From Bacteroidales bacterium (GTDB lineage: Bacteria > Bacteroidota > Bacteroidia > Bacteroidales > UBA7960), in contig SLKR01000042.1 in assembly GCA_007134525.1 (NCBI GenBank), positions 3,672 to 67,671 on the forward strand: a DNA stretch of 64,000 nucleotides, in the 5' to 3' direction. This document shows positions 1-64,000 of this stretch, in pieces. A program made the translations under genes and the position numbers. Under the pieces are notes generated by a model. It made no database searches and had not been told where the DNA came from. It saw nothing but the letters and a program-made list of their open reading frames with translations. The number at the start of each line of letters is the position of its first letter. Within the stretch, counting starts at the first letter, position 1.

Positions 1-1
1 C

Positions 2-898
2 CATATACGCTACATGGCCTGGACAACAGTCCCATCCATACTGATTGCACTGCTAATTTTTATGGTAATCGGGCTCACCCGCGCGCAGGACGGGGCTATT
101 AACGACATAAAGCCTGTACTCGGTGCGATAGAGGGAAGCTTCAGGATAACACCAGTTCTGTTCCTGGTGCCTGCACTGGTCATTACATTGATAATCAGAA
201 AGGTGCCTGCATTGCCCGCTCTCCTGGCAGGCACCCTGGCCGGGGGTGTTTTCGCCCTCATATTCCAGCCCCACATAATCGGACAGGTCAGCGGCATTGA
301 AGATAACTTTTTAAAGGCATCCTATGTTGCAGTAATGAAGGCAATGTATACCGACATATCTGTAACGACCGACAATGCAATGGTAAGCAACCTGCTCGAA
401 ACAGGCGGAATGAGCGGTATGCTTAACACTGTATGGCTTATCATATGCGCCATGATATTCGGTGGTATAATGGAATCGAGCGGACTGCTTCAACGCATAA
501 CAGAATCAGTGATCAAGCTTGCACACAATACCGGATCGCTGGTGGCAGCAACGGCCGGCACCTGTATATTCTTCAACATTACCGCAAGTGACCAGTACCT
601 TGCTATAGTAGTGCCCGGCAGGATGTTTGCCGAAACTTACAAGAAGCGGGGTCTCAGCCCGCAAAACCTAAGCCGCACACTTGAAGACAGCGGAACGGTA
701 ACCTCAGTGCTCGTACCCTGGAACACATGCGGGGCTACACAATCTGCGGTACTGGGAGTACCAACGGTGGCATTTTTGCCATATGCATTTTTCAATATCA
801 TCAGTCCCTTTATGACCATAATCTTCGCATACCTGAACATACGCATATCACGGTTGAGCAGGAAAGAGAAGGATGAGGATCAACACAATGAAAGATGA
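2..898 (+). CDS. nhaC: Na+/H+ antiporter NhaC family, C-terminal part (5' end lies outside the window)
   Basis: The frame is open to the window edge. Polytopic membrane protein. The segment ITASDQYLAIVVPGRMF...LVPWNTCGA is typical of the NhaC C-terminal half. Confidence 0.8.
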   Translation, partial: HIRYMAWTTVPSILIALLIFMVIGLTRAQDGAINDIKPVLGAIEGSFRITPVLFLVPALVITLIIRKVPALPALLAGTLAGGVFALIFQPHIIGQVSGIEDNFLKASYVAVMKAMYTDISVTTDNAMVSNLLETGGMSGMLNTVWLIICAMIFGGIMESSGLLQRITESVIKLAHNTGSLVAATAGTCIFFNITASDQYLAIVVPGRMFAETYKKRGLSPQNLSRTLEDSGTVTSVLVPWNTCGATQSAVLGVPTVAFLPYAFFNIISPFMTIIFAYLNIRISRLSRKEKDEDQHNER

Positions 899-2016
899 AA
901 AATCTCTGCCTTTCGGTAAGCAATGATGTTTACACCGATCAGCGTGTAAACAAAATGGCAATTACCCTTAACAGGATGGGGTTTAATATCAGCATTACAG
1001 GGGTTTTGCGAAAGGACAGCCCGTCATTCAGTCCGGAATATGCAAGTGTTAAAAGGCTTCCGCTGTTTTTTCACAAAAAGTTTCTCTTCTATGCAGAGCT
1101 GAACATACGGCTTTTTTTTTCACTGCTTTTCAAACGGGCCGATATATTTGTAAGCAACGACCTCGACACCCTTCTGCCCAATTACCTGGTATCGCGCATA
1201 AGGCGCAAACCCCTGGTATTCGATGCACACGAATATTTCACCGGTACGCCTGAGGTTACTTCAAGGCCTTTTGTATACAGGGTGTGGAAGAGCCTTGAAG
1301 GCTGGCTTCTGCCAAAACAGAAACACATAATCACCGTCAATGAATCACTGGCTGCCCTCTATGAAGGAGAATACGGTATCAGGCCGGCAGTTGTAAGAAA
1401 CCTTCCACTCTACAGCCCACCTGCAGGAGACAGGGGAGAAATTCCCGGTCTGACGGGAAACACCCCCATTATCCTCCTTCAGGGTACAGGCATCAATATT
1501 GACAGGGGCGCCGAAGAGCTGGTCATGTCAATGAGGCCGGAATACGGGATTGAAAATGCAGTGTTGCTGATAATAGGTTCGGGAGATGTTCTTCCTGTTC
1601 TTAAAAAGATGGTTCAGAATGAAGATCTTGGCGAAAGGGTGATCTTTATGAATAAGATGCCCCCTGACAGGCTGCGCGCATACACCCGGTGCGCAAGTAT
1701 TGGGGTCTCCCTTGACAAGGACACAAGTATAAATTACCGCTACAGTTTGCCCAATAAGATCTTCGATTACATGATGGCCGGAGTGCCCCAGCTGGTATCT
1801 GACCTGCCCGAACCTGTAAGGGTAATAGAAAAATACAATACCGGGCTTATCCTGCCAGATCATAACCCCGGGGAGATTGCCAGAAGCATCAGGCAGATGC
1901 TCTCTGATACACGCTCCTGGGAGTTATGGCATAAAAATTCCCTGGAGGCTGCCAGGGAATTGTGCTGGGAAAAAGAAGAACAGACCGTTAAAGACCTGTA
2001 TGCAGGTATTTTGTAG
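895..2016 (+). CDS. Glycosyltransferase family 4 (GT-B fold)
   Basis: 373 aa. The C-terminal half has the GT4-type EX7E-like region (LPNKIFDYMMAGVPQLVSDLPE). ATGA start/stop overlap with nhaC. Confidence 0.75.
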   Translation: MKNLCLSVSNDVYTDQRVNKMAITLNRMGFNISITGVLRKDSPSFSPEYASVKRLPLFFHKKFLFYAELNIRLFFSLLFKRADIFVSNDLDTLLPNYLVSRIRRKPLVFDAHEYFTGTPEVTSRPFVYRVWKSLEGWLLPKQKHIITVNESLAALYEGEYGIRPAVVRNLPLYSPPAGDRGEIPGLTGNTPIILLQGTGINIDRGAEELVMSMRPEYGIENAVLLIIGSGDVLPVLKKMVQNEDLGERVIFMNKMPPDRLRAYTRCASIGVSLDKDTSINYRYSLPNKIFDYMMAGVPQLVSDLPEPVRVIEKYNTGLILPDHNPGEIARSIRQMLSDTRSWELWHKNSLEAARELCWEKEEQTVKDLYAGIL

Positions 2017-2032
2017 TTAAGAAAACGGTCCA

Positions 2033-2722
2033 CTACTCCGTAGCAGGGTGACCAGTTGCGGTAACCTTTCCACCCTCACACTTGAATATGCGTGCCGGAA
2101 ACTTGCTGAACAGGCTGTAGTCGTGGGTTGCCATGAGCACGGCCCTGCCACTGGTACTTATATCAAGCATCAGATCCATTATCCCCTCGCTGGTTTCCGG
2201 ATCGAGGTTCCCCGTCGGCTCATCCGCAAGTATCACGTCGGGATCATTTATAAGCGCCCTGGCAATTACAACTCTCTGCTGCTCACCTCCCGAAAGCTGA
2301 TGGGGTTTCTTGAACCCCTTTGTAGAAAGGCCTACCTTGCTGAGTACATCCTCCATCCTTTCCTCCATGGCTATCCTGTCTCGCCATCCGGTCGCTTTCA
2401 TGACAAACAAAAGGTTATCCTTTACAGTACGGTCATTCAGCAGTTGAAAATCCTGAAATACTATTCCGATCTTACGTCTGAGATAAGGGATATCCCTGTC
2501 CCTTATATCTTTCAGGTCAATGCCTGCAACCCGGCCGTAACCGTCAACCAGGGGCAGGTCGGCATACAGTGTCTTTAGCAGGCTGCTCTTGCCAGATCCT
2601 GTCCGGCCGATAAGATAGCAGAACTGCCCCCTCTCAACAGACATAGAAACGCCTGAGAGTACCAGGATATCCTTCTGGAATACCGAAACATCCTGTAGTT
2701 CTATAATTGTATCCAGGGCCAT
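2033..2722 (-). CDS. ftsE: Cell-division ABC ATPase FtsE-like
   Basis: Walker A GRTGSGKSSL, ABC signature LSGGEQQR, Walker B ILADEPTGNLD. 229 aa is FtsE-sized. No permease gene is adjacent. Confidence 0.8.
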   Translation of the reverse strand: MALDTIIELQDVSVFQKDILVLSGVSMSVERGQFCYLIGRTGSGKSSLLKTLYADLPLVDGYGRVAGIDLKDIRDRDIPYLRRKIGIVFQDFQLLNDRTVKDNLLFVMKATGWRDRIAMEERMEDVLSKVGLSTKGFKKPHQLSGGEQQRVVIARALINDPDVILADEPTGNLDPETSEGIMDLMLDISTSGRAVLMATHDYSLFSKFPARIFKCEGGKVTATGHPATE

Positions 2723-2764
2723 AATATATTTTTTAAAAAAAACCAGGAAATCCGGCCATAAAAC

Positions 2765-4864
2765 TTACTTCAACCCGCTTCGTATAAGGAATGGCTCGAT
2801 ATCAGGCTCCTGGCCACGGAATTCCACATATGCGTCCATGCCGTCCCTGAGAGCGTTTTCGGCAAGGATATATTTGCGGAACCTCTCTGCCAGTTCCTGA
2901 TTGTACAGATCGCCCGATTCCTTGAAGGCCATGAAGGCGTCAGCATCAAGAACGCCTGCCCAACGGTAAACATAATATCCGGCGGCATAACCTGTTCCGA
3001 AAATGTGATTGAAATAGGTTGTACGGTAGCGAGGCTTAATCTCATCAATAAGCCCCATATCGCTCAGTGACTCTTTCTCAAATGCCCTTACATCTATTTC
3101 GTCTCCATGATCTGCTGTATGCCAGTCCATATCAAGGATGGCAGCTGCAATGTACTCTGAGTTAATAAAACCCTGATTGAAATACTCGGCATTGCGCATC
3201 TTTTCCTGGAGCCCTGACGGCATTGGTTCACCGGTCTGGTAATGAAGTGCATATTCGTTCATGAACTCAGGTTCTCCGGCCCAGTTTTCCAGTATCTGGG
3301 AGGGAAGCTCTACAAAGTCTCTTGGAACACTGCGGCTGGTCCTCCTGTATTGCCCATCTGCAAAGAAGTTGTGAAGTGCATGGCCAAACTCATGAAAATA
3401 GGTAGTCGTCTCATCCCATGTAAGTAGCGCCGGCTGCTCCCCCGAGGGTCTGCTGAAGTTCATAACCATGGTAACTATCGGATAAATCTTTTCACCGTTC
3501 TCATACGAGCCTGACCTGTAAGTACCACACCATGCTCCTCCCCTTTTCCCGGGGCGGGGATGCGGATCAATGAAAAGTATACCAAGATGGCTGCCGTCCC
3601 TGTCAAAGACCTCAAAGGCCTCAACCTCTTCGTGGTAAACGGGAACATTGGGCCTCTCTTCAAAACTCAGGCCGAACAGTTTGTTGGCAAGCAGGAAATT
3701 CCCTTCCCTTACGTTTTCGATTGCAAAATATGGCTGCAGTTCTGAATCATCCAGGTCGTACATCTCCTTGCGAAGTTTTTCGGCATAAAACCACCAGTCC
3801 CAGGGCTGAAGTTCAAAATCACCTCCTTCGCTTTCAATTATTTCCTGCATCTGGTCTCTTTCCTCCTTTGCCAGTGCTATTGATGGTTCCCATATTTGGT
3901 AGAGGAAGTCATATACATTTTCCGGGGTTTCAGCCATCTGTATGTCAATGAAGTATTCCGCATAATTATTATAACCGAGCAACCTGGCCATATCCTGCCT
4001 GAGTTGCATCAGTTCGGCAAAAAGATCCTTGTTGTCATTTTCATTGTCGTTGTCGCCACGCATGAAATATGCCGTAAAAACCTTCTCCCGCAGATCCCTT
4101 CTCTCAGAATACCTCAGAAAGGGTATCCAGCTCGGATTATGCAGCGTAACTATTCCGGGCGCATCAACACCGGCACTCTCTGCTGCATCAGCTGCTGCAG
4201 ATCTAACACTTTCAGGAAGACCAGCAAAGTCATCTTCTGCTTCCAGTCGGAGCTGAAATGCATTTGTTTCAGCAAGCACATTCTCGCCAAGCTGCAGAGA
4301 AATCATTGACATTCTTTCGTTGAGACCCGAGAGGTGTTCACGGTCTTCTTCCGAGAGAGCTGCACCACTCCGGACAAAATCACGGTAATACATTTCCACA
4401 ACCCGTATCTGCTCCCTGTCAAGGCCGAGGTTCTCACGCTGCTCATACACCTGACCGATGCGGGAAAAAAGATCCTGATTCATAAGAATCTCATTATTGT
4501 GAGCCGATAGCAGAGGAGTAGTTTTATGAGCAATTTCCTGGAGCCTTTCATTGGTTTCGGCACTACGCAACCTCGAAAAAACTGCGTTTACCCTTCGCAG
4601 CAGATCACCTGCGCTATCGTAGGCAACAATTGTATTTTCAAAGGTTGGTGCTTCCGTATTGCTTATTATAGCATCAATTTCAGCCTTATGCCTGCGTATA
4701 CCCTCTTCTATGGCCGGCAGAAAGTCTTCGTTGTCAATCTGGTCAAATGGCGGAACATCGAATGGTGTATTGTAATCCGAAAAGAATGGATTTGTACTGT
4801 GTTGTTCACCGCAACCCGGCATTATCATAATAACTGGAATTAATAACAGGAATAAAAATTTCAT
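2765..4864 (-). CDS. dcp: M3 family peptidyl-dipeptidase (Dcp-like), lipoprotein
   Basis: HEFGH zinc motif within M3-like context (TYFHEFGHALHNFF). Lipoprotein signal MKFLFLLLIPVIMIMPGC. The ORF-track start at 4891 is a TTG, so the ATG at 4864 is preferred. Confidence 0.85.
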   Translation of the reverse strand: MKFLFLLLIPVIMIMPGCGEQHSTNPFFSDYNTPFDVPPFDQIDNEDFLPAIEEGIRRHKAEIDAIISNTEAPTFENTIVAYDSAGDLLRRVNAVFSRLRSAETNERLQEIAHKTTPLLSAHNNEILMNQDLFSRIGQVYEQRENLGLDREQIRVVEMYYRDFVRSGAALSEEDREHLSGLNERMSMISLQLGENVLAETNAFQLRLEAEDDFAGLPESVRSAAADAAESAGVDAPGIVTLHNPSWIPFLRYSERRDLREKVFTAYFMRGDNDNENDNKDLFAELMQLRQDMARLLGYNNYAEYFIDIQMAETPENVYDFLYQIWEPSIALAKEERDQMQEIIESEGGDFELQPWDWWFYAEKLRKEMYDLDDSELQPYFAIENVREGNFLLANKLFGLSFEERPNVPVYHEEVEAFEVFDRDGSHLGILFIDPHPRPGKRGGAWCGTYRSGSYENGEKIYPIVTMVMNFSRPSGEQPALLTWDETTTYFHEFGHALHNFFADGQYRRTSRSVPRDFVELPSQILENWAGEPEFMNEYALHYQTGEPMPSGLQEKMRNAEYFNQGFINSEYIAAAILDMDWHTADHGDEIDVRAFEKESLSDMGLIDEIKPRYRTTYFNHIFGTGYAAGYYVYRWAGVLDADAFMAFKESGDLYNQELAERFRKYILAENALRDGMDAYVEFRGQEPDIEPFLIRSGLK

Positions 4865-4895
4865 TTTTTTGATTTTTAATGTTTTAAGCAAAACC

Positions 4896-4916
4896 GGCCG
4901 GAGTCAACCTCCCGGC
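4896..4916 (-). terminator. GC-rich hairpin downstream of the tricorn-like gene (possible intrinsic terminator)
   Basis: GCCGGAG / CTC(C)CGGC stem with a 5-nt loop. On the minus strand it is followed by GGTTTTGCTT. It lies only about 30 nt upstream of the dcp ATG, so it could instead be a 5'-leader structure. Confidence 0.3.
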
Positions 4917-4988
4917 AACACTGATAAATATAAATACGCTGCGCAAATTTACATGAATTTATTATCATGCCTAATAAATCTGACCCTG

Positions 4989-7900
4989 TCAGCGTTGAGG
5001 CCTCCGGTACCTTACAGGTGGCTCAGGTTCCGGCCTAAGTTCTACAGGGTTCTCCTCCAGAAGCCTCAGGGCTTCCTCAACCGCCCTTTCAAGCTGCGGG
5101 TCATGCCCCATAATAACCTTCCCGGGTATCTGTTCCACTTCTATGTCGGGGGCAACCCCTTCGGCCTCAACGGCCCATTCCCCGTCGGTATTGAAAAAGC
5201 CACCACGCGGGGCCATCATCCGGCCTCCGTCAATAAATGATGGTGTATCCCAGATGCCGACAAGACCACCCCAGGTCGTAGTACCTATAAGCGGGCCAAG
5301 TTCTTTCTTCCTGAACATATAGGGAAGAAGATCGCCGCCAGAACCTGCCCTTTCATTTATTATCATAACCTTCGGCCCCCATATACCGGCCATTGGTGTT
5401 GTAAATGGCCTGCGGTCGGCTGCCCTGGAATTGAAATAGCCAAAAAGTTCACGCGACATTATATCTATCATGTAATCGGCTGCAGAACCGCCACCATTGT
5501 TCCTCTCGTCTATTACAACGCCCTCCCTGTCCTGCTGTGCAAAATAGTAACGGTTAAAAAACTGGTAACCCAGGCCACTTGTATTGGGTACATAAACATA
5601 TGCGAGTCTTCCGCCGGATAGTTCATCCACCCTTCGGCGGTTATCCTCAACCCAGCTCATAATCCTCAGCTGATTTTCATTTGCCACCGGAATAACAGTA
5701 ACAAGGCGAGATTCTTCATAAGTTGGTCTGTCATTGACCCTTATCCTGGTCTGCCTGCCTGCGGTTCCTTCAAAATAACTGTACAGGTTGGTAGTTCCGT
5801 CAACCCTAACACCATTAACCTCCAACAGATAATCTCCCTCACGGACATTGATTCCAGGTGCAGAGAGCGGAGCCCTTAAACCGGGATTCCAGTCCTCCCC
5901 GTCGTATATCCTGCTGAACCTCACGTTTCCATTTTCAATCTCATAATCGGCACCGAGCAAACCAACAGGCACCTGTTCTATACCGGGCATATCCCCTCCA
6001 AAGATATAAGAGTGGCCGACCGCCACCTCTCCTCCCATAATGCCGATCACATAGTTAAGGTCGCTGCGGTGCCTCACATGATCAACCCATGGCCTGTACC
6101 AGTCGTAAATATCGCTCCAGGGAGCTCCGTGTACGTTGTCAACATACAGGAAATCCCTCTGCAGCCTCCAGCCTTCCCTGAACATCTGACGCCACTCCTC
6201 TTTCGGTTCTATGCGCATCCTGATATTGTCCACTGCGTTAAGGCGACCATCGCCGGGTGAATGAGTTCCACCCCCTGCATCTACAATGCCCCATGTACCT
6301 CCGCTCCGGTAGAGCAATGCGGATCTGTCGTACGATGTAACAGCATAATTAACAGGGCTCATGAAGCTTTCAGATTCACGCTCATTGAAATTATACCTGT
6401 GAAGCGTCAAACCCTGCTGGCCGGGAACATCCTCAAAATAGAAAACGTATCCTTCCGGGCCTTTCAGAAGGCCTGTGTAATTTCTTGAAGGAATATCCGC
6501 CGCCACTATCCTTCTCATTATACCATCAGGATCGATCTCTGCAATGGAGCTTCCGTTCTCTTCTGCATTTTCACCTTCATCTTCCTCGTCACTTACCGGC
6601 AGAAAAGGTGACACCCCTTCTTTGGAAAGCACCATTACATAGAGTGCGCGGGTTACAGGACTGTCGTATGCACTCATGTCGAGCCAGCCAGTATTGGGCC
6701 CGTAATCGGTGCTTGCAAGGAAGTACAGGTACTCGCCTGACTGGCACCAAACGGGTGTAACAGCATCAGCCATGCCGTCTGTTGCCTGTATACGTTCTCC
6801 AGTTTCAACATTGTAAAGCACTATTGCCTTAAAAAGGCTTTCAAGTGTATGGGCATAAGCTATCCACCTTGAATCTGGTGACCATACTGGTTGCATTGTC
6901 CTTTCAGGACGCACAAACCTGTCGGTGTCTACATGTACTGCCTCTCCGCTCTCAACATCCACATAATAGAGGTTCAGGTGCGTATCTGTATAGGCAATAT
7001 ACTTTCCGTCGGGTGACCATTCCGGCCTGAAAAAGAAGGACGGTTCTGGAAGACTGATTTTGCGTGTCTCACCGAGACCTCCCTGGTCTCCTATGACCAG
7101 ACCATACTCCCCCCCTTCGTCAGAGAACCATGCAATACGGCTGCCATCGGGCGACCATGCGGGGTAGCGGTCGGCGATACCAGGGGTATTAGTTATATTC
7201 CTGGGGTCTCCGTGTTCCCTGGGAACTGTGAACACCTCTCCGCGATATTCAAACAAGGCGCGCTGCCCGCTTGGAGAGAGTGATGCATTCTGCAATGAAC
7301 CCGGTGATACATCCTCCCACCTTGTACGTGACCAGTGGAAGTCGCCTCTGACGTTTATCACAAGTTGTTCTGCTTCACCATTTTCAGGATCCAGAATATG
7401 CAGAGAGCCACCCTGTTCATAAACCAATACTCCGCCTCCTGAACCAATATTCTTTACATCGAAATCTGCATGAAAGGTTTCCTGGTTCAGCACCCTGGAA
7501 TCCACATCAAAAGACCATATATTGGCCGCAAAATCCCTTTCAGAGATAAAATAAACCTTATTGCCGAGCCATACAGGATCCATATGTCTCTCTCCGTCAG
7601 CCTGGGGTGTTTTAATAAGGCTGTGATCCTCAAGGTTCATTATCCATACTGGTTTTGCCTGGCCAGCCCTGTAGTTTCTCCATTCAGGATCCGAGAAGCT
7701 CACCTCCTGGTAGGCTATGCGCCTCCCGTCGGGAGATATCTGTCCTGAAACCGCCCGGGGAACGGGAAGTTTCTCCGGTACTCCCCCTTCTTTATGTATA
7801 GTAAAGAACTGCGACTCCTTAGTCGGGACACCTTCCCTTCCTGAGGTGAACACTATATTTTCACCGTCGGGAGTCCATCCCATTACCCGGTCGGTGCCTG

Positions 7901-8216
7901 GATGCCAGGTAAGACGTTTTGGTTGCCCCCCTTCTGCCGGAACCACATAGATATCGTCATTTCCGTCATACTGAGCAGTAAAAGCAACTAACGCCCCATC
8001 GGGTGAAAAATGTGGCAGGCTTTCGGAGCCTTCATTGCTGGTAAGCCTTCTTGCATCTCCTCCGCCCCTTTCAACGACCCACAGGTCGTTGGCATACACG
8101 AACACTATCTGGGTTTCACTTATACTTGGTTCGCGCAGCAGCAGAGTCCCCTCGGATGCTGTCAGGCTTCCTGACCAGAACCAGATGGTAATGATAAAAA
8201 GTATTGCTCTTTTCAT
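4989..8216 (-). CDS. Tricorn protease homolog (S41 family, beta-propeller + PDZ + S41 core), secreted
   Basis: 1075 aa. Signal peptide present. Repeated TolB-like SPDG propeller blades. The C-terminal S41 region includes NERAGSGGD. Confidence 0.85.
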   Translation of the reverse strand: MKRAILFIITIWFWSGSLTASEGTLLLREPSISETQIVFVYANDLWVVERGGGDARRLTSNEGSESLPHFSPDGALVAFTAQYDGNDDIYVVPAEGGQPKRLTWHPGTDRVMGWTPDGENIVFTSGREGVPTKESQFFTIHKEGGVPEKLPVPRAVSGQISPDGRRIAYQEVSFSDPEWRNYRAGQAKPVWIMNLEDHSLIKTPQADGERHMDPVWLGNKVYFISERDFAANIWSFDVDSRVLNQETFHADFDVKNIGSGGGVLVYEQGGSLHILDPENGEAEQLVINVRGDFHWSRTRWEDVSPGSLQNASLSPSGQRALFEYRGEVFTVPREHGDPRNITNTPGIADRYPAWSPDGSRIAWFSDEGGEYGLVIGDQGGLGETRKISLPEPSFFFRPEWSPDGKYIAYTDTHLNLYYVDVESGEAVHVDTDRFVRPERTMQPVWSPDSRWIAYAHTLESLFKAIVLYNVETGERIQATDGMADAVTPVWCQSGEYLYFLASTDYGPNTGWLDMSAYDSPVTRALYVMVLSKEGVSPFLPVSDEEDEGENAEENGSSIAEIDPDGIMRRIVAADIPSRNYTGLLKGPEGYVFYFEDVPGQQGLTLHRYNFNERESESFMSPVNYAVTSYDRSALLYRSGGTWGIVDAGGGTHSPGDGRLNAVDNIRMRIEPKEEWRQMFREGWRLQRDFLYVDNVHGAPWSDIYDWYRPWVDHVRHRSDLNYVIGIMGGEVAVGHSYIFGGDMPGIEQVPVGLLGADYEIENGNVRFSRIYDGEDWNPGLRAPLSAPGINVREGDYLLEVNGVRVDGTTNLYSYFEGTAGRQTRIRVNDRPTYEESRLVTVIPVANENQLRIMSWVEDNRRRVDELSGGRLAYVYVPNTSGLGYQFFNRYYFAQQDREGVVIDERNNGGGSAADYMIDIMSRELFGYFNSRAADRRPFTTPMAGIWGPKVMIINERAGSGGDLLPYMFRKKELGPLIGTTTWGGLVGIWDTPSFIDGGRMMAPRGGFFNTDGEWAVEAEGVAPDIEVEQIPGKVIMGHDPQLERAVEEALRLLEENPVELRPEPEPPVRYRRPQR

Positions 8217-8334
8217 AATTTTGATTGTTTATGGGGTTTAAAAATAATGCATTATAGCCTTCCGGCAAAGTAATTTCTGCAATAAAGGTAAGTAAGGGCA
8301 CAAGATACCCTTTTTGTTGCTTATATCTTTTTTG

Positions 8335-8342
8335 TAGTTTTG
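8335..8342 (+). promoter_or_regulatory. Bacteroidota sigma-A -7 box (TAgtTTTG) for the M28 peptidase / dms transcription unit
   Basis: Exact TAnnTTTG match 30 nt upstream of the ATG at 8372. A TTTG at 8313-8316 is a possible -33 element. Confidence 0.35.
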
Positions 8343-8371
8343 GGTTCCTTAATAGACTAAATACGAAAACA

Positions 8372-9886
8372 ATGAAATTTATAATTTTTTTAAGGCTTTT
8401 CCTTCTCGCAATAACAGTTCCTGCCGTTGCGGCATCCGGCAATTACGGCAACAACGACAGGGATGCCCTCATACAGGCGCTACACGCAGTATCCGAAGAT
8501 GACATAAGCTCATGGATGCACACCCTGACATCACCAGAAATGAGGGGAAGGTTATCAGGCGATACCGGATATGACAAGGCAGCAAAATGGGCTGCCGGGA
8601 AATTTGATTCATGGGGCCTGGAACCCTTTTTCAGCGAAAAAGGATATTTTCAGGAATTTGACCAGCCCTATACACTCATACATGACAAGGGACAACTTGA
8701 TCTGCATATACCCGCGAACAATGACACTATAACAAAATCATATAATTACGGAGAACATTACTGGCCATGGGGGATTTCAGGGAGCGGTAAGGTAAGGGCG
8801 GAAGTTGTTTACGCAGGGCACGGTTTGTCGGCTCCGGAACTCGGATACGATGATTACGAAGGCGTGGATGTTGAAGGCAAAATCGTTATAACTGAACTGG
8901 GAATACCATACGAGGGTAACGATCCCGACACCCTGTCTATGTGGCAGCCCTATGTTGACCACTCCAATAAAGTGAGGTTTGCCCTGGAAAATGGTGCAGT
9001 GGGGCTTATATTCGCATATCATGTAGCCAGCCCGAGGCCTACTGCAGACCCTGACTTTATATTTCTGGCTGCCTCGGACGAGGTTATTGAGGATCTCTTT
9101 GCAGGTACAGGAAAGGATCTTGAAAAAGTAAGGGAAGGAATAAGGACTACTATGTCGCCTTCCTCTTTCAGTACAGGCAAGGAGGCTACACTTGCCCTGA
9201 CTGCCGGGTATCACCCCGAAGGAAGGACATCAAATGTTGTTGCAATGATAGAGGGCAGGGATCCTGACCTTAAGGATGAGTTCATAATAATAGGCGCACA
9301 TCTCGATCACCTGGGTATGATGCCTGTACTTTTCCCGGGCGCACTTGACAATGCTTCTGGTTGTGCACTGGCACTAGGTGTGGCCAGGGCGCTTGCCGTA
9401 TCTGGTGTGGAATTAAGGCGAAGCCTTATAATAGTCCTGTTCGGAGCCGAAGAGGTTGGCCTTGTTGGTGCCAGGCAGTTTGTTGACCGCTTCCCCTACC
9501 CTGCAGAAAATATAAAAGTGATGATAAACCTCGACATGGTCGGACGGGGAAATTCATTCTTCGCAGTAACTGCAGATCCATGGGCTGAATTGCTCGACAT
9601 ACTGGAAGAGAATAATGACAGATGGGTTCACAGGCAGATGATGACCCGCAGCAGCCCATGGCAGATGCCCATGAGGCCGCGGACTGACGGGATGGTTTTC
9701 TATATGGAAAAGATACCGGCAGTTACATTCGGCACCCGCGGAGCTGAAGGGCCAACGCTTTATCATGTGCCTGAAGACACGATGGACCAGATAGATATTG
9801 AAATTATGAGGGATGTTGTAAAAGTGCTTACCATGAGTGTTGCCGATATCGGCAACAGGGAGAGCATCAGATTGGATACCCTATGA
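8372..9886 (+). CDS. M28 family aminopeptidase with PA domain, secreted
   Basis: Signal peptide present. M28 metal-ligand context IIGAHLDHLG, EEVGLVGA, NLDMVG. Confidence 0.85.
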   Translation: MKFIIFLRLFLLAITVPAVAASGNYGNNDRDALIQALHAVSEDDISSWMHTLTSPEMRGRLSGDTGYDKAAKWAAGKFDSWGLEPFFSEKGYFQEFDQPYTLIHDKGQLDLHIPANNDTITKSYNYGEHYWPWGISGSGKVRAEVVYAGHGLSAPELGYDDYEGVDVEGKIVITELGIPYEGNDPDTLSMWQPYVDHSNKVRFALENGAVGLIFAYHVASPRPTADPDFIFLAASDEVIEDLFAGTGKDLEKVREGIRTTMSPSSFSTGKEATLALTAGYHPEGRTSNVVAMIEGRDPDLKDEFIIIGAHLDHLGMMPVLFPGALDNASGCALALGVARALAVSGVELRRSLIIVLFGAEEVGLVGARQFVDRFPYPAENIKVMINLDMVGRGNSFFAVTADPWAELLDILEENNDRWVHRQMMTRSSPWQMPMRPRTDGMVFYMEKIPAVTFGTRGAEGPTLYHVPEDTMDQIDIEIMRDVVKVLTMSVADIGNRESIRLDTL

Positions 9887-12309
9887 AAACAGACGACCCA
9901 GGATACAGCCCGCCGCCAGGGAACCCTGACATTGTTGGTATGGACAGGCGTTGCTTCATGAAGATGGGGGCATTGTTTGCAGGTGGACTGACAGCATTTG
10001 GTTCAATGCTGGGGTGTACGGACAGTGACAGAAGGATAAGGCTTCCGGGAAAACTTCAGAAAGACGGAACAGTTATAGTCAGGGCCGGATGTCCGGCACA
10101 CAATTGCGGGGGAAGGTGTGTTTTGAAACTTTTTGTCAGGGAGGGGGAGATAGTAAGGATCGAGTCGGATGACAGGGAAGGTGACGATATCAGTGACCCG
10201 CAGCTGCGAGCCTGCATACGGGGCAGATCCTACCGCCGCAGACAGTATCACCCTGACCGCCTGAGGTACCCGTTGAAAAGAACAGGAAAAAGAGGAGAAG
10301 GTAAATTTGAGAGGATAAGCTGGGATGAGGCCTTCGACATGATCTCCTCAGAACTGAAAAGAATAAAAAGAGAGTACGGGAATTCCGCAATACTGGTCCC
10401 TTATGGTACGGGAAGCTATAACCAGACAAACGGCCGCCAGACTGCTGCCAGGCTTATGAACCTGTTTGGGGGATCCCTTGGTTTTTACAACAGTTACTCA
10501 TGGGCCTGCATAAGCAGGGCCACGCCCTATGTTTATGGGACAGGTGTTACCGGTAACCAGCGCCAGGACTGGATAAACTCCAAATATATCATAATGTGGG
10601 GGTGGAACCCCTCGGAGATGCGAGACGGTACCAACAGTGAATACTTCCTGAAAAAAGCCAGAGAAAAGGGTGCCAGAATAATCTGCATCGACCCAAGGAT
10701 GAGCATGAGCGCCGTTTCGCTCGCGGATGAGTGGATACCAATAAGGCCGGGTACCGATACGGCCCTGATGAGTGCCATGGCCTATGTGATCATATCAGAG
10801 AACCTCCACGACATGGAGTTTATCAAAAATTGCTGCACTGGCTTCGACAGTTCGCAGATGCCTGAGGGGCTCGAAAACGAGGAGAGTTACAGTGATTATA
10901 TTTTCGGCACCCGCGACGGGGAGCCCAAAACACCTCAGTGGGCTCAGCAGATCACCGGCATTCCGGCCTCTACAATAACAAGGATAGCAAGGGAGTATGG
11001 TTCGATTAAACCGGCAATGCTTTACCAGGGTTACGGTATGCAAAGGCGTGCATACGGTGAGCAACCGGTACTTGGCGGATGTGTCCTGGCTGCAATTACA
11101 GGCAATGTCGGCATACCGGGGGGCTGGGCCAGCGGTATCGCATTGCAGGCCGATGACGGCGGGCCGTTCTGGAACATATTCCCTACCGGACAAAACCCGG
11201 TAAGTGCTTCAATTCCAGTATTCCTATGGACAGAGGCAATCTTAAGGGGTAAGGAAATGGGTCGCGGGGATGGAGTTATCGGTGCGGACAAACTCGACAA
11301 TAATATCAAGCTGATATGGTGTGTGGCTTCCAATATTTTGATCAACCAGCATGCCGACACCAACAGGTCGGCAAGGATCCTCAGTGACGAGAATTTGGTG
11401 GAGTTCATTGCAGTGCAGGATCAGTTTATGACCCCGTCGGCAAAATTTGCCGACCTGGTAATGCCCGTATGCACACAATTTGAGATGTGGGGGCTTGAAG
11501 ATGGCTGGAAGTACGGTGATGAGGTTATTTTAATGCCAAAAGTGGCTGATCCGCCGTTTGAAAACAAAAGTGATTACCAGATAGCAGCCGGTATTGCAGA
11601 AAGGCTTGGCCTTAAAGAGGAATACACCCAGGGCAGGGATGAATACGACTGGATTGAATGGGCAGTAAAATACTACCGTAACACCCGTTTCCCTGACATA
11701 CCGGATCTTGAAAAGCTGCATGAAATGAACAGGGGAGTATATACCAGGCCGGTTGATGAACCTAAAGTGGCCTTTACTGACTTCCGCAGGGATCCTGATA
11801 AACACCCTCTTAATACGCCTTCCGGTAAAATTGAACTTTTCTCGAAAACACTTTTCGACATGAACAGGCCAGACACTATTCCGCCGGTTCCCAAATACAT
11901 ACAAGAGTGGGAAAGTCCGTTCGGAATTGAGAGTGAAAAGTATCCCCTGCAGGCCCTGGGTCATCATTACATGCCAAGGGTGCACTCTACCCATGACGGC
12001 ATAGACTGGCTTGAGGAGGCATTTCCACAAAGGCTGTTCATCAACCCTTTAGACGCAAACAGCAGGGGGATAAAAGACGGCGACACTGCAATGGTCTATA
12101 ACGAAAGGGGAAGGATATCGATACCCTGCAGGGTAACTGCCAAGATTATGCCGGGAGTTGTCAACATACCACAGGGTGCATGGTGGGATCCTGACAAGGA
12201 CGGTGTTGACAGAAGAGGTAATATAAATGTACTTACCAGCCACAGGTGGACTCCGCTTGCATTCGGGAATGCACAGCACACAATAATGGTAGAGGTGAAA
12301 AAACAATGA
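9883..12309 (+). CDS. dmsA: DMSO reductase family molybdopterin oxidoreductase, catalytic subunit A (Tat-exported)
   Basis: Twin-arginine motif DRRCFMKMGALFAGG. N-terminal FeS cysteine group CPAHNCGGRC. About 808 aa, similar to E. coli DmsA. Followed by dmsB and dmsC. The start could be 9883 (ATGA overlap with the M28 gene) or the ATG at 9940. Confidence 0.9.
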   Translation: MKTDDPGYSPPPGNPDIVGMDRRCFMKMGALFAGGLTAFGSMLGCTDSDRRIRLPGKLQKDGTVIVRAGCPAHNCGGRCVLKLFVREGEIVRIESDDREGDDISDPQLRACIRGRSYRRRQYHPDRLRYPLKRTGKRGEGKFERISWDEAFDMISSELKRIKREYGNSAILVPYGTGSYNQTNGRQTAARLMNLFGGSLGFYNSYSWACISRATPYVYGTGVTGNQRQDWINSKYIIMWGWNPSEMRDGTNSEYFLKKAREKGARIICIDPRMSMSAVSLADEWIPIRPGTDTALMSAMAYVIISENLHDMEFIKNCCTGFDSSQMPEGLENEESYSDYIFGTRDGEPKTPQWAQQITGIPASTITRIAREYGSIKPAMLYQGYGMQRRAYGEQPVLGGCVLAAITGNVGIPGGWASGIALQADDGGPFWNIFPTGQNPVSASIPVFLWTEAILRGKEMGRGDGVIGADKLDNNIKLIWCVASNILINQHADTNRSARILSDENLVEFIAVQDQFMTPSAKFADLVMPVCTQFEMWGLEDGWKYGDEVILMPKVADPPFENKSDYQIAAGIAERLGLKEEYTQGRDEYDWIEWAVKYYRNTRFPDIPDLEKLHEMNRGVYTRPVDEPKVAFTDFRRDPDKHPLNTPSGKIELFSKTLFDMNRPDTIPPVPKYIQEWESPFGIESEKYPLQALGHHYMPRVHSTHDGIDWLEEAFPQRLFINPLDANSRGIKDGDTAMVYNERGRISIPCRVTAKIMPGVVNIPQGAWWDPDKDGVDRRGNINVLTSHRWTPLAFGNAQHTIMVEVKKQ

Positions 12310-12932
12310 AGCAGATAGCATTTTATTTCGATTCATCTGCCTGTTCGGGTTGCAAAACCTGCCAGGTGGCCTGCAAGGATAAGCATGACCTGCCAAGGGG
12401 CATACTCTGGCGCAGAGTATATGAGGTTTGCGGTGGCGACTGGATAAAAAGAGGAAGTGCCTGGCTGCAGAATGTGGTCTCATACCATATGTCTATGGCC
12501 TGCAACCACTGCGAAGAGGCAATATGTATTGAAACCTGTCCGAATGCTGCCATAGTAAAGGATCAAAAAGGAATAGTCCTGGTGGATCCAGACAGGTGCA
12601 TGGGTTGCAGGTACTGTGAGTGGACATGCCCTTATGGTGCTCTTCAGTTCGACAGCAACAGCAGGGTAATGACAAAATGCACTTTCTGTGCTGACTACCT
12701 GGAGGAAGGGAAGGATCCGGTATGCGTTACAGCCTGCCCGATGAGGGCAATGGAATTTGGTGATCTCGATGAACTGAGAAACAGGTACGGGAAAAACAGT
12801 GATATTTTTCCGCTTCCTGATGCCGGATATACCAAGCCGGCCATCGTTATTACCCCTCACCGCGACTCCGGGAAAGCCGGCAGTAGAAATCTGCATATAA
12901 TCAACAGGGAAGAAGTAAAACCAAAAATCTAA
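12306..12932 (+). CDS. dmsB: DMSO reductase family 4Fe-4S subunit B
   Basis: Four ferredoxin-type Cys groups: CSGCKTCQVAC, CNHCEEAICIETCP, CMGCRYCEWTCP, CTFC...CVTACP. The ATG at 12306 overlaps the dmsA stop (ATGA), so the ORF-track start at 12246 is rejected. Confidence 0.9.
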   Translation: MKQIAFYFDSSACSGCKTCQVACKDKHDLPRGILWRRVYEVCGGDWIKRGSAWLQNVVSYHMSMACNHCEEAICIETCPNAAIVKDQKGIVLVDPDRCMGCRYCEWTCPYGALQFDSNSRVMTKCTFCADYLEEGKDPVCVTACPMRAMEFGDLDELRNRYGKNSDIFPLPDAGYTKPAIVITPHRDSGKAGSRNLHIINREEVKPKI

Positions 12933-12952
12933 AAACTCAATCCTGACAAGAT

Positions 12953-13822
12953 ATGAACAGCAACGAATGGCCTCTTGTTTTCTTTACAATGCTTTCGCAG
13001 ATAAGCGTTGGATTGATCCTGGGCGGACTGCTTCTATGGGCCGGAGCAAAAAACACGGGGACTGCCAACTTTGACACTTTCAAAAAAGCCCTGCTGATAT
13101 CGGCATTCATAACGATGGGAATAGCTTTGCTCATCTCCTTTTTTCACCTGTCCTCTCCCCTTCATTCTGTATATTCGCTCAGCAACATCGGAAAATCCTG
13201 GCTCAGCAGGGAGATCATACTGGCATCGCTCTATCTCTTCAGCCTGGCAGTTTGCTATTTATCTCTAAGGTACAACATACCGCACAGGAACATTTTCGGG
13301 CACTTTTACCTGGCTTCGGCTTTAACCGGTATTATACTTATATATGCCATGTCAAGGGTTTATATGATCTCGACAACTCCTCTTTGGAACACACCTGCAA
13401 CTTTGGTCGCATTTTTCAATACCACCATTCTGCTCGGAGGATCTGCCCTGCTGCTTGTATTGATTATTGCAGCAAGGGCAAAAGGGGATATGCCTGAACT
13501 TCAACCCTTGTTTAACCTTTTGTTTTTCATGATAAGTGCCGGCGTATTTATTGGCCTTCTAAATATGCTGCTGCTGCAGCCGGATCCTTCAGGTATTGCT
13601 GGCAGTTTCGCAGCACCGGAGCTATCCGGGATATGGAAAATATCACAGACTATTTTCCTGCTGGCCGGATACAGCACTCTGGCTTGGTGGTTTGCTTTCA
13701 GAATGCCTCAATACCAAGGTAGTGGTACAATAATCCTAATTATAGCAATAACCTGCATATTTCTGTCTGAACTGGCAGGCAGGTACCTGTTTTATGCTTC
13801 ATATTACAGGATTGGCGTCTGA
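12953..13822 (+). CDS. dmsC: DmsC-type membrane anchor subunit
   Basis: 289 aa with about 8 TM helices. The N-terminus NEWPLVFFTMLSQISVG parallels E. coli DmsC HEWPLMIFTVFGQCVAG. Confidence 0.8.
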   Translation: MNSNEWPLVFFTMLSQISVGLILGGLLLWAGAKNTGTANFDTFKKALLISAFITMGIALLISFFHLSSPLHSVYSLSNIGKSWLSREIILASLYLFSLAVCYLSLRYNIPHRNIFGHFYLASALTGIILIYAMSRVYMISTTPLWNTPATLVAFFNTTILLGGSALLLVLIIAARAKGDMPELQPLFNLLFFMISAGVFIGLLNMLLLQPDPSGIAGSFAAPELSGIWKISQTIFLLAGYSTLAWWFAFRMPQYQGSGTIILIIAITCIFLSELAGRYLFYASYYRIGV

Positions 13823-13825
13823 GAG

Positions 13826-15541
13826 ATGAGCAACAGTGAAGAAAAATGGCTAAAAGCCGCTGTGATAGGAAGCCTGTGGGGTGCATCTGAAATAGTACTT
13901 GGCAGCTTTCTTCACAACCTAAGGATACCGTTCAGCGGCAACATTCTGACGGCAATAGGCATTGTACTTATGGTATCCGGTCACAGGCTTTGGCCACAGA
14001 CAGGCATCCTTATCAGGGCAGGCCTCATATGCGCAGCCCTGAAAACCCTATCCCCCAGCCCGGTTATACTGGGCCCTATGCTGTCAATAATAATGCAGGC
14101 CACATTAATGGAGTCAGCGGTATTCCTGGGCAGAGGCACAAAGGCATCATATATAACCGGAGGAGGGCTGGCAGTAAGCTGGAACCTGGCATATCGCATA
14201 TTTTCGGGCATCGTATTGTACGGAGGTTCGCTGATTGCACTCTACCAGAACCTGATTGACTATATAAGCAGACAAACAGGTCTGGAAACCGGGAGTTATT
14301 GGCTGCCGCTTATAATTTTGTGGGCCCTTTTCTTTCTCTGGGGCGCCGTTGCCGGAGCCGCCGGTATTTATATTTCAAACATGGCATCTGGCAAAAAGCC
14401 GGCATTCAGAATTTCCGATCCGGGAGAAATACCCCACCTGCGATCAGGTAAGACCTCCTTTCGGAGAGGGAAACTGGCCGGTATGCGGCCAATGCTTGTT
14501 TTTATTTTACTGGTGGCAGGTCTTTACAGTATTTCTGAATTCAAATTGCCTGTAACCCTTCCGTTACTGGCGTTCTTTTTAATTATGCTGTATATATATG
14601 ATAAACGTATAATATACAGGCTGTTCAGAAAACGTGCCCTTTGGATCGCCATGTCGATCATGATGATCCTTTCGGGCTTTTTTCTCGGTCCAAAGGCAGG
14701 ATTCAGCACAGAAGGGCTTAAAGGCGGGATTGAAATGGTAATGAGGGCAATTTACGTAATAGGCGGATTTGCATTAATAAGCAGTGAACTGCAAAGGCCT
14801 GAAATAACAAGGTTAATTAGGGGAAAAACATTATCGCCGCTGATGAATGCCGTGAGGATCGCATTCCATGCAACCCCCGCCCTTATCGACAGTCTGCCCC
14901 AGGGCAGGGAATGGCGCAGGCCGGCCAGGGTTCTTTCTTCGATGGCAGGAAGCATGGAGCATACATTTGAGTTAATGAAACGTCATAACAAAACAGCAAG
15001 AAAGATATTCATAATTAGCGGGAAAAGGGGCGAAGGCAAGAGTACCTTTGTAAGCAATGTTAACAGGATCCTGCGCAGCAGCGGGGTGGACACCGGCGGA
15101 CTGATTGCACCCGCATATTTCGAAAAAGGTATCCGGACAGGATATATGGCCCGCAGTGCAGGGGGTGAAGGACTTGACGTCCTGCTCTGCAGCCAGGTAA
15201 AAAGCCCTGACAAAGAATTGCCTGGTAGCTATCAGTTTAAAAATAAAGCTATTGAATATGGTGAGGAGCTGCTCTCACCTGCCAGGAATAAAAACCGCAG
15301 ACTTGTAATCATTGATGAGGTCGGCCCCTATGAGCTGAAAGGTATGGGATGGGATAATGCCCTTGAAAAGATTCTGAGCGGGAGCCAATGCAATTTACTG
15401 CTGGTTGTGAGGGAAAGCCTCACAGATAGAGTGATTGATAAGTACAGATTGAATAACCCGGTTATCATAAGGCTTAACAAGTACAAACCGGATCAGGTGG
15501 CTGCAACAATAAAGGAGGCTATAGACCGGCAAGGTGAGTGA
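13826..15541 (+). CDS. Fusion protein: polytopic membrane domain (about 390 aa) + C-terminal P-loop NTPase (THEP1/DUF2478-like)
   Basis: About 10 predicted TM helices. The C-terminal domain starts near nt 15002 and has Walker A GKRGEGKST and Walker B RLVIIDEVGPYE. The gene sits 3 nt after dmsC and 18 nt before mobA. Confidence 0.6.
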   Translation: MSNSEEKWLKAAVIGSLWGASEIVLGSFLHNLRIPFSGNILTAIGIVLMVSGHRLWPQTGILIRAGLICAALKTLSPSPVILGPMLSIIMQATLMESAVFLGRGTKASYITGGGLAVSWNLAYRIFSGIVLYGGSLIALYQNLIDYISRQTGLETGSYWLPLIILWALFFLWGAVAGAAGIYISNMASGKKPAFRISDPGEIPHLRSGKTSFRRGKLAGMRPMLVFILLVAGLYSISEFKLPVTLPLLAFFLIMLYIYDKRIIYRLFRKRALWIAMSIMMILSGFFLGPKAGFSTEGLKGGIEMVMRAIYVIGGFALISSELQRPEITRLIRGKTLSPLMNAVRIAFHATPALIDSLPQGREWRRPARVLSSMAGSMEHTFELMKRHNKTARKIFIISGKRGEGKSTFVSNVNRILRSSGVDTGGLIAPAYFEKGIRTGYMARSAGGEGLDVLLCSQVKSPDKELPGSYQFKNKAIEYGEELLSPARNKNRRLVIIDEVGPYELKGMGWDNALEKILSGSQCNLLLVVRESLTDRVIDKYRLNNPVIIRLNKYKPDQVAATIKEAIDRQGE

Positions 15542-15559
15542 TCAGGAAATCAAATAAAA

Positions 15560-16129
15560 ATGAAGAAGGTTAGCGGCATAATACTTGCGGGGGGCAAAAG
15601 CAGCCGTTTCGGGCGCGACAAATGCCTTTATGAATACAAGGGCAAGCCGCTTATAATGCACTCCCTGGATATAATGAAACGGGTAGTGGAATCAGCGCAG
15701 CTGATATTAAGCACAAACAACCCTGTTGCATACAGTGGCTTTGGTATCAGGATCATCAGTGATATTCACAGAAACTGCGGGCCTCTCGGGGGTCTGCATT
15801 CGGCACTTACAAATTCACCGGCAGATTATATAGCGGTCATTCCCTGCGATACACCATTTGTGCACCCCGGACTATATGATTTTCTGCTTAAAAACTCAGA
15901 AGGATATGATGCCGTGATACCCACACATGGAAAATACGCCGAACCCATGTGCGGATTATACCGGAAAAGCTGTCTGGGGAACCTGGATAAAGCTATAATG
16001 AGCAGGCGGCTGAAAATACTGGATGCGCTCAGTACACTTCAGGTAAATTTTGCGGATCCCTCCGGCGAGGAGTTTTATACGGCAGGCATGTTCCACAATA
16101 TAAACAGGATCAGCGATATCCCATCATAA
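15560..16129 (+). CDS. mobA: Molybdenum cofactor guanylyltransferase
   Basis: N-terminal GIILAGGKSSRFG...DK motif. 189 aa. Located in the context of a bis-MGD enzyme operon. Confidence 0.85.
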   Translation: MKKVSGIILAGGKSSRFGRDKCLYEYKGKPLIMHSLDIMKRVVESAQLILSTNNPVAYSGFGIRIISDIHRNCGPLGGLHSALTNSPADYIAVIPCDTPFVHPGLYDFLLKNSEGYDAVIPTHGKYAEPMCGLYRKSCLGNLDKAIMSRRLKILDALSTLQVNFADPSGEEFYTAGMFHNINRISDIPS

Positions 16130-16130
16130 G

Positions 16131-17030
16131 TCATTGACAGTCGAGGTTAACGTCAAGCACATAGTTTTCTATTACCTCAAGCTGCCTGGCAGTTTCCTGT
16201 CCTGCAAAGCCGGTTATGTCGTCATAAGATACCAGTTCCTTAAACGCCTCTGTGAAGGCAGAAGCCAGGGGGAGGTATGACCAGTGCCATTTTTCCTCCT
16301 CATAGCCACCTTCACGATTATTACCGTGAGCGGTATAAGGCTGGCAGAAATCAAATCCGGCGGCATTTTCTATAAGCCAATCATATACTGCCTTTCCCGG
16401 GCCTGACTCAAAATAGGAGTTCTGGAGGCTGTTCAGGTCAATGTCTGTACCCCAGTGGTGCCGGGAAGTCCCCGGCATTGCACTGAACCGGAGTATTTCC
16501 TCTGCCCTGCTTAAAGGGTCGTCAATATCCGTTGCATATATGCCACCATGAAGTTGCTGCCTTCCCTCCCATTTGTTCTCCCATATTCTCTTCTGGTGAC
16601 CAAAAGTGCGGGCAGCAGAGATTATACTAAGTTCAACACCTTCACTGATTGCTGAATCCCTCATATTCACAAATGCACTGTATGCAGCCTTTCGCATATA
16701 CATACCTTCCCTGACAGCATATTCGGGATTGACAACCACAAAATCAGGGTCACCTGCCGGGTCAATACGCCCTAATAGCATATCCCGGCTGATATCATAC
16801 TCCATGCTCCCGGTTTCTTCTCTCATTTCGTCTCGGATTTTGGGTTCATAAACCTTTGGACTTTCTTCAACCCGGGAAGTATCGGTTGCAGTATCTGTGG
16901 GTATTATTGCCCGGCGGGCCGCCCTGTAGCCCCTGGAGAAAATAAGCAGAAGCGCCAGCAGCACCAGCAGGGCTATAAGAAAGGCCCTGTTCCATGATAT
17001 TTTTTTACTATGATATCTGCCGCCTAACAT
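16131..17030 (-). CDS. M15B (VanY-like) D-alanyl-D-alanine carboxypeptidase, membrane-anchored
   Basis: N-terminal TM helix. Zinc-ligand context SRHHWGTDIDL. Confidence 0.75.
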   Translation of the reverse strand: MLGGRYHSKKISWNRAFLIALLVLLALLLIFSRGYRAARRAIIPTDTATDTSRVEESPKVYEPKIRDEMREETGSMEYDISRDMLLGRIDPAGDPDFVVVNPEYAVREGMYMRKAAYSAFVNMRDSAISEGVELSIISAARTFGHQKRIWENKWEGRQQLHGGIYATDIDDPLSRAEEILRFSAMPGTSRHHWGTDIDLNSLQNSYFESGPGKAVYDWLIENAAGFDFCQPYTAHGNNREGGYEEEKWHWSYLPLASAFTEAFKELVSYDDITGFAGQETARQLEVIENYVLDVNLDCQ

Positions 17031-17047
17031 TTTTCAGTGACAAATTT

Positions 17048-19075
17048 CTATTTCAGCCACTTATCAAGCCAGTTAAAGAACTCCCTTTGCCAGAGTATAC
17101 CGTTCTGGGGAGTCAGGACCCAGTGGTTCTCTTCCGGGAAAAAGAGGAGCCGGCTCGGTATACCCTGCAGCTGCGCCGCATTGAATGCCTGCAGGCCCTC
17201 AGCATAGGGAACCCTGTAGTCTTTGCCGCCGTGTATGACCATCATTGGCGTATCCCATTTGTGTACCTTAAGGTGTGGGGAAAAATCATAGCTGTGTGGC
17301 CTTGGTTCCTCCCAATACCCCCCTCCTATATCATGGTTGGCAAAGAACATTTCTTCCGTCGTTGCGTACCAGCTCTCAAGGTTGAAAAGTCCGCAGTGCG
17401 AAATAAACGCAGAGAAACGGTTCTCGTGAACACCGGCAAGATAGAACACACTATAGCCCCCATAACTTGCACCAACTGCACCAATGCGATCCTCATCAAC
17501 ATACTCCTCTGCCTTAAGCTCGTCAATTGCGCTAAGATAGTCAAGTATGTTCTGCCCCCCATAATCCTGGCTTATCTGGTCATTCCATTCCTGGCCGAAG
17601 GTAGGAAGCCCCCTTCTGTTTGGAGCAACTACAATATAGTCGTTTGCAGCCATTATCTGGAAGTTCCAGCGGTAGGAGAAAAACTGGCTGACAGCGCTCT
17701 GGGGACCTCCCCCACAGTAAAGCAGGGCAGGATACTTCTGGGAAGGGTCAAAGTCGGGCGGATAGATGACCCAAACCAGCATTTCCAGACCGTCGGTCGT
17801 GGAAACCCATCTTTCTTCCACCCTTCCCATATCAATGCTTCCGAGCATATCCCCGTTTATAAAGCTCAGTTGTACATCATTACCGCTTCGCCTGTCAACA
17901 CTATATATCTCAGTAGGTAATGATATACTCATACGCTCAGCTATCAGGCGATCTCCGGCAACGGCCACCGATTGGTAGTTGTGATGTCCGCCGGTGAGCC
18001 TTGAAATTAAAGCAGCGTCAATATCAAGGGCATATAGTTGGTAAGTTGCGTGAACACCGCTTACGAAATATAGGGTGCGACTGTCCGGAGACCAGGCAAA
18101 ATTACCGGAACTCTGGTCAAATCCGGCAGAAAAATCTCTGTACTTCCTGCTCTCCAGGTCCATTATCATTATCCTGTTCTTGTCTGACTCAAATCCGGGA
18201 GTGGCCATACTCTCCCAGGCCATATACTTTCCGTCAGGAGAAAATACCGGATTCTTGTCATACCCATCATTGAACGGAGTCAGGTTCTCTGTTTCTCCGG
18301 TTTCAAGGTCGTAGAGGTAAATGTCGGAATTTGTCGATATCGTCCACTCCCTTCCGTATTTCTTCTTGCAGGTATATGCAAGTGATCTGCCATCAGCACT
18401 CCAGGATATCTGTGAACTGCCGCCAAATGGAGGCAGGGGTGAATCCCATGCTTCCCCTTCCATGATGTCTTTACCCTGGTTTATTGTTTCTGCAGAATAG
18501 GGCGCAATAAAAATATGGCTGAAGCTGCCGTCATGCCAACGATCCCAGTGCCGGTACATCAGATCGTCAGCAATATATGCATTTGACCCCTGAAGATCAG
18601 GGTGCCTCTCTTTAGTTCCTTCAATTACCTTTACCCTGCTTGTGTAATAGATATGCTCCATTCCGGGTGAGTATCCGAAGCCTGTAATTCCGCCGTCAAT
18701 ATTGGTTAACTGCACAATATTGCTGCCGTCAGGATCCATTTCAAATAATTGCACACTGCCACCGGCGGGTTTTAAAAAGCCTATCCGAAGGCCATCAGGC
18801 CTCCAAACGGCAGCAGACTCAGAAACGGCAGATGAAGTTATGTTAACAGCTTCTCCCCCCTCGGCAGGTATTATATAAAGATCCCTTACTCCATTGTTTC
18901 CCTGTATATCATAATGGGTTACACCAAAAAGTATTTTGCTCCCATCCGGGGATACCCGCACATCACTTAAACGCCCGAGCTCCCAGAGGGATTCGGGTGT
19001 TAGGCGTTGCTGCCCGGAGGCAGTGAATGAAGCCGACATAAGCAGTATTATTGAAGTTATTACCAGGGTTTTCAT
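17048..19075 (-). CDS. S9 family peptidase (prolyl oligopeptidase / acylaminoacyl-peptidase type), secreted
   Basis: Signal peptide present. N-terminal beta-propeller (SPDG repeats). C-terminal alpha/beta hydrolase domain with nucleophile elbow GASYGGY and the terminal ENHW histidine. Confidence 0.85.
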   Translation of the reverse strand: MKTLVITSIILLMSASFTASGQQRLTPESLWELGRLSDVRVSPDGSKILFGVTHYDIQGNNGVRDLYIIPAEGGEAVNITSSAVSESAAVWRPDGLRIGFLKPAGGSVQLFEMDPDGSNIVQLTNIDGGITGFGYSPGMEHIYYTSRVKVIEGTKERHPDLQGSNAYIADDLMYRHWDRWHDGSFSHIFIAPYSAETINQGKDIMEGEAWDSPLPPFGGSSQISWSADGRSLAYTCKKKYGREWTISTNSDIYLYDLETGETENLTPFNDGYDKNPVFSPDGKYMAWESMATPGFESDKNRIMIMDLESRKYRDFSAGFDQSSGNFAWSPDSRTLYFVSGVHATYQLYALDIDAALISRLTGGHHNYQSVAVAGDRLIAERMSISLPTEIYSVDRRSGNDVQLSFINGDMLGSIDMGRVEERWVSTTDGLEMLVWVIYPPDFDPSQKYPALLYCGGGPQSAVSQFFSYRWNFQIMAANDYIVVAPNRRGLPTFGQEWNDQISQDYGGQNILDYLSAIDELKAEEYVDEDRIGAVGASYGGYSVFYLAGVHENRFSAFISHCGLFNLESWYATTEEMFFANHDIGGGYWEEPRPHSYDFSPHLKVHKWDTPMMVIHGGKDYRVPYAEGLQAFNAAQLQGIPSRLLFFPEENHWVLTPQNGILWQREFFNWLDKWLK

Positions 19076-19128
19076 CTCGATTTTATTTTGTTTGTTATTA
19101 AACAGCTTCCGGGTGCTCTCAAAATAAC

Positions 19129-20202
19129 TTATGACTGTTCTGAAAGGGCCTCCCTTGTCTTTGCCTCCAGCTCTTCTGCCAGTTCCACATTATCGAGCAG
19201 CAATTGTTTAACGGCATCCCTTCCCTGCCCCAGCTTGGTATCCCCGTAGCTGAACCAGGATCCGGATTTCTTAATTATGTTGTTATCAACAGCAAGATCG
19301 ATAATCTCTCCTGTTTTCGAGATACCCAGCCCGTAAATTATATCGAATTCAGCCTGCCGGAAAGGAGGGGCAAGCTTGTTTTTAACCACCTTGACCCTGG
19401 TACGGTTGCCCATTACCCTGTCGCCCTCCTTGATCTGCGATGCCCTTCTGATATCTATCCTCACAGATGCATAGAACTTAAGTGCATTACCGCCGGTTGT
19501 CGTTTCAGGGTTTCCAAACATCACTCCTATCTTCTCACGCAGCTGGTTAATGAATATACAGCAACAATTTGTTTTGTTAATTGTACCGGTAAGTTTCCGG
19601 AGTGCCTGAGACATCAGCCTTGCCTGCAGGCCCATTTTGGAGTCGCCCATCTCCCCCTCAATCTCGCTTTTCGGCGTAAGGGCAGCAACCGAATCAATAA
19701 CAATTATATCCAGTGCTCCTGATCTGATAAGATTTTCGGCTATTTCAAGCGCCTGTTCGCCATTATCAGGCTGGCTGACCAGAAGATTTTCTATATCCAC
19801 GCCGAGTTTGGCGGCATAGTTACTGTCAAAAGCATTCTCGGCATCAATAAATGCAGCAACACCTCCAAGTTTCTGAGCCTCTGCGATAGCATGTATCGCA
19901 AGTGTGGTTTTCCCGGACGACTCCGGCCCGTAAATCTCTACCACCCGGCCCCGGGGCAGGCCCCCGGTACCCAGTGCCATGTCGAGGGTAAGGGATCCGG
20001 TAGGAATAACATCTACAGGGACAACAGCTGAGTCTCCAAGTTTCATTATCGCTCCCTTTCCGTAGGATTTTTCTATCTTGTCAAGAGTCAGCTGCAGGGC
20101 CTTCATTTTTTCCTTGCTGACTTGCCTTTCCTTGTTCTGTTCAGAAGACTGATCTTTTTCCTTATTCATTTTTTGCTGTTTATTTGGTTTTTTATTCTTC
20201 AA
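19129..20202 (-). CDS. recA: Recombinase RecA
   Basis: Walker [10 protein letters not shown] and RecA core FIDAE...ALD. A roughly 30-aa Lys/Gln-rich N-terminal extension makes the start ambiguous (alternatives at 20169 and 20106). Confidence 0.95.
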
Positions 20203-20215
20203 ATATAATTATTTT

Positions 20216-20842
20216 TTAGACGTTATTATACAGGTGGACCAGTTTCTTGGTCCTGAAGTACTCCTCCGGCATCCTTTCATGCAGGTTATATATCCTATAC
20301 CTGTAACCGAGCCCTGAAAGCTCGCCGGCAAACTCTCCCCCCTTCAGGTAAAGGATACCATTCGGTATCGCATTTAAATTACTGCTGCTTACCCTGTTAC
20401 TTACCCATGACATGAATTGAGGCAATGGTTTTACTGCCCTGCTGACAATAAAGTCGAACTCTCCCTGAAGGTCTTCGGCCCGGCTCTTTACTGCCCTTAC
20501 ATTGTCAAGTCCCAGGCTTCTGACAACCTCATTGACAACCTTAATCTTTTTCCCGACCGAGTCAACCAGCAGAAATTCAACCTCCGGCCTGCTTATCGCC
20601 AGGGGTATACCAGGGAACCCACCCCCGGTGCCCACATCCAGGATCCTTGTACCGGCAATGAAATCAACAAATTTCAGGACCGACATTGAATGAAGCACAT
20701 GACGAAGGTAAAAAAATTCCATATCCTTTCTGGAGATCACGTTTATTCTGCTGTTCCACTCATCATAAAGAGGATTTAGCATCCCGATCTTTTCAAACTG
20801 CTCTTCAGAAAGGTCAGCAAAATATTTTTTAATGATCTGCAT
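20216..20842 (-). CDS. rsmG: 16S rRNA (guanine527-N7)-methyltransferase
   Basis: SAM-binding motif ILDVGTGGGFPGIPLA. 208 aa. Confidence 0.9.
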   Translation of the reverse strand: MQIIKKYFADLSEEQFEKIGMLNPLYDEWNSRINVISRKDMEFFYLRHVLHSMSVLKFVDFIAGTRILDVGTGGGFPGIPLAISRPEVEFLLVDSVGKKIKVVNEVVRSLGLDNVRAVKSRAEDLQGEFDFIVSRAVKPLPQFMSWVSNRVSSSNLNAIPNGILYLKGGEFAGELSGLGYRYRIYNLHERMPEEYFRTKKLVHLYNNV

Positions 20843-20932
20843 TGTAAAAAATAAAGTAATTGATGTATTTTTGGTGCTGAAAGTGGCAGGGTAATGGACA
20901 CCCCATAATTTCGTCTTTCAAAAATAGTGTTT

Positions 20933-21940
20933 ATGCATCAATTATTAACAGGCATTCTGAAAAAGCTTACTATTTTGGCTTTTATTATTCCCGTGAACGT
21001 TTCTGGGCAGCAACACAGGATCAGCCTGCCCGAGTACATAGAACGGTACAATAACATTGCAATCGCCGAGATGAGAGCATCCGGCATACCTGCAAGCATC
21101 AAGCTGGCCCAGGCAATACTTGAATCCGGTTTTGGCAACAGTGAACTTGCCGTAATGGCCAACAACCATTTCGGTATAAAATGCAACGGTTGGCCGGGAA
21201 GGACATACTTCTATGATGATGACGAACCCCAGGAGTGTTTCAGGAAATATTCAGACCCCCTGTACTCTTTTCTGGACCATACGGAATTTTTAACTACCAG
21301 GCCGTGGTATGACTTTTTGTTTGAACTTGAAGTCACAGACTTCGAGGGGTGGGCACACGGGCTTAAGGATGCCGGGTATGCCACAAACCCCAGGTATGCT
21401 GAATCCCTTATCCGCCTGATAAACGACCACAGGCTTCATCGTTTTGACCAGAAGGCCCTCGACCCCTCTTACATTCTTACCGACCAGTTTCAGCTTGCGG
21501 TATCAGAGCAGAGGGAGAGTATTGACACGAGCTCCGACAGGTTGCTCAGGCCGGCTGAAGAGGGTGTAAGGCAGGTGCTTACATACAACAGGATCAACTA
21601 TATAATTGCCCGTCCGGGCGATACCCCGGCAACAATTGCAGGTGAGGTGGATATAAGGGAAGGCCGCATTAAAAAGTATAATAACATCGACGAAAGTGAA
21701 GACCTTGAACCCGGACAGCGGGTATATATCCAACCCAAAAGGAGAAGGGGTGAAGAGAGGTACCACATAGCAGAGGCGGGAGAGACAATGACTGATATAT
21801 CCCATGAATATGGCATCAGGATCGAAAACCTTTACCGCCGCAACGATATGCAATACGGAATGGAACCCGAGCCGGGGCAGAGAATACTGCTAAGGGGATA
21901 TGAGGGTAATTTCATCCAGTACCTTTTAAGGCGCCCATAG
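20933..21940 (+). CDS. GH73 N-acetylglucosaminidase domain protein with two LysM repeats
   Basis: AILESGFGNSELAVMANNHFGIK glucosaminidase motif. LysM-like segments IARPGDTPATIAGEV and IAEAGETMTDISHEYGI. The first ATG is at 20933, because the ORF-track start at 20927 is a GTG. Confidence 0.8.
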   Translation: MHQLLTGILKKLTILAFIIPVNVSGQQHRISLPEYIERYNNIAIAEMRASGIPASIKLAQAILESGFGNSELAVMANNHFGIKCNGWPGRTYFYDDDEPQECFRKYSDPLYSFLDHTEFLTTRPWYDFLFELEVTDFEGWAHGLKDAGYATNPRYAESLIRLINDHRLHRFDQKALDPSYILTDQFQLAVSEQRESIDTSSDRLLRPAEEGVRQVLTYNRINYIIARPGDTPATIAGEVDIREGRIKKYNNIDESEDLEPGQRVYIQPKRRRGEERYHIAEAGETMTDISHEYGIRIENLYRRNDMQYGMEPEPGQRILLRGYEGNFIQYLLRRP

Positions 21941-21946
21941 GTACAT

Positions 21947-22228
21947 ATGACAGAGATACTGCTAATAATGCTCGCAGGGGTAATTACCGGCTTTTTCCTC
22001 AGAAACAGGAATAAGGTGACAGGTGTAGTTGACAAACTCATAATAGTGAGCATAATCTTCCTGCTTTTTTCCCTTGGCTTTGCTGTAGGAGGTGATCCGG
22101 TAATTATTTCGAATTTGCCTTCTCTGGGCCTTACAGCGCTTGCACTCAGCCTTGCAGGAATATTGGGAAGCCTAATAATGGCCATGCTGTTATGGAGGTT
22201 CTACTTTAAAGACAGCCACAAGGAGTGA
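21947..22228 (+). CDS. LysO/DUF340 family small membrane subunit
   Basis: 93 aa with 3 TM helices. Its stop overlaps the GTG start of the larger DUF340 gene. Confidence 0.6.
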   Translation: MTEILLIMLAGVITGFFLRNRNKVTGVVDKLIIVSIIFLLFSLGFAVGGDPVIISNLPSLGLTALALSLAGILGSLIMAMLLWRFYFKDSHKE

Positions 22229-22833
22229 AAAACAGCATCTATATTGTACTGGCGTTTTTTGCCGGAGTTTTTACGGCAGGTTCCGGTTTTCTGCCTCCGG
22301 AAAGCCTGGGCAGTGAGCCTGCAAAATACAGCCTCTACCTTCTGATGTTCCTCGTAGGATTGGGTATCGGTGCCGACAGGCGGTCAACCGAACTTATAGG
22401 CATACTGGGAGCCAAACTGTTGCTGGTGCCTCTTATGACAATTGCAGGAACATTCTCAGGTGTTCTGGCAGTGTCCGCTCTATTAAAGGACATTTCGGCC
22501 GGGGAGGCCCTTGCAGTTGGAGCCGGCTTCGGCTATTACAGCTTGTCAAGCATAATAATAAGCCAGCTGCACAGTGAGAGCCTTGGTGTTATAGCCCTGC
22601 TCTCCAATATAATAAGAGAGATCCTCACCCTGATTACTGCTCCCCTCATGGTTATGTGCTTTGGCAGGCTCTCGCCTGTTGCAGCAGCCGGGGCAACAAG
22701 TATGGATACTACCCTTCCGGTTATAACAGCGGTATCGGGCCGGCAGTTTACCGTGATCGCGCTCTTTCATGGTATCCTGCTCACAATAATTGTACCCGTA
22801 CTGGTACCATTAATACTAAGGCTGTCAATATAA
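22225..22833 (+). CDS. Lysine exporter LysO family (DUF340) large membrane subunit
   Basis: 202 aa polytopic membrane protein. Together with the preceding 93-aa ORF it equals the length of a full LysO/YbjE. Confidence 0.6.
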   Translation: MKNSIYIVLAFFAGVFTAGSGFLPPESLGSEPAKYSLYLLMFLVGLGIGADRRSTELIGILGAKLLLVPLMTIAGTFSGVLAVSALLKDISAGEALAVGAGFGYYSLSSIIISQLHSESLGVIALLSNIIREILTLITAPLMVMCFGRLSPVAAAGATSMDTTLPVITAVSGRQFTVIALFHGILLTIIVPVLVPLILRLSI

Positions 22834-24983
22834 AAAACAGAATTGTAAACATATGCTCCCATGGTCCGGACATTCCACGCATCCACCCCTTTTTCCCTGA
22901 GCTCCCCCTCAATCATTGCAGCTTCACGAAAGCTGTGTGATGTGTCTATTATAACCTTCTCCGGCTTCAGGTAATCAAAAAGGGCGGAGAAATTTTTTCC
23001 GGCAGCTGATGTTATAATCAAATAATCGACTTTAACAGGCTGCGGAACCAGCAAGCCGGGGTCTTCCCGGCAAGTGCCCCCGGCAAGTGCTATCTTTTTG
23101 CCGTCAAAATGAATAAGCAAAAGTTCAAGGCGGAATTTCCCGGAATTAATACATGCCGAAACTGTCACAATTCCCCCGGGGCCTTTGTTAACCGGCCGGC
23201 ACCCTGCAACAGGTACCCGGACAGTTTCTTTTACACCCTTTAACACCCTGTATCCTGATATATTATACTCCACATTCCCTGGATCGGAATAAAGCCCTTC
23301 ACAGGAAAAAATCAAACTCCTGCCGGCATGCATGAACTCAACAGCGCTAACCCCGCTAATGCTGTATACCACAAAGTTTCTGCGCAGTTGTTTATTGTGC
23401 TTGTTAAAGGAATAGGCAACTGACAGTATCAGCAATGCGGTCAGGCAGATAATGGCATATCTCCTGGGGCCGGTAAAAAGATATAACAAAAGGCAGGTAA
23501 GGGTGGCAAAAACAAGGAGTGTCTGAAAAATATCCAGATGTATTCCTTTGCTTACCGCTAAAGGCAGCCCTTCAATAAATGCAACTGAATAATGAAGGCA
23601 TCTGGCCGATAATGCAAGCATAAATGAAACAGCCTCCCCAAATATGGGTACAGGGTTGAAAACCAATGTTGCAATACCTAAATGAATAAGCAACCCTGCT
23701 AGTGGTATTGCGATCAGGTTGGTCAGCAGGAAGTAATTCGGGAACTGGTTAAAGTAATAAACGGAGAGCGGTCCGGTTGCGACCTGGGCTGCCAGGCTTA
23801 CTGTAATTATCGACCAGGCCCTTTCGATCAGCTTATTGGGCGGCCGGTAAAATGCATAAACAAGAGGCTGCAAAATTACAATGCTTATGACCGCAAGATA
23901 TGACAGCTGAAAGCCAATGTAAAAAACAATAAATGGATTTACTGTTACAAGCAGAAAAGCTGATGCAGCCAATGTATTAATGATAGCCGTATGCCTTCCG
24001 ATCCCCTGACCGACAGCTACAAAGCTGAACATGACTGAAGCCCTCTGAACTGACGGGCTGAATCCGGTGATTGCAGCATAGAGCCATATGAAAGCCACAA
24101 TTAACATCATCCTGGCAGATTTCCCGCCCCTGAGCTTTGTCATGAAACCCAGAATATTTTTTAGGACAAGGAAAACTATGCCCACGTGCAGGCCCGATAC
24201 GCAAAGTATATGCATTGCTCCCGCCCCGGCAAACTCCCTTCTCATATCCCGGTCGAGGTATTCCCTGTATCCGAGAATAAGTGCCGATACAACCGCAAAC
24301 TCACGCTCTCCGGGGCAGGCACTCCTGAATACGGATAAAGCGCCTGACCTGGCACTGTGGGCTGTTTTTACAAGTATGTTCCCTTTATTATACCCTGTAT
24401 GATACCACTGGTCGTTGCCAACATACAGTGAGTGGTATATATTTCTTCCGGCAAGATATTTTTTGTAATCAAACTCAGCTGGATTCCGGGGTGGATCTAT
24501 CTCATCCCAGAAGCTATTAACTACAATTACATCACCGTATCCGGGTACCTCTTCAAGACCATCTTTTGATATATATATTATAATCCTGCCACTTACCCTG
24601 AACACCGTATCGGTTTTGCCCAAAAGCCTGATTCGGGCAAGAAGCTGGAAAGTATTGGCCTTCTCAACAGGCTGTTCTATTACCTCGGCCCATAAAAACG
24701 AATCATCATGCACGAAATTGCTGAAGTGATCCGCTCTGTATAAATGTTTGTTTTCCTGAGAAATAAAGTAACCAGAGATCAGAAGCAGCATTGAGGTACA
24801 CACACCAAAGCTCCAGTGCCCTGTAAAGCATGTAATGATTAAATAAGCAAAACAGAATGCCGCCAGAAAGTAAAAATGGGATATATGAAAGATGTACCTT
24901 TCTGAACAGAGGAATATAATAATCCCTGTACAGTACGGCACAAAGAGCCTGACAAGAGGCATATCCAGGTTTAACCGGCTCAT
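22767..24983 (-). CDS. comEC: ComEC/Rec2 family DNA internalization channel protein
   Basis: 738 aa. Has the N-terminal DUF4131-like segment and the polytopic competence domain. The C-terminal region keeps only a remnant of the metallo-beta-lactamase module. The 3' end overlaps the LysO gene by 67 nt. Confidence 0.8.
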   Translation of the reverse strand: MSRLNLDMPLVRLFVPYCTGIIIFLCSERYIFHISHFYFLAAFCFAYLIITCFTGHWSFGVCTSMLLLISGYFISQENKHLYRADHFSNFVHDDSFLWAEVIEQPVEKANTFQLLARIRLLGKTDTVFRVSGRIIIYISKDGLEEVPGYGDVIVVNSFWDEIDPPRNPAEFDYKKYLAGRNIYHSLYVGNDQWYHTGYNKGNILVKTAHSARSGALSVFRSACPGEREFAVVSALILGYREYLDRDMRREFAGAGAMHILCVSGLHVGIVFLVLKNILGFMTKLRGGKSARMMLIVAFIWLYAAITGFSPSVQRASVMFSFVAVGQGIGRHTAIINTLAASAFLLVTVNPFIVFYIGFQLSYLAVISIVILQPLVYAFYRPPNKLIERAWSIITVSLAAQVATGPLSVYYFNQFPNYFLLTNLIAIPLAGLLIHLGIATLVFNPVPIFGEAVSFMLALSARCLHYSVAFIEGLPLAVSKGIHLDIFQTLLVFATLTCLLLYLFTGPRRYAIICLTALLILSVAYSFNKHNKQLRRNFVVYSISGVSAVEFMHAGRSLIFSCEGLYSDPGNVEYNISGYRVLKGVKETVRVPVAGCRPVNKGPGGIVTVSACINSGKFRLELLLIHFDGKKIALAGGTCREDPGLLVPQPVKVDYLIITSAAGKNFSALFDYLKPEKVIIDTSHSFREAAMIEGELREKGVDAWNVRTMGAYVYNSVFYIDSLSINGTSTGTIIVSRIP

Positions 24984-25080
24984 TTTTCATATAAATGTAC
25001 CTGTTTATGCCCTGTAATCTGTAGTAAGCTAATCTGAATTTATGCAGACGGACAAAAGATTACTCTGGCGGTATTACAGT

Positions 25081-26202
25081 TCAGTCAGAGATAAGGTCTC
25101 TGACCGCACGGGCTGCATTATATGAGGCACCTTCCCCGCCCAGGAGTGATTCAAGCTCAGAGTAAGCATCTTTAATATCATTCCTGTAATCTTTGTCATT
25201 AATGAGCCTGCTTAGCTCCACATAAAGTCTTTTCCCGTTGAAGTCACCCTGTATAAGCTCCCTGATAACTTCCCTGCCCATTATTAGGTTGACCAGGGAT
25301 ATAAAGTCTATTTTCACAAGGCGCTTCGCTATTAGGTATGAAACAGGATTTGCCTTATAGCAAACGATCTGGGGAACACCGAATAGCGCAGTTTCAAGGG
25401 TTGCTGTACCAGATGTCACAATTGCAGCATATGAGTTCGCAAGCAGCGCATAGGTCTGGTCATATATGACTGATACATTTTCCAGGCCTGATAATTCACT
25501 GTAAGTTGCCTCCTTTTGGTTTGAAATGGCTGCAACCACAAAGTGACAACCCTTGAAACGGGGTGCAACTGAGACCATTCCCCCAAGCATTTTGCTTATT
25601 TCCTGTTTTCTGCTTCCGGGCAGCAGGGCAATCAGGGGAGCCGCCGGAAGATTGTTGCTCTTTCTGAAGTCAGCGTATTGCTCCGTGTCCCTTAACATAA
25701 TTACCTCGTCAAGCAGCGGATGCCCTGTAAACTCAACATTCACGCCCGACCCCCTGTAAAAATCCTCCTCAAACGGGAGTATCGCAAGTAATTTATCTAC
25801 TGATCTTCTGATCTTCCTGATCCTTGAACTCTTCCATGCCCACACCTGAGGACTGATATAGTAAACCACCCTTATACCCTGTTTATGTGCAAATTCTGCG
25901 ATTCTAAGGTTAAAACCCGGGTAGTCAACCAGAATAAGAACATCAGGCCTGTATTCAAGTATATCCCTTTTGCAGAACCTAATTTTTCCCAATATGGTCC
26001 TTAAGTTTTGAAACACCTCCCAAAAACCCATGAATGCAAGCTCACTAATATGCACTACCCTGCGGCCTCCGACCGAGCTCATTCTGTCACCTCCCCAGAA
26101 ACGGAAGTCATGTTCAGGGTCAAGCATTATCAGCTGCTTCATCAGGTTGGCGGCATGCATATCGCCAGAAGCTTCCCCTGCTATTATGTAATACCTGGCC
26201 AT
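25081..26202 (-). CDS. lpxB: Lipid-A-disaccharide synthase
   Basis: N-terminus YYIIAGEASGDMHAANL. 373 aa GT19 layout. Confidence 0.9.
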   Translation of the reverse strand: MARYYIIAGEASGDMHAANLMKQLIMLDPEHDFRFWGGDRMSSVGGRRVVHISELAFMGFWEVFQNLRTILGKIRFCKRDILEYRPDVLILVDYPGFNLRIAEFAHKQGIRVVYYISPQVWAWKSSRIRKIRRSVDKLLAILPFEEDFYRGSGVNVEFTGHPLLDEVIMLRDTEQYADFRKSNNLPAAPLIALLPGSRKQEISKMLGGMVSVAPRFKGCHFVVAAISNQKEATYSELSGLENVSVIYDQTYALLANSYAAIVTSGTATLETALFGVPQIVCYKANPVSYLIAKRLVKIDFISLVNLIMGREVIRELIQGDFNGKRLYVELSRLINDKDYRNDIKDAYSELESLLGGEGASYNAARAVRDLISD

Positions 26203-26213
26203 TGGCTCAACAT

Positions 26214-26492
26214 CTACATGAAAAAGTAAAAGAATACCAGTGCAAAAAGAAAGGTTACCAGCAATATTGCACGGCCACTTCGATCGTACTTTTTATTGAC
26301 CATATAGTACCTGAAAGGAAACAGGTTTGCGAAAACAGCTACCAATACAGGGATCTTTGGGCGTGGCTGGTATATTAAACCCTCTACATTACCATATGGG
26401 ATAAGGATCAATAAAACCAGTCCGTAAACCAGCAACGGAAGGATAAAACCTACGGCTATACCTAGCGACCAGCTGTCTTTATTTAACATCAA
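26214..26492 (-). CDS. Small membrane protein of unknown function (3 TM helices)
   Basis: 92 aa, hydrophobic. Wedged between surE and lpxB, with a 14-nt overlap with surE. Confidence 0.5.
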   Translation of the reverse strand: MMLNKDSWSLGIAVGFILPLLVYGLVLLILIPYGNVEGLIYQPRPKIPVLVAVFANLFPFRYYMVNKKYDRSGRAILLVTFLFALVFFYFFM

Positions 26493-27252
26493 AATCCCAT
26501 TTATTCAGTTCAGCGATCATCTGGTGGGCAGTAAAGTCAAACTGGGTAGGCACAAGGGATACATAACTATTCTCCAGTGCCCAGCCGTCTGTTTCATTGC
26601 TGTTCTCATGCAGTGCAAAACGCCCGGTAAGCCAGTAGTAATCCTTGCCGCTCGGATCATTGCGGTGGTCAAATTCCTCTTCCCAGTTACCCCTTGCCTG
26701 CCTGCATACTTTTATGCCCTTTATCTCGCTTTCTTTTATTGCCGGTATGTTAACATTAAGGCATATTCCTTTGGGAAGGCCACTCTCAAGTACATTGGAG
26801 GCAATCCTCTGGATATATTTCTTTGACTGTGTAAAGTCAGCATCAAACCTGTAGTCAAGCAGTGAGAAGCCGATTGAGGGAATACTCTCCATTGAGCCCT
26901 CAATAGCGGCAGACATTGTTCCGCTATAAATAACACTTATGGAGGAATTTGCTCCATGGTTAATCCCTGAAACCAAAAGGTCAGGTTTTCGCTTTAGAAC
27001 CTGGCTGACTGCGATCTTAACACAGTCAACAGGTGTTCCGCTGCAACTGTACTCGTCATGATCACCGTCAACGGTTATTTTTTCCAGCCTCAGGGGGTTG
27101 GTTATCGTTACCGCATGCCCCATTCCGCTCTGGGGTTTATCGGGGGCCACAACTACTACCTCTCCGATTTCAAGCATATATTTTACCAGATGACGTATGC
27201 CAGGGGCCATAATGCCATCATCATTTGTCACCAGGATCAATGGTTTTCTCAT
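26479..27252 (-). CDS. surE: 5'/3'-nucleotidase SurE
   Basis: N-terminal ILVTNDDGIMAPGI motif and GINHGAN. 257 aa. Confidence 0.9.
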   Translation of the reverse strand: MRKPLILVTNDDGIMAPGIRHLVKYMLEIGEVVVVAPDKPQSGMGHAVTITNPLRLEKITVDGDHDEYSCSGTPVDCVKIAVSQVLKRKPDLLVSGINHGANSSISVIYSGTMSAAIEGSMESIPSIGFSLLDYRFDADFTQSKKYIQRIASNVLESGLPKGICLNVNIPAIKESEIKGIKVCRQARGNWEEEFDHRNDPSGKDYYWLTGRFALHENSNETDGWALENSYVSLVPTQFDFTAHQMIAELNKWDFDVK

Positions 27253-27393
27253 AATCAGGTTTTTTCACCTGCAAAACTAATCAGAATATGCCTGATAACA
27301 AACAGTGCGGGAAAAAAATCAGGCTCCTGTTTGCTTAACTTTTTTTAACTGGCGTCAATTTGGCACTAACATACCACTGGCCCGCTTTTTGAT

Positions 27394-27401
27394 TAAATTT
27401 G
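27394..27401 (+). promoter_or_regulatory. -7 box (TAaaTTTG) upstream of the zinc metallopeptidase gene
   Basis: Exact TAnnTTTG match 34 nt upstream of the ATG at 27436. Confidence 0.3.
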
Positions 27402-27435
27402 CCTGCGTATAGTTAATAATTTAAATCAAGCAGAT

Positions 27436-28125
27436 ATGATCCTTAACACCGAGATATTACTGATTTTTCTTTTCTTTATGGTAATCAGCTGGCTTGTTTC
27501 AAATCAGCTCAAGAGCCGTTTTGCAAAATATTCAAGAACACCGTTGCGCAGCGGGCTGTCGGGAAGGCAGATCGCAGAGAGGATGCTCCGCGAAAGCGGA
27601 GTTGAAAATGTGAGGATCATATCCACACCCGGCAGGCTGACAGACCATTATAATCCCCTGGACCGGACAGTTAACCTGAGCCCGGAGGTTTACAACGGCC
27701 GATCGGTTGCAGCCGCTGCAGTTGCAGCCCACGAGTGCGGACATGCAGTGCAGCATGCACGTGCATACGCATTCCTGAAAATGAGGTCAGCCCTGGTACC
27801 GGTGATAAGTGTCAGCTCCCGATATATGCAATGGGTACTTCTTGCGGGCATCCTGACAATTGAATCTTTTCCGGGTATTCTTCTTGCAGGTATTATAATG
27901 TTCGCGGCAACTACCCTGTTTAGCTTCATAACACTGCCCGTTGAATTCGACGCTACCAAAAGGGCACTCAACTGGCTTACTGATACCGGCATGACTGTTG
28001 GGGAAGAATACAGCAACGCAAAAGATGCTCTCAAATGGGCATCACTTACATATGTGGTAGCCGCACTTGCATCACTGGCCACACTGCTGTATTACATAAT
28101 GATTTTCCTCGGACGCAGGAGCTGA
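27436..28125 (+). CDS. Membrane zinc metallopeptidase (YugP-like, Zn_peptidase_2)
   Basis: HExxH motif in AHECGHAVQH. N-terminal and C-terminal TM helices. 229 aa. Confidence 0.75.
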   Translation: MILNTEILLIFLFFMVISWLVSNQLKSRFAKYSRTPLRSGLSGRQIAERMLRESGVENVRIISTPGRLTDHYNPLDRTVNLSPEVYNGRSVAAAAVAAHECGHAVQHARAYAFLKMRSALVPVISVSSRYMQWVLLAGILTIESFPGILLAGIIMFAATTLFSFITLPVEFDATKRALNWLTDTGMTVGEEYSNAKDALKWASLTYVVAALASLATLLYYIMIFLGRRS

Positions 28126-28239
28126 TAATGAAATTAAATGCAACCATCAGGCAAAGTTCACTCAAATTAGGCAGTTCAGTCAAAAATTCCGATATTTGCT
28201 CGTCGCTCCGCATACAGGGGATTTTATTATTTTACTGAG

Positions 28240-29313
28240 ATGAAAAAATATTTTCTGGGGATATCCCTTGTTTTACTGGCAGTAGTTCTGCTGGTATTTT
28301 TTTTGGCCGAGCTGCCCTACAGTGTCCGCGGAAAAGGTGTAGTGGGCCCGCTTAAGGAGTGGGGGCTCTATACCGCATCCGACGGTACCCTGATGAACAA
28401 ACTGCAGGACAATGCGAGTGGTGGCCTTAAAGAATACAGGGTGATGGAGTTCCAGCGCGGTGACGTTGTAAGTTTTTTCTTCAACGACAGGCTGGAAACA
28501 AGTAAAGTGGTAAGCAGGGGCGACACTATTGCCTGGTTAATTTCCAATGACCTAAGGATGAGGCTGGTTGAAACAAGAGGTGAATTAGCCCACCAGGAAT
28601 CGCTGCTTCAGGTTTACCTCACGGGTGAGAAACCTGAGGCTGTCCAGAAGGCCCTTGACGAGGTTGAGCTTGCACGTCAGGAGCTGATTACCCAGGAAAG
28701 AATCACGGAAAGGATTTCCCACCTGTACGAACAGGACCTGGTTTCAACCCAGGAGTATGAACTTGCCCTCAACGATCTGGAAGTAAGAAGATACGCTCTT
28801 GAGATTGCATTGTCGAACTATGAAACAATTATCGCCGGAGAGAAGGAAGAAGAGATAGGTGCGGTAAGGGCAAGGATAGAGTCACTGGAGAAGCAGGTGG
28901 AACAACTCCAAAAACACATAGACGACATGAACATACTGTCCCCGATATCAGGCAGCATACTCAGGAAGAGGAACCTGGAGCATACTGAAAACGAAGAGGT
29001 AATAAGGGTGGCTGACCTGAGTTCCCTTTTGGTGTTCGTTCCTGTTGACGTGCATGAAACAGAGTACATCCATCCGGGCCAGGAGGTTATTATAAGCAGC
29101 CTGAACAAAAAGATTAATGCTTCGGTTCATTCGATAGACAACAGCGTACAGTTGATAAACAACAGGCCCAGGATCTTTGTGTCTGTTGTTATTGACAATT
29201 CCGACGAAACAGGGCTTATTCCGAATATGGTGGTCGATGCAAAGATAATAACACAGACAGTTTCAGTAAAAGAATATATTTCACGTATATCAAGAGTTGC
29301 ATACCAGAACTAA
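28240..29313 (+). CDS. HlyD-family periplasmic adaptor (membrane fusion protein)-like
   Basis: Single N-terminal TM helix. A long coiled-coil segment (about aa 110-230). C-terminal beta-barrel-like region (ILSPISGSI...). No pump gene is adjacent. Confidence 0.65.
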   Translation: MKKYFLGISLVLLAVVLLVFFLAELPYSVRGKGVVGPLKEWGLYTASDGTLMNKLQDNASGGLKEYRVMEFQRGDVVSFFFNDRLETSKVVSRGDTIAWLISNDLRMRLVETRGELAHQESLLQVYLTGEKPEAVQKALDEVELARQELITQERITERISHLYEQDLVSTQEYELALNDLEVRRYALEIALSNYETIIAGEKEEEIGAVRARIESLEKQVEQLQKHIDDMNILSPISGSILRKRNLEHTENEEVIRVADLSSLLVFVPVDVHETEYIHPGQEVIISSLNKKINASVHSIDNSVQLINNRPRIFVSVVIDNSDETGLIPNMVVDAKIITQTVSVKEYISRISRVAYQN

Positions 29314-29317
29314 AAAG

Positions 29318-30061
29318 ATGCTGAGGTACGAACGAAAATATCTGGCTCCCAACTATCTTATGGATGATTTACGCAATCGTATCAAAGGTTTCGTAAGGGA
29401 AGACCTGTATGCAACGACCAACGGCAACGGATTACCCCAGTATACAGTAAGAAGCATATACTTTGACAGCCCCGACCTGGTTTGTTATCATGAAAAGATC
29501 GAGGGGCTGATGCAGAGAAGGAAATTAAGGGTCAGGGGCTATAATAATTACAGATCCGGGGATATGGTAGTTCTCGAGGTTAAAAGGAAGATAGGCAACA
29601 GGATAAAGAAGCACAGGGCAATGACAAGGTACAAAAACCTTGAAAAGCTGCTTAGCACCGGCAATTTCAATAAATACCTCGCAAGCGGGCTGTGCAACAG
29701 CAGGGAGCGGGACATTGAAGACGCAAAGAGGTTCTTCTTTCACTACAAGCTTAGACCATTTGCACCCACAACCCTGGTTACATATGACAGGGAGGCCTAT
29801 CATGGGAAACTGAATCCTGGTATTAGGATAACATTCGACAAGAACATAAGGAGCAGGAATTTCCCGCAGATGCATGAGTTATACTCAAACAACGATCTTC
29901 GTTATCTGTTCAAGAGCCATTTTATCCTGGAAATCAAGTATTTTGAAGAAAGTATGCCCGGCTGGGCAAAAAACATAGTTCATGAGTTCAAGCTTCGCCA
30001 TGAAGCCTTATCAAAGTATGTAATAGGTTTTGACGTAAACAGGACCTTTGCCCATTATTAA
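29318..30061 (+). CDS. VTC domain protein (triphosphate-tunnel, polyphosphate-polymerase type)
   Basis: N-terminal YERKYL tunnel motif. About 247 aa, Lys/Arg-rich. The ATG at 29318 lies 4 nt after the HlyD-like stop, and the ORF-track start at 29297 is a TTG. Confidence 0.7.
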   Translation: MLRYERKYLAPNYLMDDLRNRIKGFVREDLYATTNGNGLPQYTVRSIYFDSPDLVCYHEKIEGLMQRRKLRVRGYNNYRSGDMVVLEVKRKIGNRIKKHRAMTRYKNLEKLLSTGNFNKYLASGLCNSRERDIEDAKRFFFHYKLRPFAPTTLVTYDREAYHGKLNPGIRITFDKNIRSRNFPQMHELYSNNDLRYLFKSHFILEIKYFEESMPGWAKNIVHEFKLRHEALSKYVIGFDVNRTFAHY

Positions 30062-30078
30062 TTGTTTTTCTGGTATCC

Positions 30079-30753
30079 ATGGTAAATGACTTTTCTGATA
30101 TATTCACGCTGTCTATCAGCCTCAGGGACGTAATTCTTAACCTGCTTGTAGCCCTGCTCTGCGGTTCCATTGTCTCGCTTCTTTACAGGCACACCTACAA
30201 GGGGCTGAATTACTCGGCATCTTTTGCTGTTTCAATGATTATGCTAACCATGATCACCTCAATTGTGATAATGGTTATAGGTAATAACCTGGCAAGGGCA
30301 TTCGGCATGGTCGGGGCAATGTCAATAATCAGGTTCCGTACCGCAGTAAAGGACGCAACCGATATTATGTTCATCTTCTTTGCCCTTACCATAGGCCTTG
30401 CCGCTGGTGTAAAAATGTATGTGGTTGCAATATCGGGCACACTTTTTATAAGTTTTATATTTTTGATAATCAGCCAGCTGGATTTCGGACAGAAACAAAA
30501 GCGGGAATACCTGCTTCAGGTACTTGCTGATTCTGACAATGTTTCGGCAGGTGAGATTGACAAAGTGCTCAGACAGTTCAGCCGCAAATTCAAACTTGTA
30601 AATGTCAAGGCACTTGGAGAGGCAGGCAGTGAGCTTATGGAATACTCCTATCATGTATTCCTGAAAAATGACGACAGTGGAAACGTCCTGATCCTGGAAC
30701 TCAAGAAGATGACAAATGTCAAGAATGTCAATCTATTCTTTGATGAGAATTAA
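30079..30753 (+). CDS. DUF4956 family membrane protein
   Basis: Four TM helices with the conserved MSIIRFRTAVKDATD segment and a soluble C-terminal domain. The pairing with a VTC-domain gene is typical. Confidence 0.7.
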   Translation: MVNDFSDIFTLSISLRDVILNLLVALLCGSIVSLLYRHTYKGLNYSASFAVSMIMLTMITSIVIMVIGNNLARAFGMVGAMSIIRFRTAVKDATDIMFIFFALTIGLAAGVKMYVVAISGTLFISFIFLIISQLDFGQKQKREYLLQVLADSDNVSAGEIDKVLRQFSRKFKLVNVKALGEAGSELMEYSYHVFLKNDDSGNVLILELKKMTNVKNVNLFFDEN

Positions 30754-30768
30754 AAACCTTAATGGTTT

Positions 30769-33700
30769 ATGGGCTTATTTGCTTCAACAGGTTGGAAGTG
30801 CCGGATAATATACGGCACTATTCTGGCACTCTTTGCTCTGCCCTTAGTAGTAAATGCTCACAGAGACGGTGACAGAACTGTTAATCAGCCACCCGACCCT
30901 GTTTTCTCGCATAATGGGGGATTCTATAACAATGCTTTTGAGTTGTCCGTTGAGGTGGATACTGCCGGGGCATCATACTCCATTGATGAACTTGAGATAA
31001 GGTACACAACAGACGGCAGCATACCGTTACCTGACAGTCACCTGTACACTTTACCCATTGAGATTACAGACCGTGAAAGTGATCCAAACGTACTTTCACT
31101 CATACCAACAAATACTATACAGCCCGGCCCGCTGAACAACCACTGGGAAGAACCCCGGGGTAATGTATTCAAGATAAACACAATTCGTGCAAGGATATTT
31201 GCCACTGACGGAAGTGCAGGCAGAACAGTGACCCATTCGTACCTGGTAGATGCCGGTGGCAGCACCCGTTACTCAATGCCGGTGGTGTCCCTTGCAAGCC
31301 ATCAGGGAGCATTCTTTTCACCAGATTCAGGTATATACGTTCCCGGCCATCATCAGAACTACAACCAAAGAGGCCGTGACTGGGAAAGACTTGTCCATGC
31401 AGAGTTCTTTGAAAAAGACGGGGCAAGGGCATTTGCACAAAACGTGGGCATAAGGATCCATGGGGGCACAAGCCGCCACAACCACCAGAAGTCCATGAGA
31501 CTATATGCCCGCAGCGACTATGGAGATTCGTGGATCGACTATTCTGTGTTTCCTGACAAGGAGATCAACAGATACAAGCGTCTGCTGCTCAGGAACAGCG
31601 GCAACGACTATAACGGAACTCTTTTCAGGGATGCCTTCATGCAGTCTCTGCTAAGGGACCTGAAACTTGACATTCAGTATTCACGTGCGGTAATAGTATT
31701 CCTTAACGGTGAATACTGGGGTATACATAATATCCGTGACAGGCTGGATGACCGATATCTGCAAACACATTACGGAATTGAAAATGACGAGGATTATACC
31801 ATACTTGAGCTCAATGCCAGACTCGACAGTGGCGACCCTGCCGGCATAAGGCACTACAATGATATGTTAAGGTTCCTGGAGGAAGACGGGGTTATTGACA
31901 GGGAGAATTATGAGAAGCTCGGTACTATGATGGATATCGAAAACTTCGCCACCTACCAGATCGCAAACATCTATGTGATGAATACCGATTGGCCCGGGAA
32001 CAATATCCAGTACTGGAGGGCAAACAGTGATTATGACCCGGATGCCCCTTACGGCCTGGACGGCAGGTGGAGATGGCAGGTGTTTGACATGGATTTCGGG
32101 TTCGGACTGTTTTACAACTACGTGCCGGGTTTTCTTGACATGTCGGCACATAACACCCTGCAGTTTGCCCTTGCACCAAACGGGCCTGCCTGGCCAAATC
32201 CCCCATGGTCAACATTTCTTTTCAGGAAACTTAATGAAAATGAATCATTCCGGAACTATTTCGCCATACGTTTCGCCGACCTTTTGAACACTGCTTTCAG
32301 GGAGGATGTAGTTTCAAAGCGGCTGGAGGAATTCAGGGATTTATACAGGCCGGAGATAGCCGAGCACATTCATCGCTGGGGTAAGCCGGGCAGCATAGAT
32401 CGTTTTGAATCAGCTGTGAAAAGGATGAATGATTTCGGAGGGCAGAGGCCAAAGCATATGCGCCGGCATCTTGCCGAAGAATACAGGCTGGGCCCCGCTG
32501 CAGGTCTAAACATCATGATACTCCATCCGGACCAGGGAAATATCAGGGTAAACACAGTTGAGGTCGGGCAGAGTGAAGAACAGTGGTCTGGTATTTACTT
32601 TGAGGGCATGAAGATGGAGCTTGAGGCACTTCCTGTACCTGGTTACCGTTTCAGCCACTGGGAGGGAGTAAGTAATAAATCCTCCACCAGGACAAACTTT
32701 ATATTTGAGGGCGAAACCGATATTGCAGCATACTTCCAGGACGCCCTCCTGCATTTCTGGCACTTCAATAATCTGCCCGAAGGTGAAATAATGGCCGTTG
32801 AGGCTGATTTCAGCGCCAATGAAGGGGCCGTGATAACATATCCGGGCCAGGGCGAAGGGTATATGGACCGCACAGACGGCATCCTGCTAAATTCACATTT
32901 GCAGGCACCGGCTGGTTACGGACTCAGGGTGCGTAACCCTTCAGATACAAGGGAGCTGATCCTGGAAACCCCTTCAACAGGTTACAGGGATATAGTCCTG
33001 TCCTTCGCCCTGAGGCGAACGGCAAATGGCGCAAGGCAGCAGGCAGTTTATTACTCGACCGACGGAGGAGAAAACTGGACACATATGGGCGAGATTTACA
33101 GCATCGAAGAGGAATATGCTGTTCACAGCTTTGATCTCAGCGAAAAAGAAGAAGTAAACGATAACCCTGAGCTACAGTTCAGGATAGTGTTTAAAGGAGA
33201 AGAGGCGGGCAATGCAGATGGCAACAACCGTTTTGACAATATTGCAGTCAGCGGTATATCGGCCGAAATAAAGCTCAGCCATTACCAGCCTGCGGAAGGC
33301 TTTGAGAATGAAAAGTACCGGGGGCATTACTTCACAACATCAGGGGGGGCACCCCCCTATCAATATGAAATAGTTTCAGGAGAGCTCCCGCAAGGCATGA
33401 TACTGGGTTCAGGCGGGTTTCTCTCAGGCACACCCTCGGAAAACGGTACCTTCATGTTTGCTGTTAGATCAACTGATTCGGAGGGTAATGAAGCCAAAAG
33501 GGATTACACCCTGGAGATAAATTTCATGGCACTGATTCATTTCTGGCACTTCAACAATCTGCCTGAGGGAAACCTTTCCCTTGTTGAGTCAGATTTCTCC
33601 ATTGGGGGTGGGAAGGCTGGTATTACATATCCCGGGACAGGGGCGGGCTATATGGACCGTACCGACGGAAGCCTGCTAAACATCAGGTTAGGCTACGGTG

Positions 33701-34344
33701 CAGGCTATGGCCTCAGGGTAAGGAATCCTTCCGATACAAGAGAGCTGGTGATAGCAGCACCATCGACCGAATATGAAAATCTGAGGTTTTCATTTGCAGT
33801 TCATCGAACAGCAAACGGTGCGTGGCAACAGAGGCTGTATTACTCTCCTGACCTTGGAAGCAACTGGACAATGATAGATGAGTCATACGGGATAGGGATG
33901 GACTATGATATCCTTGAGTTTGACCTCTCGGATTACAAAGAGGTTAACAATAACCCTGATCTGAAGCTGAAAATAGAGTTTATGGGAGAGGAAGCCTCAG
34001 GTGATACGGGCAATAACCGGTTTGACAATATTTCCCTGGAAGGGTTAAGGTACAATGTGCCCGCCGGTGAAATCCCGCATAACACATCAAGTCTGGGACA
34101 GAATTATCCAAACCCCGTTACCAGTCTTACAACTATACCGGTAGGGCTCAAACAGGGCGGAAGGGTAAGGATTGATATTTTCAGCTCCAGAGGCATACAC
34201 ATTGCCAATATAGTTGATTTAAAGCTAAGTCCTGGCGATCATGAATTTGTTTTTGACGCCAGCCGGCTAAAAACAGGCATATATATCTACCGGATGCAGA
34301 GCCCGGGAATGGTCCAGAGCCGCCGGATGATCATTGTCAATTAA
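30769..34344 (+). CDS. CotH kinase-family protein, secreted, T9SS cargo (CotH-1)
   Basis: Signal peptide present. Chitobiase/Fn3-associated-like N-domain. CotH core (RIHGGTSRHNHQKSMRLYAR...LLLRNSGND). Then two copies of a 172-aa module flanking an Ig-like domain. Ends in a T9SS C-terminal domain. Confidence 0.8.
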   Translation: MGLFASTGWKCRIIYGTILALFALPLVVNAHRDGDRTVNQPPDPVFSHNGGFYNNAFELSVEVDTAGASYSIDELEIRYTTDGSIPLPDSHLYTLPIEITDRESDPNVLSLIPTNTIQPGPLNNHWEEPRGNVFKINTIRARIFATDGSAGRTVTHSYLVDAGGSTRYSMPVVSLASHQGAFFSPDSGIYVPGHHQNYNQRGRDWERLVHAEFFEKDGARAFAQNVGIRIHGGTSRHNHQKSMRLYARSDYGDSWIDYSVFPDKEINRYKRLLLRNSGNDYNGTLFRDAFMQSLLRDLKLDIQYSRAVIVFLNGEYWGIHNIRDRLDDRYLQTHYGIENDEDYTILELNARLDSGDPAGIRHYNDMLRFLEEDGVIDRENYEKLGTMMDIENFATYQIANIYVMNTDWPGNNIQYWRANSDYDPDAPYGLDGRWRWQVFDMDFGFGLFYNYVPGFLDMSAHNTLQFALAPNGPAWPNPPWSTFLFRKLNENESFRNYFAIRFADLLNTAFREDVVSKRLEEFRDLYRPEIAEHIHRWGKPGSIDRFESAVKRMNDFGGQRPKHMRRHLAEEYRLGPAAGLNIMILHPDQGNIRVNTVEVGQSEEQWSGIYFEGMKMELEALPVPGYRFSHWEGVSNKSSTRTNFIFEGETDIAAYFQDALLHFWHFNNLPEGEIMAVEADFSANEGAVITYPGQGEGYMDRTDGILLNSHLQAPAGYGLRVRNPSDTRELILETPSTGYRDIVLSFALRRTANGARQQAVYYSTDGGENWTHMGEIYSIEEEYAVHSFDLSEKEEVNDNPELQFRIVFKGEEAGNADGNNRFDNIAVSGISAEIKLSHYQPAEGFENEKYRGHYFTTSGGAPPYQYEIVSGELPQGMILGSGGFLSGTPSENGTFMFAVRSTDSEGNEAKRDYTLEINFMALIHFWHFNNLPEGNLSLVESDFSIGGGKAGITYPGTGAGYMDRTDGSLLNIRLGYGAGYGLRVRNPSDTRELVIAAPSTEYENLRFSFAVHRTANGAWQQRLYYSPDLGSNWTMIDESYGIGMDYDILEFDLSDYKEVNNNPDLKLKIEFMGEEASGDTGNNRFDNISLEGLRYNVPAGEIPHNTSSLGQNYPNPVTSLTTIPVGLKQGGRVRIDIFSSRGIHIANIVDLKLSPGDHEFVFDASRLKTGIYIYRMQSPGMVQSRRMIIVN
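32740..33255 (+). repeat. CotH-1 internal module copy A1 (about 172 aa)
   Basis: LLHFWHFNNLPEG...GYGLRVRNPSDTRELI...RRTANGARQQAVYYSTDGGENW...NNRFDNIAVSG. This module recurs at 33529-34053 and twice in CotH-2. Confidence 0.8.
33529..34053 (+). repeat. CotH-1 internal module copy A2 (about 175 aa)
   Basis: LIHFWHFNNLPEG...GYGLRVRNPSDTRELV...HRTANGAWQQRLYYSPDLGSNW...NNRFDNISLEG. Confidence 0.8.
34102..34341 (+). other. T9SS C-terminal sorting domain of CotH-1
   Basis: NYPNPVTSLTTI...GIYIYRMQSPGMVQSRRMIIVN. The pattern is typical of Por-secretion CTDs. Confidence 0.75.
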
Positions 34345-37300
34345 CCAGGATAAAAGATCCTTGCATACCTGCCATCTTCAGTCCTGAGTATGTAGTAACC
34401 GGGAGATAATACCGGAAGATGCAGTATGCCGGAATTTTCCCAACGGGTTATAAGTCTTCCGCTGGTGTCGAAAAGGCTGATGTTTTCCTCTTTAAGCAGG
34501 TAAATGGTTCTGCCGGTTACAGGGTTTGGATATACAAACAGCTCTTCCCTCCCACCCGCACCGGGATCAGCGAAGCCTTTCAACACTATGTTGTCAAAAC
34601 GGTTATTGCCACTCTGCCCTGCCGATTCAGGCCCCAGGAAAAAGATCCTGAACATAAGGGAGGGGTTATCTCCGGCATTTTCAAGATCTCTGAGATCAAA
34701 TGTCTGCACCTGGTAATCAGTAGTTATCCTGTAGGGAGGCCCCACACTCTCCCAGTTTAAACCCCCATCGGCTGAATATTGAAGTAACTGCCACCCTGCC
34801 CCGTTGGATGTACGGTGCACTGCATATGACAACCACAGGTGATCAAAACCGGTGCTGGATGCAGAGAACCGTAGTTCTCGCCTGTTTGAAGGGTTTCTCA
34901 CCCTTAGGCCGTAACCAGCTGAAACTCCTGACCGGCTGTTGAGTTCGCTTCCTTCGACCCTGTCAATCCATGCGTCACCCTCTCCGGGATAGCAGATATA
35001 GGCAATTTCTTTACCGGCACTGTAATCGGCAAAAATAGTATCGGGCGAACCTCCATCCATGTCATTGAAGTGCCAGAAATGAACAAGATCATCTCCGAAA
35101 ACCCTTATCCTGAAACTCCTGCGCGAATATTGCTTCTCTGCATCCCTTACTTCCACCTCAAAGGAATAGCTCCCTTCATTTGCGGGTTTCCCGGTTATAT
35201 GGCCCCCATCAGACAGCTGCAACCCTTTTGGCAAACTTCCAGAAACGACCTCATAAATGAATGGGGCTTCCCCATAGGCGGCTTCAAGCCGGGCAAGGTA
35301 ATCTGAACCTTTCTTTCCCGGGGGGAGTAATGTATGCCTGAAGCCAAGCCTCTCTTCACTGACAGAAATATTGTCGAATACAGCTCCTGTGCCATCCTTA
35401 TCTGAATTTGACACACTCAGCTCTATCTTTACCATTAGGTCGGGGTTATTTGCGGTCCAGCCTATACCTGCAAGTTTGTTCTCATAAAGCCTGTACTCTG
35501 TGGTCAGCATTACTTTGGGATTAATCAGTTCCCAGTTTTTGCCTCCGTCAGGAGAAACATATACTGATTTGAGTATTTTTCCACTACCCAGGACCTTTGC
35601 GGCATATGAGAAATTTAGGTTTTTGTGTCCTGTGGTCGGAGTGGAAAATATAATTTCACTGCTTCCCTGCCCTCCCTTAACAAGTAAAGCCCGGCCGCTT
35701 CCGGATCCGCGGCGTTCATTAATTTGCGAGCCGTCATCAACAACCCTTAAATTGCCTGCTGCTCCGGTGATCAGAAATGCGTCAGGATAAAAAAGGCTGT
35801 GATCTGCAATAACAGTGTCAGGGGCATAACTTTCTGTGAGGCTGTTGAAATCCCAGTAATGCAGTAGTCCGTCCCTGAATACCGCCGTAATACTGGTATC
35901 GCCCTTAAGGTCAATACTGGTACGGGCCGGACTGCCTCCGGGCAACCCGATCCAGTGGCTGAAGATCATTCCCTCACCCGGTATTGCTTCCACTTCTACA
36001 GGCACGCCCTTAAAATATATCCCCTCCCAATTTGCCGGATCCTTCACACCGGAAAGTTCGCCGCTTATCTCAATACTGTTTATTCTTATTCTTCCCCTTG
36101 CAGGATCGGTATTCAGATTTACCCTGGCGGTACCGGGCAAGTCAAATAGATCCATTATCTCCCCTCTTTGAAGGCCGGGACGTCTTTTAATAAAGTCCCT
36201 TATATGAGAGCTGCCCTCCACCGGATTAACCCCCCAGCGGTCCATGTCGTGCAGAGCTTCACCTATTACGGCCTGAAGTCTGTTATCAAGAAGAGCTGCT
36301 CCATGTGAGGGCAGAAAATCGGAATTCATCATATCTGCAAAACGATTTATGAAGTTTCGCCTGAATTTCTCATTCTCCATCATACCCAACAGCATTGCAG
36401 ATGCCTCTGCTGAAGGATCCATGACATCTGTAAGTAGCATGTAATTAACATCTGTAAAGGCATTGTCAAGATCCCAGACCAAAACCCTCCACTTGCCATC
36501 CTTAAAAGGGTCAGGGGCAGTTTCCCTGACCCTCCAGAGGCGAAAATGCTTGCTGCCTGGGTTATCCCTACCTCCCCAGTCGGCATTGGCCAGATATATC
36601 ATGCCAATGTAGTAATCAATATAGCTGTCGATATCAAGTTTTGTAGCAAGAAGGCCGAACTTCTCATTATCTGCCATATCATTCCCGGTAATGAAACCAT
36701 ACATTTGGTCAAAAAAACCGGCATCCTCCTGCCGGCCTTCCTCAATCTGATGATAGTCAACAGGCCTGTATGGAGAGTTTAGGATTATTACATTATCCGG
36801 GTCAATATCATACTCATATGCAATATGATACCTGTCCTGGCGATCCCTTATGTTAACCAGACCCCAGTAGACCCCGTTAATAAAATGCACTGCCGGAAAT
36901 GCCCTCTGCACACCGACATTCATACCGGCCATCATATCCTGTGCAACAACATCCCTGATCACCTGTGTTGCATTGCCCCCGCTTCTCAGCAAAATGCGCT
37001 TGAAAACATCTGAATCCCCTTCAACAGGCCCGGGCCGGCCAAGGCCTGGAAAGAAAACATGCCTGATATCGTTTTCCGTATCATAAATGTTACGGGCATA
37101 CAACCTCAGAGACTTTTTCCTGTTTGAGCGGCTCCAACCTCCATGTATCCTGATACCAAGGCCCTGCTTAAATTCAAGCTCCCCACGGGGGCTAAACAGC
37201 TCAATGTGGGCCTCCCTTTCCCAGTCAGGACCGCGGTATCCCCAATTTGCCGGGGCAGCCGGCCAAACTGGGTCGGCAGGATTATTTTCCCGCCAGGTAT

Positions 37301-38339
37301 CAAAGGCCCTGCCAGCAACATAAATCCCCCGGTAATAGTCAAAAAGAGAGGTATCGGGCAGACTGACCGATATTACAGGCAGTCCGAAACGTTCATGAAC
37401 CATCTTGCCTACCAGGTAAGTATTGGTTACCACAGGGCTTGGCAGATAACCCTCGCTGAAAGCCCTTGCCCTGACAATTCTGGCCCGCATCACATCTCCT
37501 GCAGGAAGCTCTGGCTGCGGTGTGAATGATGTATTTATACCGGCAATACCTTCTCCAGCACTCATTTCACCAATAAGTACAGGGTTTATGTATGGGTGAG
37601 ACTGAAAAAAGCCTTCTGCGAAAGGGGCCGGGCTGTCATGCGGGTGCATGGGATACCCATTCTTATACTGAAAAGTGCTTCCCGCGGTATTTAAAGGGTC
37701 AGGGACAGATCCGTCAAGTGTAAAATATATCCTGGCCCCTTTTTCAGCTTCAAGCCCAAGCATGAAGGAGGCAGAATAAAAACCCCCTTCATGGGTAAAA
37801 CCCGGGGGTTCAAGGATGTCTTTGTATGCTGCACCTGTATTCGGGGCTCCGGGCGTAGGCCTGTCAAAGAAATACCACTCTTTTCCCTCTCCCGGTTTAC
37901 GGCCTATGGAAATATCAGTTGGTATACTGGTCGGCTCCAGCAAGTCAATCATCTCCCCTCCTGGACCAGAAATAAGAACCTCCTCCCCACTGGTGTCGAT
38001 CGAGAAAATGGTGTGAAGTGAATATTTATCCTCTTTCCGGTTTTTTCCTGATGCCCATACCAGCAGATATTCATCAGGCTCTATGATAACATCTGGAAAG
38101 GTCCACCTGAAAGGATCATTAAAATTGTCTGACAAACCAAAGCCCTTTAGGTTCAATGACTGACCCCCAAAATTGTGGATCTCTATCCAGTCGGAGAAGT
38201 CTCCGTCCTCATCACTTATGGTTGATGAGTTGGAGGCCATTACCTCGTTTATCATTATATCCTGCGGGAGAGTGCGCAAGGGAAGGCCCAGCACAAAAAC
38301 CAAAAGAAGGGTCAGGCTATTTCCATACATATTGAACAT
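34341..38339 (-). CDS. CotH kinase-family protein with N-terminal lamin-tail domain, secreted, T9SS cargo (CotH-2)
   Basis: Signal peptide present. LTD-like segment (IMINEVMASN...DWIEIHN...EYLLVWASG). CotH core (IRIHGGWSRSNRKKSLRLYAR...ILLRSGGN). Same module-Ig-module-CTD tail as CotH-1. Confidence 0.8.
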   Translation of the reverse strand: MFNMYGNSLTLLLVFVLGLPLRTLPQDIMINEVMASNSSTISDEDGDFSDWIEIHNFGGQSLNLKGFGLSDNFNDPFRWTFPDVIIEPDEYLLVWASGKNRKEDKYSLHTIFSIDTSGEEVLISGPGGEMIDLLEPTSIPTDISIGRKPGEGKEWYFFDRPTPGAPNTGAAYKDILEPPGFTHEGGFYSASFMLGLEAEKGARIYFTLDGSVPDPLNTAGSTFQYKNGYPMHPHDSPAPFAEGFFQSHPYINPVLIGEMSAGEGIAGINTSFTPQPELPAGDVMRARIVRARAFSEGYLPSPVVTNTYLVGKMVHERFGLPVISVSLPDTSLFDYYRGIYVAGRAFDTWRENNPADPVWPAAPANWGYRGPDWEREAHIELFSPRGELEFKQGLGIRIHGGWSRSNRKKSLRLYARNIYDTENDIRHVFFPGLGRPGPVEGDSDVFKRILLRSGGNATQVIRDVVAQDMMAGMNVGVQRAFPAVHFINGVYWGLVNIRDRQDRYHIAYEYDIDPDNVIILNSPYRPVDYHQIEEGRQEDAGFFDQMYGFITGNDMADNEKFGLLATKLDIDSYIDYYIGMIYLANADWGGRDNPGSKHFRLWRVRETAPDPFKDGKWRVLVWDLDNAFTDVNYMLLTDVMDPSAEASAMLLGMMENEKFRRNFINRFADMMNSDFLPSHGAALLDNRLQAVIGEALHDMDRWGVNPVEGSSHIRDFIKRRPGLQRGEIMDLFDLPGTARVNLNTDPARGRIRINSIEISGELSGVKDPANWEGIYFKGVPVEVEAIPGEGMIFSHWIGLPGGSPARTSIDLKGDTSITAVFRDGLLHYWDFNSLTESYAPDTVIADHSLFYPDAFLITGAAGNLRVVDDGSQINERRGSGSGRALLVKGGQGSSEIIFSTPTTGHKNLNFSYAAKVLGSGKILKSVYVSPDGGKNWELINPKVMLTTEYRLYENKLAGIGWTANNPDLMVKIELSVSNSDKDGTGAVFDNISVSEERLGFRHTLLPPGKKGSDYLARLEAAYGEAPFIYEVVSGSLPKGLQLSDGGHITGKPANEGSYSFEVEVRDAEKQYSRRSFRIRVFGDDLVHFWHFNDMDGGSPDTIFADYSAGKEIAYICYPGEGDAWIDRVEGSELNSRSGVSAGYGLRVRNPSNRRELRFSASSTGFDHLWLSYAVHRTSNGAGWQLLQYSADGGLNWESVGPPYRITTDYQVQTFDLRDLENAGDNPSLMFRIFFLGPESAGQSGNNRFDNIVLKGFADPGAGGREELFVYPNPVTGRTIYLLKEENISLFDTSGRLITRWENSGILHLPVLSPGYYILRTEDGRYARIFYPG
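34344..34560 (-). other. T9SS C-terminal sorting domain of CotH-2
   Basis: LFVYPNPVTGRTIYLL...GYYILRTEDGRYARIFYPG. Confidence 0.7.
34575..35092 (-). repeat. CotH-2 internal module copy B2
   Basis: LVHFWHFNDMDGG...GYGLRVRNPSNRRELR...HRTSNGAGWQLLQYSADGGLNW...NNRFDNIVLKG. This is a close relative of A1 and A2. Confidence 0.8.
35353..35873 (-). repeat. CotH-2 internal module copy B1 (divergent)
   Basis: LLHYWDFNSLTES...SVYVSPDGGKNW...AVFDNISVSEE. It has the same order of conserved blocks as the other three copies but is more diverged. Confidence 0.65.
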
Positions 38340-38342
38340 ATT

Positions 38343-38945
38343 TCAGGGCCTCTTACAGAGCATATCCAACAGCTCTGAATAAACTTTGTGTACCGGAAGG
38401 CCCATCACATTGTGGTACGAGCCCTGTATCCCGCTTATCCCGATATACCCGATCCACTCCTGGATTCCATAGGCTCCTGCCTTGTCAAAGGGGGAGCAGC
38501 TGTCAATATAGTATCTTATTTCGTCACTCCTGAGCTCTCTGAAACTGACAAGGGAGTAGTCGTGAAATATCCTTTCATCATCCAGTTTTCGCATGCATAC
38601 ACCCGTATACACCTCATGTGTACTGCCTGAAAGGGCTGTCAACATTTTGAAGGCTTCGCTTTCGTCGCCGGGTTTGTTTATAATATCCCCTTTGTGCACC
38701 ACTATTGTGTCGGCTGTAATAACCAATTTACCGGGGTCTTTCAGCTCCTGTTCAAAACATGCCGCCTTTTGTCTGCAAAGGTATTTTACAACCTCCAAAG
38801 GGGGCAGGTAACCAGGGAAAACTTCTGGCACAGGCCTTGCCATGACACGGAAAGGGATCCTTGCACCTTCCATCAGGAGTTTTCTGCGGGGCGACTGGGA
38901 TCCTAATATTATATCATATCTGCCGAAACAGTCAAGACACTTCAT
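38343..38945 (-). CDS. maf: Maf family nucleoside-triphosphate pyrophosphatase
   Basis: ILGSQSPRRKLL motif and the C-terminal GAYGIQ motif. 200 aa. Confidence 0.9.
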   Translation of the reverse strand: MKCLDCFGRYDIILGSQSPRRKLLMEGARIPFRVMARPVPEVFPGYLPPLEVVKYLCRQKAACFEQELKDPGKLVITADTIVVHKGDIINKPGDESEAFKMLTALSGSTHEVYTGVCMRKLDDERIFHDYSLVSFRELRSDEIRYYIDSCSPFDKAGAYGIQEWIGYIGISGIQGSYHNVMGLPVHKVYSELLDMLCKRP

Positions 38946-38958
38946 ATCTGATTACTGT

Positions 38959-39480
38959 TTACCAGTGGAAGCCATCATCATCAAACCAGGTACCATGTAC
39001 TTTCATCACCTGCTCAATTACATCGCGCACACAGCCCTGTCCGCCATTAAAGGAGGATATATAAAGTGATATCTCCTTAATCTCCTCAACAGCGTCGGCA
39101 GGGCAAACCGGGAGACCTACACTTTTCATCACCTTATAGTCGGGTATATCGTCGCCCATATATAATATCCTTGATGGATCAAGGCCCTCCTTTTTGATGA
39201 TAGTCTCAAACACCTCAAGCTTGTTTCCGATACCAAGATGCACGTCATTGATACCCAGTAGTTTGAAACGCTTCCTGACAGCCTCGCATCTTCCGCCGGA
39301 TATCACAATTATCCGGTATGACTTTCTTTGTGCCAGCTGCAGGGCATATCCGTCCTTCACATTCATGCTCCTAAGCATATCTCCCTGACGGCTGAGCAAT
39401 ACCGTGCCGCTTGTCATTACACCGTCAACATCAAAAACGAATGTATCAATTTTGGAAAGTAGTTGTTTATAATTGGTCAT
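38959..39480 (-). CDS. kdsC: 3-deoxy-D-manno-octulosonate 8-phosphate phosphatase (HAD-IIIA)
   Basis: FVFDVDGVMTSG DxDG motif and YMGDDIPD. 173 aa. Confidence 0.85.
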   Translation of the reverse strand: MTNYKQLLSKIDTFVFDVDGVMTSGTVLLSRQGDMLRSMNVKDGYALQLAQRKSYRIIVISGGRCEAVRKRFKLLGINDVHLGIGNKLEVFETIIKKEGLDPSRILYMGDDIPDYKVMKSVGLPVCPADAVEEIKEISLYISSFNGGQGCVRDVIEQVMKVHGTWFDDDGFHW

Positions 39481-39497
39481 TGCAAAATACTGATGGG

Positions 39498-40295
39498 TTA
39501 TATTGATTTATCTTTATTATGCATCCTTCTGATGCTCTCGCTTATAATTTCATACATTCTCTTATAGTCCGGATCGGCTGACAAAGATTCAATGTGCCTG
39601 TCCATTATCTTACGGTTATCCCTTATGGCTGGTCCTGTCTGCATCTTAGACGGGTCACCCTGACTTGCTTTCCTGGCTGTTTCAATTATCAGGGGTACCA
39701 TCAGGTCAAAGCCCAGCCCATTCCTGTTAAGCAGGTCAGATGAAACTGTGTACATATGATTAACAAAATTACATGCAAATACAGCAGATATGTGCAATAC
39801 ACGTCTCTGCTCCCCGGAGATCCATTCATACCTGTCGCTCAGCCTGGAGGCCAGGGCCGACAAGTTCTCCCTGTCTGCATCCTTAGACGCTTCAAGGCAT
39901 ATAGGTACACTGGAGAAATCAACTTCAACATCCCTGGAAAATGTCTGCAGGGGGTATATAACACCCCGCCTGTCGCTGGCCGGGGCCAAAACATCCATAT
40001 CGGTGCTTCCTGATGTATGAACCACAAGTTTACCCTTATGGGGAAATACCTTTGCAAGCTCTCCGATAGCATCATCAGTAACAGCAATGACGTAAAGCCC
40101 GGCTTCGCTGTCTATATCACCGTATTTTGTTGTATAGCCGCAGTTAAGCAGGGCAGCCAGACCGGATGCACTTTTCTCGCTGCGGCTGTATACCTGTAGA
40201 ATGTCCAGGCCTGCGTTCCTTAATGCCTTTCCAAGATGCGTGGCCACATTTCCGGCACCAAGGAGCACAATTTTGTCTGTCCCGCTTGTATTCAT
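39498..40295 (-). CDS. Rossmann-fold oxidoreductase-like protein with DUF2520 C-terminal domain
   Basis: Dinucleotide-binding motif VLLGAGNVATHLG. 265 aa. Confidence 0.65.
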   Translation of the reverse strand: MNTSGTDKIVLLGAGNVATHLGKALRNAGLDILQVYSRSEKSASGLAALLNCGYTTKYGDIDSEAGLYVIAVTDDAIGELAKVFPHKGKLVVHTSGSTDMDVLAPASDRRGVIYPLQTFSRDVEVDFSSVPICLEASKDADRENLSALASRLSDRYEWISGEQRRVLHISAVFACNFVNHMYTVSSDLLNRNGLGFDLMVPLIIETARKASQGDPSKMQTGPAIRDNRKIMDRHIESLSADPDYKRMYEIISESIRRMHNKDKSI

Positions 40296-40300
40296 CTTTA

Positions 40301-42694
40301 TTAAAAGGTTTTTGCGATCCTGGCTTCCCTTCTCAATTTACGGAATGATATCCAGAGGCCGGCCAGCAATATTAAAATACTGGCCCACAACAGGTTGATC
40401 AGCGGAAATATCACAGTTTTAATTATAATGAAATCCGGCTGCTCCTCATACACCTCAAGGTAAATGGTATATGGCTCATCCAGGGGCCGGGAAAACCTGA
40501 ATTTAAGGTCAAGGTCCCTTATGGTATGGTCTTCATGAATTACTGAAGATTCACTGACAATATATGAAGGGCTGATATTGTATATTTCTCCGTAGTGAGT
40601 TTCAAGCGAAAGCACCGCACTTACCCTCAGCCCTTCATTGCCGCCCTGCCCCTTGTCAATTTCAAGATCTTTGAAAAATAAATGGTTATTGTTCAGATGA
40701 GCGGTATCCCCAACCGAAATCACCATCTCCTCTATGAGTGTAAACGGCTCGTTATTATCTCTTTCCGAAAGGTCCGCAAAGCTTACATAGGTAAATATAT
40801 CCCTGAACGGATACACCCTGGCATAAGGTTCGTAAACATTACCCATCCTCTCGTTTAACAGTACGGAAGGATAAGATGTAAATACACGGTAAAGGTCTCC
40901 TTCCCGGTTCTTTTTGAGAAAATCGACATGGTATATGATACGGTCACCGTCAATACTGCTTCCGGAGTAACTTACGTGGTAATCACCCATTGGCAGTACC
41001 TCATCCCTGATAAGCAACAGGTTCTCGGTTTCGGAGAAGTTCTCGCCCAGGAAGTAACCGGATGTATTCTCTGAAATTGTTGTCTTTTTTGAAAAGGTTA
41101 GCAGAACTGCAAGCAAAAAGAGTGAAATGCCCAGATGAGTTACCGCTCCGCCAACACTTATATACTTCCTTTTAAAGCGGAGCAACATATCAAGGGATGA
41201 GAACAAGGCAAAAAGGGAAGCAAACAGCATCATAATATGACCGGTACCACCGATGCCATAAAATGCCAGCAATAGTATCCCGGCAACCAGTGCAGCTATG
41301 ACAGAAAAGCTTATCAGGCCAGTGAACCTGCGTATATCATTGCTGCCCCAGCGAAGAAAATGGGTCAGACCCACAAGAAGGGCTATTACTACTGCAAATG
41401 GCAGCTGCCATGTATTATAGTGTGATACAACATTGGCAGGAGGTGACAGGTCCGAACCAATCACTTTATTGATAACCGGTACAGAGGTGCTGAATATAAT
41501 CTGGAAAGCTGACAACACCAGAACAAGTGAAGCCACAAACATCCAGAAGTCGCGTGCGAATACTTTCTCACTCTCCTTTGCCGGCAGTTTGGAATAATTT
41601 CGCAAAAGCAATACCAGTCCTGCTACAAGCAGGGTGAAGAGATAGATAAGTATATGCCACCCCATTCCATCCCGGCCAAATGAGTGTACGGAGGTTTCAC
41701 TCAGAACACCGCTCCTGGTCAGATAGCTTGCATATACCACAAAAACATAGGCCAGAATTGCAAACAAAAATGCAGGGAAATAGGTATGTCTTTTTTTTCT
41801 TGCAACGAGCATGAGGTGAAGTGCCGCAACTATGATAAGCCAGGGTACCAGGGATGCATTCTCTATTGGATCCCAGGCCCAGAAACCACCAAAAGTAAGT
41901 GACTCGTAGGCCCAGACACCGCCGAGAAGTATGCCGGCCCCGAGAAAGAATACCCCGAGTACCGTCCATGGTAATGCAGGCCTAATCCAGTCGTGGAACC
42001 TCCCCCTCCACATACCTGCCAGTGAAAAACAGTAAGGTACGAGCACTGCGGCATACCCTATGAATGTAACAGGCGGGTGCGACAGCATCCAGAAATTCCG
42101 CAACAAGGGGTTAAGTCCGTTCCCGTCGGTTATAAGCGACAGGTAGTTTGGATTATGGAAAAAATGATTGTCAACGTTCTCGGGTGCAAGCCTCAACAGA
42201 AGAAAAGGGTCCATACCAATGCTTGCACCCTGGAAACGTATACCCAGAAGCATACTGACCATGAATACCTGACAAGCAGAGAATATGGTCATTGTATGCA
42301 TCTCCCACTGGCGGGAATACCTGATCAAAAATATACCGAAAACTGCCTGTGCAAGAACCCAGAAAAGCAAACTCCCCTCCTGTCCGGCCCAAAAACTGGC
42401 TAATCTGTATCCAAGGGGCAAACCGTTTTCCATATGGATCCAGACATATCGATATTCGTAAAACCTGCTCAGTAAAATATACAAAAGCATTAATGAGGCA
42501 ATCGCAATCATCAATGAGTGAAACCTGAATGCCTTCCTGGCCCAGCTTCTCCACAGTCGGTAATCTATTCTGTCGGTAGAGGTAGCTCTGTAGTATGAAA
42601 ACGCCGCGAAAATTGCTGAAAAGAATGCCAGAAAAATGGCAAAACGGCCCACATACCCCCAAAAAAGGTTTTCGCCGATATATTGTATATCCAT
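40301..42694 (-). CDS. Cytochrome c maturation heme lyase, CcmF/NrfE/CcsA family
   Basis: Trp-rich heme-handling motif GGFWAWDPIENASLVPWLIIVAALH, compared with E. coli CcmF WGGWWFWDPVENASFMPWL. About 15 TM helices plus a soluble C-terminal domain and a terminal TM helix. Confidence 0.8.
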   Translation of the reverse strand: MDIQYIGENLFWGYVGRFAIFLAFFSAIFAAFSYYRATSTDRIDYRLWRSWARKAFRFHSLMIAIASLMLLYILLSRFYEYRYVWIHMENGLPLGYRLASFWAGQEGSLLFWVLAQAVFGIFLIRYSRQWEMHTMTIFSACQVFMVSMLLGIRFQGASIGMDPFLLLRLAPENVDNHFFHNPNYLSLITDGNGLNPLLRNFWMLSHPPVTFIGYAAVLVPYCFSLAGMWRGRFHDWIRPALPWTVLGVFFLGAGILLGGVWAYESLTFGGFWAWDPIENASLVPWLIIVAALHLMLVARKKRHTYFPAFLFAILAYVFVVYASYLTRSGVLSETSVHSFGRDGMGWHILIYLFTLLVAGLVLLLRNYSKLPAKESEKVFARDFWMFVASLVLVLSAFQIIFSTSVPVINKVIGSDLSPPANVVSHYNTWQLPFAVVIALLVGLTHFLRWGSNDIRRFTGLISFSVIAALVAGILLLAFYGIGGTGHIMMLFASLFALFSSLDMLLRFKRKYISVGGAVTHLGISLFLLAVLLTFSKKTTISENTSGYFLGENFSETENLLLIRDEVLPMGDYHVSYSGSSIDGDRIIYHVDFLKKNREGDLYRVFTSYPSVLLNERMGNVYEPYARVYPFRDIFTYVSFADLSERDNNEPFTLIEEMVISVGDTAHLNNNHLFFKDLEIDKGQGGNEGLRVSAVLSLETHYGEIYNISPSYIVSESSVIHEDHTIRDLDLKFRFSRPLDEPYTIYLEVYEEQPDFIIIKTVIFPLINLLWASILILLAGLWISFRKLRREARIAKTF

Positions 42695-42714
42695 GAATTA
42701 TTAACTAGTTTATA

Positions 42715-42722
42715 CAAAAGTA
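42715..42722 (-). promoter_or_regulatory. -7 box (TActTTTG on the minus strand) for the ccmF-like gene
   Basis: Exact TAnnTTTG match 20 nt upstream of the start codon at 42694. Confidence 0.35.
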
Positions 42723-42750
42723 AATGAATTTTTTATTTAGGAAATTCATT
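42723..42750 (-). terminator. AT-rich 9-bp hairpin after the S8 peptidase gene
   Basis: AATGAATTT / AAATTCATT perfect inverted repeat with a 10-nt loop, 17 nt after the stop codon. It is weak and AT-only, so function is uncertain. Confidence 0.25.
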
Positions 42751-42766
42751 CCGATAACTGCCTTAA

Positions 42767-45631
42767 TTACTTCCTTTTTATTATCATTTCAGAGGCATTT
42801 ACCTGAGGGCCGCTTATTTTCAGAAGGTATAACCCGCTCTGGCTTCCGGCACCGTTAAGTCCGATGATATAACGGCCCCCCTGATCCGGAATCAACCTGC
42901 TGCTTTTCACCAATCTTCCCTGTATGTCAAAAACTCTCAACAGGTGCTCAACAGATATACCCCTGCCAATATCAATCGTGAATACATCATTGAAAGGATT
43001 CGGATATATGACAATATCATCGGGGTAAGTCAGGGTTGCTTCGAGCGGTTTATCCTCAATCATACTGTAGTAGTCCGCTGCCCTGAATGTATTGCCGGTC
43101 ATTGTTTCAAGGTCTTCAGCCAACTGGACAGCAAATGCCAGGCTCAGGGTATCGCCCGGGGCCAGTATGTGTGGTCCGCTGCCTATCAGTGAAGAGATAC
43201 TGTTATCCTCTTTGTAACTTCCTGCTTGCATACGGTTTGAGGTAAGCGCGGTAAACTTCTTAAAGTCTGTAAACCCATTGTTTATCCTTATACTCCCTCC
43301 ACTACCCTGGTTGTCAAAGGCATAATGCCTGAGCGGCATGTGGTTGAGAAGCTGCAATCCCGCGTAATTCCCCCCTTCTTCTGAATAACTGTAGGCAAGC
43401 CTGGTTGCCACATCGATTGCAGCCCTGTGCTGTTTATTGTCCCTCAGAACCCAGTCGGCAAAAAACCCGATATAAAGGGATCCAAACTCTACTGCTGACT
43501 CATTTATTATATCATAGTCAATTATGAAGAAATCTTCAGGTACATCATCATTCCAGAAATATGCATTGTAATTGACAACAATACCAAGGGGTCTTTTGCC
43601 GCTTTCAGAGAGATCAGACAGGCTTCCGCTGACCTTTACCGGAGCAATGGGATTATCATAGCTTATAACGGGAAGTGTAAGAGGATGCAGGCTGTTGCTG
43701 AAGCTGGCTGAATCAGCGCCATAGATATTGTCTGCAACCTCAAATACACTGTTGGCTATAAGAATTCCTGCACAACTTACTGCTGTATAACCGTTTCTGT
43801 AGATCAGCCCCCTGCCCTGGGAGTAGTCAGGATAATTGAAGCCAATTGCACCTCTGGATGATATTGTAGTGCTAATTGGCCCGGCATCAATATTCACATA
43901 GTCTGCGTTAAGTATCCTGCTGAACGACTGCCTGCCTGCAAGCCGGTTATCAGAGTCATAAAACCGAAGGGTGAACACAACATCGTGGTTTGCAGGAATA
44001 TCTCCGGAAACACTTATTATAAATGGATCTTCAGTATTATCAAAGGTCTCGTATGTTGAAAGTGGCCCTATAAACAAAGTGTCTGAGAGAACCTCTGTCA
44101 ATTCGCAATCAGTTTCGAGTACGGCCCTTAAGATTCCTGACGACGACAGCAGGTTCTTCATCCTGAATGACAGATCAAGTTGCTGTCCTGGTCTAAGCGA
44201 TAAAAACTCATCCTCAGGCTGAAGGTATTCACAGACTGTGATATAAGGGCGGTGATCCTCTGTCAGTGAACGAAAAAGGTTGATGCGTCCATACCCGAGC
44301 TGCCCCCGGTATTCACCGTTGTCTTCAACTTCATCTGTGCTGTCGGCCGTTATCTTCATCAAGGCGGCTATCTGCATTGCATCCATCTCAGGAAAGAATG
44401 ACCTCAGTATCGCAGCTGCTCCGGCAACTACTGGCGCTGCCATAGAGGTACCTCCCGAAAACAAATAAGTGTCGTTTACCCAGGTTGACAACATCCTTAC
44501 CCCGGGTGCGGTAAGATCAACATACGGGCCGTAACTAGAAAAACCTGTTTTGCTGTCAAGGCTGTCAACAGCTGCAACACTCAATACATTCTCCAGTGAA
44601 GCAGGATAAAATGGGTCATCATTCCCGGAATTTCCTGCAGCAGCAACCACAAGCGCATCCTGGTTCAATACCGCATAGTCGATTATATCACTGGCAAATG
44701 GACCCGGGTTGAAGTGACTGCCCCATGAGCAGTTTATTACTGATGCACCCTGGTCGGCAGCATAAACAATGCCCTCATAAGCCCTCACCAGCCGGCCGAA
44801 CTCATCATCGACCTTGACGGGCAGGAACTTCGAATGGTACCCTACACCTGCAATTCCAATCCCATTATCGGGGGTTGCTGCAGCAATGCCGGAAACGTGC
44901 AGCCCGTGCGCTGAATTATTGAAGCTTGGGTCATTGTTCCCCTCGCCAAGATCCCAACCGTAAAAATTGTCAACATACCCGTCCCCGTCTGAATCCTCAC
45001 CATTTACCGGGTCATTATAATTGTATTTGATCGCTTCTGCAAGATCGGGGTGAGTCAGTGAAACACCGGTGTCAACTATCCCTATCACTGTATTTGTATC
45101 ACCCCGGCTTATTGCCCAGGCACTGAATGCTTCAATACTCTCAAGGTAATACTGGTCGGGGAGCAGTGGGTCGTCCGGATAATGCATATCTGGAACTTCG
45201 TATGTAAAATTCATAAGCTCCGGCAAATAGCGTTTCTGAACATATTCAACCATACCTGTTGAAGCTATCTCCCTGATAAGCTCATTGGCCGACCTGTCGC
45301 TTCCTGTAACAACTTCATAAATCCTTGAAAGGTCGGCAAAAGGCCTTCCCGAAGGATGGTATTTTACCGCAGGGGCTCTGTGATCCGGAAATAACCTGTA
45401 CGGCCCGTCAAGGGCCTTTTGATTGAAAATTCCCGACAGCAGTAGTGGCAGTCCTTTTTCATCCTTCTGTACACCATGCAACCCCTCCCTTAACTTGAAT
45501 ATTACATGCCCCGGCAAAACTGCACTGCCTTCACCCTCATAACGGGATGGGGCTTCTGCCGTTGACTGAAGCAGCGGAAAAAGAGAATATAAAAGGACAA
45601 TAACCAATATCCGTTTCACATAGATTGACAT
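42767..45631 (-). CDS. S8 subtilisin-like serine peptidase, secreted, T9SS cargo
   Basis: Catalytic triad contexts IGIVDTGV (Asp), HGLHVSGI (His), GGTSMAAP (Ser). Signal peptide present. C-terminal CTD. Confidence 0.9.
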   Translation of the reverse strand: MSIYVKRILVIVLLYSLFPLLQSTAEAPSRYEGEGSAVLPGHVIFKLREGLHGVQKDEKGLPLLLSGIFNQKALDGPYRLFPDHRAPAVKYHPSGRPFADLSRIYEVVTGSDRSANELIREIASTGMVEYVQKRYLPELMNFTYEVPDMHYPDDPLLPDQYYLESIEAFSAWAISRGDTNTVIGIVDTGVSLTHPDLAEAIKYNYNDPVNGEDSDGDGYVDNFYGWDLGEGNNDPSFNNSAHGLHVSGIAAATPDNGIGIAGVGYHSKFLPVKVDDEFGRLVRAYEGIVYAADQGASVINCSWGSHFNPGPFASDIIDYAVLNQDALVVAAAGNSGNDDPFYPASLENVLSVAAVDSLDSKTGFSSYGPYVDLTAPGVRMLSTWVNDTYLFSGGTSMAAPVVAGAAAILRSFFPEMDAMQIAALMKITADSTDEVEDNGEYRGQLGYGRINLFRSLTEDHRPYITVCEYLQPEDEFLSLRPGQQLDLSFRMKNLLSSSGILRAVLETDCELTEVLSDTLFIGPLSTYETFDNTEDPFIISVSGDIPANHDVVFTLRFYDSDNRLAGRQSFSRILNADYVNIDAGPISTTISSRGAIGFNYPDYSQGRGLIYRNGYTAVSCAGILIANSVFEVADNIYGADSASFSNSLHPLTLPVISYDNPIAPVKVSGSLSDLSESGKRPLGIVVNYNAYFWNDDVPEDFFIIDYDIINESAVEFGSLYIGFFADWVLRDNKQHRAAIDVATRLAYSYSEEGGNYAGLQLLNHMPLRHYAFDNQGSGGSIRINNGFTDFKKFTALTSNRMQAGSYKEDNSISSLIGSGPHILAPGDTLSLAFAVQLAEDLETMTGNTFRAADYYSMIEDKPLEATLTYPDDIVIYPNPFNDVFTIDIGRGISVEHLLRVFDIQGRLVKSSRLIPDQGGRYIIGLNGAGSQSGLYLLKISGPQVNASEMIIKRK
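42770..43015 (-). other. T9SS C-terminal sorting domain of the S8 peptidase
   Basis: IVIYPNPFNDVFTIDIG...GLYLLKISGPQVNASEMIIKRK. Confidence 0.75.
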
Positions 45632-45641
45632 TATCGCTCTG

Positions 45642-46097
45642 TTATGTGTTCAGGTCTTTGTAGCAGGGCACATGGTCAAGAAAGAGCCAGGTTCCGGCCC
45701 CGGTTTCTCTTTTGCAGCAGTAGTGCTCCATTCCGTTTGTAACCACCAGGTAGGATACACCAAAACCATAGTTGTAGCCAGCTATCTGGTCAAAAACCTC
45801 CTTTGTTATCTTTATACCGGCAGCCTTGCACTCAATTATCATTAGTGGCTTTCCTGACCTGCCGAATACTATCGCATCAGCCCGTTTAGGCAATTTATTG
45901 TACCTGAGCCCCGCCTCAACTGCAATAAGCGCCTTTGGGTATCCCCTTTCAATACTAAGCCACCACAGAAAGTTCTGTCTTACCCATTCCTCGGGTGTAA
46001 GCTTTACATAAGCCTTGCGGAAAATATCCCAAACATATGGTTTACCGTCCTTGTCAATGATTTTTATGGGAAAGTCCGGAAGGTTAAGTTCTTGCAT
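45642..46097 (-). CDS. HsdR N-terminal (PD-(D/E)xK-like) domain protein
   Basis: 151 aa. Stand-alone HSDR_N-type domain (ADAIVF...PLMIIECK). No R-M partners are nearby. Confidence 0.6.
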   Translation of the reverse strand: MQELNLPDFPIKIIDKDGKPYVWDIFRKAYVKLTPEEWVRQNFLWWLSIERGYPKALIAVEAGLRYNKLPKRADAIVFGRSGKPLMIIECKAAGIKITKEVFDQIAGYNYGFGVSYLVVTNGMEHYCCKRETGAGTWLFLDHVPCYKDLNT

Positions 46098-46134
46098 ATT
46101 AATTCAGGCCGCAGTGGCGATGACAGTCTATATA

Positions 46135-46142
46135 CAAATATA
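46135..46142 (-). promoter_or_regulatory. -7 box (TAtaTTTG on the minus strand) for the HsdR_N / S8 peptidase unit
   Basis: Exact TAnnTTTG match 37 nt upstream of the start at 46097. Confidence 0.3.
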
Positions 46143-46219
46143 CGTGAATAATTCTTCCTGGAAATAAGAAGCGTTTCCTTAAATATTGGCAAAACAGGTA
46201 ATGGGTTATAATTATTCAC

Positions 46220-46227
46220 TATTTTTG
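46220..46227 (+). promoter_or_regulatory. -7 box (TAttTTTG) for holA
   Basis: Exact TAnnTTTG match 20 nt upstream of the ATG at 46248. Confidence 0.35.
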
Positions 46228-46247
46228 CTCAAGTCAAATCTTTTCCA

Positions 46248-47255
46248 ATGCCGGAACTCGATAACAAAAGCATACTGAGGGATATACGCAATAAGGTACT
46301 TTACCCTTTATATTTCCTGATGGGAGAAGAGACATACTTTATTGATGTAATTGCCAATGAACTTGAAGACAATGTGCTTACGGAATCAGAAAAGGAGTTC
46401 AATCTGAGCATTCTATACGGCAAAGACACAGATGTCTCCACAATTATAAGCACTGCAAAAAGGTATCCCATGATGGCAAGCCACAATCTTGTGATCATAA
46501 GGGAGGCACATCACATTAAAGACATTGATGGTTTTTTGCCATACATTACCAACCCGCTTGATTCAACCATACTGGTTATATGTTACAAATACAAGAAAAT
46601 AGACAAAAGGAGCAAGCTTTTCAAATCAATGAATAAGGCCGGGGTTATCTTCCACGGCAGGAAACTTTACGACAATCAGGTGCCTGGATGGATTGCAGCT
46701 TATGTGAAACAAAACGGTTACAATATATCCCCGCCGGCGATGCAAATGCTTGCCGACCACCTTGGATCAGATCTTGGCAAGATAGTCAATGAATTAAAGA
46801 AACTATTTATCAACCTGAAAAAGGGCAGCGAGATAGACAAAAGGGCAATAGAGGAGAACATCGGGATCAGCAAGGATTATAATATTTTTGAGTTTCAGAA
46901 TGCCCTCGGAGCCCGTGACAGCAAAAGGGCATTCAGGGTTGCAAAATACTTTGCAGATAATCCGAAGTCAAACCCATTTGTTATGACCACCGGGGTTTTA
47001 TACCAGTTTTTCTCGAAGGTACTTCTGTACCACAGCCTGAAAGACAAAAAACAGCAAAGTGCAGCATCTGAACTGGGAATACACCCTTTCTTCGTAAAGG
47101 ACTACGAAATGGCTGCAAAGAACTACAAGCCTGAAAAGATTCTGCGGATCTTCTCAGAAATGAGGGATTATGACCTCAGGTCAAAGGGCCTTGGCAACGA
47201 AACTACCGGCAGCGGTGAACTTTTGCGGGAACTCACTTACAAGATACTTAACTAA
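46248..47255 (+). CDS. holA: DNA polymerase III delta subunit
   Basis: 335 aa. The N-terminal clamp-loader delta layout (YFLMGEETYFID...) matches, as do size and context. Confidence 0.8.
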   Translation: MPELDNKSILRDIRNKVLYPLYFLMGEETYFIDVIANELEDNVLTESEKEFNLSILYGKDTDVSTIISTAKRYPMMASHNLVIIREAHHIKDIDGFLPYITNPLDSTILVICYKYKKIDKRSKLFKSMNKAGVIFHGRKLYDNQVPGWIAAYVKQNGYNISPPAMQMLADHLGSDLGKIVNELKKLFINLKKGSEIDKRAIEENIGISKDYNIFEFQNALGARDSKRAFRVAKYFADNPKSNPFVMTTGVLYQFFSKVLLYHSLKDKKQQSAASELGIHPFFVKDYEMAAKNYKPEKILRIFSEMRDYDLRSKGLGNETTGSGELLRELTYKILN

Positions 47256-47282
47256 AAACGCGTAAACCAAATAAATGCCGTT

Positions 47283-47693
47283 ATGAATTTCTGGCTGGTA
47301 AAGAGTGAACCATCTGAGTATTCGTGGGAGAGATTCAAAAAGGAAGAACACGCAACGTGGGAAGGCGTAAGGAATTACCAGGCCAGAAACAACCTGAAGT
47401 CGATGAAGAAAGGCGACCTGGTGCTGTTTTATCACAGCGTTTCAGACAGGAGTGTAATTGGGATAGCAAAGGTCGTCAGGGAGTCTTACCCCGACCCTAC
47501 CGCCGGCGACAACAAGGGCTGGGTAGTGGTTGACCTGGTTCCTGAAAAAGACCTTGAAAAGCCCGTCAGCCTTTCAATGATAAAGTCAGACCCCAGGCTT
47601 GCAAACATTGCCCTGATAAAACAGGGCAGACTTTCAGTAATGCCTCTGAAACGGGAGGAGTTCGATGCGATCGTAGAACTGGGCTCCCGATAA
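47283..47693 (+). CDS. EVE (PUA-like) domain protein
   Basis: 136 aa. Begins MNFWLVKSEP...WEGVRNYQARNNL...GDLVLFYHS, which is typical of EVE/DUF55. Confidence 0.8.
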   Translation: MNFWLVKSEPSEYSWERFKKEEHATWEGVRNYQARNNLKSMKKGDLVLFYHSVSDRSVIGIAKVVRESYPDPTAGDNKGWVVVDLVPEKDLEKPVSLSMIKSDPRLANIALIKQGRLSVMPLKREEFDAIVELGSR

Positions 47694-47711
47694 TTATAAA
47701 AAACTAAGGCA

Positions 47712-48203
47712 ATGAACATCCTGGACATTGTAATCGCGGTGATCCTTTTGCTTGGAGCGGCAAGGGGGTTTCAGAAAGGCTTCTTTCACGAGGCAGCAAC
47801 TCTGGTGGGCCTTGTAGCCGGTGTCTTTATCGCCATATTGGCCGCCAATATCGTTGCCAACATATCAGAAAACCTTTTTGAGTGGAATATTCAGCTGGTC
47901 AGGGTAATTGTATTCATTATTGTATTCATTATAGTTGTTGCCCTGATACGCTTGCTGGGCGCAATGCTTACAAGCCTTTTCAAGGCTCTTCTGCTGGGAT
48001 TTGTAAACAGGCTTGCCGGTTTTGTTACGGGAGGGGTGAAATGGGGGCTTATACTGGCCCTTCTCTTTATGCTGATAGAATTTACTGACACAACAAACAG
48101 AATTATATCCGAGGAAACAGTATCCGGAAGCCTGCTTTACCCCCTTCTGGAAAGGCTTTACCTGCTTATAACAGATGCAATTGGGTTTAATGCGCTTGGC
48201 TGA
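47712..48203 (+). CDS. cvpA: CvpA family membrane protein
   Basis: 163 aa with 4 TM helices. The N-terminus ILDIVIAVILLLGAARGFQKGF is typical of CvpA. Confidence 0.75.
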   Translation: MNILDIVIAVILLLGAARGFQKGFFHEAATLVGLVAGVFIAILAANIVANISENLFEWNIQLVRVIVFIIVFIIVVALIRLLGAMLTSLFKALLLGFVNRLAGFVTGGVKWGLILALLFMLIEFTDTTNRIISEETVSGSLLYPLLERLYLLITDAIGFNALG

Positions 48204-48212
48204 TTTTCCGGT

Positions 48213-49634
48213 TCACGCATTATCCTCAATACTATGTGCAGCCTCTTTTAACAACCTCCATGCCAGTTCGACATGCATTTTAGATGTTGCCCTCTGCCCA
48301 ACAGACATCCGTATGCAGTATTTGCCTCCCAGTACAGTATGGGTCATAAAGACACGACCGGATGAGTTGACCCTTTCCAGTATCTTACGGTTAATACTGC
48401 TCAATTCCTTTTCAGTGTATGTTCCATCGGGTATGTACCTGAAGCAGACAAGACTCAACCTCACAGGGGCGAGCAGCTCAAAATTATTCTCCTTGCCTAT
48501 CCACCTTCCGAACTCTGCGGCCAGATCAATATGCCTTCTGACCATTTCCCTTATGCCCTCAACTCCATATGAACGCAGTACAAACCACAGCTTAAGGGCG
48601 CGGAACCGCCGCCCCAGCTGAATCCCCCAGTCACGATAATTCTTTACGGCATCATCGGCCGCTGTTTTCAGGTATTCAGGCTGTATGCCGAGTGTTTTAA
48701 CCAGTATGTCAGGGTCACGGACAAAATATGCCGAACAGTCAAAATTGGTAAGCATCCACTTATGGGGATTGAAGACAAAGGAGTCGCACTTTTCAGTTCC
48801 CTTCATAAAGCCGCGGTTATCCTGATCTACAGCAGCAGTACCGGCAAATGCCGCATCCACATGCAGCCATATACCGTAACGGCTGCATATATCTGCTATT
48901 TCATCAACCGGATCCATTGCCATTGAAGAGGTTGTACCCAGGGTGGCAACAACACAGGCAGGTTTCAGGCCCGAAGCAATATCATTTTTAATGGCCTGCT
49001 CAAGTGAATCAGGGCACATTGAAAAGTCTCCGCGGGTATCCACCCTCCTGAGATTGTCGCTTCCGTAACCAGCTATCTTTACATCCTTTTCAATACTGGA
49101 ATGGGTTTCCGTACTGGCATAAACTACAAGGGGCTCACGCACACCCTCTCTGTTTGACAAAAACCCGGTTGCTGACTCCCTGGCCGACAGCAGTGCACAA
49201 AGTGAAGCTGTTGAAGCCGTATCCTGTATCACACCCGTAAATGAATCAGGAAGGCCAGTCATCTGCCTCAGCCACTCCATTACTCTCTGTTCAAGTTCTG
49301 TTGCAGATGGAGAGGTCTGCCAGCTCATGCACTGGACTCCAAGGCCTGCGGTAAGCAGTTCGGCCAAAATTGAGGCCGGACTGTTATTGGCGGGGAAATA
49401 TGCGAACCATCCGGGGTGCTGCCAGTGGGTGATTCCCGGCATGATGATGTTCCTGAAATCCATAAAGATCTTATCCATCCCTTCTCCCTTTAAAGGGGGA
49501 GCAGAAGGTATGCGTGACATAATATCTCCAGGGCGGGTTTCGGGCGTTACCGGATATGACCCGGTATTCTCAAGATAATCAGCGAGCCAGTCAATGAACT
49601 CATGACCATGGCGGCGAAAAGATTCTTTGTCCAT
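48213..49634 (-). CDS. Group II PLP-dependent decarboxylase (aromatic-L-amino-acid / tyrosine decarboxylase-like)
   Basis: PLP-lysine motif FNPHKW. HWQHPGWFAYFP N-terminal motif as in DDC/TyDC. 473 aa. Confidence 0.8.
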   Translation of the reverse strand: MDKESFRRHGHEFIDWLADYLENTGSYPVTPETRPGDIMSRIPSAPPLKGEGMDKIFMDFRNIIMPGITHWQHPGWFAYFPANNSPASILAELLTAGLGVQCMSWQTSPSATELEQRVMEWLRQMTGLPDSFTGVIQDTASTASLCALLSARESATGFLSNREGVREPLVVYASTETHSSIEKDVKIAGYGSDNLRRVDTRGDFSMCPDSLEQAIKNDIASGLKPACVVATLGTTSSMAMDPVDEIADICSRYGIWLHVDAAFAGTAAVDQDNRGFMKGTEKCDSFVFNPHKWMLTNFDCSAYFVRDPDILVKTLGIQPEYLKTAADDAVKNYRDWGIQLGRRFRALKLWFVLRSYGVEGIREMVRRHIDLAAEFGRWIGKENNFELLAPVRLSLVCFRYIPDGTYTEKELSSINRKILERVNSSGRVFMTHTVLGGKYCIRMSVGQRATSKMHVELAWRLLKEAAHSIEDNA

Positions 49635-49686
49635 AAAGTAAAGCTTTATTGGTTGTAAGCTCTAACCAATCCGCCCTATTACTGCC

Positions 49687-50067
49687 TTAAAACGGCAGGT
49701 CATCATCCTGATCCATCGGCGGCAAATCATCATCCTGTGGAGGCGGAGTGTTTAAAAAATGGTCGGGTGTCTGACCCCGCGAAACATCTTCCCCTGATCC
49801 CTTTTCAGCCTTCCATGCCTTTACATCAGTATACCAGCGGCCATTGAACTCACGGCTTTCAACATTCACCGAAAAATTAACTTCTTCTCCTTCACTGATC
49901 CCGAACTGATCTATCTTATCCCCCCATACTGTTACACATACCTTACGGGGGTACTGACCACCAGTTTCAATAATATAATCCTGCTTGCGCCAGGGACCAT
50001 TGCGGCCCTCTCCGCTCTGTTCGGGTAAAACTGAAATCACCCTTCCACTTATTTCCATATCGGCCAT
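49687..50067 (-). CDS. DUF3127 family OB-fold-like protein with SSB-type acidic C-terminal tip
   Basis: MEISGRVISVLPEQSGEG...WRKQDYIIET... matches DUF3127. The C-terminus is PPQDDDLPPMDQDDDLPF. The start may be the second ATG at 50058. Confidence 0.7.
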   Translation of the reverse strand: MADMEISGRVISVLPEQSGEGRNGPWRKQDYIIETGGQYPRKVCVTVWGDKIDQFGISEGEEVNFSVNVESREFNGRWYTDVKAWKAEKGSGEDVSRGQTPDHFLNTPPPQDDDLPPMDQDDDLPF

Positions 50068-50093
50068 ATCTTAAAAGAATTTAGGGAAAATGA

Positions 50094-50101
50094 CAAAATT
50101 A
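50094..50101 (-). promoter_or_regulatory. -7 box (TAatTTTG on the minus strand) for the DUF3127 gene
   Basis: Exact TAnnTTTG match 26 nt upstream of the start at 50067. Confidence 0.3.
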
Positions 50102-50124
50102 ATTCATTTCACCGAGTATGCAAA

Positions 50125-50736
50125 TCATACAGTAAAGCCGCGAACTCCAAACGGTAGTTTGTCATTGCAGGCGATCACCAGTACATTTTCATTGGCCCAC
50201 CTGAATTCCACTGACCCGTTTACATCAAGGCCTGCGGATCTTTCCAGCTCCGATTTTCCCATAAGCTCATTGTCTTTTAAAAACCTCGCTTCAAATTTTG
50301 AGGCATAGTAGGCTTCCATCACCACAAAATTACCGTTTATCATTCGCCATCTGCCCCTTCTGTCGGTTCTCCTAAGCTCATTGAACCTGGGCTGAAGCAA
50401 AAGCTGGCTGGTTTTCAGATATGATCCCTTTATTTCGCTTATATCCAGACTTACACGTAAATCACCTTTTACGGAAGCCTTCAGCGAAAATACCCCGAGT
50501 ATTCTGGCCCCGCCTCCCAGCTTCCTGTCAAGGCTTAAAGTCCCGTATATAATACTTGCATCCGACCTGCCGTACCTCCACGTTTCCTCGGGCTCATCCG
50601 TCAGTATATCCCTGCCGTGACCAAGCAGCCTAAGGCTTTCAGGGTCAAGTATCGCCCCCGGCTCATAACGGGTATTGCTTAATGGAAGGATTCGCAATCC
50701 GGGAACATGTTTCCTGATAAATCTGTAAAAAAGCAT
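50125..50736 (-). CDS. Hypothetical protein, tentatively gasdermin-N-like (pore-forming-domain-like), with no C-terminal inhibitory tail
   Basis: 203 aa with no enzymatic motif. The order of blocks LRILPLSNTRYEPGAIL / Gly-rich SLDRKLGGGARILGVFSLKASV / NGNFVVMEAYYASKFEARF / KLPFGVRGFTV* parallels gasdermin N-domains. It has its own -7 box. Confidence 0.4.
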   Translation of the reverse strand: MLFYRFIRKHVPGLRILPLSNTRYEPGAILDPESLRLLGHGRDILTDEPEETWRYGRSDASIIYGTLSLDRKLGGGARILGVFSLKASVKGDLRVSLDISEIKGSYLKTSQLLLQPRFNELRRTDRRGRWRMINGNFVVMEAYYASKFEARFLKDNELMGKSELERSAGLDVNGSVEFRWANENVLVIACNDKLPFGVRGFTV

Positions 50737-50758
50737 ACTTAATTTTTTTCTTATAATG

Positions 50759-50766
50759 CAAATATA
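50759..50766 (-). promoter_or_regulatory. -7 box (TAtaTTTG on the minus strand) for the gasdermin-like ORF
   Basis: Exact TAnnTTTG match 22 nt upstream of the start at 50736. Confidence 0.35.
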
Positions 50767-50883
50767 TTATTTATTTGACACTAGTGGCATTTATTTTTAT
50801 CTATACTTATATTATATGCAAACAAATATCCTATTAGTTATGTCATATTATGCAAGTATCTGGTCTTTTTGAAAATTGTACCT

Positions 50884-50891
50884 TATTTTTG
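50884..50891 (+). promoter_or_regulatory. -7 box (TAttTTTG) for the aldo/keto reductase - mscS unit
   Basis: Exact TAnnTTTG match 30 nt upstream of the ATG at 50922. This supports 50922 as the true start rather than 50850. Confidence 0.35.
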
Positions 50892-50921
50892 ATAATTATA
50901 CCAGGCTTGAAAAAGAGATAT

Positions 50922-51914
50922 ATGAAAAAGATTTCTCCTGATTATAACAATATGGAGTACAGGCGCACAGGCCGGAGCGGCCTCAGGCTTCCTGCACTTT
51001 CGCTGGGGTTGTGGCACAACTTTGGCGCCACCGACGACTACAATACAGGGCGTGAAGTAATTTTGAAAGCGTTTCAGTCAGGGATTACCCATTTTGATCT
51101 TGCTAATAACTACGGTACTCCCCCCGGCAGTGCCGAGGAGAATTTCGGAAGGATGATAGGTGGTGACCTTGCCTCTTACCGCGACGAACTGATTATTTCC
51201 ACTAAGGCCGGATACAGAATGTGGGATGGCCCTTATGGCGACGGAGGCTCCAGGAAGTACCTGCTTAGCAGCCTGGACCAGAGTTTAAGGCGCATGAAGC
51301 TGGAATATGTCGACATCTTTTACTCACACCGGCCAGATGATGAAACTCCGATGGAGGAAACAATGATGGCCCTTGATCAGGCTGTACGCCAGGGAAAGGC
51401 TTTATATGCCGGTATCTCCAACTATACTGACAAGCAAACCAGAAAAGCCGCCGGGATAATGCAAAATCTCGGAACACCATTAATAGTTAACCAGATACGC
51501 TACTCAATGCTTGACCGCAGAGCAGAGTCAGGGCTGCTGGATACACTTGAAGAGCTGGGTACAGGCTGTATTGCTTTTTCACCGCTTGACCAGGGTTTAC
51601 TCACGGCCAAATATCTTGATGGGATACCAGAAGGGTCAAGAGCCGGCAGACCCGACGGCTTCCTGCAGCCATCCCAGATTAGCAGGGAAAAATTAAATAT
51701 TGTAAGGGAGCTGAATAAAATAGCCGCAAAAAGAGGCCAGAGCCTTGCACGTATGGCTGTCGCATGGCTTTTAAAAGACAGCAGGGTAAGCTCGGTACTT
51801 ATTGGCGCCAGATCTATTTCCCAGCTGGAGGAGAACCTACAAAGTTTCAGCGACCCTGGATTTACTGACAATGAGGTAAAAGAAATAAACCAGATTTTTG
51901 AAACCAAATACTAA
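50922..51914 (+). CDS. Aldo/keto reductase (YghZ / Kv-beta-like subfamily)
   Basis: MEYRRTGRSGLRLPALSLGLWHNFG...THFDLANNYG matches the AKR N-terminal signature. About 330 aa from the ATG at 50922. Confidence 0.85.
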   Translation: MKKISPDYNNMEYRRTGRSGLRLPALSLGLWHNFGATDDYNTGREVILKAFQSGITHFDLANNYGTPPGSAEENFGRMIGGDLASYRDELIISTKAGYRMWDGPYGDGGSRKYLLSSLDQSLRRMKLEYVDIFYSHRPDDETPMEETMMALDQAVRQGKALYAGISNYTDKQTRKAAGIMQNLGTPLIVNQIRYSMLDRRAESGLLDTLEELGTGCIAFSPLDQGLLTAKYLDGIPEGSRAGRPDGFLQPSQISREKLNIVRELNKIAAKRGQSLARMAVAWLLKDSRVSSVLIGARSISQLEENLQSFSDPGFTDNEVKEINQIFETKY

Positions 51915-52837
51915 TGAAGAACATAAAAAGGTTCATACTGCCAGTACTGATATTGGTACTGGCTACCTTAATGAAATCAGCAAGTGAAATCCGGCCAGCA
52001 TTTATTGCTGAAGAGTTGTTCGGGCTGATGGGTATACTGGGTTCAATACTACTAATAGCAGGTATATCATGGGTTCTGATAGCAATAATCAGAACTATAA
52101 AGAAAAAGCTGGTCGAAGGTTTTGACATGAACGTCAGCGACAACCTAAGGATGAGGAAGCTGCACACACAGTACAACATACTGGAAAAAGTAATAGTGTT
52201 CATTCTGATAATTATTGCCCTTGGGGTAACCCTTATGCAGTTTGACGGAGTAAGGAGTATAGGGATCAGCATTTTCGCATCAGCAGGGATAGCGGGGCTT
52301 ATAATCGGGCTTGCCGCACAGAAGGCGCTTGGCACTATCCTGGCGGGACTGCAGATAGCAATAACCCAGCCCATCCGGCTCGATGATGTCGTAATAGTTG
52401 AGAATGAATGGGGCTGGATTGAAGAAATAAATCTTACTTATGTAGTTATACGCATCTGGGATAAAAGGAGGCTGGTGGTGCCTTCTACATACTTTCTCGA
52501 AAGGGCCTTCCAGAACTGGACACGTACTTCTGCTGAAATACTGGGCACGGTGTTCATATATACAGATTACACTCTTCCCGTTGGTGCCTTAAGGGATGAA
52601 CTCAGCCGTATCCTCAGGGAGAGCAGCAAATGGGATGGGAATGTCAATGTGCTCCAGGTAACAGATGCAAGGGAAAACACATTGGAAATAAGGGCTCTTA
52701 TGAGTGCAGCCAACTCGCCGGAGGCATGGGACCTCAGGGTTTATGTTAGGGAAAAACTGATAGAGTATATTCAACGGGAGTACCCGCATTGCCTGCCTAA
52801 AACCAGGCTGGTTATGGACAAAAAACCAAATCAATAA
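51914..52837 (+). CDS. Mechanosensitive ion channel, MscS family
   Basis: Three TM helices followed by an MscS beta-domain (QPIRLDDVVIVENEWGWIEEINLTYVVIRIWDKRRLVVP). The TAATG start overlaps the AKR stop. Confidence 0.85.
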   Translation: MKNIKRFILPVLILVLATLMKSASEIRPAFIAEELFGLMGILGSILLIAGISWVLIAIIRTIKKKLVEGFDMNVSDNLRMRKLHTQYNILEKVIVFILIIIALGVTLMQFDGVRSIGISIFASAGIAGLIIGLAAQKALGTILAGLQIAITQPIRLDDVVIVENEWGWIEEINLTYVVIRIWDKRRLVVPSTYFLERAFQNWTRTSAEILGTVFIYTDYTLPVGALRDELSRILRESSKWDGNVNVLQVTDARENTLEIRALMSAANSPEAWDLRVYVREKLIEYIQREYPHCLPKTRLVMDKKPNQ

Positions 52838-52847
52838 TATAATTCAT

Positions 52848-54212
52848 ATGTTGGAATCTGTAAATCCGGCCACAGGCAAAACAATAGCCAGATACGAAGA
52901 GCATTCGGCTGATGAGATAAATTCGATAACGGAGAATGCGGTTCATACGCAACAACTCTGGGAGGATGAAAGTATCGCCAGTCGCTCCGAAAAGATGAGA
53001 GTTGCAGCATACCTGCTGCGAAGGGACAAAGAGCGATACGCGGTAATGATAACTTCGGAGATGGGCAAGCCGGTTGTACAGGCACGCCAGGAGGTTGAGA
53101 AATGCGCAATGGTTTGCGAATACTATGCCGACAAAGCCGGAGATTTCCTCTTAAATGAGTATATAGAAACTGAAGCCAAAAGCAGCTACGTGGCATACCG
53201 CCCTCTTGGGGTGATACTTGGGATAATGCCCTGGAATTTTCCGTTCTGGCAGGTATTCAGGTTTGCCGTTCCGTGTATTATGGCTGGCAATACAGTATTG
53301 CTAAAACACGCCTCAAACGTATATGGCTCCGCCCTGGCTATTGAAGGCATATTCAGGGAGGCAGGTTTTCCTGAGAACCTTTTCGGCGTGCTGAAAATAC
53401 CAGGAAAAAAGGCAGGCGACATCATAGGGAACCAGCATATTAAGGGTGTCAGCCTTACGGGCAGTGTTGGTGCAGGAAGGGCGGTTGCATCCAGGGCAGG
53501 ATCAATGCTGAAAAAAACTGTTTTGGAGCTGGGCGGCAGCGACCCCTATATTGTACTAAGGGATGCAAATCTTGAAAATGCTATCGAAAAGTGCGTAAGC
53601 AGCCGCCTTATAAACAACGGGCAGAGTTGCATCTCTGCAAAACGCTTTATTATTGAGGAGAGCATCTACAGTGATTTTGAAGAGGGGTTCACCGAACTTA
53701 TGAAAAGTAAGTTAATGGGCGATCCAATGAGTGATGATACTGATCTTGGGCCACAGGCAAGTACCGGGCTAAGGGACGAACTTCACCAGCAAGTTGCAGT
53801 GTCAGTAAAAAAAGGTGCCAGATGCCTTCTGGGAGGTACCATACCCGGAATAAAAGGTGCCTGGTACCCCGCAACCGTACTCTCAGGGGTAATGCCGGGA
53901 ATGCCGGCATACGATGAAGAGACTTTCGGGCCTGCAGCTGCCCTGATAAGGGTAAGGGATGAGAAAGAGGCAATAGCAGTGGCCAATGACAGTGTATTCG
54001 GGCTTGGCGGTGCAATATTTACCGAAAACCTTGAAAAGGGCCGGAATATTGCCGAAAGGCTTTTGAAGGCGGGCTGCTGCTTTGTAAACGATATGGTAAG
54101 GTCAGATCCACGGCTTCCGTTCGGCGGGATCTCAGACAGTGGTTTCGGCCGGGAACTTTCGCATCACGGCATAAGGGAGTTCACAAATATTAAAACGGTT
54201 TATATAAAGTAA
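52848..54212 (+). CDS. NAD(P)-dependent succinate-semialdehyde dehydrogenase-like aldehyde dehydrogenase
   Basis: ALDH catalytic contexts ELGGSDP (Glu) and NNGQSCISAKRF (Cys). 454 aa. Confidence 0.8.
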   Translation: MLESVNPATGKTIARYEEHSADEINSITENAVHTQQLWEDESIASRSEKMRVAAYLLRRDKERYAVMITSEMGKPVVQARQEVEKCAMVCEYYADKAGDFLLNEYIETEAKSSYVAYRPLGVILGIMPWNFPFWQVFRFAVPCIMAGNTVLLKHASNVYGSALAIEGIFREAGFPENLFGVLKIPGKKAGDIIGNQHIKGVSLTGSVGAGRAVASRAGSMLKKTVLELGGSDPYIVLRDANLENAIEKCVSSRLINNGQSCISAKRFIIEESIYSDFEEGFTELMKSKLMGDPMSDDTDLGPQASTGLRDELHQQVAVSVKKGARCLLGGTIPGIKGAWYPATVLSGVMPGMPAYDEETFGPAAALIRVRDEKEAIAVANDSVFGLGGAIFTENLEKGRNIAERLLKAGCCFVNDMVRSDPRLPFGGISDSGFGRELSHHGIREFTNIKTVYIK

Positions 54213-54215
54213 ACC

Positions 54216-56399
54216 TTACTCCCCGAGCTTTCTCAGAAGGCTTATGGCATCCTTCTGTTCCTTGATTATATATTTGGCTGCAGTCTGGGAAAGCCCCACC
54301 TTAACTGACCATGCATGCTCAGGCATTGTCTGGAACAACAGTTCATCAGACCAGCCTGCACCAATAGCAAGTATAAAGTCATACTCCTTCCTTGAGAGCC
54401 AGTGCATTGCCAGCTCACCCTTGTTTATACCCGAGTTGCTTACCTCTATAACCTTGCTGCCGTGAATTACATGGGCACTTATATTGGTTGTGATCGAAAG
54501 CAAATGGTCATTTACCTCCTTGACAAGTTGTGATGCCTGTTCGATATCAGCACGGTGGTAATGCCACGCAACCGAATAATCCCGCTCCTGTATAAAGGAT
54601 CCAGGAAGCCTGTCGGTATACATCTCCAGTATTGGGATTACCTCATCCTTCCACTCTGAGGAGAGTGGCTTCAGAAGTCTCCACTCCTTGCGGCCGGCTT
54701 CACGTATCCACGACCCGTGCTCTGCCGTTAGGTTTATGGGCAGCTCTCCCAACCACTCATCAAGTTCATCCTTGCCCCTGCCGCTTATTATCACAATATC
54801 GGTCTTTACCTGGGAGTCCAGTGTCTCCAGCAGGCCAAGCAGTGCATCAGGCGGTTCGGCCATTGCGGGGTACTTGGTAAAAGGTACCAGTGTCCCGTCA
54901 TAATTGACGATCACTATGCGGTTTTTCGAGCCCCTGTACTCCGATACCAGTTTTTTATACAGTTCCGGATCAAGGAACTTCTTGCTCAGTGAGTCCCTTG
55001 TCACCCTGGTGTTCTCGACCAGCGCGTTCACAAAATCATTGGCCCACTTGGTAACATCATACCTTTTAAGCCTCTTTTGCATTATCTTATTCCTCCTTAT
55101 CTGGTCCTTAACAGGAATTACAAGGGCCTCAGAAATGGAATCAGCTATCTCGTCAATATTGTTGGGATTGATTATTACCGATTCGCTCAGCTCCTTTGCC
55201 GCACCGGTAAATTCACTCAGAATAAGCACACCCTTCTGGTCCCTGAGCGATGCTATATACTCCTTGGCTACCAGGTTCATTCCGTCTCTAAGCGGGGTAA
55301 GCAGAGCAACATGGCTTTTGCGGTACTGGGCAATGAGCTGTTTGTGCGGCAGGCTTGTATACTGGTAAATAACCGGGGTCCAGTCCATGCTGCCGAAGTT
55401 TCCGTTAATCTGCCCGACAAGCTCATCAAGCCTGCTCTTGATCTTCTTATATGACCCAACCCCTGTCCTCGAAGGAACAACTATCATGTTCAGGTATACT
55501 TTCCCGATCCATTCCGGGTTCTTCTCCAGAAACAGCTCAAACCCCTTGAGCCTGTTAATTATACCTTTTGAATAGTCGAGACGGTCGACCGAGAGCACCA
55601 TTTTCCTTTTTGGGTTTTTAGTGGTAATGTGGGGCGATACATTCATGGTGTTGAACTTATTGAAGTCAATCCCCATAGGGAAGGTTTCAGCTTCAACTGT
55701 ATGATCAGGCATAGATATTCTGCCCATATGATTTTCCTTGCCCAGTATCCTGAGGACACAACGCAGGAAGTGCTGGGTGTAGTCGTGTGTGTGGAAACCC
55801 ACCAGATCGGCTCCAATCAACCCTTCAAGTATTGCTGTACGGCTTTCTTTGTGCAGCATACGGTACATTTCGTAGGAAGGGAATGGTATGTGAAGAAAAA
55901 AACCTATCGGATTTTGCACCTTTTCACGCAGCAGTGCCGGCAAAAGCATAAGATGGTAATCATGTATCCATATAATATCGTCCTCCCTTAGCTCTTTAAG
56001 CACCTCATCCCTGAATATCTCATTCATCCTCTTGTATTCCTCCCAGAATTCAAGGTCAAAACGTGCATAATTCGGAAAATAATGGAAAAGCGGCCAAATG
56101 GTCCTGTTGCAAAAACCCAGGTAGACCTTGTCCATAAGTTTTTTTGACAGAAACACCGGCGAAGCGTTAAACTCTTCCCTGACCCTGTCCCTTAAATGGT
56201 CTTCATCTTCCTTTTCCACGCTGTTTCCCGGCCAGCCCATCCATACATACTCCTTTATTTCAGATTTGTTTTTGCCGAGTCCAGCCAAAAAATCGCTCAT
56301 TCCGGAAACCAGCCCGCCTGCGCTCTTGGTCATGGTAAACTCTCCGTTATCCTTGCTCACCACTACCGGCAAACGATTAGATACTATCAGTAGCCTCAT
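54216..56399 (-). CDS. otsA: Bifunctional trehalose-6-phosphate synthase (GT20) / trehalose-6-phosphate phosphatase fusion
   Basis: N-terminal MRLLIVSNRLPVVV GT20 signature. The C-terminal HAD-IIB module has IVIVNYDGTLVPF. 727 aa. Confidence 0.85.
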   Translation of the reverse strand: MRLLIVSNRLPVVVSKDNGEFTMTKSAGGLVSGMSDFLAGLGKNKSEIKEYVWMGWPGNSVEKEDEDHLRDRVREEFNASPVFLSKKLMDKVYLGFCNRTIWPLFHYFPNYARFDLEFWEEYKRMNEIFRDEVLKELREDDIIWIHDYHLMLLPALLREKVQNPIGFFLHIPFPSYEMYRMLHKESRTAILEGLIGADLVGFHTHDYTQHFLRCVLRILGKENHMGRISMPDHTVEAETFPMGIDFNKFNTMNVSPHITTKNPKRKMVLSVDRLDYSKGIINRLKGFELFLEKNPEWIGKVYLNMIVVPSRTGVGSYKKIKSRLDELVGQINGNFGSMDWTPVIYQYTSLPHKQLIAQYRKSHVALLTPLRDGMNLVAKEYIASLRDQKGVLILSEFTGAAKELSESVIINPNNIDEIADSISEALVIPVKDQIRRNKIMQKRLKRYDVTKWANDFVNALVENTRVTRDSLSKKFLDPELYKKLVSEYRGSKNRIVIVNYDGTLVPFTKYPAMAEPPDALLGLLETLDSQVKTDIVIISGRGKDELDEWLGELPINLTAEHGSWIREAGRKEWRLLKPLSSEWKDEVIPILEMYTDRLPGSFIQERDYSVAWHYHRADIEQASQLVKEVNDHLLSITTNISAHVIHGSKVIEVSNSGINKGELAMHWLSRKEYDFILAIGAGWSDELLFQTMPEHAWSVKVGLSQTAAKYIIKEQKDAISLLRKLGE

Positions 56400-56413
56400 C
56401 TTATATTATTATT

Positions 56414-58837
56414 TTAGTTTTTAATTGAAAACTCTTTTTCGTCATCAGTTTCAAGGTAATATTTACGTCCTCCCACACCAATATATACTGGATTGGCCCA
56501 TCCCCTGCAAAACTTCAGCCTTAATTTGTCCCTGCCAATATCCAGTTTTATCCAGTGGCTCCTGTAGCGCACATGGAATGAAATTGAGCTTATGTCGGAG
56601 GGCAGTTTCGGATTGAGCCAGAGGACATCGTCCCTGATCTCCATTCCTGTATAACAGCGTTGCAGTATATCCAGGCTTCCGGCCATTGCCCCAAGGTGTA
56701 TCCCCTCATGGGTGGTGCCCCCCTGTATATCCCTGAAATCACTCATAAGTGCAGTTTTAAAACTCTTCCATGAACGTTCGCGGTGGCTCCTTGCATAAAC
56801 CCAGGCATGTATAACCTGGCTCAGCGTGGATCCGTGTGAAGTCCTCCGGTAATAATAATCTATGTTTTCGGGTATCATCCCGGCCTTGAGTTCATAGCCG
56901 AGTTTGCCGAACAGAGACTTAAGCTCCTCAAATGAAAAGAGATAGAAAAGCATAAGCACATCAGCCTGCTTGCTCGCCTTGTAAAAATTGGGAGAATCGT
57001 CACTGGCCTCAAGTATCCTGTCGAGCCTGATTGCATTTCCGTATTTCTTTCTGTAATGATCCCAGTTCAGCTCCCTGAGCTCATCATAGCCCTCAAATTG
57101 TGATATTATGCCATCCCCGTGGAAGGGAACGAACATCTTGCCGCTTATCTCCTCCCACCGCTCTTTATCCATTTTTGTGATCCCGATTTTTGCTGCCAGT
57201 TCATCACAGCAGGTCTTATCCAGGATTTCTAGCAGTTTCATGGCACGCTGAATTACCCAGACTGCCATTACATTGGTGTAGGCATTATTGTTCAGCCCGG
57301 CTTTTTCTATTCCCGGATAATGAGTATGGTATTCATCAGGGCCCATAACCCCCAGTATTTCATAACGGTCGCGCTTCGGATTGAAACGGGCGATGTCAGA
57401 CCAGAAAAGGGCCGTTGCAAAAATCATTTCAGCCCCATAGGCATTTAAAAAGTCAGTATCCCCGGTACTCTGGTAATAATGCCATACGTTGTAGGGAATG
57501 GCCAGGTTAATATGATACTGCAGGTGGGAAACATCAGGCAGCCACCTGCCAGACCTGGGGTTAAGATGCATTTTCTGGGTTTCTTCCCTGCCATTGCTGC
57601 CGCTCTGCCAGGGATAAAGCGCACCCCTGAATCCGGCCTGCCGGGCATTTTCAATTGCCTCGGGCAGGCGCCTGTACCTGTACATAAGCAGTGAACGCGA
57701 CAGCTGAGGATAGTGCAGGTCAATGAAAGGCTGTATGTACAATTCATCCCAGAACACATGCCCCCTGTAACCTTCGCCATGCCAGCCACGTGCAGGTATG
57801 CCAATATCGTAATCCATGCTGTTGCGTGAAACCGTCTGGTATAAATGCATGATATGAAGCCGGATCACCAACTGATCAATGCCGCCGGAATCCAGCTTCA
57901 TATCATTGTAGTTCCATATCCTTTCCCATGCCTGCTTCTGCAGCCGGTAAAGCGCGGCAAAGCTATCCATGCGCGATAGCTTGTTCATGGCCTCGGTAAG
58001 GGGGTCACTGATAGCAAAATCCCTCGAAGTATATATTGAAACAAGCTTCTCAATCCTTAACGGATCCAGTTTCCTGCATTCAATACTGAACTCCCCTGCA
58101 ACAGCATCCTTAAGCTTAACAAGCTTTTGCTTCAGGTCAAGCCTCTCCTGGTGTACGTAGAAATTGGTCCTGCAGGCCTGGCTCATTCTTATATCCGACT
58201 GCTTTGTACGGCTGCACAGAAATACGCTGTCTGAATTTATACTGCCCCTGGAGGTTACCTCCAGGTGATTCTGGTTAAGGTCACTGTACCTGGCAACATT
58301 GTTGTTTATGATATTGCCGTCTATTCCGGATCTGACAGTCAGGCGATCATCCCAGTTTTCCGGGATAAGTGTCCACTCTATACCGGCACAGTGGTAGTCT
58401 TCCATGCTCACTATACGCCTGCTTATTATCGTGGTGATATTCCCTTCGCTGTCCTTGAACCGCATCTTTCTTTCCATTACCCCCTCCTTAATGTTGAGAG
58501 TAGTAAGGAATCCAAGTATTTCGACACTGTCAAGGGAGAACCATGGGTTACTGCCTATCCTGAAGGTAAGGAAAAGCCAGTTGGGCCAATTCACAAGATC
58601 TTCATTCTCAATCTCTCTTCCCTGTATTTCCGATTTCATCCTGTTATAACCCCCTGCTAGGTAGGTACCTGGGTAGTTGTAACGGTTGTCTTTCTCCATC
58701 TCCAGTGCACCTCTTGTAACAATATAACCGTTTCCGAGAGCACAGAGGGCTTCCTGAAGGGGATGCTCATCAGCATTCCACTCAGGGTATTCAACAGTCC
58801 AGCTATTTCTGCTACTTTTTCTGTCGCTATCGCTCAT
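56414..58837 (-). CDS. Glycoside hydrolase family 65 phosphorylase (trehalose / kojibiose / trehalose-6-P phosphorylase-like)
   Basis: GH65 motifs GYRGHVFWDELYIQPF and YPWQSGSNGREETQ. The start is taken at the ATG at 58837, 1 nt after the upstream stop. The ORF-track extension to 58909 overlaps the upstream gene. Confidence 0.85.
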   Translation of the reverse strand: MSDSDRKSSRNSWTVEYPEWNADEHPLQEALCALGNGYIVTRGALEMEKDNRYNYPGTYLAGGYNRMKSEIQGREIENEDLVNWPNWLFLTFRIGSNPWFSLDSVEILGFLTTLNIKEGVMERKMRFKDSEGNITTIISRRIVSMEDYHCAGIEWTLIPENWDDRLTVRSGIDGNIINNNVARYSDLNQNHLEVTSRGSINSDSVFLCSRTKQSDIRMSQACRTNFYVHQERLDLKQKLVKLKDAVAGEFSIECRKLDPLRIEKLVSIYTSRDFAISDPLTEAMNKLSRMDSFAALYRLQKQAWERIWNYNDMKLDSGGIDQLVIRLHIMHLYQTVSRNSMDYDIGIPARGWHGEGYRGHVFWDELYIQPFIDLHYPQLSRSLLMYRYRRLPEAIENARQAGFRGALYPWQSGSNGREETQKMHLNPRSGRWLPDVSHLQYHINLAIPYNVWHYYQSTGDTDFLNAYGAEMIFATALFWSDIARFNPKRDRYEILGVMGPDEYHTHYPGIEKAGLNNNAYTNVMAVWVIQRAMKLLEILDKTCCDELAAKIGITKMDKERWEEISGKMFVPFHGDGIISQFEGYDELRELNWDHYRKKYGNAIRLDRILEASDDSPNFYKASKQADVLMLFYLFSFEELKSLFGKLGYELKAGMIPENIDYYYRRTSHGSTLSQVIHAWVYARSHRERSWKSFKTALMSDFRDIQGGTTHEGIHLGAMAGSLDILQRCYTGMEIRDDVLWLNPKLPSDISSISFHVRYRSHWIKLDIGRDKLRLKFCRGWANPVYIGVGGRKYYLETDDEKEFSIKN

Positions 58838-58838
58838 T

Positions 58839-60413
58839 TCAATTATTCGCTTTTTTGTTTTTGTATATCCTGATAAGCTTGCTGAAAAATTCCTGAACCT
58901 GGAAAACATTCTTCAGACTGTAGTCAGCCAGGGTGTCCTGCCCGTGGTTCTCAACCAGGATACCGATACCTCTTCCCTTAAGGACCCGGAAAGCATCCTC
59001 ATCAGTAACATCATCACCAATAAAAACGGGTATAATACCTGATTGTTCTGAAAAACCAAGTTTTTTATAAATCCACATAACAGCCTTGCCCTTGTGCCAG
59101 TCGATATCCGGCTTTATCTCCACCAACATTTTGCCCTCCCCTGTTTTAAGTCCTGAATGCTTCTCCAGCATCTTGTCAACTACCTTAAATACATAGGGTA
59201 CTTCATTTTCCGATGCATTCCGGTAATGAACAGCTATTGCATATCTTTTCCTGTCGATTGTAACACCTTCAGCCTTGCCTTCAATAAGGTCATGCAGGTC
59301 CTTTTCAACCTTGTCCATGAGCTCCATTATCTCCCCGGACTTCTCATGTTCCATTTCCAGCCCGTCAGGGCCTCTGGTAATATAGCCGTGACTGCCGGAA
59401 TAAATAATATTGTCAAGGCGTATGAAATTGCGAACATCTTCCAGGTCTCGTCCGGTTACAACTGATACACTGAATAGCTCAGAGAGTTCTGACAGTGTAT
59501 CGCGCATTCCGTCCGACAATACAGCATCCTCGGGCCTGCTTACAATCGGGGTCAGAGTCCCGTCATAATCAAGGAAGAAGACAGGCTCCTTTTTGGATAA
59601 TCTGTCAAAGATGTCAGTGCTTTCCGAAAAGACCATCGGTTTTGTATAACTAAGGAAATCTGCAATATCCTTATCCCCGAATAGATCAAATCCCTTAAAA
59701 TCCGGGATGCATATGTCGGCACCATTTTTTAAAAGTTCATCGCTGTTGCCGAATCTGGCAACTCCGACTACAAGGCCAAAAAAGCCCTTTTGCCCGGCCT
59801 GTGTACCCGAGACCGCATCCTCAAACACTATGCTTCGCTCCGGCCTGGCATCAAGTTCCCTTGCGGCCTCAATGAATATATCAGGGTCAGGTTTACCTTT
59901 CAGCCCCCTTTCTGCAGATACTGCACCATCAACCCTCACTTCGAAAAGATCCGCAATTCCAGTTTTCTCTAAAATAGTCCTGCAGTTGCGGCTTGAGGAA
60001 ACAATGGCCGTTTTTATGCCTGCACGCTTCCATGTTTTTATTTTTTCAACTGCATCATCGTAAACTTCCACACCTTCATCCCTGATGAGTCTATTGAAGA
60101 GGTAGTTCTTTCTGTTACCTATGGCACAGACGGTTTCATGGCCAGGCGGGTCATTCTCTTCACCAAATGGCAGCTCGATGCCCCTGGATGAAAGAAAACT
60201 CCTTACCCCTTCATACCGGGGTTTGCCATCGACATAGGCGGCGTAGTCCTGTTCGCTGAACTCCCCTGAATGTCCGGCCTCATCAAGGAAATGGTCAAAC
60301 ATCTTTTTCCAGGCCTTTTTATGGGTTTTACGGGTTTGGGTTATTACACCATCCAGGTCGAAAACCAGTGCATCAATATCACCGGGTATGAGTTTTTTAT
60401 TCTCTTTTCCCAT
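58839..60413 (-). CDS. Fusion of beta-phosphoglucomutase-type HAD hydrolase and trehalose-6-phosphate phosphatase-type HAD-IIB domain
   Basis: N-terminal ALVFDLDGVIT (DxDG) with a KGKPDPDIF-type beta-PGM motif. A second HAD module has VFFLDYDGTLTPI and GDDVTDEDAF. 524 aa. Confidence 0.8.
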   Translation of the reverse strand: MGKENKKLIPGDIDALVFDLDGVITQTRKTHKKAWKKMFDHFLDEAGHSGEFSEQDYAAYVDGKPRYEGVRSFLSSRGIELPFGEENDPPGHETVCAIGNRKNYLFNRLIRDEGVEVYDDAVEKIKTWKRAGIKTAIVSSSRNCRTILEKTGIADLFEVRVDGAVSAERGLKGKPDPDIFIEAARELDARPERSIVFEDAVSGTQAGQKGFFGLVVGVARFGNSDELLKNGADICIPDFKGFDLFGDKDIADFLSYTKPMVFSESTDIFDRLSKKEPVFFLDYDGTLTPIVSRPEDAVLSDGMRDTLSELSELFSVSVVTGRDLEDVRNFIRLDNIIYSGSHGYITRGPDGLEMEHEKSGEIMELMDKVEKDLHDLIEGKAEGVTIDRKRYAIAVHYRNASENEVPYVFKVVDKMLEKHSGLKTGEGKMLVEIKPDIDWHKGKAVMWIYKKLGFSEQSGIIPVFIGDDVTDEDAFRVLKGRGIGILVENHGQDTLADYSLKNVFQVQEFFSKLIRIYKNKKANN

Positions 60414-60607
60414 CTTTCAATTGCTTTTATATTAATACCGAAATTATTGATGCATAATGTATGCCAATTGAAAATTTATTACTGAATTATAGCAACTTAC
60501 TACCAATCTTCTGCTTTACCAAATAAAAATAAAGAAATATGTGCAAACAAGCACCTGTCAGATGTGGAAATTTTACACAACTGCACGGGGCCTTCAACTA
60601 TTATGAT

Positions 60608-60615
60608 TATTTTTG
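60608..60615 (+). promoter_or_regulatory. -7 box (TAttTTTG) for the amidohydrolase genes
   Basis: Exact TAnnTTTG match 36 nt upstream of the ATG at 60652. Confidence 0.3.
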
Positions 60616-60651
60616 AGGCTTTTAAACTTTATCTGTAAAAAACTTAAAAAA

Positions 60652-63540
60652 ATGCTTCGTTCGATCACTTCTTACATTCTTTTTCTCACTCTGGCCACAG
60701 TTGCCATAAATGCCCAGACCATAAGGACAGTGGGACTGCACGAAAACACACCCGCTGTATTCGCTTTAGTAAATGCCGATGTGGTCACTGAACCGGGGAG
60801 TATATCCAGGAATACAAATATTATTGTAAGAGACGGTATAATCGTCGAAATTGGCAGAAGGGCTGATATACCTGCCGATGCAATGATAATTGACCTGGAT
60901 GGCAAAATGGTATATCCGGGCTTTATCGACCTTTACACTAATTATGGCCAGAATGGAACTGAGGCCGAAGGACAGCACTACTGGAACCCGCATATCAGAA
61001 GTCAGTACAGCAGTTCTGCAAACTTCATCCCGGATGAGGAGAAGGCATCAAATATGCGTTCGCAGGGTTTTGTAGTTGTGCAGAGCTTACCACCCCACGG
61101 TCTGATAAGCGGCAAGGGAAGCATTGTGAGCCTGGGATCAGGCGAAAGGTCCGGACTGATAATAGAACCTGATATTACAAGACATATATCTTTTAACATT
61201 TCACGTGAAATAGATTCAAACTACCCCACGTCCGCAATGGGGGCAATATCACTTATCCGCCAGTCACTTATAGATGCTGAATGGTATAACACTGCCCACG
61301 GGGCATATTACAGTAACCCCAGTCAGGAAAGGCCGGAACAGAATATGGTGCTGAAAGATCTTGCCGAAGCAGTTGAGCAAGAGAGGGTTTTTATTGCACA
61401 AACCAGTGATGAATACTTCCTGTTCAGGGCGGCTGATATTGCAGCTGAGTTTGGCCTGAATATCTGGATTAAGGGCAGCGGCTATGAGTACAGGCGTCTG
61501 GAAGCAATAAGAGACCTGAATATTCCCCTTATTGTACCAGTTGATTTCCCTGATGCGCCTGATGTTTCCTCCCCCGAGAAATCAGCCAGTCTCTCCCTGG
61601 AAGAGTTAAGGAATTGGTATCTGGCTCCTGAAAACCCGTCAAGGGTGACGGAGGCAGGTGTTACTACCGCATTGACTGCAGCAGGAAGCGGAAAAGACTT
61701 CCTCCGAAACCTTCGTCGTGCCGTAGAACGTGGCCTGAACAAAGATGATGCCCTGGCTGCACTTACCACAACTCCTGCCGTCCTTGCCGGGATCGACCGG
61801 AAATACGGCAGCATATCAGCCGGGAAGTCCGCCAGCTTTATAATTGCTGACGGTGATATTTTTGAAAAAAATACGGATATAACCCAGGTCTGGATTGACG
61901 GGAAAAAATACAAAACAACCCCCCCGGGTGATGATGCAAGGGGAGAATGGATAATCTCCTCAGGTTCTGAACTTGACGGTGTCGTATTTGAAGTTACCGG
62001 CCAGAACCAGCGCATGAACGCAAGAATAAAGCTCAATGATGAAAGTGTGAACAGCAGGAGTTTCTCTTTCACTGGCCGAAGGATAGAAATGACGTTTGCC
62101 GGTGATCCTCTTGGTCTTGAAGGGACTTACCGTTTGTCGGCCAGCGTATCTGAAGGTAAAATGCTCGGGGCGGGAGAAGACCCCGCAAACAGGTTTTTCA
62201 ACTGGACTGCAGAGAGGAAATCCGGACCTGCGAATGATGAGGCCACAGAAAGCAAAAAGGATTTCCCCGAGCTGCCAGTACGTTATCCATCAACCGACTA
62301 CGGACTCAAGCAGCCTCCCTTACGTCATGATAATGTACTGGTAAGAAATGCAACAATATGGACACAGGGGCCTGAAGGTATCATGGAAAATGCCGACATG
62401 CTGATAAGTGGTGGCAGGATCTCAGCGGTAGGACAAAACATAAATGCCCCCAGGGGTACAATAGAAATAGACGCTGAAGGGATGCATGTAACTCCCGGGC
62501 TTATTGACCCCCACATCCATACAAGTATCGCCAGGGGTGTCAATGAAACCGGAGATGCGATAACCTCCGAGACAAGGATCACAGATGTTATCAATACCAA
62601 TAATGTCTGGATTTACAGGTTGCTTGCCGGCGGTATTACATCAGCCACCCTATTCCACGGATCTGCCAACCCCATAGGTGGGCAGAGTGCAGTGATAAAG
62701 ATGAAGTGGGGAGGTATGCCGGAAGACCTGATAGTGGATGATGCCACCCCGGGGCTGAAGTTTGCGCTCGGAGAGAATGTCAAGAGACTTTCGGGCAGGT
62801 ACCCGAGCACAAGGCAGGGAACCGAGCAAATAATAAGGGACTATTTCCTGGCGGCCGAAGATTACGGCAGGAAATTGGAGGAGTGGGAGTCCGATGGCCA
62901 AGGCCTGCCTCCTAGAAGAGACCTCAGGCTTGAAGCCATCCTGGAGGTCATCAGGGGTGAGAGAAAAGCCCATGTTCATGCTTACCGCCAGGACGAGATG
63001 CTGATGATGTTAAGGCTGGCAGAAGAGTTTGGCTTTACAATAGGTTCATTTGAGCATACTCTTGAAGGTTACAAGATAGCTGACGAACTCCGCGATCATG
63101 GTGCCGCCGCAGTTATCTGGACCGACTGGTCATCCTTTAAGGTCGAGGCCTATGACGGCATTCTTTATAATGCACGGCTGCTTAACGACGTTGGGGTACT
63201 GACCTCCCTGCACTCCGACAACACCCAGTTGTCTACAAGGATGAACTGGGAGGCAGCCAAGACAATGATGACGGGCGTGGACGAGGAGGATGCAATGAAT
63301 TTCATCACACTTCACCCGGCCAAAATAATGGGTATAGACCACAGAACCGGTTCGCTCGAAGAAGGGAAGGATGCCGATTTTGTCATCTGGAACGGCCACC
63401 CCCTCTCCTCATTTTCAACTCCCCGTCAAACATGGATTGAAGGCCGTAAATACTTCGACCGGGAGCAGGATGAAGTGCTTTATGATGAAGTTAAGAAAGA
63501 GAGGACATTTATAATAAACCACATCATTGAAAGCAGATAA
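60652..63540 (+). CDS. Secreted double-module amidohydrolase family protein
   Basis: Signal peptide MLRSITSYILFLTLATVAINAQT. The N-terminal amidohydrolase-like module lacks the HxH motif (YPGFIDLYTNYG). The C-terminal module has an intact one (TPGLIDPHIHTS). The ORF-track start at 60613 is a TTG. Confidence 0.75.
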   Translation: MLRSITSYILFLTLATVAINAQTIRTVGLHENTPAVFALVNADVVTEPGSISRNTNIIVRDGIIVEIGRRADIPADAMIIDLDGKMVYPGFIDLYTNYGQNGTEAEGQHYWNPHIRSQYSSSANFIPDEEKASNMRSQGFVVVQSLPPHGLISGKGSIVSLGSGERSGLIIEPDITRHISFNISREIDSNYPTSAMGAISLIRQSLIDAEWYNTAHGAYYSNPSQERPEQNMVLKDLAEAVEQERVFIAQTSDEYFLFRAADIAAEFGLNIWIKGSGYEYRRLEAIRDLNIPLIVPVDFPDAPDVSSPEKSASLSLEELRNWYLAPENPSRVTEAGVTTALTAAGSGKDFLRNLRRAVERGLNKDDALAALTTTPAVLAGIDRKYGSISAGKSASFIIADGDIFEKNTDITQVWIDGKKYKTTPPGDDARGEWIISSGSELDGVVFEVTGQNQRMNARIKLNDESVNSRSFSFTGRRIEMTFAGDPLGLEGTYRLSASVSEGKMLGAGEDPANRFFNWTAERKSGPANDEATESKKDFPELPVRYPSTDYGLKQPPLRHDNVLVRNATIWTQGPEGIMENADMLISGGRISAVGQNINAPRGTIEIDAEGMHVTPGLIDPHIHTSIARGVNETGDAITSETRITDVINTNNVWIYRLLAGGITSATLFHGSANPIGGQSAVIKMKWGGMPEDLIVDDATPGLKFALGENVKRLSGRYPSTRQGTEQIIRDYFLAAEDYGRKLEEWESDGQGLPPRRDLRLEAILEVIRGERKAHVHAYRQDEMLMMLRLAEEFGFTIGSFEHTLEGYKIADELRDHGAAAVIWTDWSSFKVEAYDGILYNARLLNDVGVLTSLHSDNTQLSTRMNWEAAKTMMTGVDEEDAMNFITLHPAKIMGIDHRTGSLEEGKDADFVIWNGHPLSSFSTPRQTWIEGRKYFDREQDEVLYDEVKKERTFIINHIIESR

Positions 63541-63589
63541 TCCAGTAAATAAACGTATAATCAAATCACAGCAAATAAAATCAAACAAG

Positions 63590-64000
63590 ATGTCTTTATC
63601 ACCATTGAGTTTAAGCATTACAAATACAAACAAAGCCCTTTTTCTGTTGCCTGTGCTCATTTTTCTGGGTTACTGCCTGGCGGCCCAGACACCTGCTCCC
63701 CCACAGCAGGGGGTAACCGCTATTACGGGCGGCACTTTATATACAATGAGTGACGGGGTTTTGGAGAATGCCACAATTGTATTTGAAAATGGAGTTATCA
63801 CAGAAATAGGCATTGACGCCGAAGTACCTGCCAGTGCAAGGGTGATCGATGCAAGCGGTAAAAATATTTACCCTGGCTTTATCCATGGCAGGAGTACACT
63901 CGGGCTTACCGAGATAAGCCGCATACAGGAAAGTACCGACCTTAGGGAGACAGGAGATATAAACCCGAATATCAGGGCCCATTCAGCATTTCATCCTGTA
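63590..64000 (+). CDS. Secreted amidohydrolase family protein, N-terminal part (3' end lies outside the window)
   Basis: Not in the ORF track because it has no stop in the window. I translated it by hand from the ATG at 63590: MSLSPLSLSITNTNKALFLLPVLIFLGYCLAAQTPAPPQQGVTAITGGTLYTMSDGVLENATIVFENGVITEIG...GKNIYPGFIHGRSTLG. The frame stays open to position 64000. Confidence 0.7.
   Translation, partial: MSLSPLSLSITNTNKALFLLPVLIFLGYCLAAQTPAPPQQGVTAITGGTLYTMSDGVLENATIVFENGVITEIGIDAEVPASARVIDASGKNIYPGFIHGRSTLGLTEISRIQESTDLRETGDINPNIRAHSAFHPV

Follow-up and report, generated by a model that had tools for sequence, protein, structure and literature searches.

Bacteria display or release polyphosphate, and its synthesis in bacteria is usually attributed to PPK enzymes. 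In yeast, the catalytic subunit of the VTC complex is Vtc4, in which nine residues bind triphosphate or Mn and are required for polyphosphate synthesis. Two of these, S457 and K458, are Ile/Leu in the inactive paralogues Vtc2/3, and K458 marks active Vtc4. Our literature search returned no bacterial VTC protein characterized by biochemistry or genetics, and a full-text search returned no bacterial route for polyphosphate export.

Genes for CotH, VTC and DUF4956 proteins have been described together in Gram-positive pel loci, as the first-pass annotation of the present locus had noted (PMC7112168, PMC12345266). In S. intermedius, mutants of the CotH and DUF4956 homologues showed changed Pel levels and reduced aggregation (PMC7112168, PMC12345266). 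A 2025 paper did not find the cotH-PPP-DUF4956 synteny outside pel loci (PMC12345266). The loci examined here place CotH/VTC/DUF4956 synteny outside pel: the module that we analyzed is not contiguous with a pelDEADAFG operon, and the three families are nonetheless adjacent. We found no published description of an adaptor-coupled form of VTC-DUF4956.

Layout of the locus and its envelope proteins

The window, the whole 64-kb stretch of Bacteroidales DNA that was analyzed, carries four co-directional genes for an adaptor, a VTC-domain protein, a DUF4956 protein and CotH-1, upon which a gene for a second CotH protein converges. Open reading frames and domain matches bore out this layout as originally described, with intergenic gaps across the first four genes of 4, 17 and 15 nt by ORF coordinates. 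The module's neighbors encode a Zn-peptidase, SurE, LpxB, Maf and a HAD hydrolase, and a Pfam scan of the neighbors revealed no pel or glycosyltransferase genes. A mobile island was considered and rejected, given that recA, lpxB, surE, gidB, comEC and maf lie nearby and that GC content stays level throughout. A sigma-70 promoter scan was uninformative, with numbers of hits close to those expected from shuffled sequence and a consensus from which Bacteroidota promoters deviate.

The VTC-domain protein (247 aa; 29297/29318-30061, plus strand) matched PF09359 (E = 1.5e-37) over model positions 2-231 of 235. It consists of the VTC domain only, with no SPX domain and no fused Vtc1-type transmembrane (TM) domain, and is not built on the architecture of the eukaryotic VTC complex. 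Both a signal peptide and TM segments are absent, in line with its earlier description as soluble. Single-sequence PDB searches with this protein and with CotH-1 gave nothing useful, while a VTC profile matched the Vtc4 structure 3g3q at 1e-11. In the strong part of the HMM alignment, K7, R71, R73, K89, Y156 and R158 correspond to Vtc4 K200, R264, R266, K281, Y359 and R361. E205 was paired with E426 in a weak local alignment (ILEIKY versus VLEVKL), and S232 and K233 were paired with S457 and K458 by motif and spacing; a profile of the C terminus alone did not align to Vtc4, and the full-length profile gave a weak second stretch only. The tunnel catalytic residues, whose lack would have counted against the first-pass annotation, are all kept as nine Vtc4 counterparts, the mapping of E426, S457 and K458 being weaker, and all nine are invariant in 12 Bacteroidota and Bacillota homologues. 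Judged by its sequence, the protein is a candidate polyphosphate polymerase, a probably cytoplasmic triphosphate-tunnel enzyme of the Vtc4 type.

Upstream of it, the adaptor (357 aa; 28240-29313, plus strand) fell below the curated cut-offs of HlyD/RND adaptor models (PF16576, 26 bits; TIGR01730, 1e-11). Its AlphaFold2 model (pLDDT 82.7) comprises a TM helix (residues 2-22), a long alpha-hairpin (103-228) and a beta-barrel domain. Foldseek matched this model best to MacA (3fpp, 1e-14), MacAB-TolC and EmrA (3e-12), with E values on the order of 1e-14 to 1e-12 for MacA and EmrA. The protein therefore models as a periplasmic adaptor (membrane-fusion protein) of the MacA/EmrA type, predicted to be anchored in the inner membrane, and the fold and the N-terminal TM helix agree with the HlyD-like, membrane-anchored adaptor first proposed. 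At the hairpin tip, in the turn that joins helix 132-164 to helix 170-228, lies an RLS motif (RxxxLxxxxxxS) formed by R158-x3-L162-x6-S169. The RLS motif is the TolC-docking motif of adaptors (PMC3391258). R158 and L162 were present in 27/27 adaptor homologues and S169 in 17/27, the remainder having Ala or Pro. A TolC-family gene (PF02321, 1e-43) directly adjoins the adaptor, VTC and DUF4956 genes in 6 of 80 related loci, and on a Hymenobacter plasmid such a gene follows adaptor-DUF4956. The 64-kb window has no TolC-family gene; the outer-membrane factor partners of adaptors are often encoded elsewhere. The remark that the adaptor lacks a pump partner extends beyond this genome: no ABC, RND or MFS transporter was present among the Pfam-scanned window genes, including all those within ~10 kb of the module, and no such pump gene recurred in the 80 related loci.

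The third gene encodes a DUF4956 inner-membrane protein (224 aa; 30079-30753, plus strand; PF16316, E = 3e-14). Its AlphaFold2 model, of moderate confidence (pLDDT 68.7), shows about five TM helices (residues 15-134) in place of the four originally counted, followed by a beta-alpha-beta-beta-alpha-beta domain (143-221). Foldseek matched the latter to the ACT-like C-domain of MgtC (2lqj, 3e-4) and found no solved membrane domain resembling the membrane part. The match to the MgtC Pfam model (23.3 bits) was under the 31.4 cut-off, and DUF4956 is a family related to MgtC but separate. It comprises 6682 clusters at 50% identity; the best 150 of the 6682 representatives are all stand-alone proteins of ~225 aa, with no fusion to VTC or the adaptor among them. 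The JGI label of DUF4956 homologues is "YhiD." R73, R85, R87, K91 and a C-terminal NLFFDE are invariant, and the basic residues, which lie in or beside helices, recall by analogy the basic rings lining the yeast polyphosphate channel. Judged by the positive-inside pattern, the ACT-like domain is cytoplasmic, on VTC's side of the membrane. We consider DUF4956 a candidate both for the channel itself and for the adaptor's partner in the inner membrane.

The conserved trio and what it may export

The gene order adaptor-VTC-DUF4956 was present in 80/80 species-level Bacteroidota loci, which were found via VTC, and in 17/17 metagenome loci found via the adaptor, within the limits of each contig. Gaps within the trio in the 80 Bacteroidota loci were mostly -4 to +7 nt and 2-20 nt. 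All related loci that were examined share this order, so it is not due to chance. No further gene family was common to all 80 loci, and a 320-aa lipoprotein encoded downstream of the trio had no Pfam, NCBIfam or PDB sequence match. The conserved unit is therefore the first three genes. Two departures from it were seen. In Hymenobacter and Chondrinema loci, on two plasmids, adaptor and DUF4956 genes occur with no VTC gene within reach, Chondrinema pairing DUF4956 with a different adaptor subfamily. Conversely, we confirmed a cotH-VTC-DUF4956 arrangement with no adaptor in three monoderm loci, those of Planococcus, Pseudobutyrivibrio and Nonomuraea; the gene upstream of the Planococcus VTC was checked as a hidden adaptor and is not one.

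We tentatively propose, with a probability of roughly 0.45, that the adaptor, VTC and DUF4956 constitute one envelope-spanning, polymerization-driven polyphosphate exporter, with CotH as an optional client at the surface. Cytoplasmic VTC would polymerize polyphosphate from ATP, like yeast Vtc4, and would feed the nascent polymer into an oligomeric DUF4956 channel, which would replace the Vtc1-type channel of yeast. The membrane-anchored adaptor would form a periplasmic duct around DUF4956 and dock tip to tip on a TolC-family outer-membrane channel. Such an assembly implies VTC-DUF4956 and DUF4956-adaptor contacts. The polymer would exit the cell driven by polymerization rather than by an ABC, RND or MFS pump, and the T9SS-placed CotH pair may use or attach the exported polyphosphate, e.g., as a source of phosphoryl groups in a setting with little ATP.

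The plasmid loci bear on what is moved. As they show no VTC within reach, DUF4956 may move something VTC-independent, and the trio could be a trans-envelope exporter of other cargo (a cation, small anion or glycan precursor) through DUF4956, with VTC as a nucleotide- or triphosphate-hydrolyzing energizer or regulator and CotH linked only through the same surface polymer. Adaptor and DUF4956 occur on these plasmids with or without TolC, the monoderm VTC-DUF4956-CotH genes lie inside polysaccharide loci with glycosyltransferases, and the other triphosphate-tunnel enzymes of the CYTH/TTM superfamily are hydrolases or cyclases. However, the match of our protein is specific to the VTC family, and the Ser-Lys pair separating polymerase Vtc4 from its inactive paralogues is kept. 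Moreover, none of the 80 chromosomal loci lacks VTC, and neither does any adaptor-found locus with a contig that runs on beyond the adaptor. On this evidence, export of another cargo appears unlikely, though it is the best placed of the alternatives.

The kinship of DUF4956 with MgtC, visible in the weak Pfam match and the C-domain fold, leads to a different account, in which nothing is exported. MgtC is a regulator and not a proven transporter (summarized in PMC12345266). The trio might then be an intracellular or inner-membrane homeostasis device, in which VTC makes or senses cytoplasmic polyphosphate or triphosphate, DUF4956 modulates a further membrane protein in the manner of MgtC (a phosphate sensor or ATP synthase, for example), the adaptor serves only to stabilize it and CotH adjacency reflects co-regulation. 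An always-present adaptor with a TolC-docking motif, together with recurrent TolC neighbors, is hard to explain without passage to the outer membrane, and the adaptor is absent exactly where the outer membrane is absent. We regard such a device as distinctly unlikely.

CotH as an optional neighbor

CotH-1 (1191 aa; 30769-34344, plus strand) and its paralogue CotH-2 (1332 aa; 34341-38339, minus strand) are encoded by convergent genes that overlap by 4 nt. Both matched PF08757 (E = 2.7e-50 and 1.6e-34, respectively), and their kinase domains are 33% identical. Both proteins combine a CotH domain (residues 228-564 in CotH-1 and 396-721 in CotH-2) with Ig-like domains and a type A sorting domain of the T9SS; CotH-1 further has a signal peptide and a CHB_HEX_C/Fn3_assoc region, and CotH-2 a lamin-tail domain. 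The sorting domains scored 26.9 and 29.9 bits against TIGR04183 (cut-off, 23). The CotH-1 signal peptide is clear and ends in VNA. The CotH-2 N terminus is hydrophobic but atypical, its signal peptide being weak because a basic n-region is absent. Secretion of both proteins, as first suggested, is therefore well marked for CotH-1 and in the two sorting domains and less so at the CotH-2 N terminus.

A CotH profile aligned to B. cereus CotH (5jd9) at 1e-11; the profile missed 5jd9 when built from Bacteroidota only, and adding Bacillota sequences recovered the match. In CotH-1, the catalytic Asp of the D-x4-N motif and the Asp of the DFG-like motif aligned with an Asp pair of 5jd9 that is 23 residues apart, a spacing that presumably matches D228 and D251 of B. 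subtilis CotH. These two CotH-1 residues, D187 and D220 (numbered in the domain segment from window position 31429), are invariant in 13 sequences. CotH-2 keeps both Asp residues; its D-x4-N motif is without the Asn, and DNA replaces DFG. The expectation that kinase catalytic residues are retained was correct for the catalytic and the metal-binding Asp of both proteins.

CotH genes were found within 10 kb of the trio in 24/80 loci, usually abutting it, a count that takes in a second CotH subfamily (L036, L040, L053, L059 and L078) found with Pfam and jackhmmer. When 5 kb or more was available on each side, CotH was present in 13 of 37 loci. At least four placements relative to the trio were seen (directly downstream, directly upstream, convergent and interleaved); one locus has three CotH genes interleaved with a duplicated adaptor, and L002, L003, L013 and L017 have a convergent pair like that of the window. 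With about two thirds of loci having no CotH within reach, CotH cannot be required, and the function of the trio must be independent of an adjacent CotH. CotH is a recurrent but optional neighbor and not a core part. Mere chance or local synteny of CotH in the window, with no functional tie, is very improbable: 56/80 loci have no CotH nearby, and CotH-2 starts 3 nt past the stop codon of the unrelated maf on the minus strand and may be co-transcribed with it, but CotH abuts the trio in several orders and arrangements at a frequency that we estimate to be far above that expected within 10 kb for a rare family, and it is in the same operon in Bacillota, Actinomycetota and the published pel loci.

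Taken together, of the four families whose linkage was put forward in the first-pass annotation, three are linked in all 80 loci and CotH in part of them. All of its refuting conditions that could be checked in silico turned out favorable to it. The rest of that reading, in which polyphosphate synthesis, export and use by CotH are predicted, gained support from the VTC and CotH residues, the T9SS domains, the RLS motif and the TolC neighbors.

Relation to known systems

If the polyphosphate export model is true, a Vtc4-like polymerase with an adaptor and TolC would be a second bacterial route of synthesis plus a mechanism of export. It would also explain in concrete terms how CotH and other secreted proteins with a kinase fold can function in surroundings poor in ATP, and it would give a testable function to DUF4956 and to the pel-linked accessory genes, whose streptococcal mutants are altered in Pel levels and in Pel-dependent aggregation, which is reduced. 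As the trio is just three small genes, the predictions are simple to test. A broader claim would be a hitherto unrecognized tripartite secretion class of Bacteroidota, in which a Vtc4-like polymerase on a DUF4956 channel pushes polyphosphate by polymerization through adaptor-TolC to the surface, as donor or substrate for T9SS-secreted CotH, with the same logic minus the adaptor in Gram-positive biofilm loci. We consider this broader claim doubtful, although not far-fetched.

The adaptor shares its fold, TM anchor, long hairpin and RLS tip motif with TolC-dependent adaptor systems, and TolC genes are sometimes adjacent. Unlike those systems, the trio has no ABC, RND or MFS component; its sole conserved inner-membrane partner is DUF4956, and its sole conserved energy-handling enzyme is VTC. 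The MgtC/SapB/YhiD family has the same multi-helix membrane domain and C-terminal ACT-like domain as DUF4956, which differs in having its own invariant core and its own gene partners. The Bacillus spore-coat kinase CotH (5jd9) belongs to the same Pfam family and has the same two key Asp residues, whereas the CotH proteins here are multidomain T9SS cargo of 1200-1300 aa. The Bacillus enzyme reportedly acts in the cytoplasm of the mother cell, with ATP at its disposal (Nguyen et al. 2016).

S. intermedius SIR_1592-1594 (cotH-PPP(VTC)-DUF4956) and the equivalents in C. perfringens NELoc-2 have the same three families adjacent, but the adaptor and T9SS domains are absent there. Those genes lie in polysaccharide operons, whereas the window locus has housekeeping surroundings. 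The yeast VTC complex (Vtc4/Vtc3 or Vtc2/Vtc1) has the same catalytic-domain family and the same nine active-site residues, and in both cases a cytoplasmic polymerase, putative here, has a genetic link to a small membrane protein with several helices and conserved basic residues. Here, by contrast, SPX is missing, the catalytic domain is separate and soluble, and an adaptor is added. The membrane partner in yeast is a Vtc1-type three-helix domain, and that of the trio is the MgtC-like DUF4956 with about five helices and an ACT-like domain. The target compartment in yeast is the vacuole, while that of the trio would be the periplasm or the exterior.

Gene layout and conservation

ORF calling recovered the five genes exactly where the first-pass annotation had placed them. 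The adaptor (28240-29313), VTC (29318-30061), DUF4956 (30079-30753), and first CotH (CotH-1, 30769-34344) genes are on the plus strand, separated by the expected short gaps of 4, 17, and 15 nt, and the minus-strand CotH-2 gene (34341-38339) converges on CotH-1 with a 4-nt overlap. The longest VTC ORF begins at a TTG at 29297, upstream of the ATG at 29318 that agrees with all homologues. Pfam and NCBIfam scans supported the domain calls for VTC in the second gene (E = 1.5e-37), DUF4956 in the third (3e-14), and CotH in both CotH proteins (2.7e-50 and 1.6e-34), each of which also has a T9SS type A sorting domain above the curated cutoff; for the first gene, the adaptor-model matches all fell below cutoffs.

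The surrounding genes are ordinary chromosomal ones (Zn-peptidase, surE, lpxB, comEC, recA, gidB, maf, a HAD hydrolase, and a CcmF-like gene) and GC content is flat across the region, so a mobile island was ruled out. Because CotH-2 starts 3 nt past the maf stop codon (38339-38345), it may be cotranscribed with the minus-strand DUF2520, HAD hydrolase, and maf genes rather than with the adaptor-VTC-DUF4956 trio. Elsewhere, the window encodes a tricorn-type protease homologue (4989-8216), a T9SS-sorted subtilase (42767-45631), and a fused trehalose-6-phosphate synthase/phosphatase adjoining a GH65 phosphorylase (54216-58909). Those window genes that were scanned with Pfam include no pump or ppk gene, and a search of the whole window with an HMM derived from TolC-family neighbors in related loci gave no TolC gene.

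A VTC-profile scan with one genome per species retrieved 80 loci, all from Bacteroidota, spanning Bacteroidales, Sphingobacteriia, Saprospirales/Saprospiraceae, Cytophagaceae, Flavobacteriales, and Echinicola, with VTC identity down to 48%. The nearest relatives are metagenome-assembled Bacteroidales genomes with sediment-type sample names, the best having a VTC protein 92% identical to ours. An adaptor homologue lies directly upstream of VTC in 80/80 loci, mostly with gaps of -4 to +7 nt, and DUF4956 lies directly downstream wherever the contig extends, mostly after 2 to 20 nt. Searching metagenomes in the opposite direction, from the adaptor profile, yielded 17 loci, all in the trio order as far as their contigs go. 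When all 989 neighboring genes were clustered, every other family was confined to about a quarter of the loci or fewer. Since the order holds in both scans and no other family is widely common, the core unit is adaptor-VTC-DUF4956. The proposed linkage of these three families is thus conserved, and so is the reported lack of a pump partner for the adaptor, as no ABC, RND, or MFS gene recurs in related loci.

A candidate polymerase, channel, and duct

We propose, with a probability of about 0.45, that the trio is a polyphosphate (polyP) export machine, akin to the yeast VTC machine but directed out of the cell. VTC would be the polymerase, DUF4956 the channel, and the adaptor the periplasmic duct, with TolC as the final component of the path.

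Among solved structures, the VTC profile matched only Vtc4, Vtc2, and Vtc3. In the VTC cryo-EM study, K200, R264, R266, K281, Y359, R361, S457, and K458 bind triphosphate and are required for polyP synthesis, as is E426 (Mn); the K458 position is Ile/Leu in the inactive Vtc2/3. By HMM alignment, K7, R71, R73, K89, Y156, and R158 of the window protein map directly onto Vtc4. E205 was placed less strongly, by a weak local alignment (ILEIKY...P.W versus VLEVKL...PEW), and S232-K233 by motif and spacing. All nine counterparts are invariant across Bacteroidota and Bacillota sequences. The protein has no hydrophobic helix. In a less likely rival reading, the cargo would be something other than polyP and VTC would act as an energizer; the retention of residues that polyP synthesis requires speaks against it.

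The adaptor has a single N-terminal helix by hydropathy. Its AlphaFold model (pLDDT 82.7) comprises a transmembrane helix, a long hairpin, and beta domains and matches MacA, MacAB-TolC, and EmrA/EmrAB-TolC (E = 1e-14 to 1e-11). The hairpin turn bears R158-x3-L162-x6-S169, the RLS motif, which binds the TolC tip (PMC3391258); all 27 homologues have the R and the L. A TolC-family gene (PF02321, 1e-43) directly adjoins the trio in six loci.

Of the trio, DUF4956 shows the highest conservation (56 to 100% identity among listed homologues). Two stretches are invariant, MLTMIT..VIMVIGNNLARAFGMVGAMSIIRFRTAVKD, which forms the core, and NLFFDE at the C terminus (residues 218-223). Hydropathy indicated several hydrophobic helices. 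The earlier four-helix topology did not survive modeling, as the model (pLDDT 68.7) has five helices plus an ACT-like domain. An N-out, C-in topology would fit the way basic residues are spread over the loops, and the ACT-like domain would then lie next to VTC in the cytoplasm. NLFFDE is an acidic motif, and yeast Vtc4 has an acidic helix that latches the channel mouth (VTC cryo-EM study); a parallel between the two is speculative. The best fold matches of the ACT-like domain include the MgtC C-domain; in another, less likely reading, DUF4956 would be an MgtC-like regulator with no part in export.

DUF4956 also occurs in other contexts. On a Hymenobacter volaticus plasmid (L084, 6844-11825), adaptor, DUF4956, and TolC genes are followed by a T9SS protein gene; this adaptor matches the window type (hhalign 9e-63), and no VTC gene occurs in 16 kb. 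On a Chondrinema litorale plasmid (L090, 6959-9899), DUF4956 precedes an adaptor of a different subfamily (HlyD_3) and then a 416-aa protein without a Pfam match, with no VTC gene within reach. Because DUF4956 pairs with adaptors more than once, these loci mark it as the probable inner-membrane partner. A different context was seen in a proteobacterium, Sinorhizobium meliloti, where the pSymA gene lies between caspase-domain protein and NAGPA phosphodiester glycosidase genes (L086, 5284-8645), in a locus with no VTC, adaptor, or CotH. In Bacteroides thetaiotaomicron, BT3498-BT3499, a DUF4956 and DUF2490 gene pair, appears in an iron-responsive transcript table (PMC10434189); DUF2490 may be another type of outer-membrane partner in Bacteroides.

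CotH and other neighbors of the trio

Both CotH proteins were expected to be secreted kinases. The T9SS domains are present in both, while the signal peptide is clear by hydropathy in CotH-1 and weaker in CotH-2. A mixed-phylum CotH profile aligned to Bacillus cereus CotH 5jd9 (1e-11), with two invariant Asp residues matching 5jd9 Asp residues 23 apart, which is reportedly the spacing of the catalytic and metal-binding Asp (Nguyen et al. 2016). If these are the sites, both proteins retain them. CotH-1 has D-x4-N and DFG motifs; CotH-2 keeps both Asp residues without the Asn and Phe-Gly.

Using an HMM covering two CotH subfamilies and fetched flanks of up to 10 kb, we found CotH near the trio in 24/80 loci overall, in 13/37 whose two flanks each reach 5 kb or more, and in 18/46 whose two flanks each reach 3 kb or more. 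The nearest gene usually abuts the trio (<300 nt), straight after DUF4956, straight before the adaptor, or convergently. The window's pairing of CotH-1 with a convergent CotH-2 recurs in four loci (L002, L003, L013, and L017). A cultured species, Echinicola arenosa CAU 1574 (L080), carries the order adaptor-VTC-DUF4956-CotH. That CotH adjacency is mere chance we discount, as by our estimate it is far above chance for a rare family. CotH is thus a recurrent neighbor, as annotated, but not a constant member of the module, and with only 24/80 loci having one nearby, the trio works without an adjoining CotH in most lineages. Under the export model, CotH enzymes at the surface would make use of the exported polymer where they are present, without being required; the further claim that CotH uses polyP we consider rather unlikely.

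A Bacteroidota locus from JGI (L081, 1-13548) reads CotH, T9SS protein, adaptor, VTC, CotH, adaptor, DUF4956, CotH, so that the adaptor is duplicated and three CotH genes are interleaved with VTC and DUF4956; its extra T9SS protein has 763 aa and no other domain. A second CotH subfamily (domains LTD, PA14, CHB_HEX_C, and CotH) adjoins the trio in L036, L040, L053, L059 (5163-8480), and L078. An iterative search from it found the Bacillota CotH of L085 and L089 and no window-type CotH gene, which suggests separate recruitment or transfer.

Fourteen loci among L060-L079 (e.g., L072, 11399-12370), in Saprospiraceae, Flavobacteriales, and Cytophagaceae, encode a lipoprotein of roughly 320 aa. In 12/14 its gene immediately follows DUF4956 on the same strand, and in L062 and L079 it immediately precedes the adaptor gene; CotH is nearby only in L062. 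Comparison with Pfam, NCBIfam, and PDB sequences gave no match. The protein is a possible alternative partner in the periplasm or at the surface.

Relation to known systems

Outside Bacteroidota, the gene order is VTC, DUF4956, CotH, a 690-aa protein, a HEAT-repeat protein, and a glycosyltransferase in Planococcus (Bacillota), the same arrangement as in Clostridium perfringens NELoc-2; GT2, CotH, VTC, DUF4956, GT4, an acyltransferase, and pyruvyl transferases in Pseudobutyrivibrio; and VTC, DUF4956, CotH in Nonomuraea (Actinomycetota). The adaptor is absent from all three loci, the gene upstream of Planococcus VTC being unrelated to it. Since these monoderm loci lack it, the adaptor appears exactly where an outer membrane must be crossed.

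CotH-VTC-DUF4956 synteny beside Gram-positive pel operons is already published, and mutating the DUF4956 or CotH homologue of S. intermedius changed Pel levels and reduced aggregation (PMC7112168, PMC12345266). The synteny was reported as not found beyond pel loci (PMC12345266). In full-text literature searches, no work on the function of a bacterial VTC protein or of DUF4956 turned up, nor any description of a bacterial polyphosphate exporter or of the adaptor-linked form. Taken together, polyP export by the trio is the simplest model using all these facts, and we class the adaptor-coupled trio as related to two known kinds of system, tripartite export systems and VTC-type polymerases.

Follow-up and report, generated by a model that had tools for sequence, protein, structure and literature searches.

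Characterised bacterial gasdermins (bGSDMs) are latent killers, in which a dedicated protease removes a short C-terminal brace and a palmitoylated Cys stabilises the off-state. What, then, keeps in check a gasdermin-like protein that has neither the brace, nor the lipid anchor, nor the protease? The question is raised by a 203-aa open reading frame on the minus strand, at 50125..50736 of the window, by which we mean the whole 64,000-nt stretch of Bacteroidales contig SLKR01000042.1 (assembly GCA_007134525.1) that was analysed. An earlier note on this DNA, made from the letters alone, had guessed that the product is a gasdermin-like N-domain devoid of its autoinhibitory tail. Judged by profile comparison and by predicted structure, the protein and its family are relatives of the bGSDMs. 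They represent a genuine, previously undescribed variant of the bGSDM family, tail-less and protease-less; literature searches turned up no account of a bacterial gasdermin that is tail-less, protease-independent or made of a single domain. Control of a gasdermin-type protein here appears to be of a kind not yet described for bacteria.

Predicted fold and sequence homology

Two AF2 models of the protein, made from two independent MSA depths, reached pLDDT 82.1 and pTM 0.76 (model 1) and pLDDT 90.8 and pTM 0.85 (model 2). With both models, the top 10-11 Foldseek matches in the PDB are gasdermins only. The inactive-state crystal structures of bGSDMs rank first (7n51, 7n52 and 7n50; E 1.6e-6 to 7e-5, probability 1.0, TMq 0.51-0.59), pore-state gasdermin structures rank lower (TMq 0.39-0.44), and the next non-gasdermin matches are weaker than the gasdermins by 3-4 orders of magnitude. 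TM-scores of 0.5-0.6 against bGSDMs denote the same fold, a core of twisted antiparallel beta-sheet with helices at its periphery, and not detailed equivalence. The predicted resting state resembles the inactive bGSDM crystals, with helices placed where the finger-refolding helices of bGSDMs sit.

Comparison of sequence profiles leads to the same proteins. A profile of the broad family alignment (A2, 107 representatives) detects the Vitiosangium bGSDM (7n51/8sl0) by hmmsearch with E 1.3e-10 over chain residues 11-221, and hhalign pairs the two with 96.5% probability (E 7e-10, 196 columns). Likewise, the PADLOC bGSDM model (PDLC02986) is matched individually by 55 of the 107 representatives, with a best E of 3.4e-11, and, where checked, these matches reach no farther than profile positions 208-222 of 257. 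On its own the window protein matches this model with E 0.0021, residues 31-199 aligning with profile positions 34-211 of 257. When the close-clade alignment (A1) is used as the profile against the PDB, bGSDMs come out on top at non-significant values (E 0.12-0.15), and hhalign of A1 with one Vitiosangium sequence gives E 0.076. The sequence link to bGSDMs therefore depends on the broad family, as the close clade alone is non-significant against single bGSDM sequences. Taken together, homology in fold and profile to the bGSDMs of Runella zeae (7N52), Vitiosangium (7N51/8SL0) and Bradyrhizobium (7N50; Johnson et al. 2022, 2024) extends over the whole pore-forming N-terminal domain. Both the fold proposed in the earlier note and the profile match to the gasdermin family that would go with it have been borne out.

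General-purpose searches returned little. Scans of the window protein against Pfam and NCBIfam gave no match, Pfam none even at E up to 10, and a Pfam scan of the 107 family members brought nothing relevant; Bact_GSDM (PF26164) weakly labels two distant family members. A phmmer search of the PDB with the single protein gave noise only (plant NLRs at E 0.56), a viral structure library held no meaningful match, and a search with a Runella fragment for full-length canonical bGSDMs had no matches. Given the missing Pfam and NCBIfam matches, the weak PADLOC match of the protein itself and an identity to bGSDMs of only 13-17%, one might suspect a chance or convergent likeness of a generic beta-sheet protein that is unrelated to gasdermins. 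We consider this very improbable, as the structural search yields only gasdermins at probability 1.0, the profile match is collinear and full-length, and more than half of the representatives match the bGSDM model one by one.

The likeness to mammalian gasdermins is of another order. The N-domains of GSDMD, GSDME and GSDMA3 (PF04598) have the overall fold of the window model in common with it (Foldseek E 1.1e-3 for the GSDMD pore 6VFE and 1e-3 to 3e-3 for GSDME 9H5M), whereas a sequence match to the metazoan Gasdermin family and a C-terminal repressor domain are both lacking. Mammalian gasdermins, which caspases or granzymes activate, have a repressor domain about 200 aa long, whereas the window protein, with its 203 aa in all, has no second domain. 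The block-by-block correspondence with human GSDMD that the earlier note had drawn is not substantiated in sequence, there being no Pfam Gasdermin match, and reduces to a likeness at the level of the fold.

The missing C-terminal tail

In the hhalign alignment the last residue, V203, stands opposite I220 of the 266 residues of the Vitiosangium protein, and hence the linker, the cleavage site and the inhibitory C-terminal peptide are all absent. In the literature, the inhibitory peptide of bGSDMs measures 17-67 aa; neither this peptide, which braces the beta-sheet, nor the exposed cleavage loop ahead of it is found in the window protein or its family. The chain closes with a terminal strand, PFGVRGFxV (residues 195-203; 50128..50154, minus strand), equivalent to about residues 212-220 of Vitiosangium, and the TGA stop codon (50125..50127) follows directly. 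P195 through F201 are invariant in 34 sequences, and all 17 genomic copies stop right after the PFGVRGF motif. It had been claimed that the reading frame ends exactly where the tail begins. This is close, yet in fact the chain stops with the last core strand, some 14-19 residues short of where the bGSDM cleavage region would be. Even the activated bGSDM fragment is longer than this protein, by about 35-45 aa.

Could a continuation be hidden downstream? The 57-nt spacer 3' of the stop (50068..50124, minus strand) contains stop codons in all three frames when translated, thus leaving no hidden coding continuation, in agreement with what the earlier note had stated. No intrinsic terminator was detected around the gene, including this spacer, and scanning the window for Rfam families and tRNAs gave no matches.

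The short form is the rule among relatives. The gene had been described as an orphan, which does not hold in the sense of being without relatives, since it has 34 close homologs, and its relatives, grouped at 50% identity, form about 140 clusters. The close homologs share the length of the window protein, and the clusters are nearly all 195-235 aa long, with a median of 213 aa. Among the 107 representatives the tail beyond the last strand amounts to 0-12 aa; the distance from the conserved Pro to the C-terminus is exactly 9 residues in 58 of them and 21 at most. Relatives are thus not longer than the window protein in any way that would restore a tail, and a profile search with A2 for further homologs added few new members. 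Giant proteins that surfaced in the deep search (P0049 and P0154) are artefacts; P0049 is an Ig-like repeat protein in which a repeated ASIVYGT motif piles up score. In the 300-aa protein P0071 the match is confined to the N-terminal half, and the sequence looks chimeric or frameshifted.

The reading frame is undamaged, and dN/dS of about 0.06-0.11 shows strong purifying selection; these values, together with synteny that is kept across species-level metagenome-assembled genomes (MAGs) and a promoter motif that is kept as well, establish the gene as real and selected. That it is the truncated remnant of a canonical bGSDM which lost its 3' end and any function of its own, as a product about 40-60 aa shorter than characterised bGSDMs and the absence of a protease partner might suggest, is refuted by the common length and end point of all 34 close homologs and nearly all clusters, the invariant terminal motif, the low dN/dS, the conserved synteny and promoter motif and the downstream DNA devoid of coding continuation. 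The tail-less state is a trait of the family and not a truncation.

Cysteines, proteases and the genomic setting

A conserved N-terminal Cys, palmitoylated and buried within a hydrophobic groove, characterises bGSDMs. The window protein contains a single Cys, C190, and none near its N-terminus, as had been noted from the letters. Within the first 10 residues a Cys occurs in 1 of 107 members, the family alignment has no conserved Cys column, and 40 of the 107 are without any Cys. Cys41, present in 85% of the close clade, is a Gly in the window protein. As hhalign sets window residue 7 opposite Vitiosangium residue 12, the palmitoyl-Cys4 of Vitiosangium falls before the initiator Met of the window protein.

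Disulfides offer no way out. TrichoGSDM of Trichoplax adhaerens, about 250 aa long, mimics a single gasdermin N-domain and is activated independently of cleavage; its pore structure 8JYW is among the Foldseek matches (E 3.8e-4 and 1.7e-2). Its off-state is an intermolecular, disulfide-linked dimer that reduction sets free, whereas the window protein has one non-conserved Cys; given this, and the number of members that lack Cys altogether, the mechanism cannot apply here. Control by disulfide or palmitoyl groups was accordingly ruled out, since no Cys is conserved.

The activating protease, which may be caspase-like (C14), a CHAT protease, a subtilase or of another kind, is encoded next door for 43 of 50 bGSDMs. 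We found no adjacent protease in the window, at 23 close loci or at 6 distant loci, which upholds the claim that none flanks the gene. The nearest one in the window is an S8 subtilase at 42767..45631, 4.5 kb from the gene; with its N-terminal signal-like sequence and T9SS Por_Secre_tail domain, it is predicted to be exported. As an activator it was rejected, being an exported T9SS-type protein, and the gasdermin-like protein has no tail for it to cleave.

The gene is flanked by a DUF3127 gene, a PLP-dependent decarboxylase and an aldo/keto reductase. Related loci were gathered with the close-clade alignment A1; all sequences come from metagenome assemblies, none of them from a cultured host. 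The close clade consists of Bacteroidales MAGs from saline sediments in which the synteny with DUF3127, PLP decarboxylase, CvpA, EVE and holA is kept across species, so that the gene is vertically inherited within a housekeeping neighbourhood in at least 17 species-level genomes. This conserved housekeeping block, not an anti-phage defence island, is where the close clade sits, and PADLOC had no matches among the immediate neighbours. Farther away in the family the surroundings vary: one distant clade adjoins a QatA/PifA-like KAP NTPase, a second lies between an efflux operon and an ABC transporter, and several distant members adjoin alpha/beta-hydrolase-type or unannotated genes. No consistent partner gene that would hint at a trigger was found at these loci, and one gasdermin-like gene was seen per locus.

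Might the protein simply not be made? TAnnTTTG is the -7 element of promoters read by the primary sigma factor of Bacteroidota. Such an element, TATATTTG, lies 30 nt upstream of the ATG (50759..50766, minus strand), so that the gene does have a -7 box of its own as the earlier note proposed (50766..50759 in the direction of transcription). Of 19 homolog loci, 9 have the motif as well, at -36 to -38, whereas shuffling the upstream regions yields it in about 3%. A second TAnnTTTG-like motif, TAATTTTG (50101..50094, minus strand), is located inside the 57-nt spacer, ahead of the downstream DUF3127 gene. The conserved consensus promoter argues against pure transcriptional silencing.

Putative membrane-inserting regions

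The protein has no signal peptide and no transmembrane segment. Three regions stand out when the chain is compared with bGSDM structures. Residues 3-10 (FYRFIRKH; 50707..50730, minus strand) form a basic amphipathic N-terminal helix without Cys, seen in both AF2 models and with a helical hydrophobic moment of 1.3-1.65, which is a candidate equivalent of the gasdermin alpha-1 'thumb'.

Residues 55-107 (50416..50574, minus strand), collinear with the Vitiosangium N-domain, make up a first candidate membrane-inserting 'finger' region, which includes a Gly-rich stretch of lower confidence (61-90) and a long strand (93-107). Its pLDDT falls to 63-78 in both models, its conserved columns alternate between hydrophobic and polar, and the beta moment rises up to 2.1 at residues 89-99. 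By analogy with bGSDM structures, this region may insert into the membrane.

From the AF2 secondary structure and the Vitiosangium alignment, residues 108-154 (50275..50415, minus strand) constitute a second candidate finger region, in which helices at 111-133 with the conserved DRRGRW motif precede a long strand at 137-154; D125, R126, R127, G128 and W130 are invariant or nearly so. In activated bGSDMs, helices refold into beta-strand fingers (PMC10153256), and the helices at 111-133 would, by the same analogy, be the counterpart of these. The amphipathic alternating strands, the basic N-terminal helix and the basic/aromatic DRRGRW motif are compatible with membrane activity. The whole N-terminal domain appears to have been kept: a basic helix in the place of alpha-1, a core of twisted beta-sheet, and the two regions that in activated bGSDMs form membrane-spanning beta-hairpins.

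How might a tail-less gasdermin be controlled?

Known proteins of this architecture set the terms of the question. In canonical bGSDMs, removal of the C-terminal peptide suffices for toxicity and pore formation. Engineered delta-CTD versions of the Runella, Vitiosangium and Bradyrhizobium proteins are, like the window protein, essentially the N-terminal domain alone; they are constitutively toxic and, unlike the short family, retain the Cys and about 15-25 linker residues. That the short family is stably kept behind a consensus-type promoter implies an intrinsic or external restraint which the delta-CTD constructs lack. Compared with the canonical bGSDMs, then, the window protein goes without inhibitory peptide, linker, cleavage site, N-terminal palmitoylated Cys and adjacent protease, and resides, with its close clade, in a conserved housekeeping neighbourhood instead of a defence island. 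Eukaryotic gasdermins that consist of the N-domain only form pores after non-proteolytic activation. RCD-1 of Neurospora crassa has this N-domain-only architecture, no protease and a non-proteolytic activation in common with what is proposed here. It is, however, a eukaryotic protein whose action depends on heteromerisation between the products of two antagonistic alleles. The loci of the window family showed no second allele or paralog, and RCD-1 resembles the window model only poorly in structure (Foldseek E 0.03-1.6).

We favour, at somewhat better than even odds (about 0.55), the reading that the protein is a stand-alone cytoplasmic gasdermin-type pore-forming domain, belonging to an undescribed short branch of the bGSDMs, which holds itself off and is triggered without proteolysis; membrane insertion, oligomerisation, trigger and cellular outcome are the parts of it that we infer. 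The gasdermin-like protein would be made from its own housekeeping-type promoter and would rest as a soluble monomer, in a fold like that of the inactive state, restrained by intramolecular packing alone. The trigger would not be proteolytic; a change in the lipids or the physical state of the inner membrane, or else a binding partner, is the most plausible cue. Upon this cue helices 111-133 and the 61-107 region may refold to beta-hairpins, and the refolded protein may oligomerise and permeabilise the cytoplasmic membrane.

Are these proteins, however, killers at all? The gasdermin fold could serve here without lytic pores, in a non-lethal membrane role such as lipid or membrane binding, remodelling or repair, or a small regulated permeability; reviews record that gasdermins have non-pyroptotic roles too. 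Such a role is possible, though we would not call it probable. On the one hand, vertical inheritance in a housekeeping neighbourhood, strong purifying selection, the absence of defence genes and proteases near the close clade and the location of the second clade among membrane-transport genes all agree with it, and the conserved consensus-type promoter may point to routine expression. On the other hand, the entire pore-forming domain with both finger regions is kept, collinear with a proven pore former, and the alternating amphipathic strands and the basic helix are conserved; moreover, the protein evolves faster than its neighbours (45-55% compared with about 55-84% identity), as conflict-related genes often do, and one distant clade lies beside the KAP NTPase. 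It does count against the lytic reading that engineered tail-less bGSDMs are toxic, yet this gene is stably inherited, at a housekeeping site and behind a consensus-type promoter. These three features fit a non-lytic role at least as easily as they fit a latent killer.

Within the preferred reading of a self-held pore-forming domain, we would go one step further only with considerable doubt. The short family may be a cleavage-independent prokaryotic gasdermin, possibly near the ancestral form that preceded tail, lipid anchor and protease; its own fold would restrain it, and the state of the cytoplasmic membrane would act as the switch. It would then have a chromosomally fixed physiological role in sediment Bacteroidales, e.g. 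regulated lysis or permeabilisation under stress, and would not be a mobile anti-phage module.

A third proposal places the restraint outside the protein, in a bound inhibitor or in heteromerisation with a protein encoded elsewhere, as in RCD-1, and the OB-fold-like DUF3127 protein is one candidate. In the window and at most close loci DUF3127 follows immediately downstream on the same strand, RCD-1 shows that heteromerisation can activate a gasdermin made of the N-domain only, and the hydrolase-type or unannotated neighbours of several distant members could be read likewise. We nevertheless think it unlikely, given that DUF3127 is missing from the adjacent position at loci L001, L016, L019 and L020, is inverted or divergent at L017, L025 and L027 and has a promoter-like motif of its own, that close and distant clades share no neighbour, and that a locus holds a single gasdermin-like gene.

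The family, then, occurs naturally, is conserved and is evidently tolerated, and in essence it amounts to the 'activated' bGSDM fragment minus its lipid anchor. Either there is a new way of holding a minimal gasdermin domain off, be it through lipid gating, a partner or the packing of the domain itself, or bacteria use the fold for non-lytic tasks, and either answer bears on the evolution of gasdermin autoinhibition and on what the ancestral protein looked like. Being very small (203 aa) and protease-free, the system lends itself to studies of the soluble-to-pore transition. Tools for finding defence systems would be expected to miss the family if they demand a neighbouring protease, and its roughly 140 clusters now stand as unnamed or 'hypothetical' in the sources checked.

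A tail-less relative of the bacterial gasdermins

We find that the 203-aa product of the ORF at 50125..50736 (-) is, with a probability of about 0.9, a tail-less member of the bacterial gasdermin (bGSDM) superfamily. Taken alone, the protein shows a weak, collinear match to the PADLOC bGSDM profile, its residues 31-199 aligning with positions 34-211 of the 257 in the model (E 0.0021), and Pfam and NCBIfam scans return no match to it. A profile of its close clade of 34 homologs places bGSDMs on top in the PDB, below significance, and hhalign of this clade against one bGSDM sequence stays below significance too. The link is solid with the broad family of 107 aligned representatives, as 55 of them individually match PADLOC bGSDM (best 3.4e-11), the 107-sequence profile aligns with chain residues 11-221 of the structurally solved, tail-bearing Vitiosangium bGSDM (E 1.3e-10 to 2e-10), and hhalign joins the same two at 96.5% probability (E 7e-10, 196 columns). 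The gasdermin assignment that the earlier note had proposed is thereby borne out at the profile level, for bGSDMs. Two distant members also carry a weak precomputed PF26164 (Pfam "Bact_GSDM") label.

Structure prediction likewise upholds the proposed fold. AlphaFold2 models reached pLDDT 82.1 and pTM 0.76 with the 34-sequence alignment, and 90.8 and 0.85 with the 107-sequence alignment. In a Foldseek search of the PDB with the first model, the best 11 matches are all gasdermins and the best non-gasdermin match appears only at E 0.023; Runella bGSDM (7n52, E 3.8e-5) is joined by Bradyrhizobium (7n50) and Vitiosangium (7n51) bGSDMs, the TrichoGSDM pore, bGSDM pore forms, GSDME and the GSDMD pore. 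With the second model, inactive-state bGSDM chains take ranks 1-6, led by 7n51 (E 1.6e-6, probability 1.0, TMq 0.59), TM-scores of 0.5-0.6 for such predicted models being evidence of fold and not of mechanistic equivalence. Because these chains outscore the pore-state structures (TMq 0.39-0.44), the model resembles the bGSDM resting state. Its helices at residues 111-133 sit between two long strands, 93-107 and 137-154. The AlphaFold2 weights are probably older than the 2021 bGSDM structures, in which case the model is not template recall. A viral structure library gave no match to the model.

An N-domain that ends at its last core strand

The ORF has an ATG start, 203 codons and a TGA stop, and the 57 nt up to the next gene hold stop codons in all three frames, leaving no room for a downstream continuation. 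hhalign sets residue 7 opposite Vitiosangium residue 12 and the last residue, V203, opposite I220; between the two ends the proteins are nearly collinear (~201 versus 211 residues), and judged from this alignment the pore-forming machinery seems to be retained whole. In the 266-aa Vitiosangium bGSDM an engineered cleavage site replaced P234-M239 and the active construct has 237 aa, Runella bGSDM is cut after L247, freeing 21 aa, and bGSDM inhibitory peptides have been described as 17-67 aa or ~20-40 aa long. Given the position of V203, the linker, the cleavage site and the entire inhibitory peptide are absent. The idea that the ORF stops just at the expected start of the tail is thus right in substance, the stop coming directly after the last core strand, and needs amending in that the ~14-19 residues of linker before the cleavage site are missing too. 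At the other end, the palmitoylated Cys4 of Vitiosangium falls N-terminal to Met1; the sole Cys of the window protein is residue 190, in keeping with the N-terminal absence noted earlier, and only one of the 107 family members has a Cys within its first ten residues. No protease gene adjoins the ORF, the nearest being an S8 subtilase (42767..45631) 4.5 kb off, predicted to be exported given its signal-like N-terminus and T9SS sorting domain, and none neighbours the gene at any close or distant family locus examined. As a gasdermin-type N-domain the window protein is complete, and it has no tail, no lipid-anchor Cys and no protease.

A truncated gene is ruled out by shared length, a common stop position, an invariant terminal motif and low dN/dS. 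The first database search yielded the 34 homologs, 34-76% identical and nearly all exactly 203 aa long, whose alignment has 18 invariant columns, including the P-F-G-V-R-G-F that precedes the last two residues; the stop stands at the identical place in 17 genomic copies. dN/dS is 0.06 (dS 0.65) and 0.11 (dS 1.14) in the least saturated pairs (Nei-Gojobori); the gene is real and under purifying selection. When 1.84 billion representatives were searched exhaustively with an HMM, 140 clusters passed E<=1e-3 and 80 passed E<=1e-10; with few exceptions they are 195-235 aa long, and the profile end lies 0-12 residues from the protein end. The end lies exactly nine residues from a conserved Pro in 58 of 107 representatives, and 21 residues at the longest. 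With lengths and end points so conserved, short length is a family property. All family sequences are metagenomic. Two giant proteins, P0049 (2473 aa) and P0154 (3800 aa), scored highly through many short repeated matches; P0049 was rejected as an artefact, because in this Ig-like repeat protein (CFAP65/HYDIN-type) the motif ASIVYGT recurs and imitates a segment conserved in the family. Residue 41 (50614..50616) is Cys in 85% of the close clade (motif GHCR); in the window protein, as in a few others, Gly or Leu stands there. This Cys is clade-specific and dispensable in the window copy.

Genomic context of the close clade

The immediate neighbour on the same strand is a DUF3127 gene (49687..50067 (-); Pfam E 8e-33), next to a group-II PLP decarboxylase (48213..49634), with a divergent aldo/keto reductase (50850..51914) on the other side. 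The 17 species-level genomes in which the close clade occurs are all MAGs, mostly from sediment series; one is labelled Cytophagales and the others Bacteroidales. The conserved order is gasdermin-like gene, DUF3127, PLP decarboxylase, CvpA, EVE, holA, HSDR_N_2, S8 subtilase, and the opposite flank holds either MscS-ALDH-trehalose-phosphate synthase or an amidohydrolase pair. DUF3127 is syntenic at most, not all, close loci; since it is missing from the adjacent position in L001, L016, L019 and L020 and small rearrangements occur in L017, L025 and L027, no neighbour is obligatory. Across L011-L027 the gasdermin-like protein is 45-55% identical, save one 76%-identical relative (L011), and flanking proteins are mostly ~55-84% identical, a few partial CvpA matches being lower. 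Despite a dN/dS of ~0.1, its sequence thus changes markedly faster than those of the neighbours inherited vertically along with it.

The TAnnTTTG box claimed for the gene is in place (TATATTTG at 50766..50759, 30 nt 5' of the ATG). Nine of the 19 homolog loci have it at -36 to -38, compared with a frequency of ~3% after shuffling of the upstream sequence, and the gasdermin-like gene is preceded by its own, conserved promoter, predicted to be of primary-sigma type.

Several further features of the region were observed. The DUF3127 gene has its own TAATTTTG motif (50101..50094), and its product has a duplicated acidic C-terminus, ...DDDLPPMDQDDDLPF, presumably similar to the DDDIPF end through which bacterial SSB interacts with other proteins. 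The genes upstream of the gasdermin-like gene (51914..58909) look like an osmoadaptation cluster: a mechanosensitive channel of the MscS type (51914..52837) is encoded there together with an aldehyde dehydrogenase, a trehalose-6-phosphate synthase fused to a phosphatase (54216..56399), and a GH65 phosphorylase (56414..58909). At L012, L015, L017 and L018, MscS and the gasdermin-like gene are direct, divergent neighbours. Genes for a stand-alone HSDR_N_2 protein (45642..46097 (-); type I restriction R-subunit N-terminal, PD-(D/E)xK-like) and an EVE-domain protein (47283..47693 (+)) flank holA, and both are kept in the syntenic block across the clade.

Possible mode of action

The characterised bGSDMs, relatives with a similar predicted mode of action, have a tail, a Cys, a protease and a defence-island context, whereas the window protein lacks all four, which sets it apart from ordinary members; bGSDMs were discovered through defence-island analysis, 43 of 50 being reported next to proteases. 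In its N-domain-only architecture it parallels the eukaryotic RCD-1 and TrichoGSDM, though structurally it is nearer to bGSDMs. Those two are activated without cleavage, TrichoGSDM by disulfide reduction and RCD-1 by heteromerisation; the window protein cannot use the first of these switches and probably not the second. We found no description of a prokaryotic tail-less gasdermin family in the searchable literature, which is thin on subscription journals, and members are unnamed or "hypothetical protein" in the sources checked. As PADLOC and Pfam bGSDM models weakly touch parts of the family, specialists may have met such matches.

In bGSDMs, deletion of the C-terminal peptide alone is enough for toxicity and pore formation. 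How, then, might a tail-less protein be restrained? Disulfide or acylation control as a family mechanism is excluded by the Cys distribution, and silencing by transcription alone is unlikely because of the conserved promoter motif. No transmembrane or signal-peptide-type hydrophobic segment is found in the window protein (maximal 19-residue Kyte-Doolittle mean 1.07), and it is predicted to be cytoplasmic. At rest it would be soluble, its inactive-like fold kept by its own packing; more speculatively, the hydrophobic/aromatic N-terminus (MLFYRFI, F6 nearly invariant) could substitute for the palmitoyl plug. A non-proteolytic cue would then produce a membrane-inserted oligomer. A basic amphipathic helix (3-10), alternating strands in 66-107 and 137-153, and an invariant DRRGRW motif at a predicted hairpin tip are compatible with membrane insertion. 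We hold lytic pore formation with a non-proteolytic trigger as a tentative proposal, at somewhat less than even odds. Its main rival is a non-lytic membrane role, favoured by the housekeeping context and a promoter that looks routine.

Contexts of distant members

Genes of a 212-aa clade (L009:5447-6085, L010:1408-2046, L030:3493-4131, L031:1586-2224) lie between a MacB/FtsX/OEP (MacAB-TolC-like) efflux operon and an SBP_bac_3/BPD_transp ABC amino-acid transporter. All genes there are same-stranded with short gaps, an arrangement found in several distinct contigs, and the clade gene may share a transcript with membrane-transport genes. A defence-like context was seen only once in the family, at the distant member P0169, which has a KAP-family NTPase two genes downstream (L007:2328-6620; 1430 aa, BNR-like repeats; PADLOC QatA/PifA/PDC-S20 matches, E 4e-25). 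Others adjoin a TPR protein and an alpha/beta hydrolase, adenylosuccinate lyase and an epimerase, or unannotated genes. An alpha/beta-hydrolase-type gene adjoins each of three unrelated distant members: a T6SS Tle1-like/DUF2235 gene beside P0169 (L007:1142-2146), an Abhydrolase_1 gene (L028:1913-2812), and one for a 493-aa protein with a weak palmitoyl-protein-thioesterase match, below the Pfam cutoff (L032:2001-3482, E 5e-5). These neighbours may be coincidence, or a hint of lipid-linked control.
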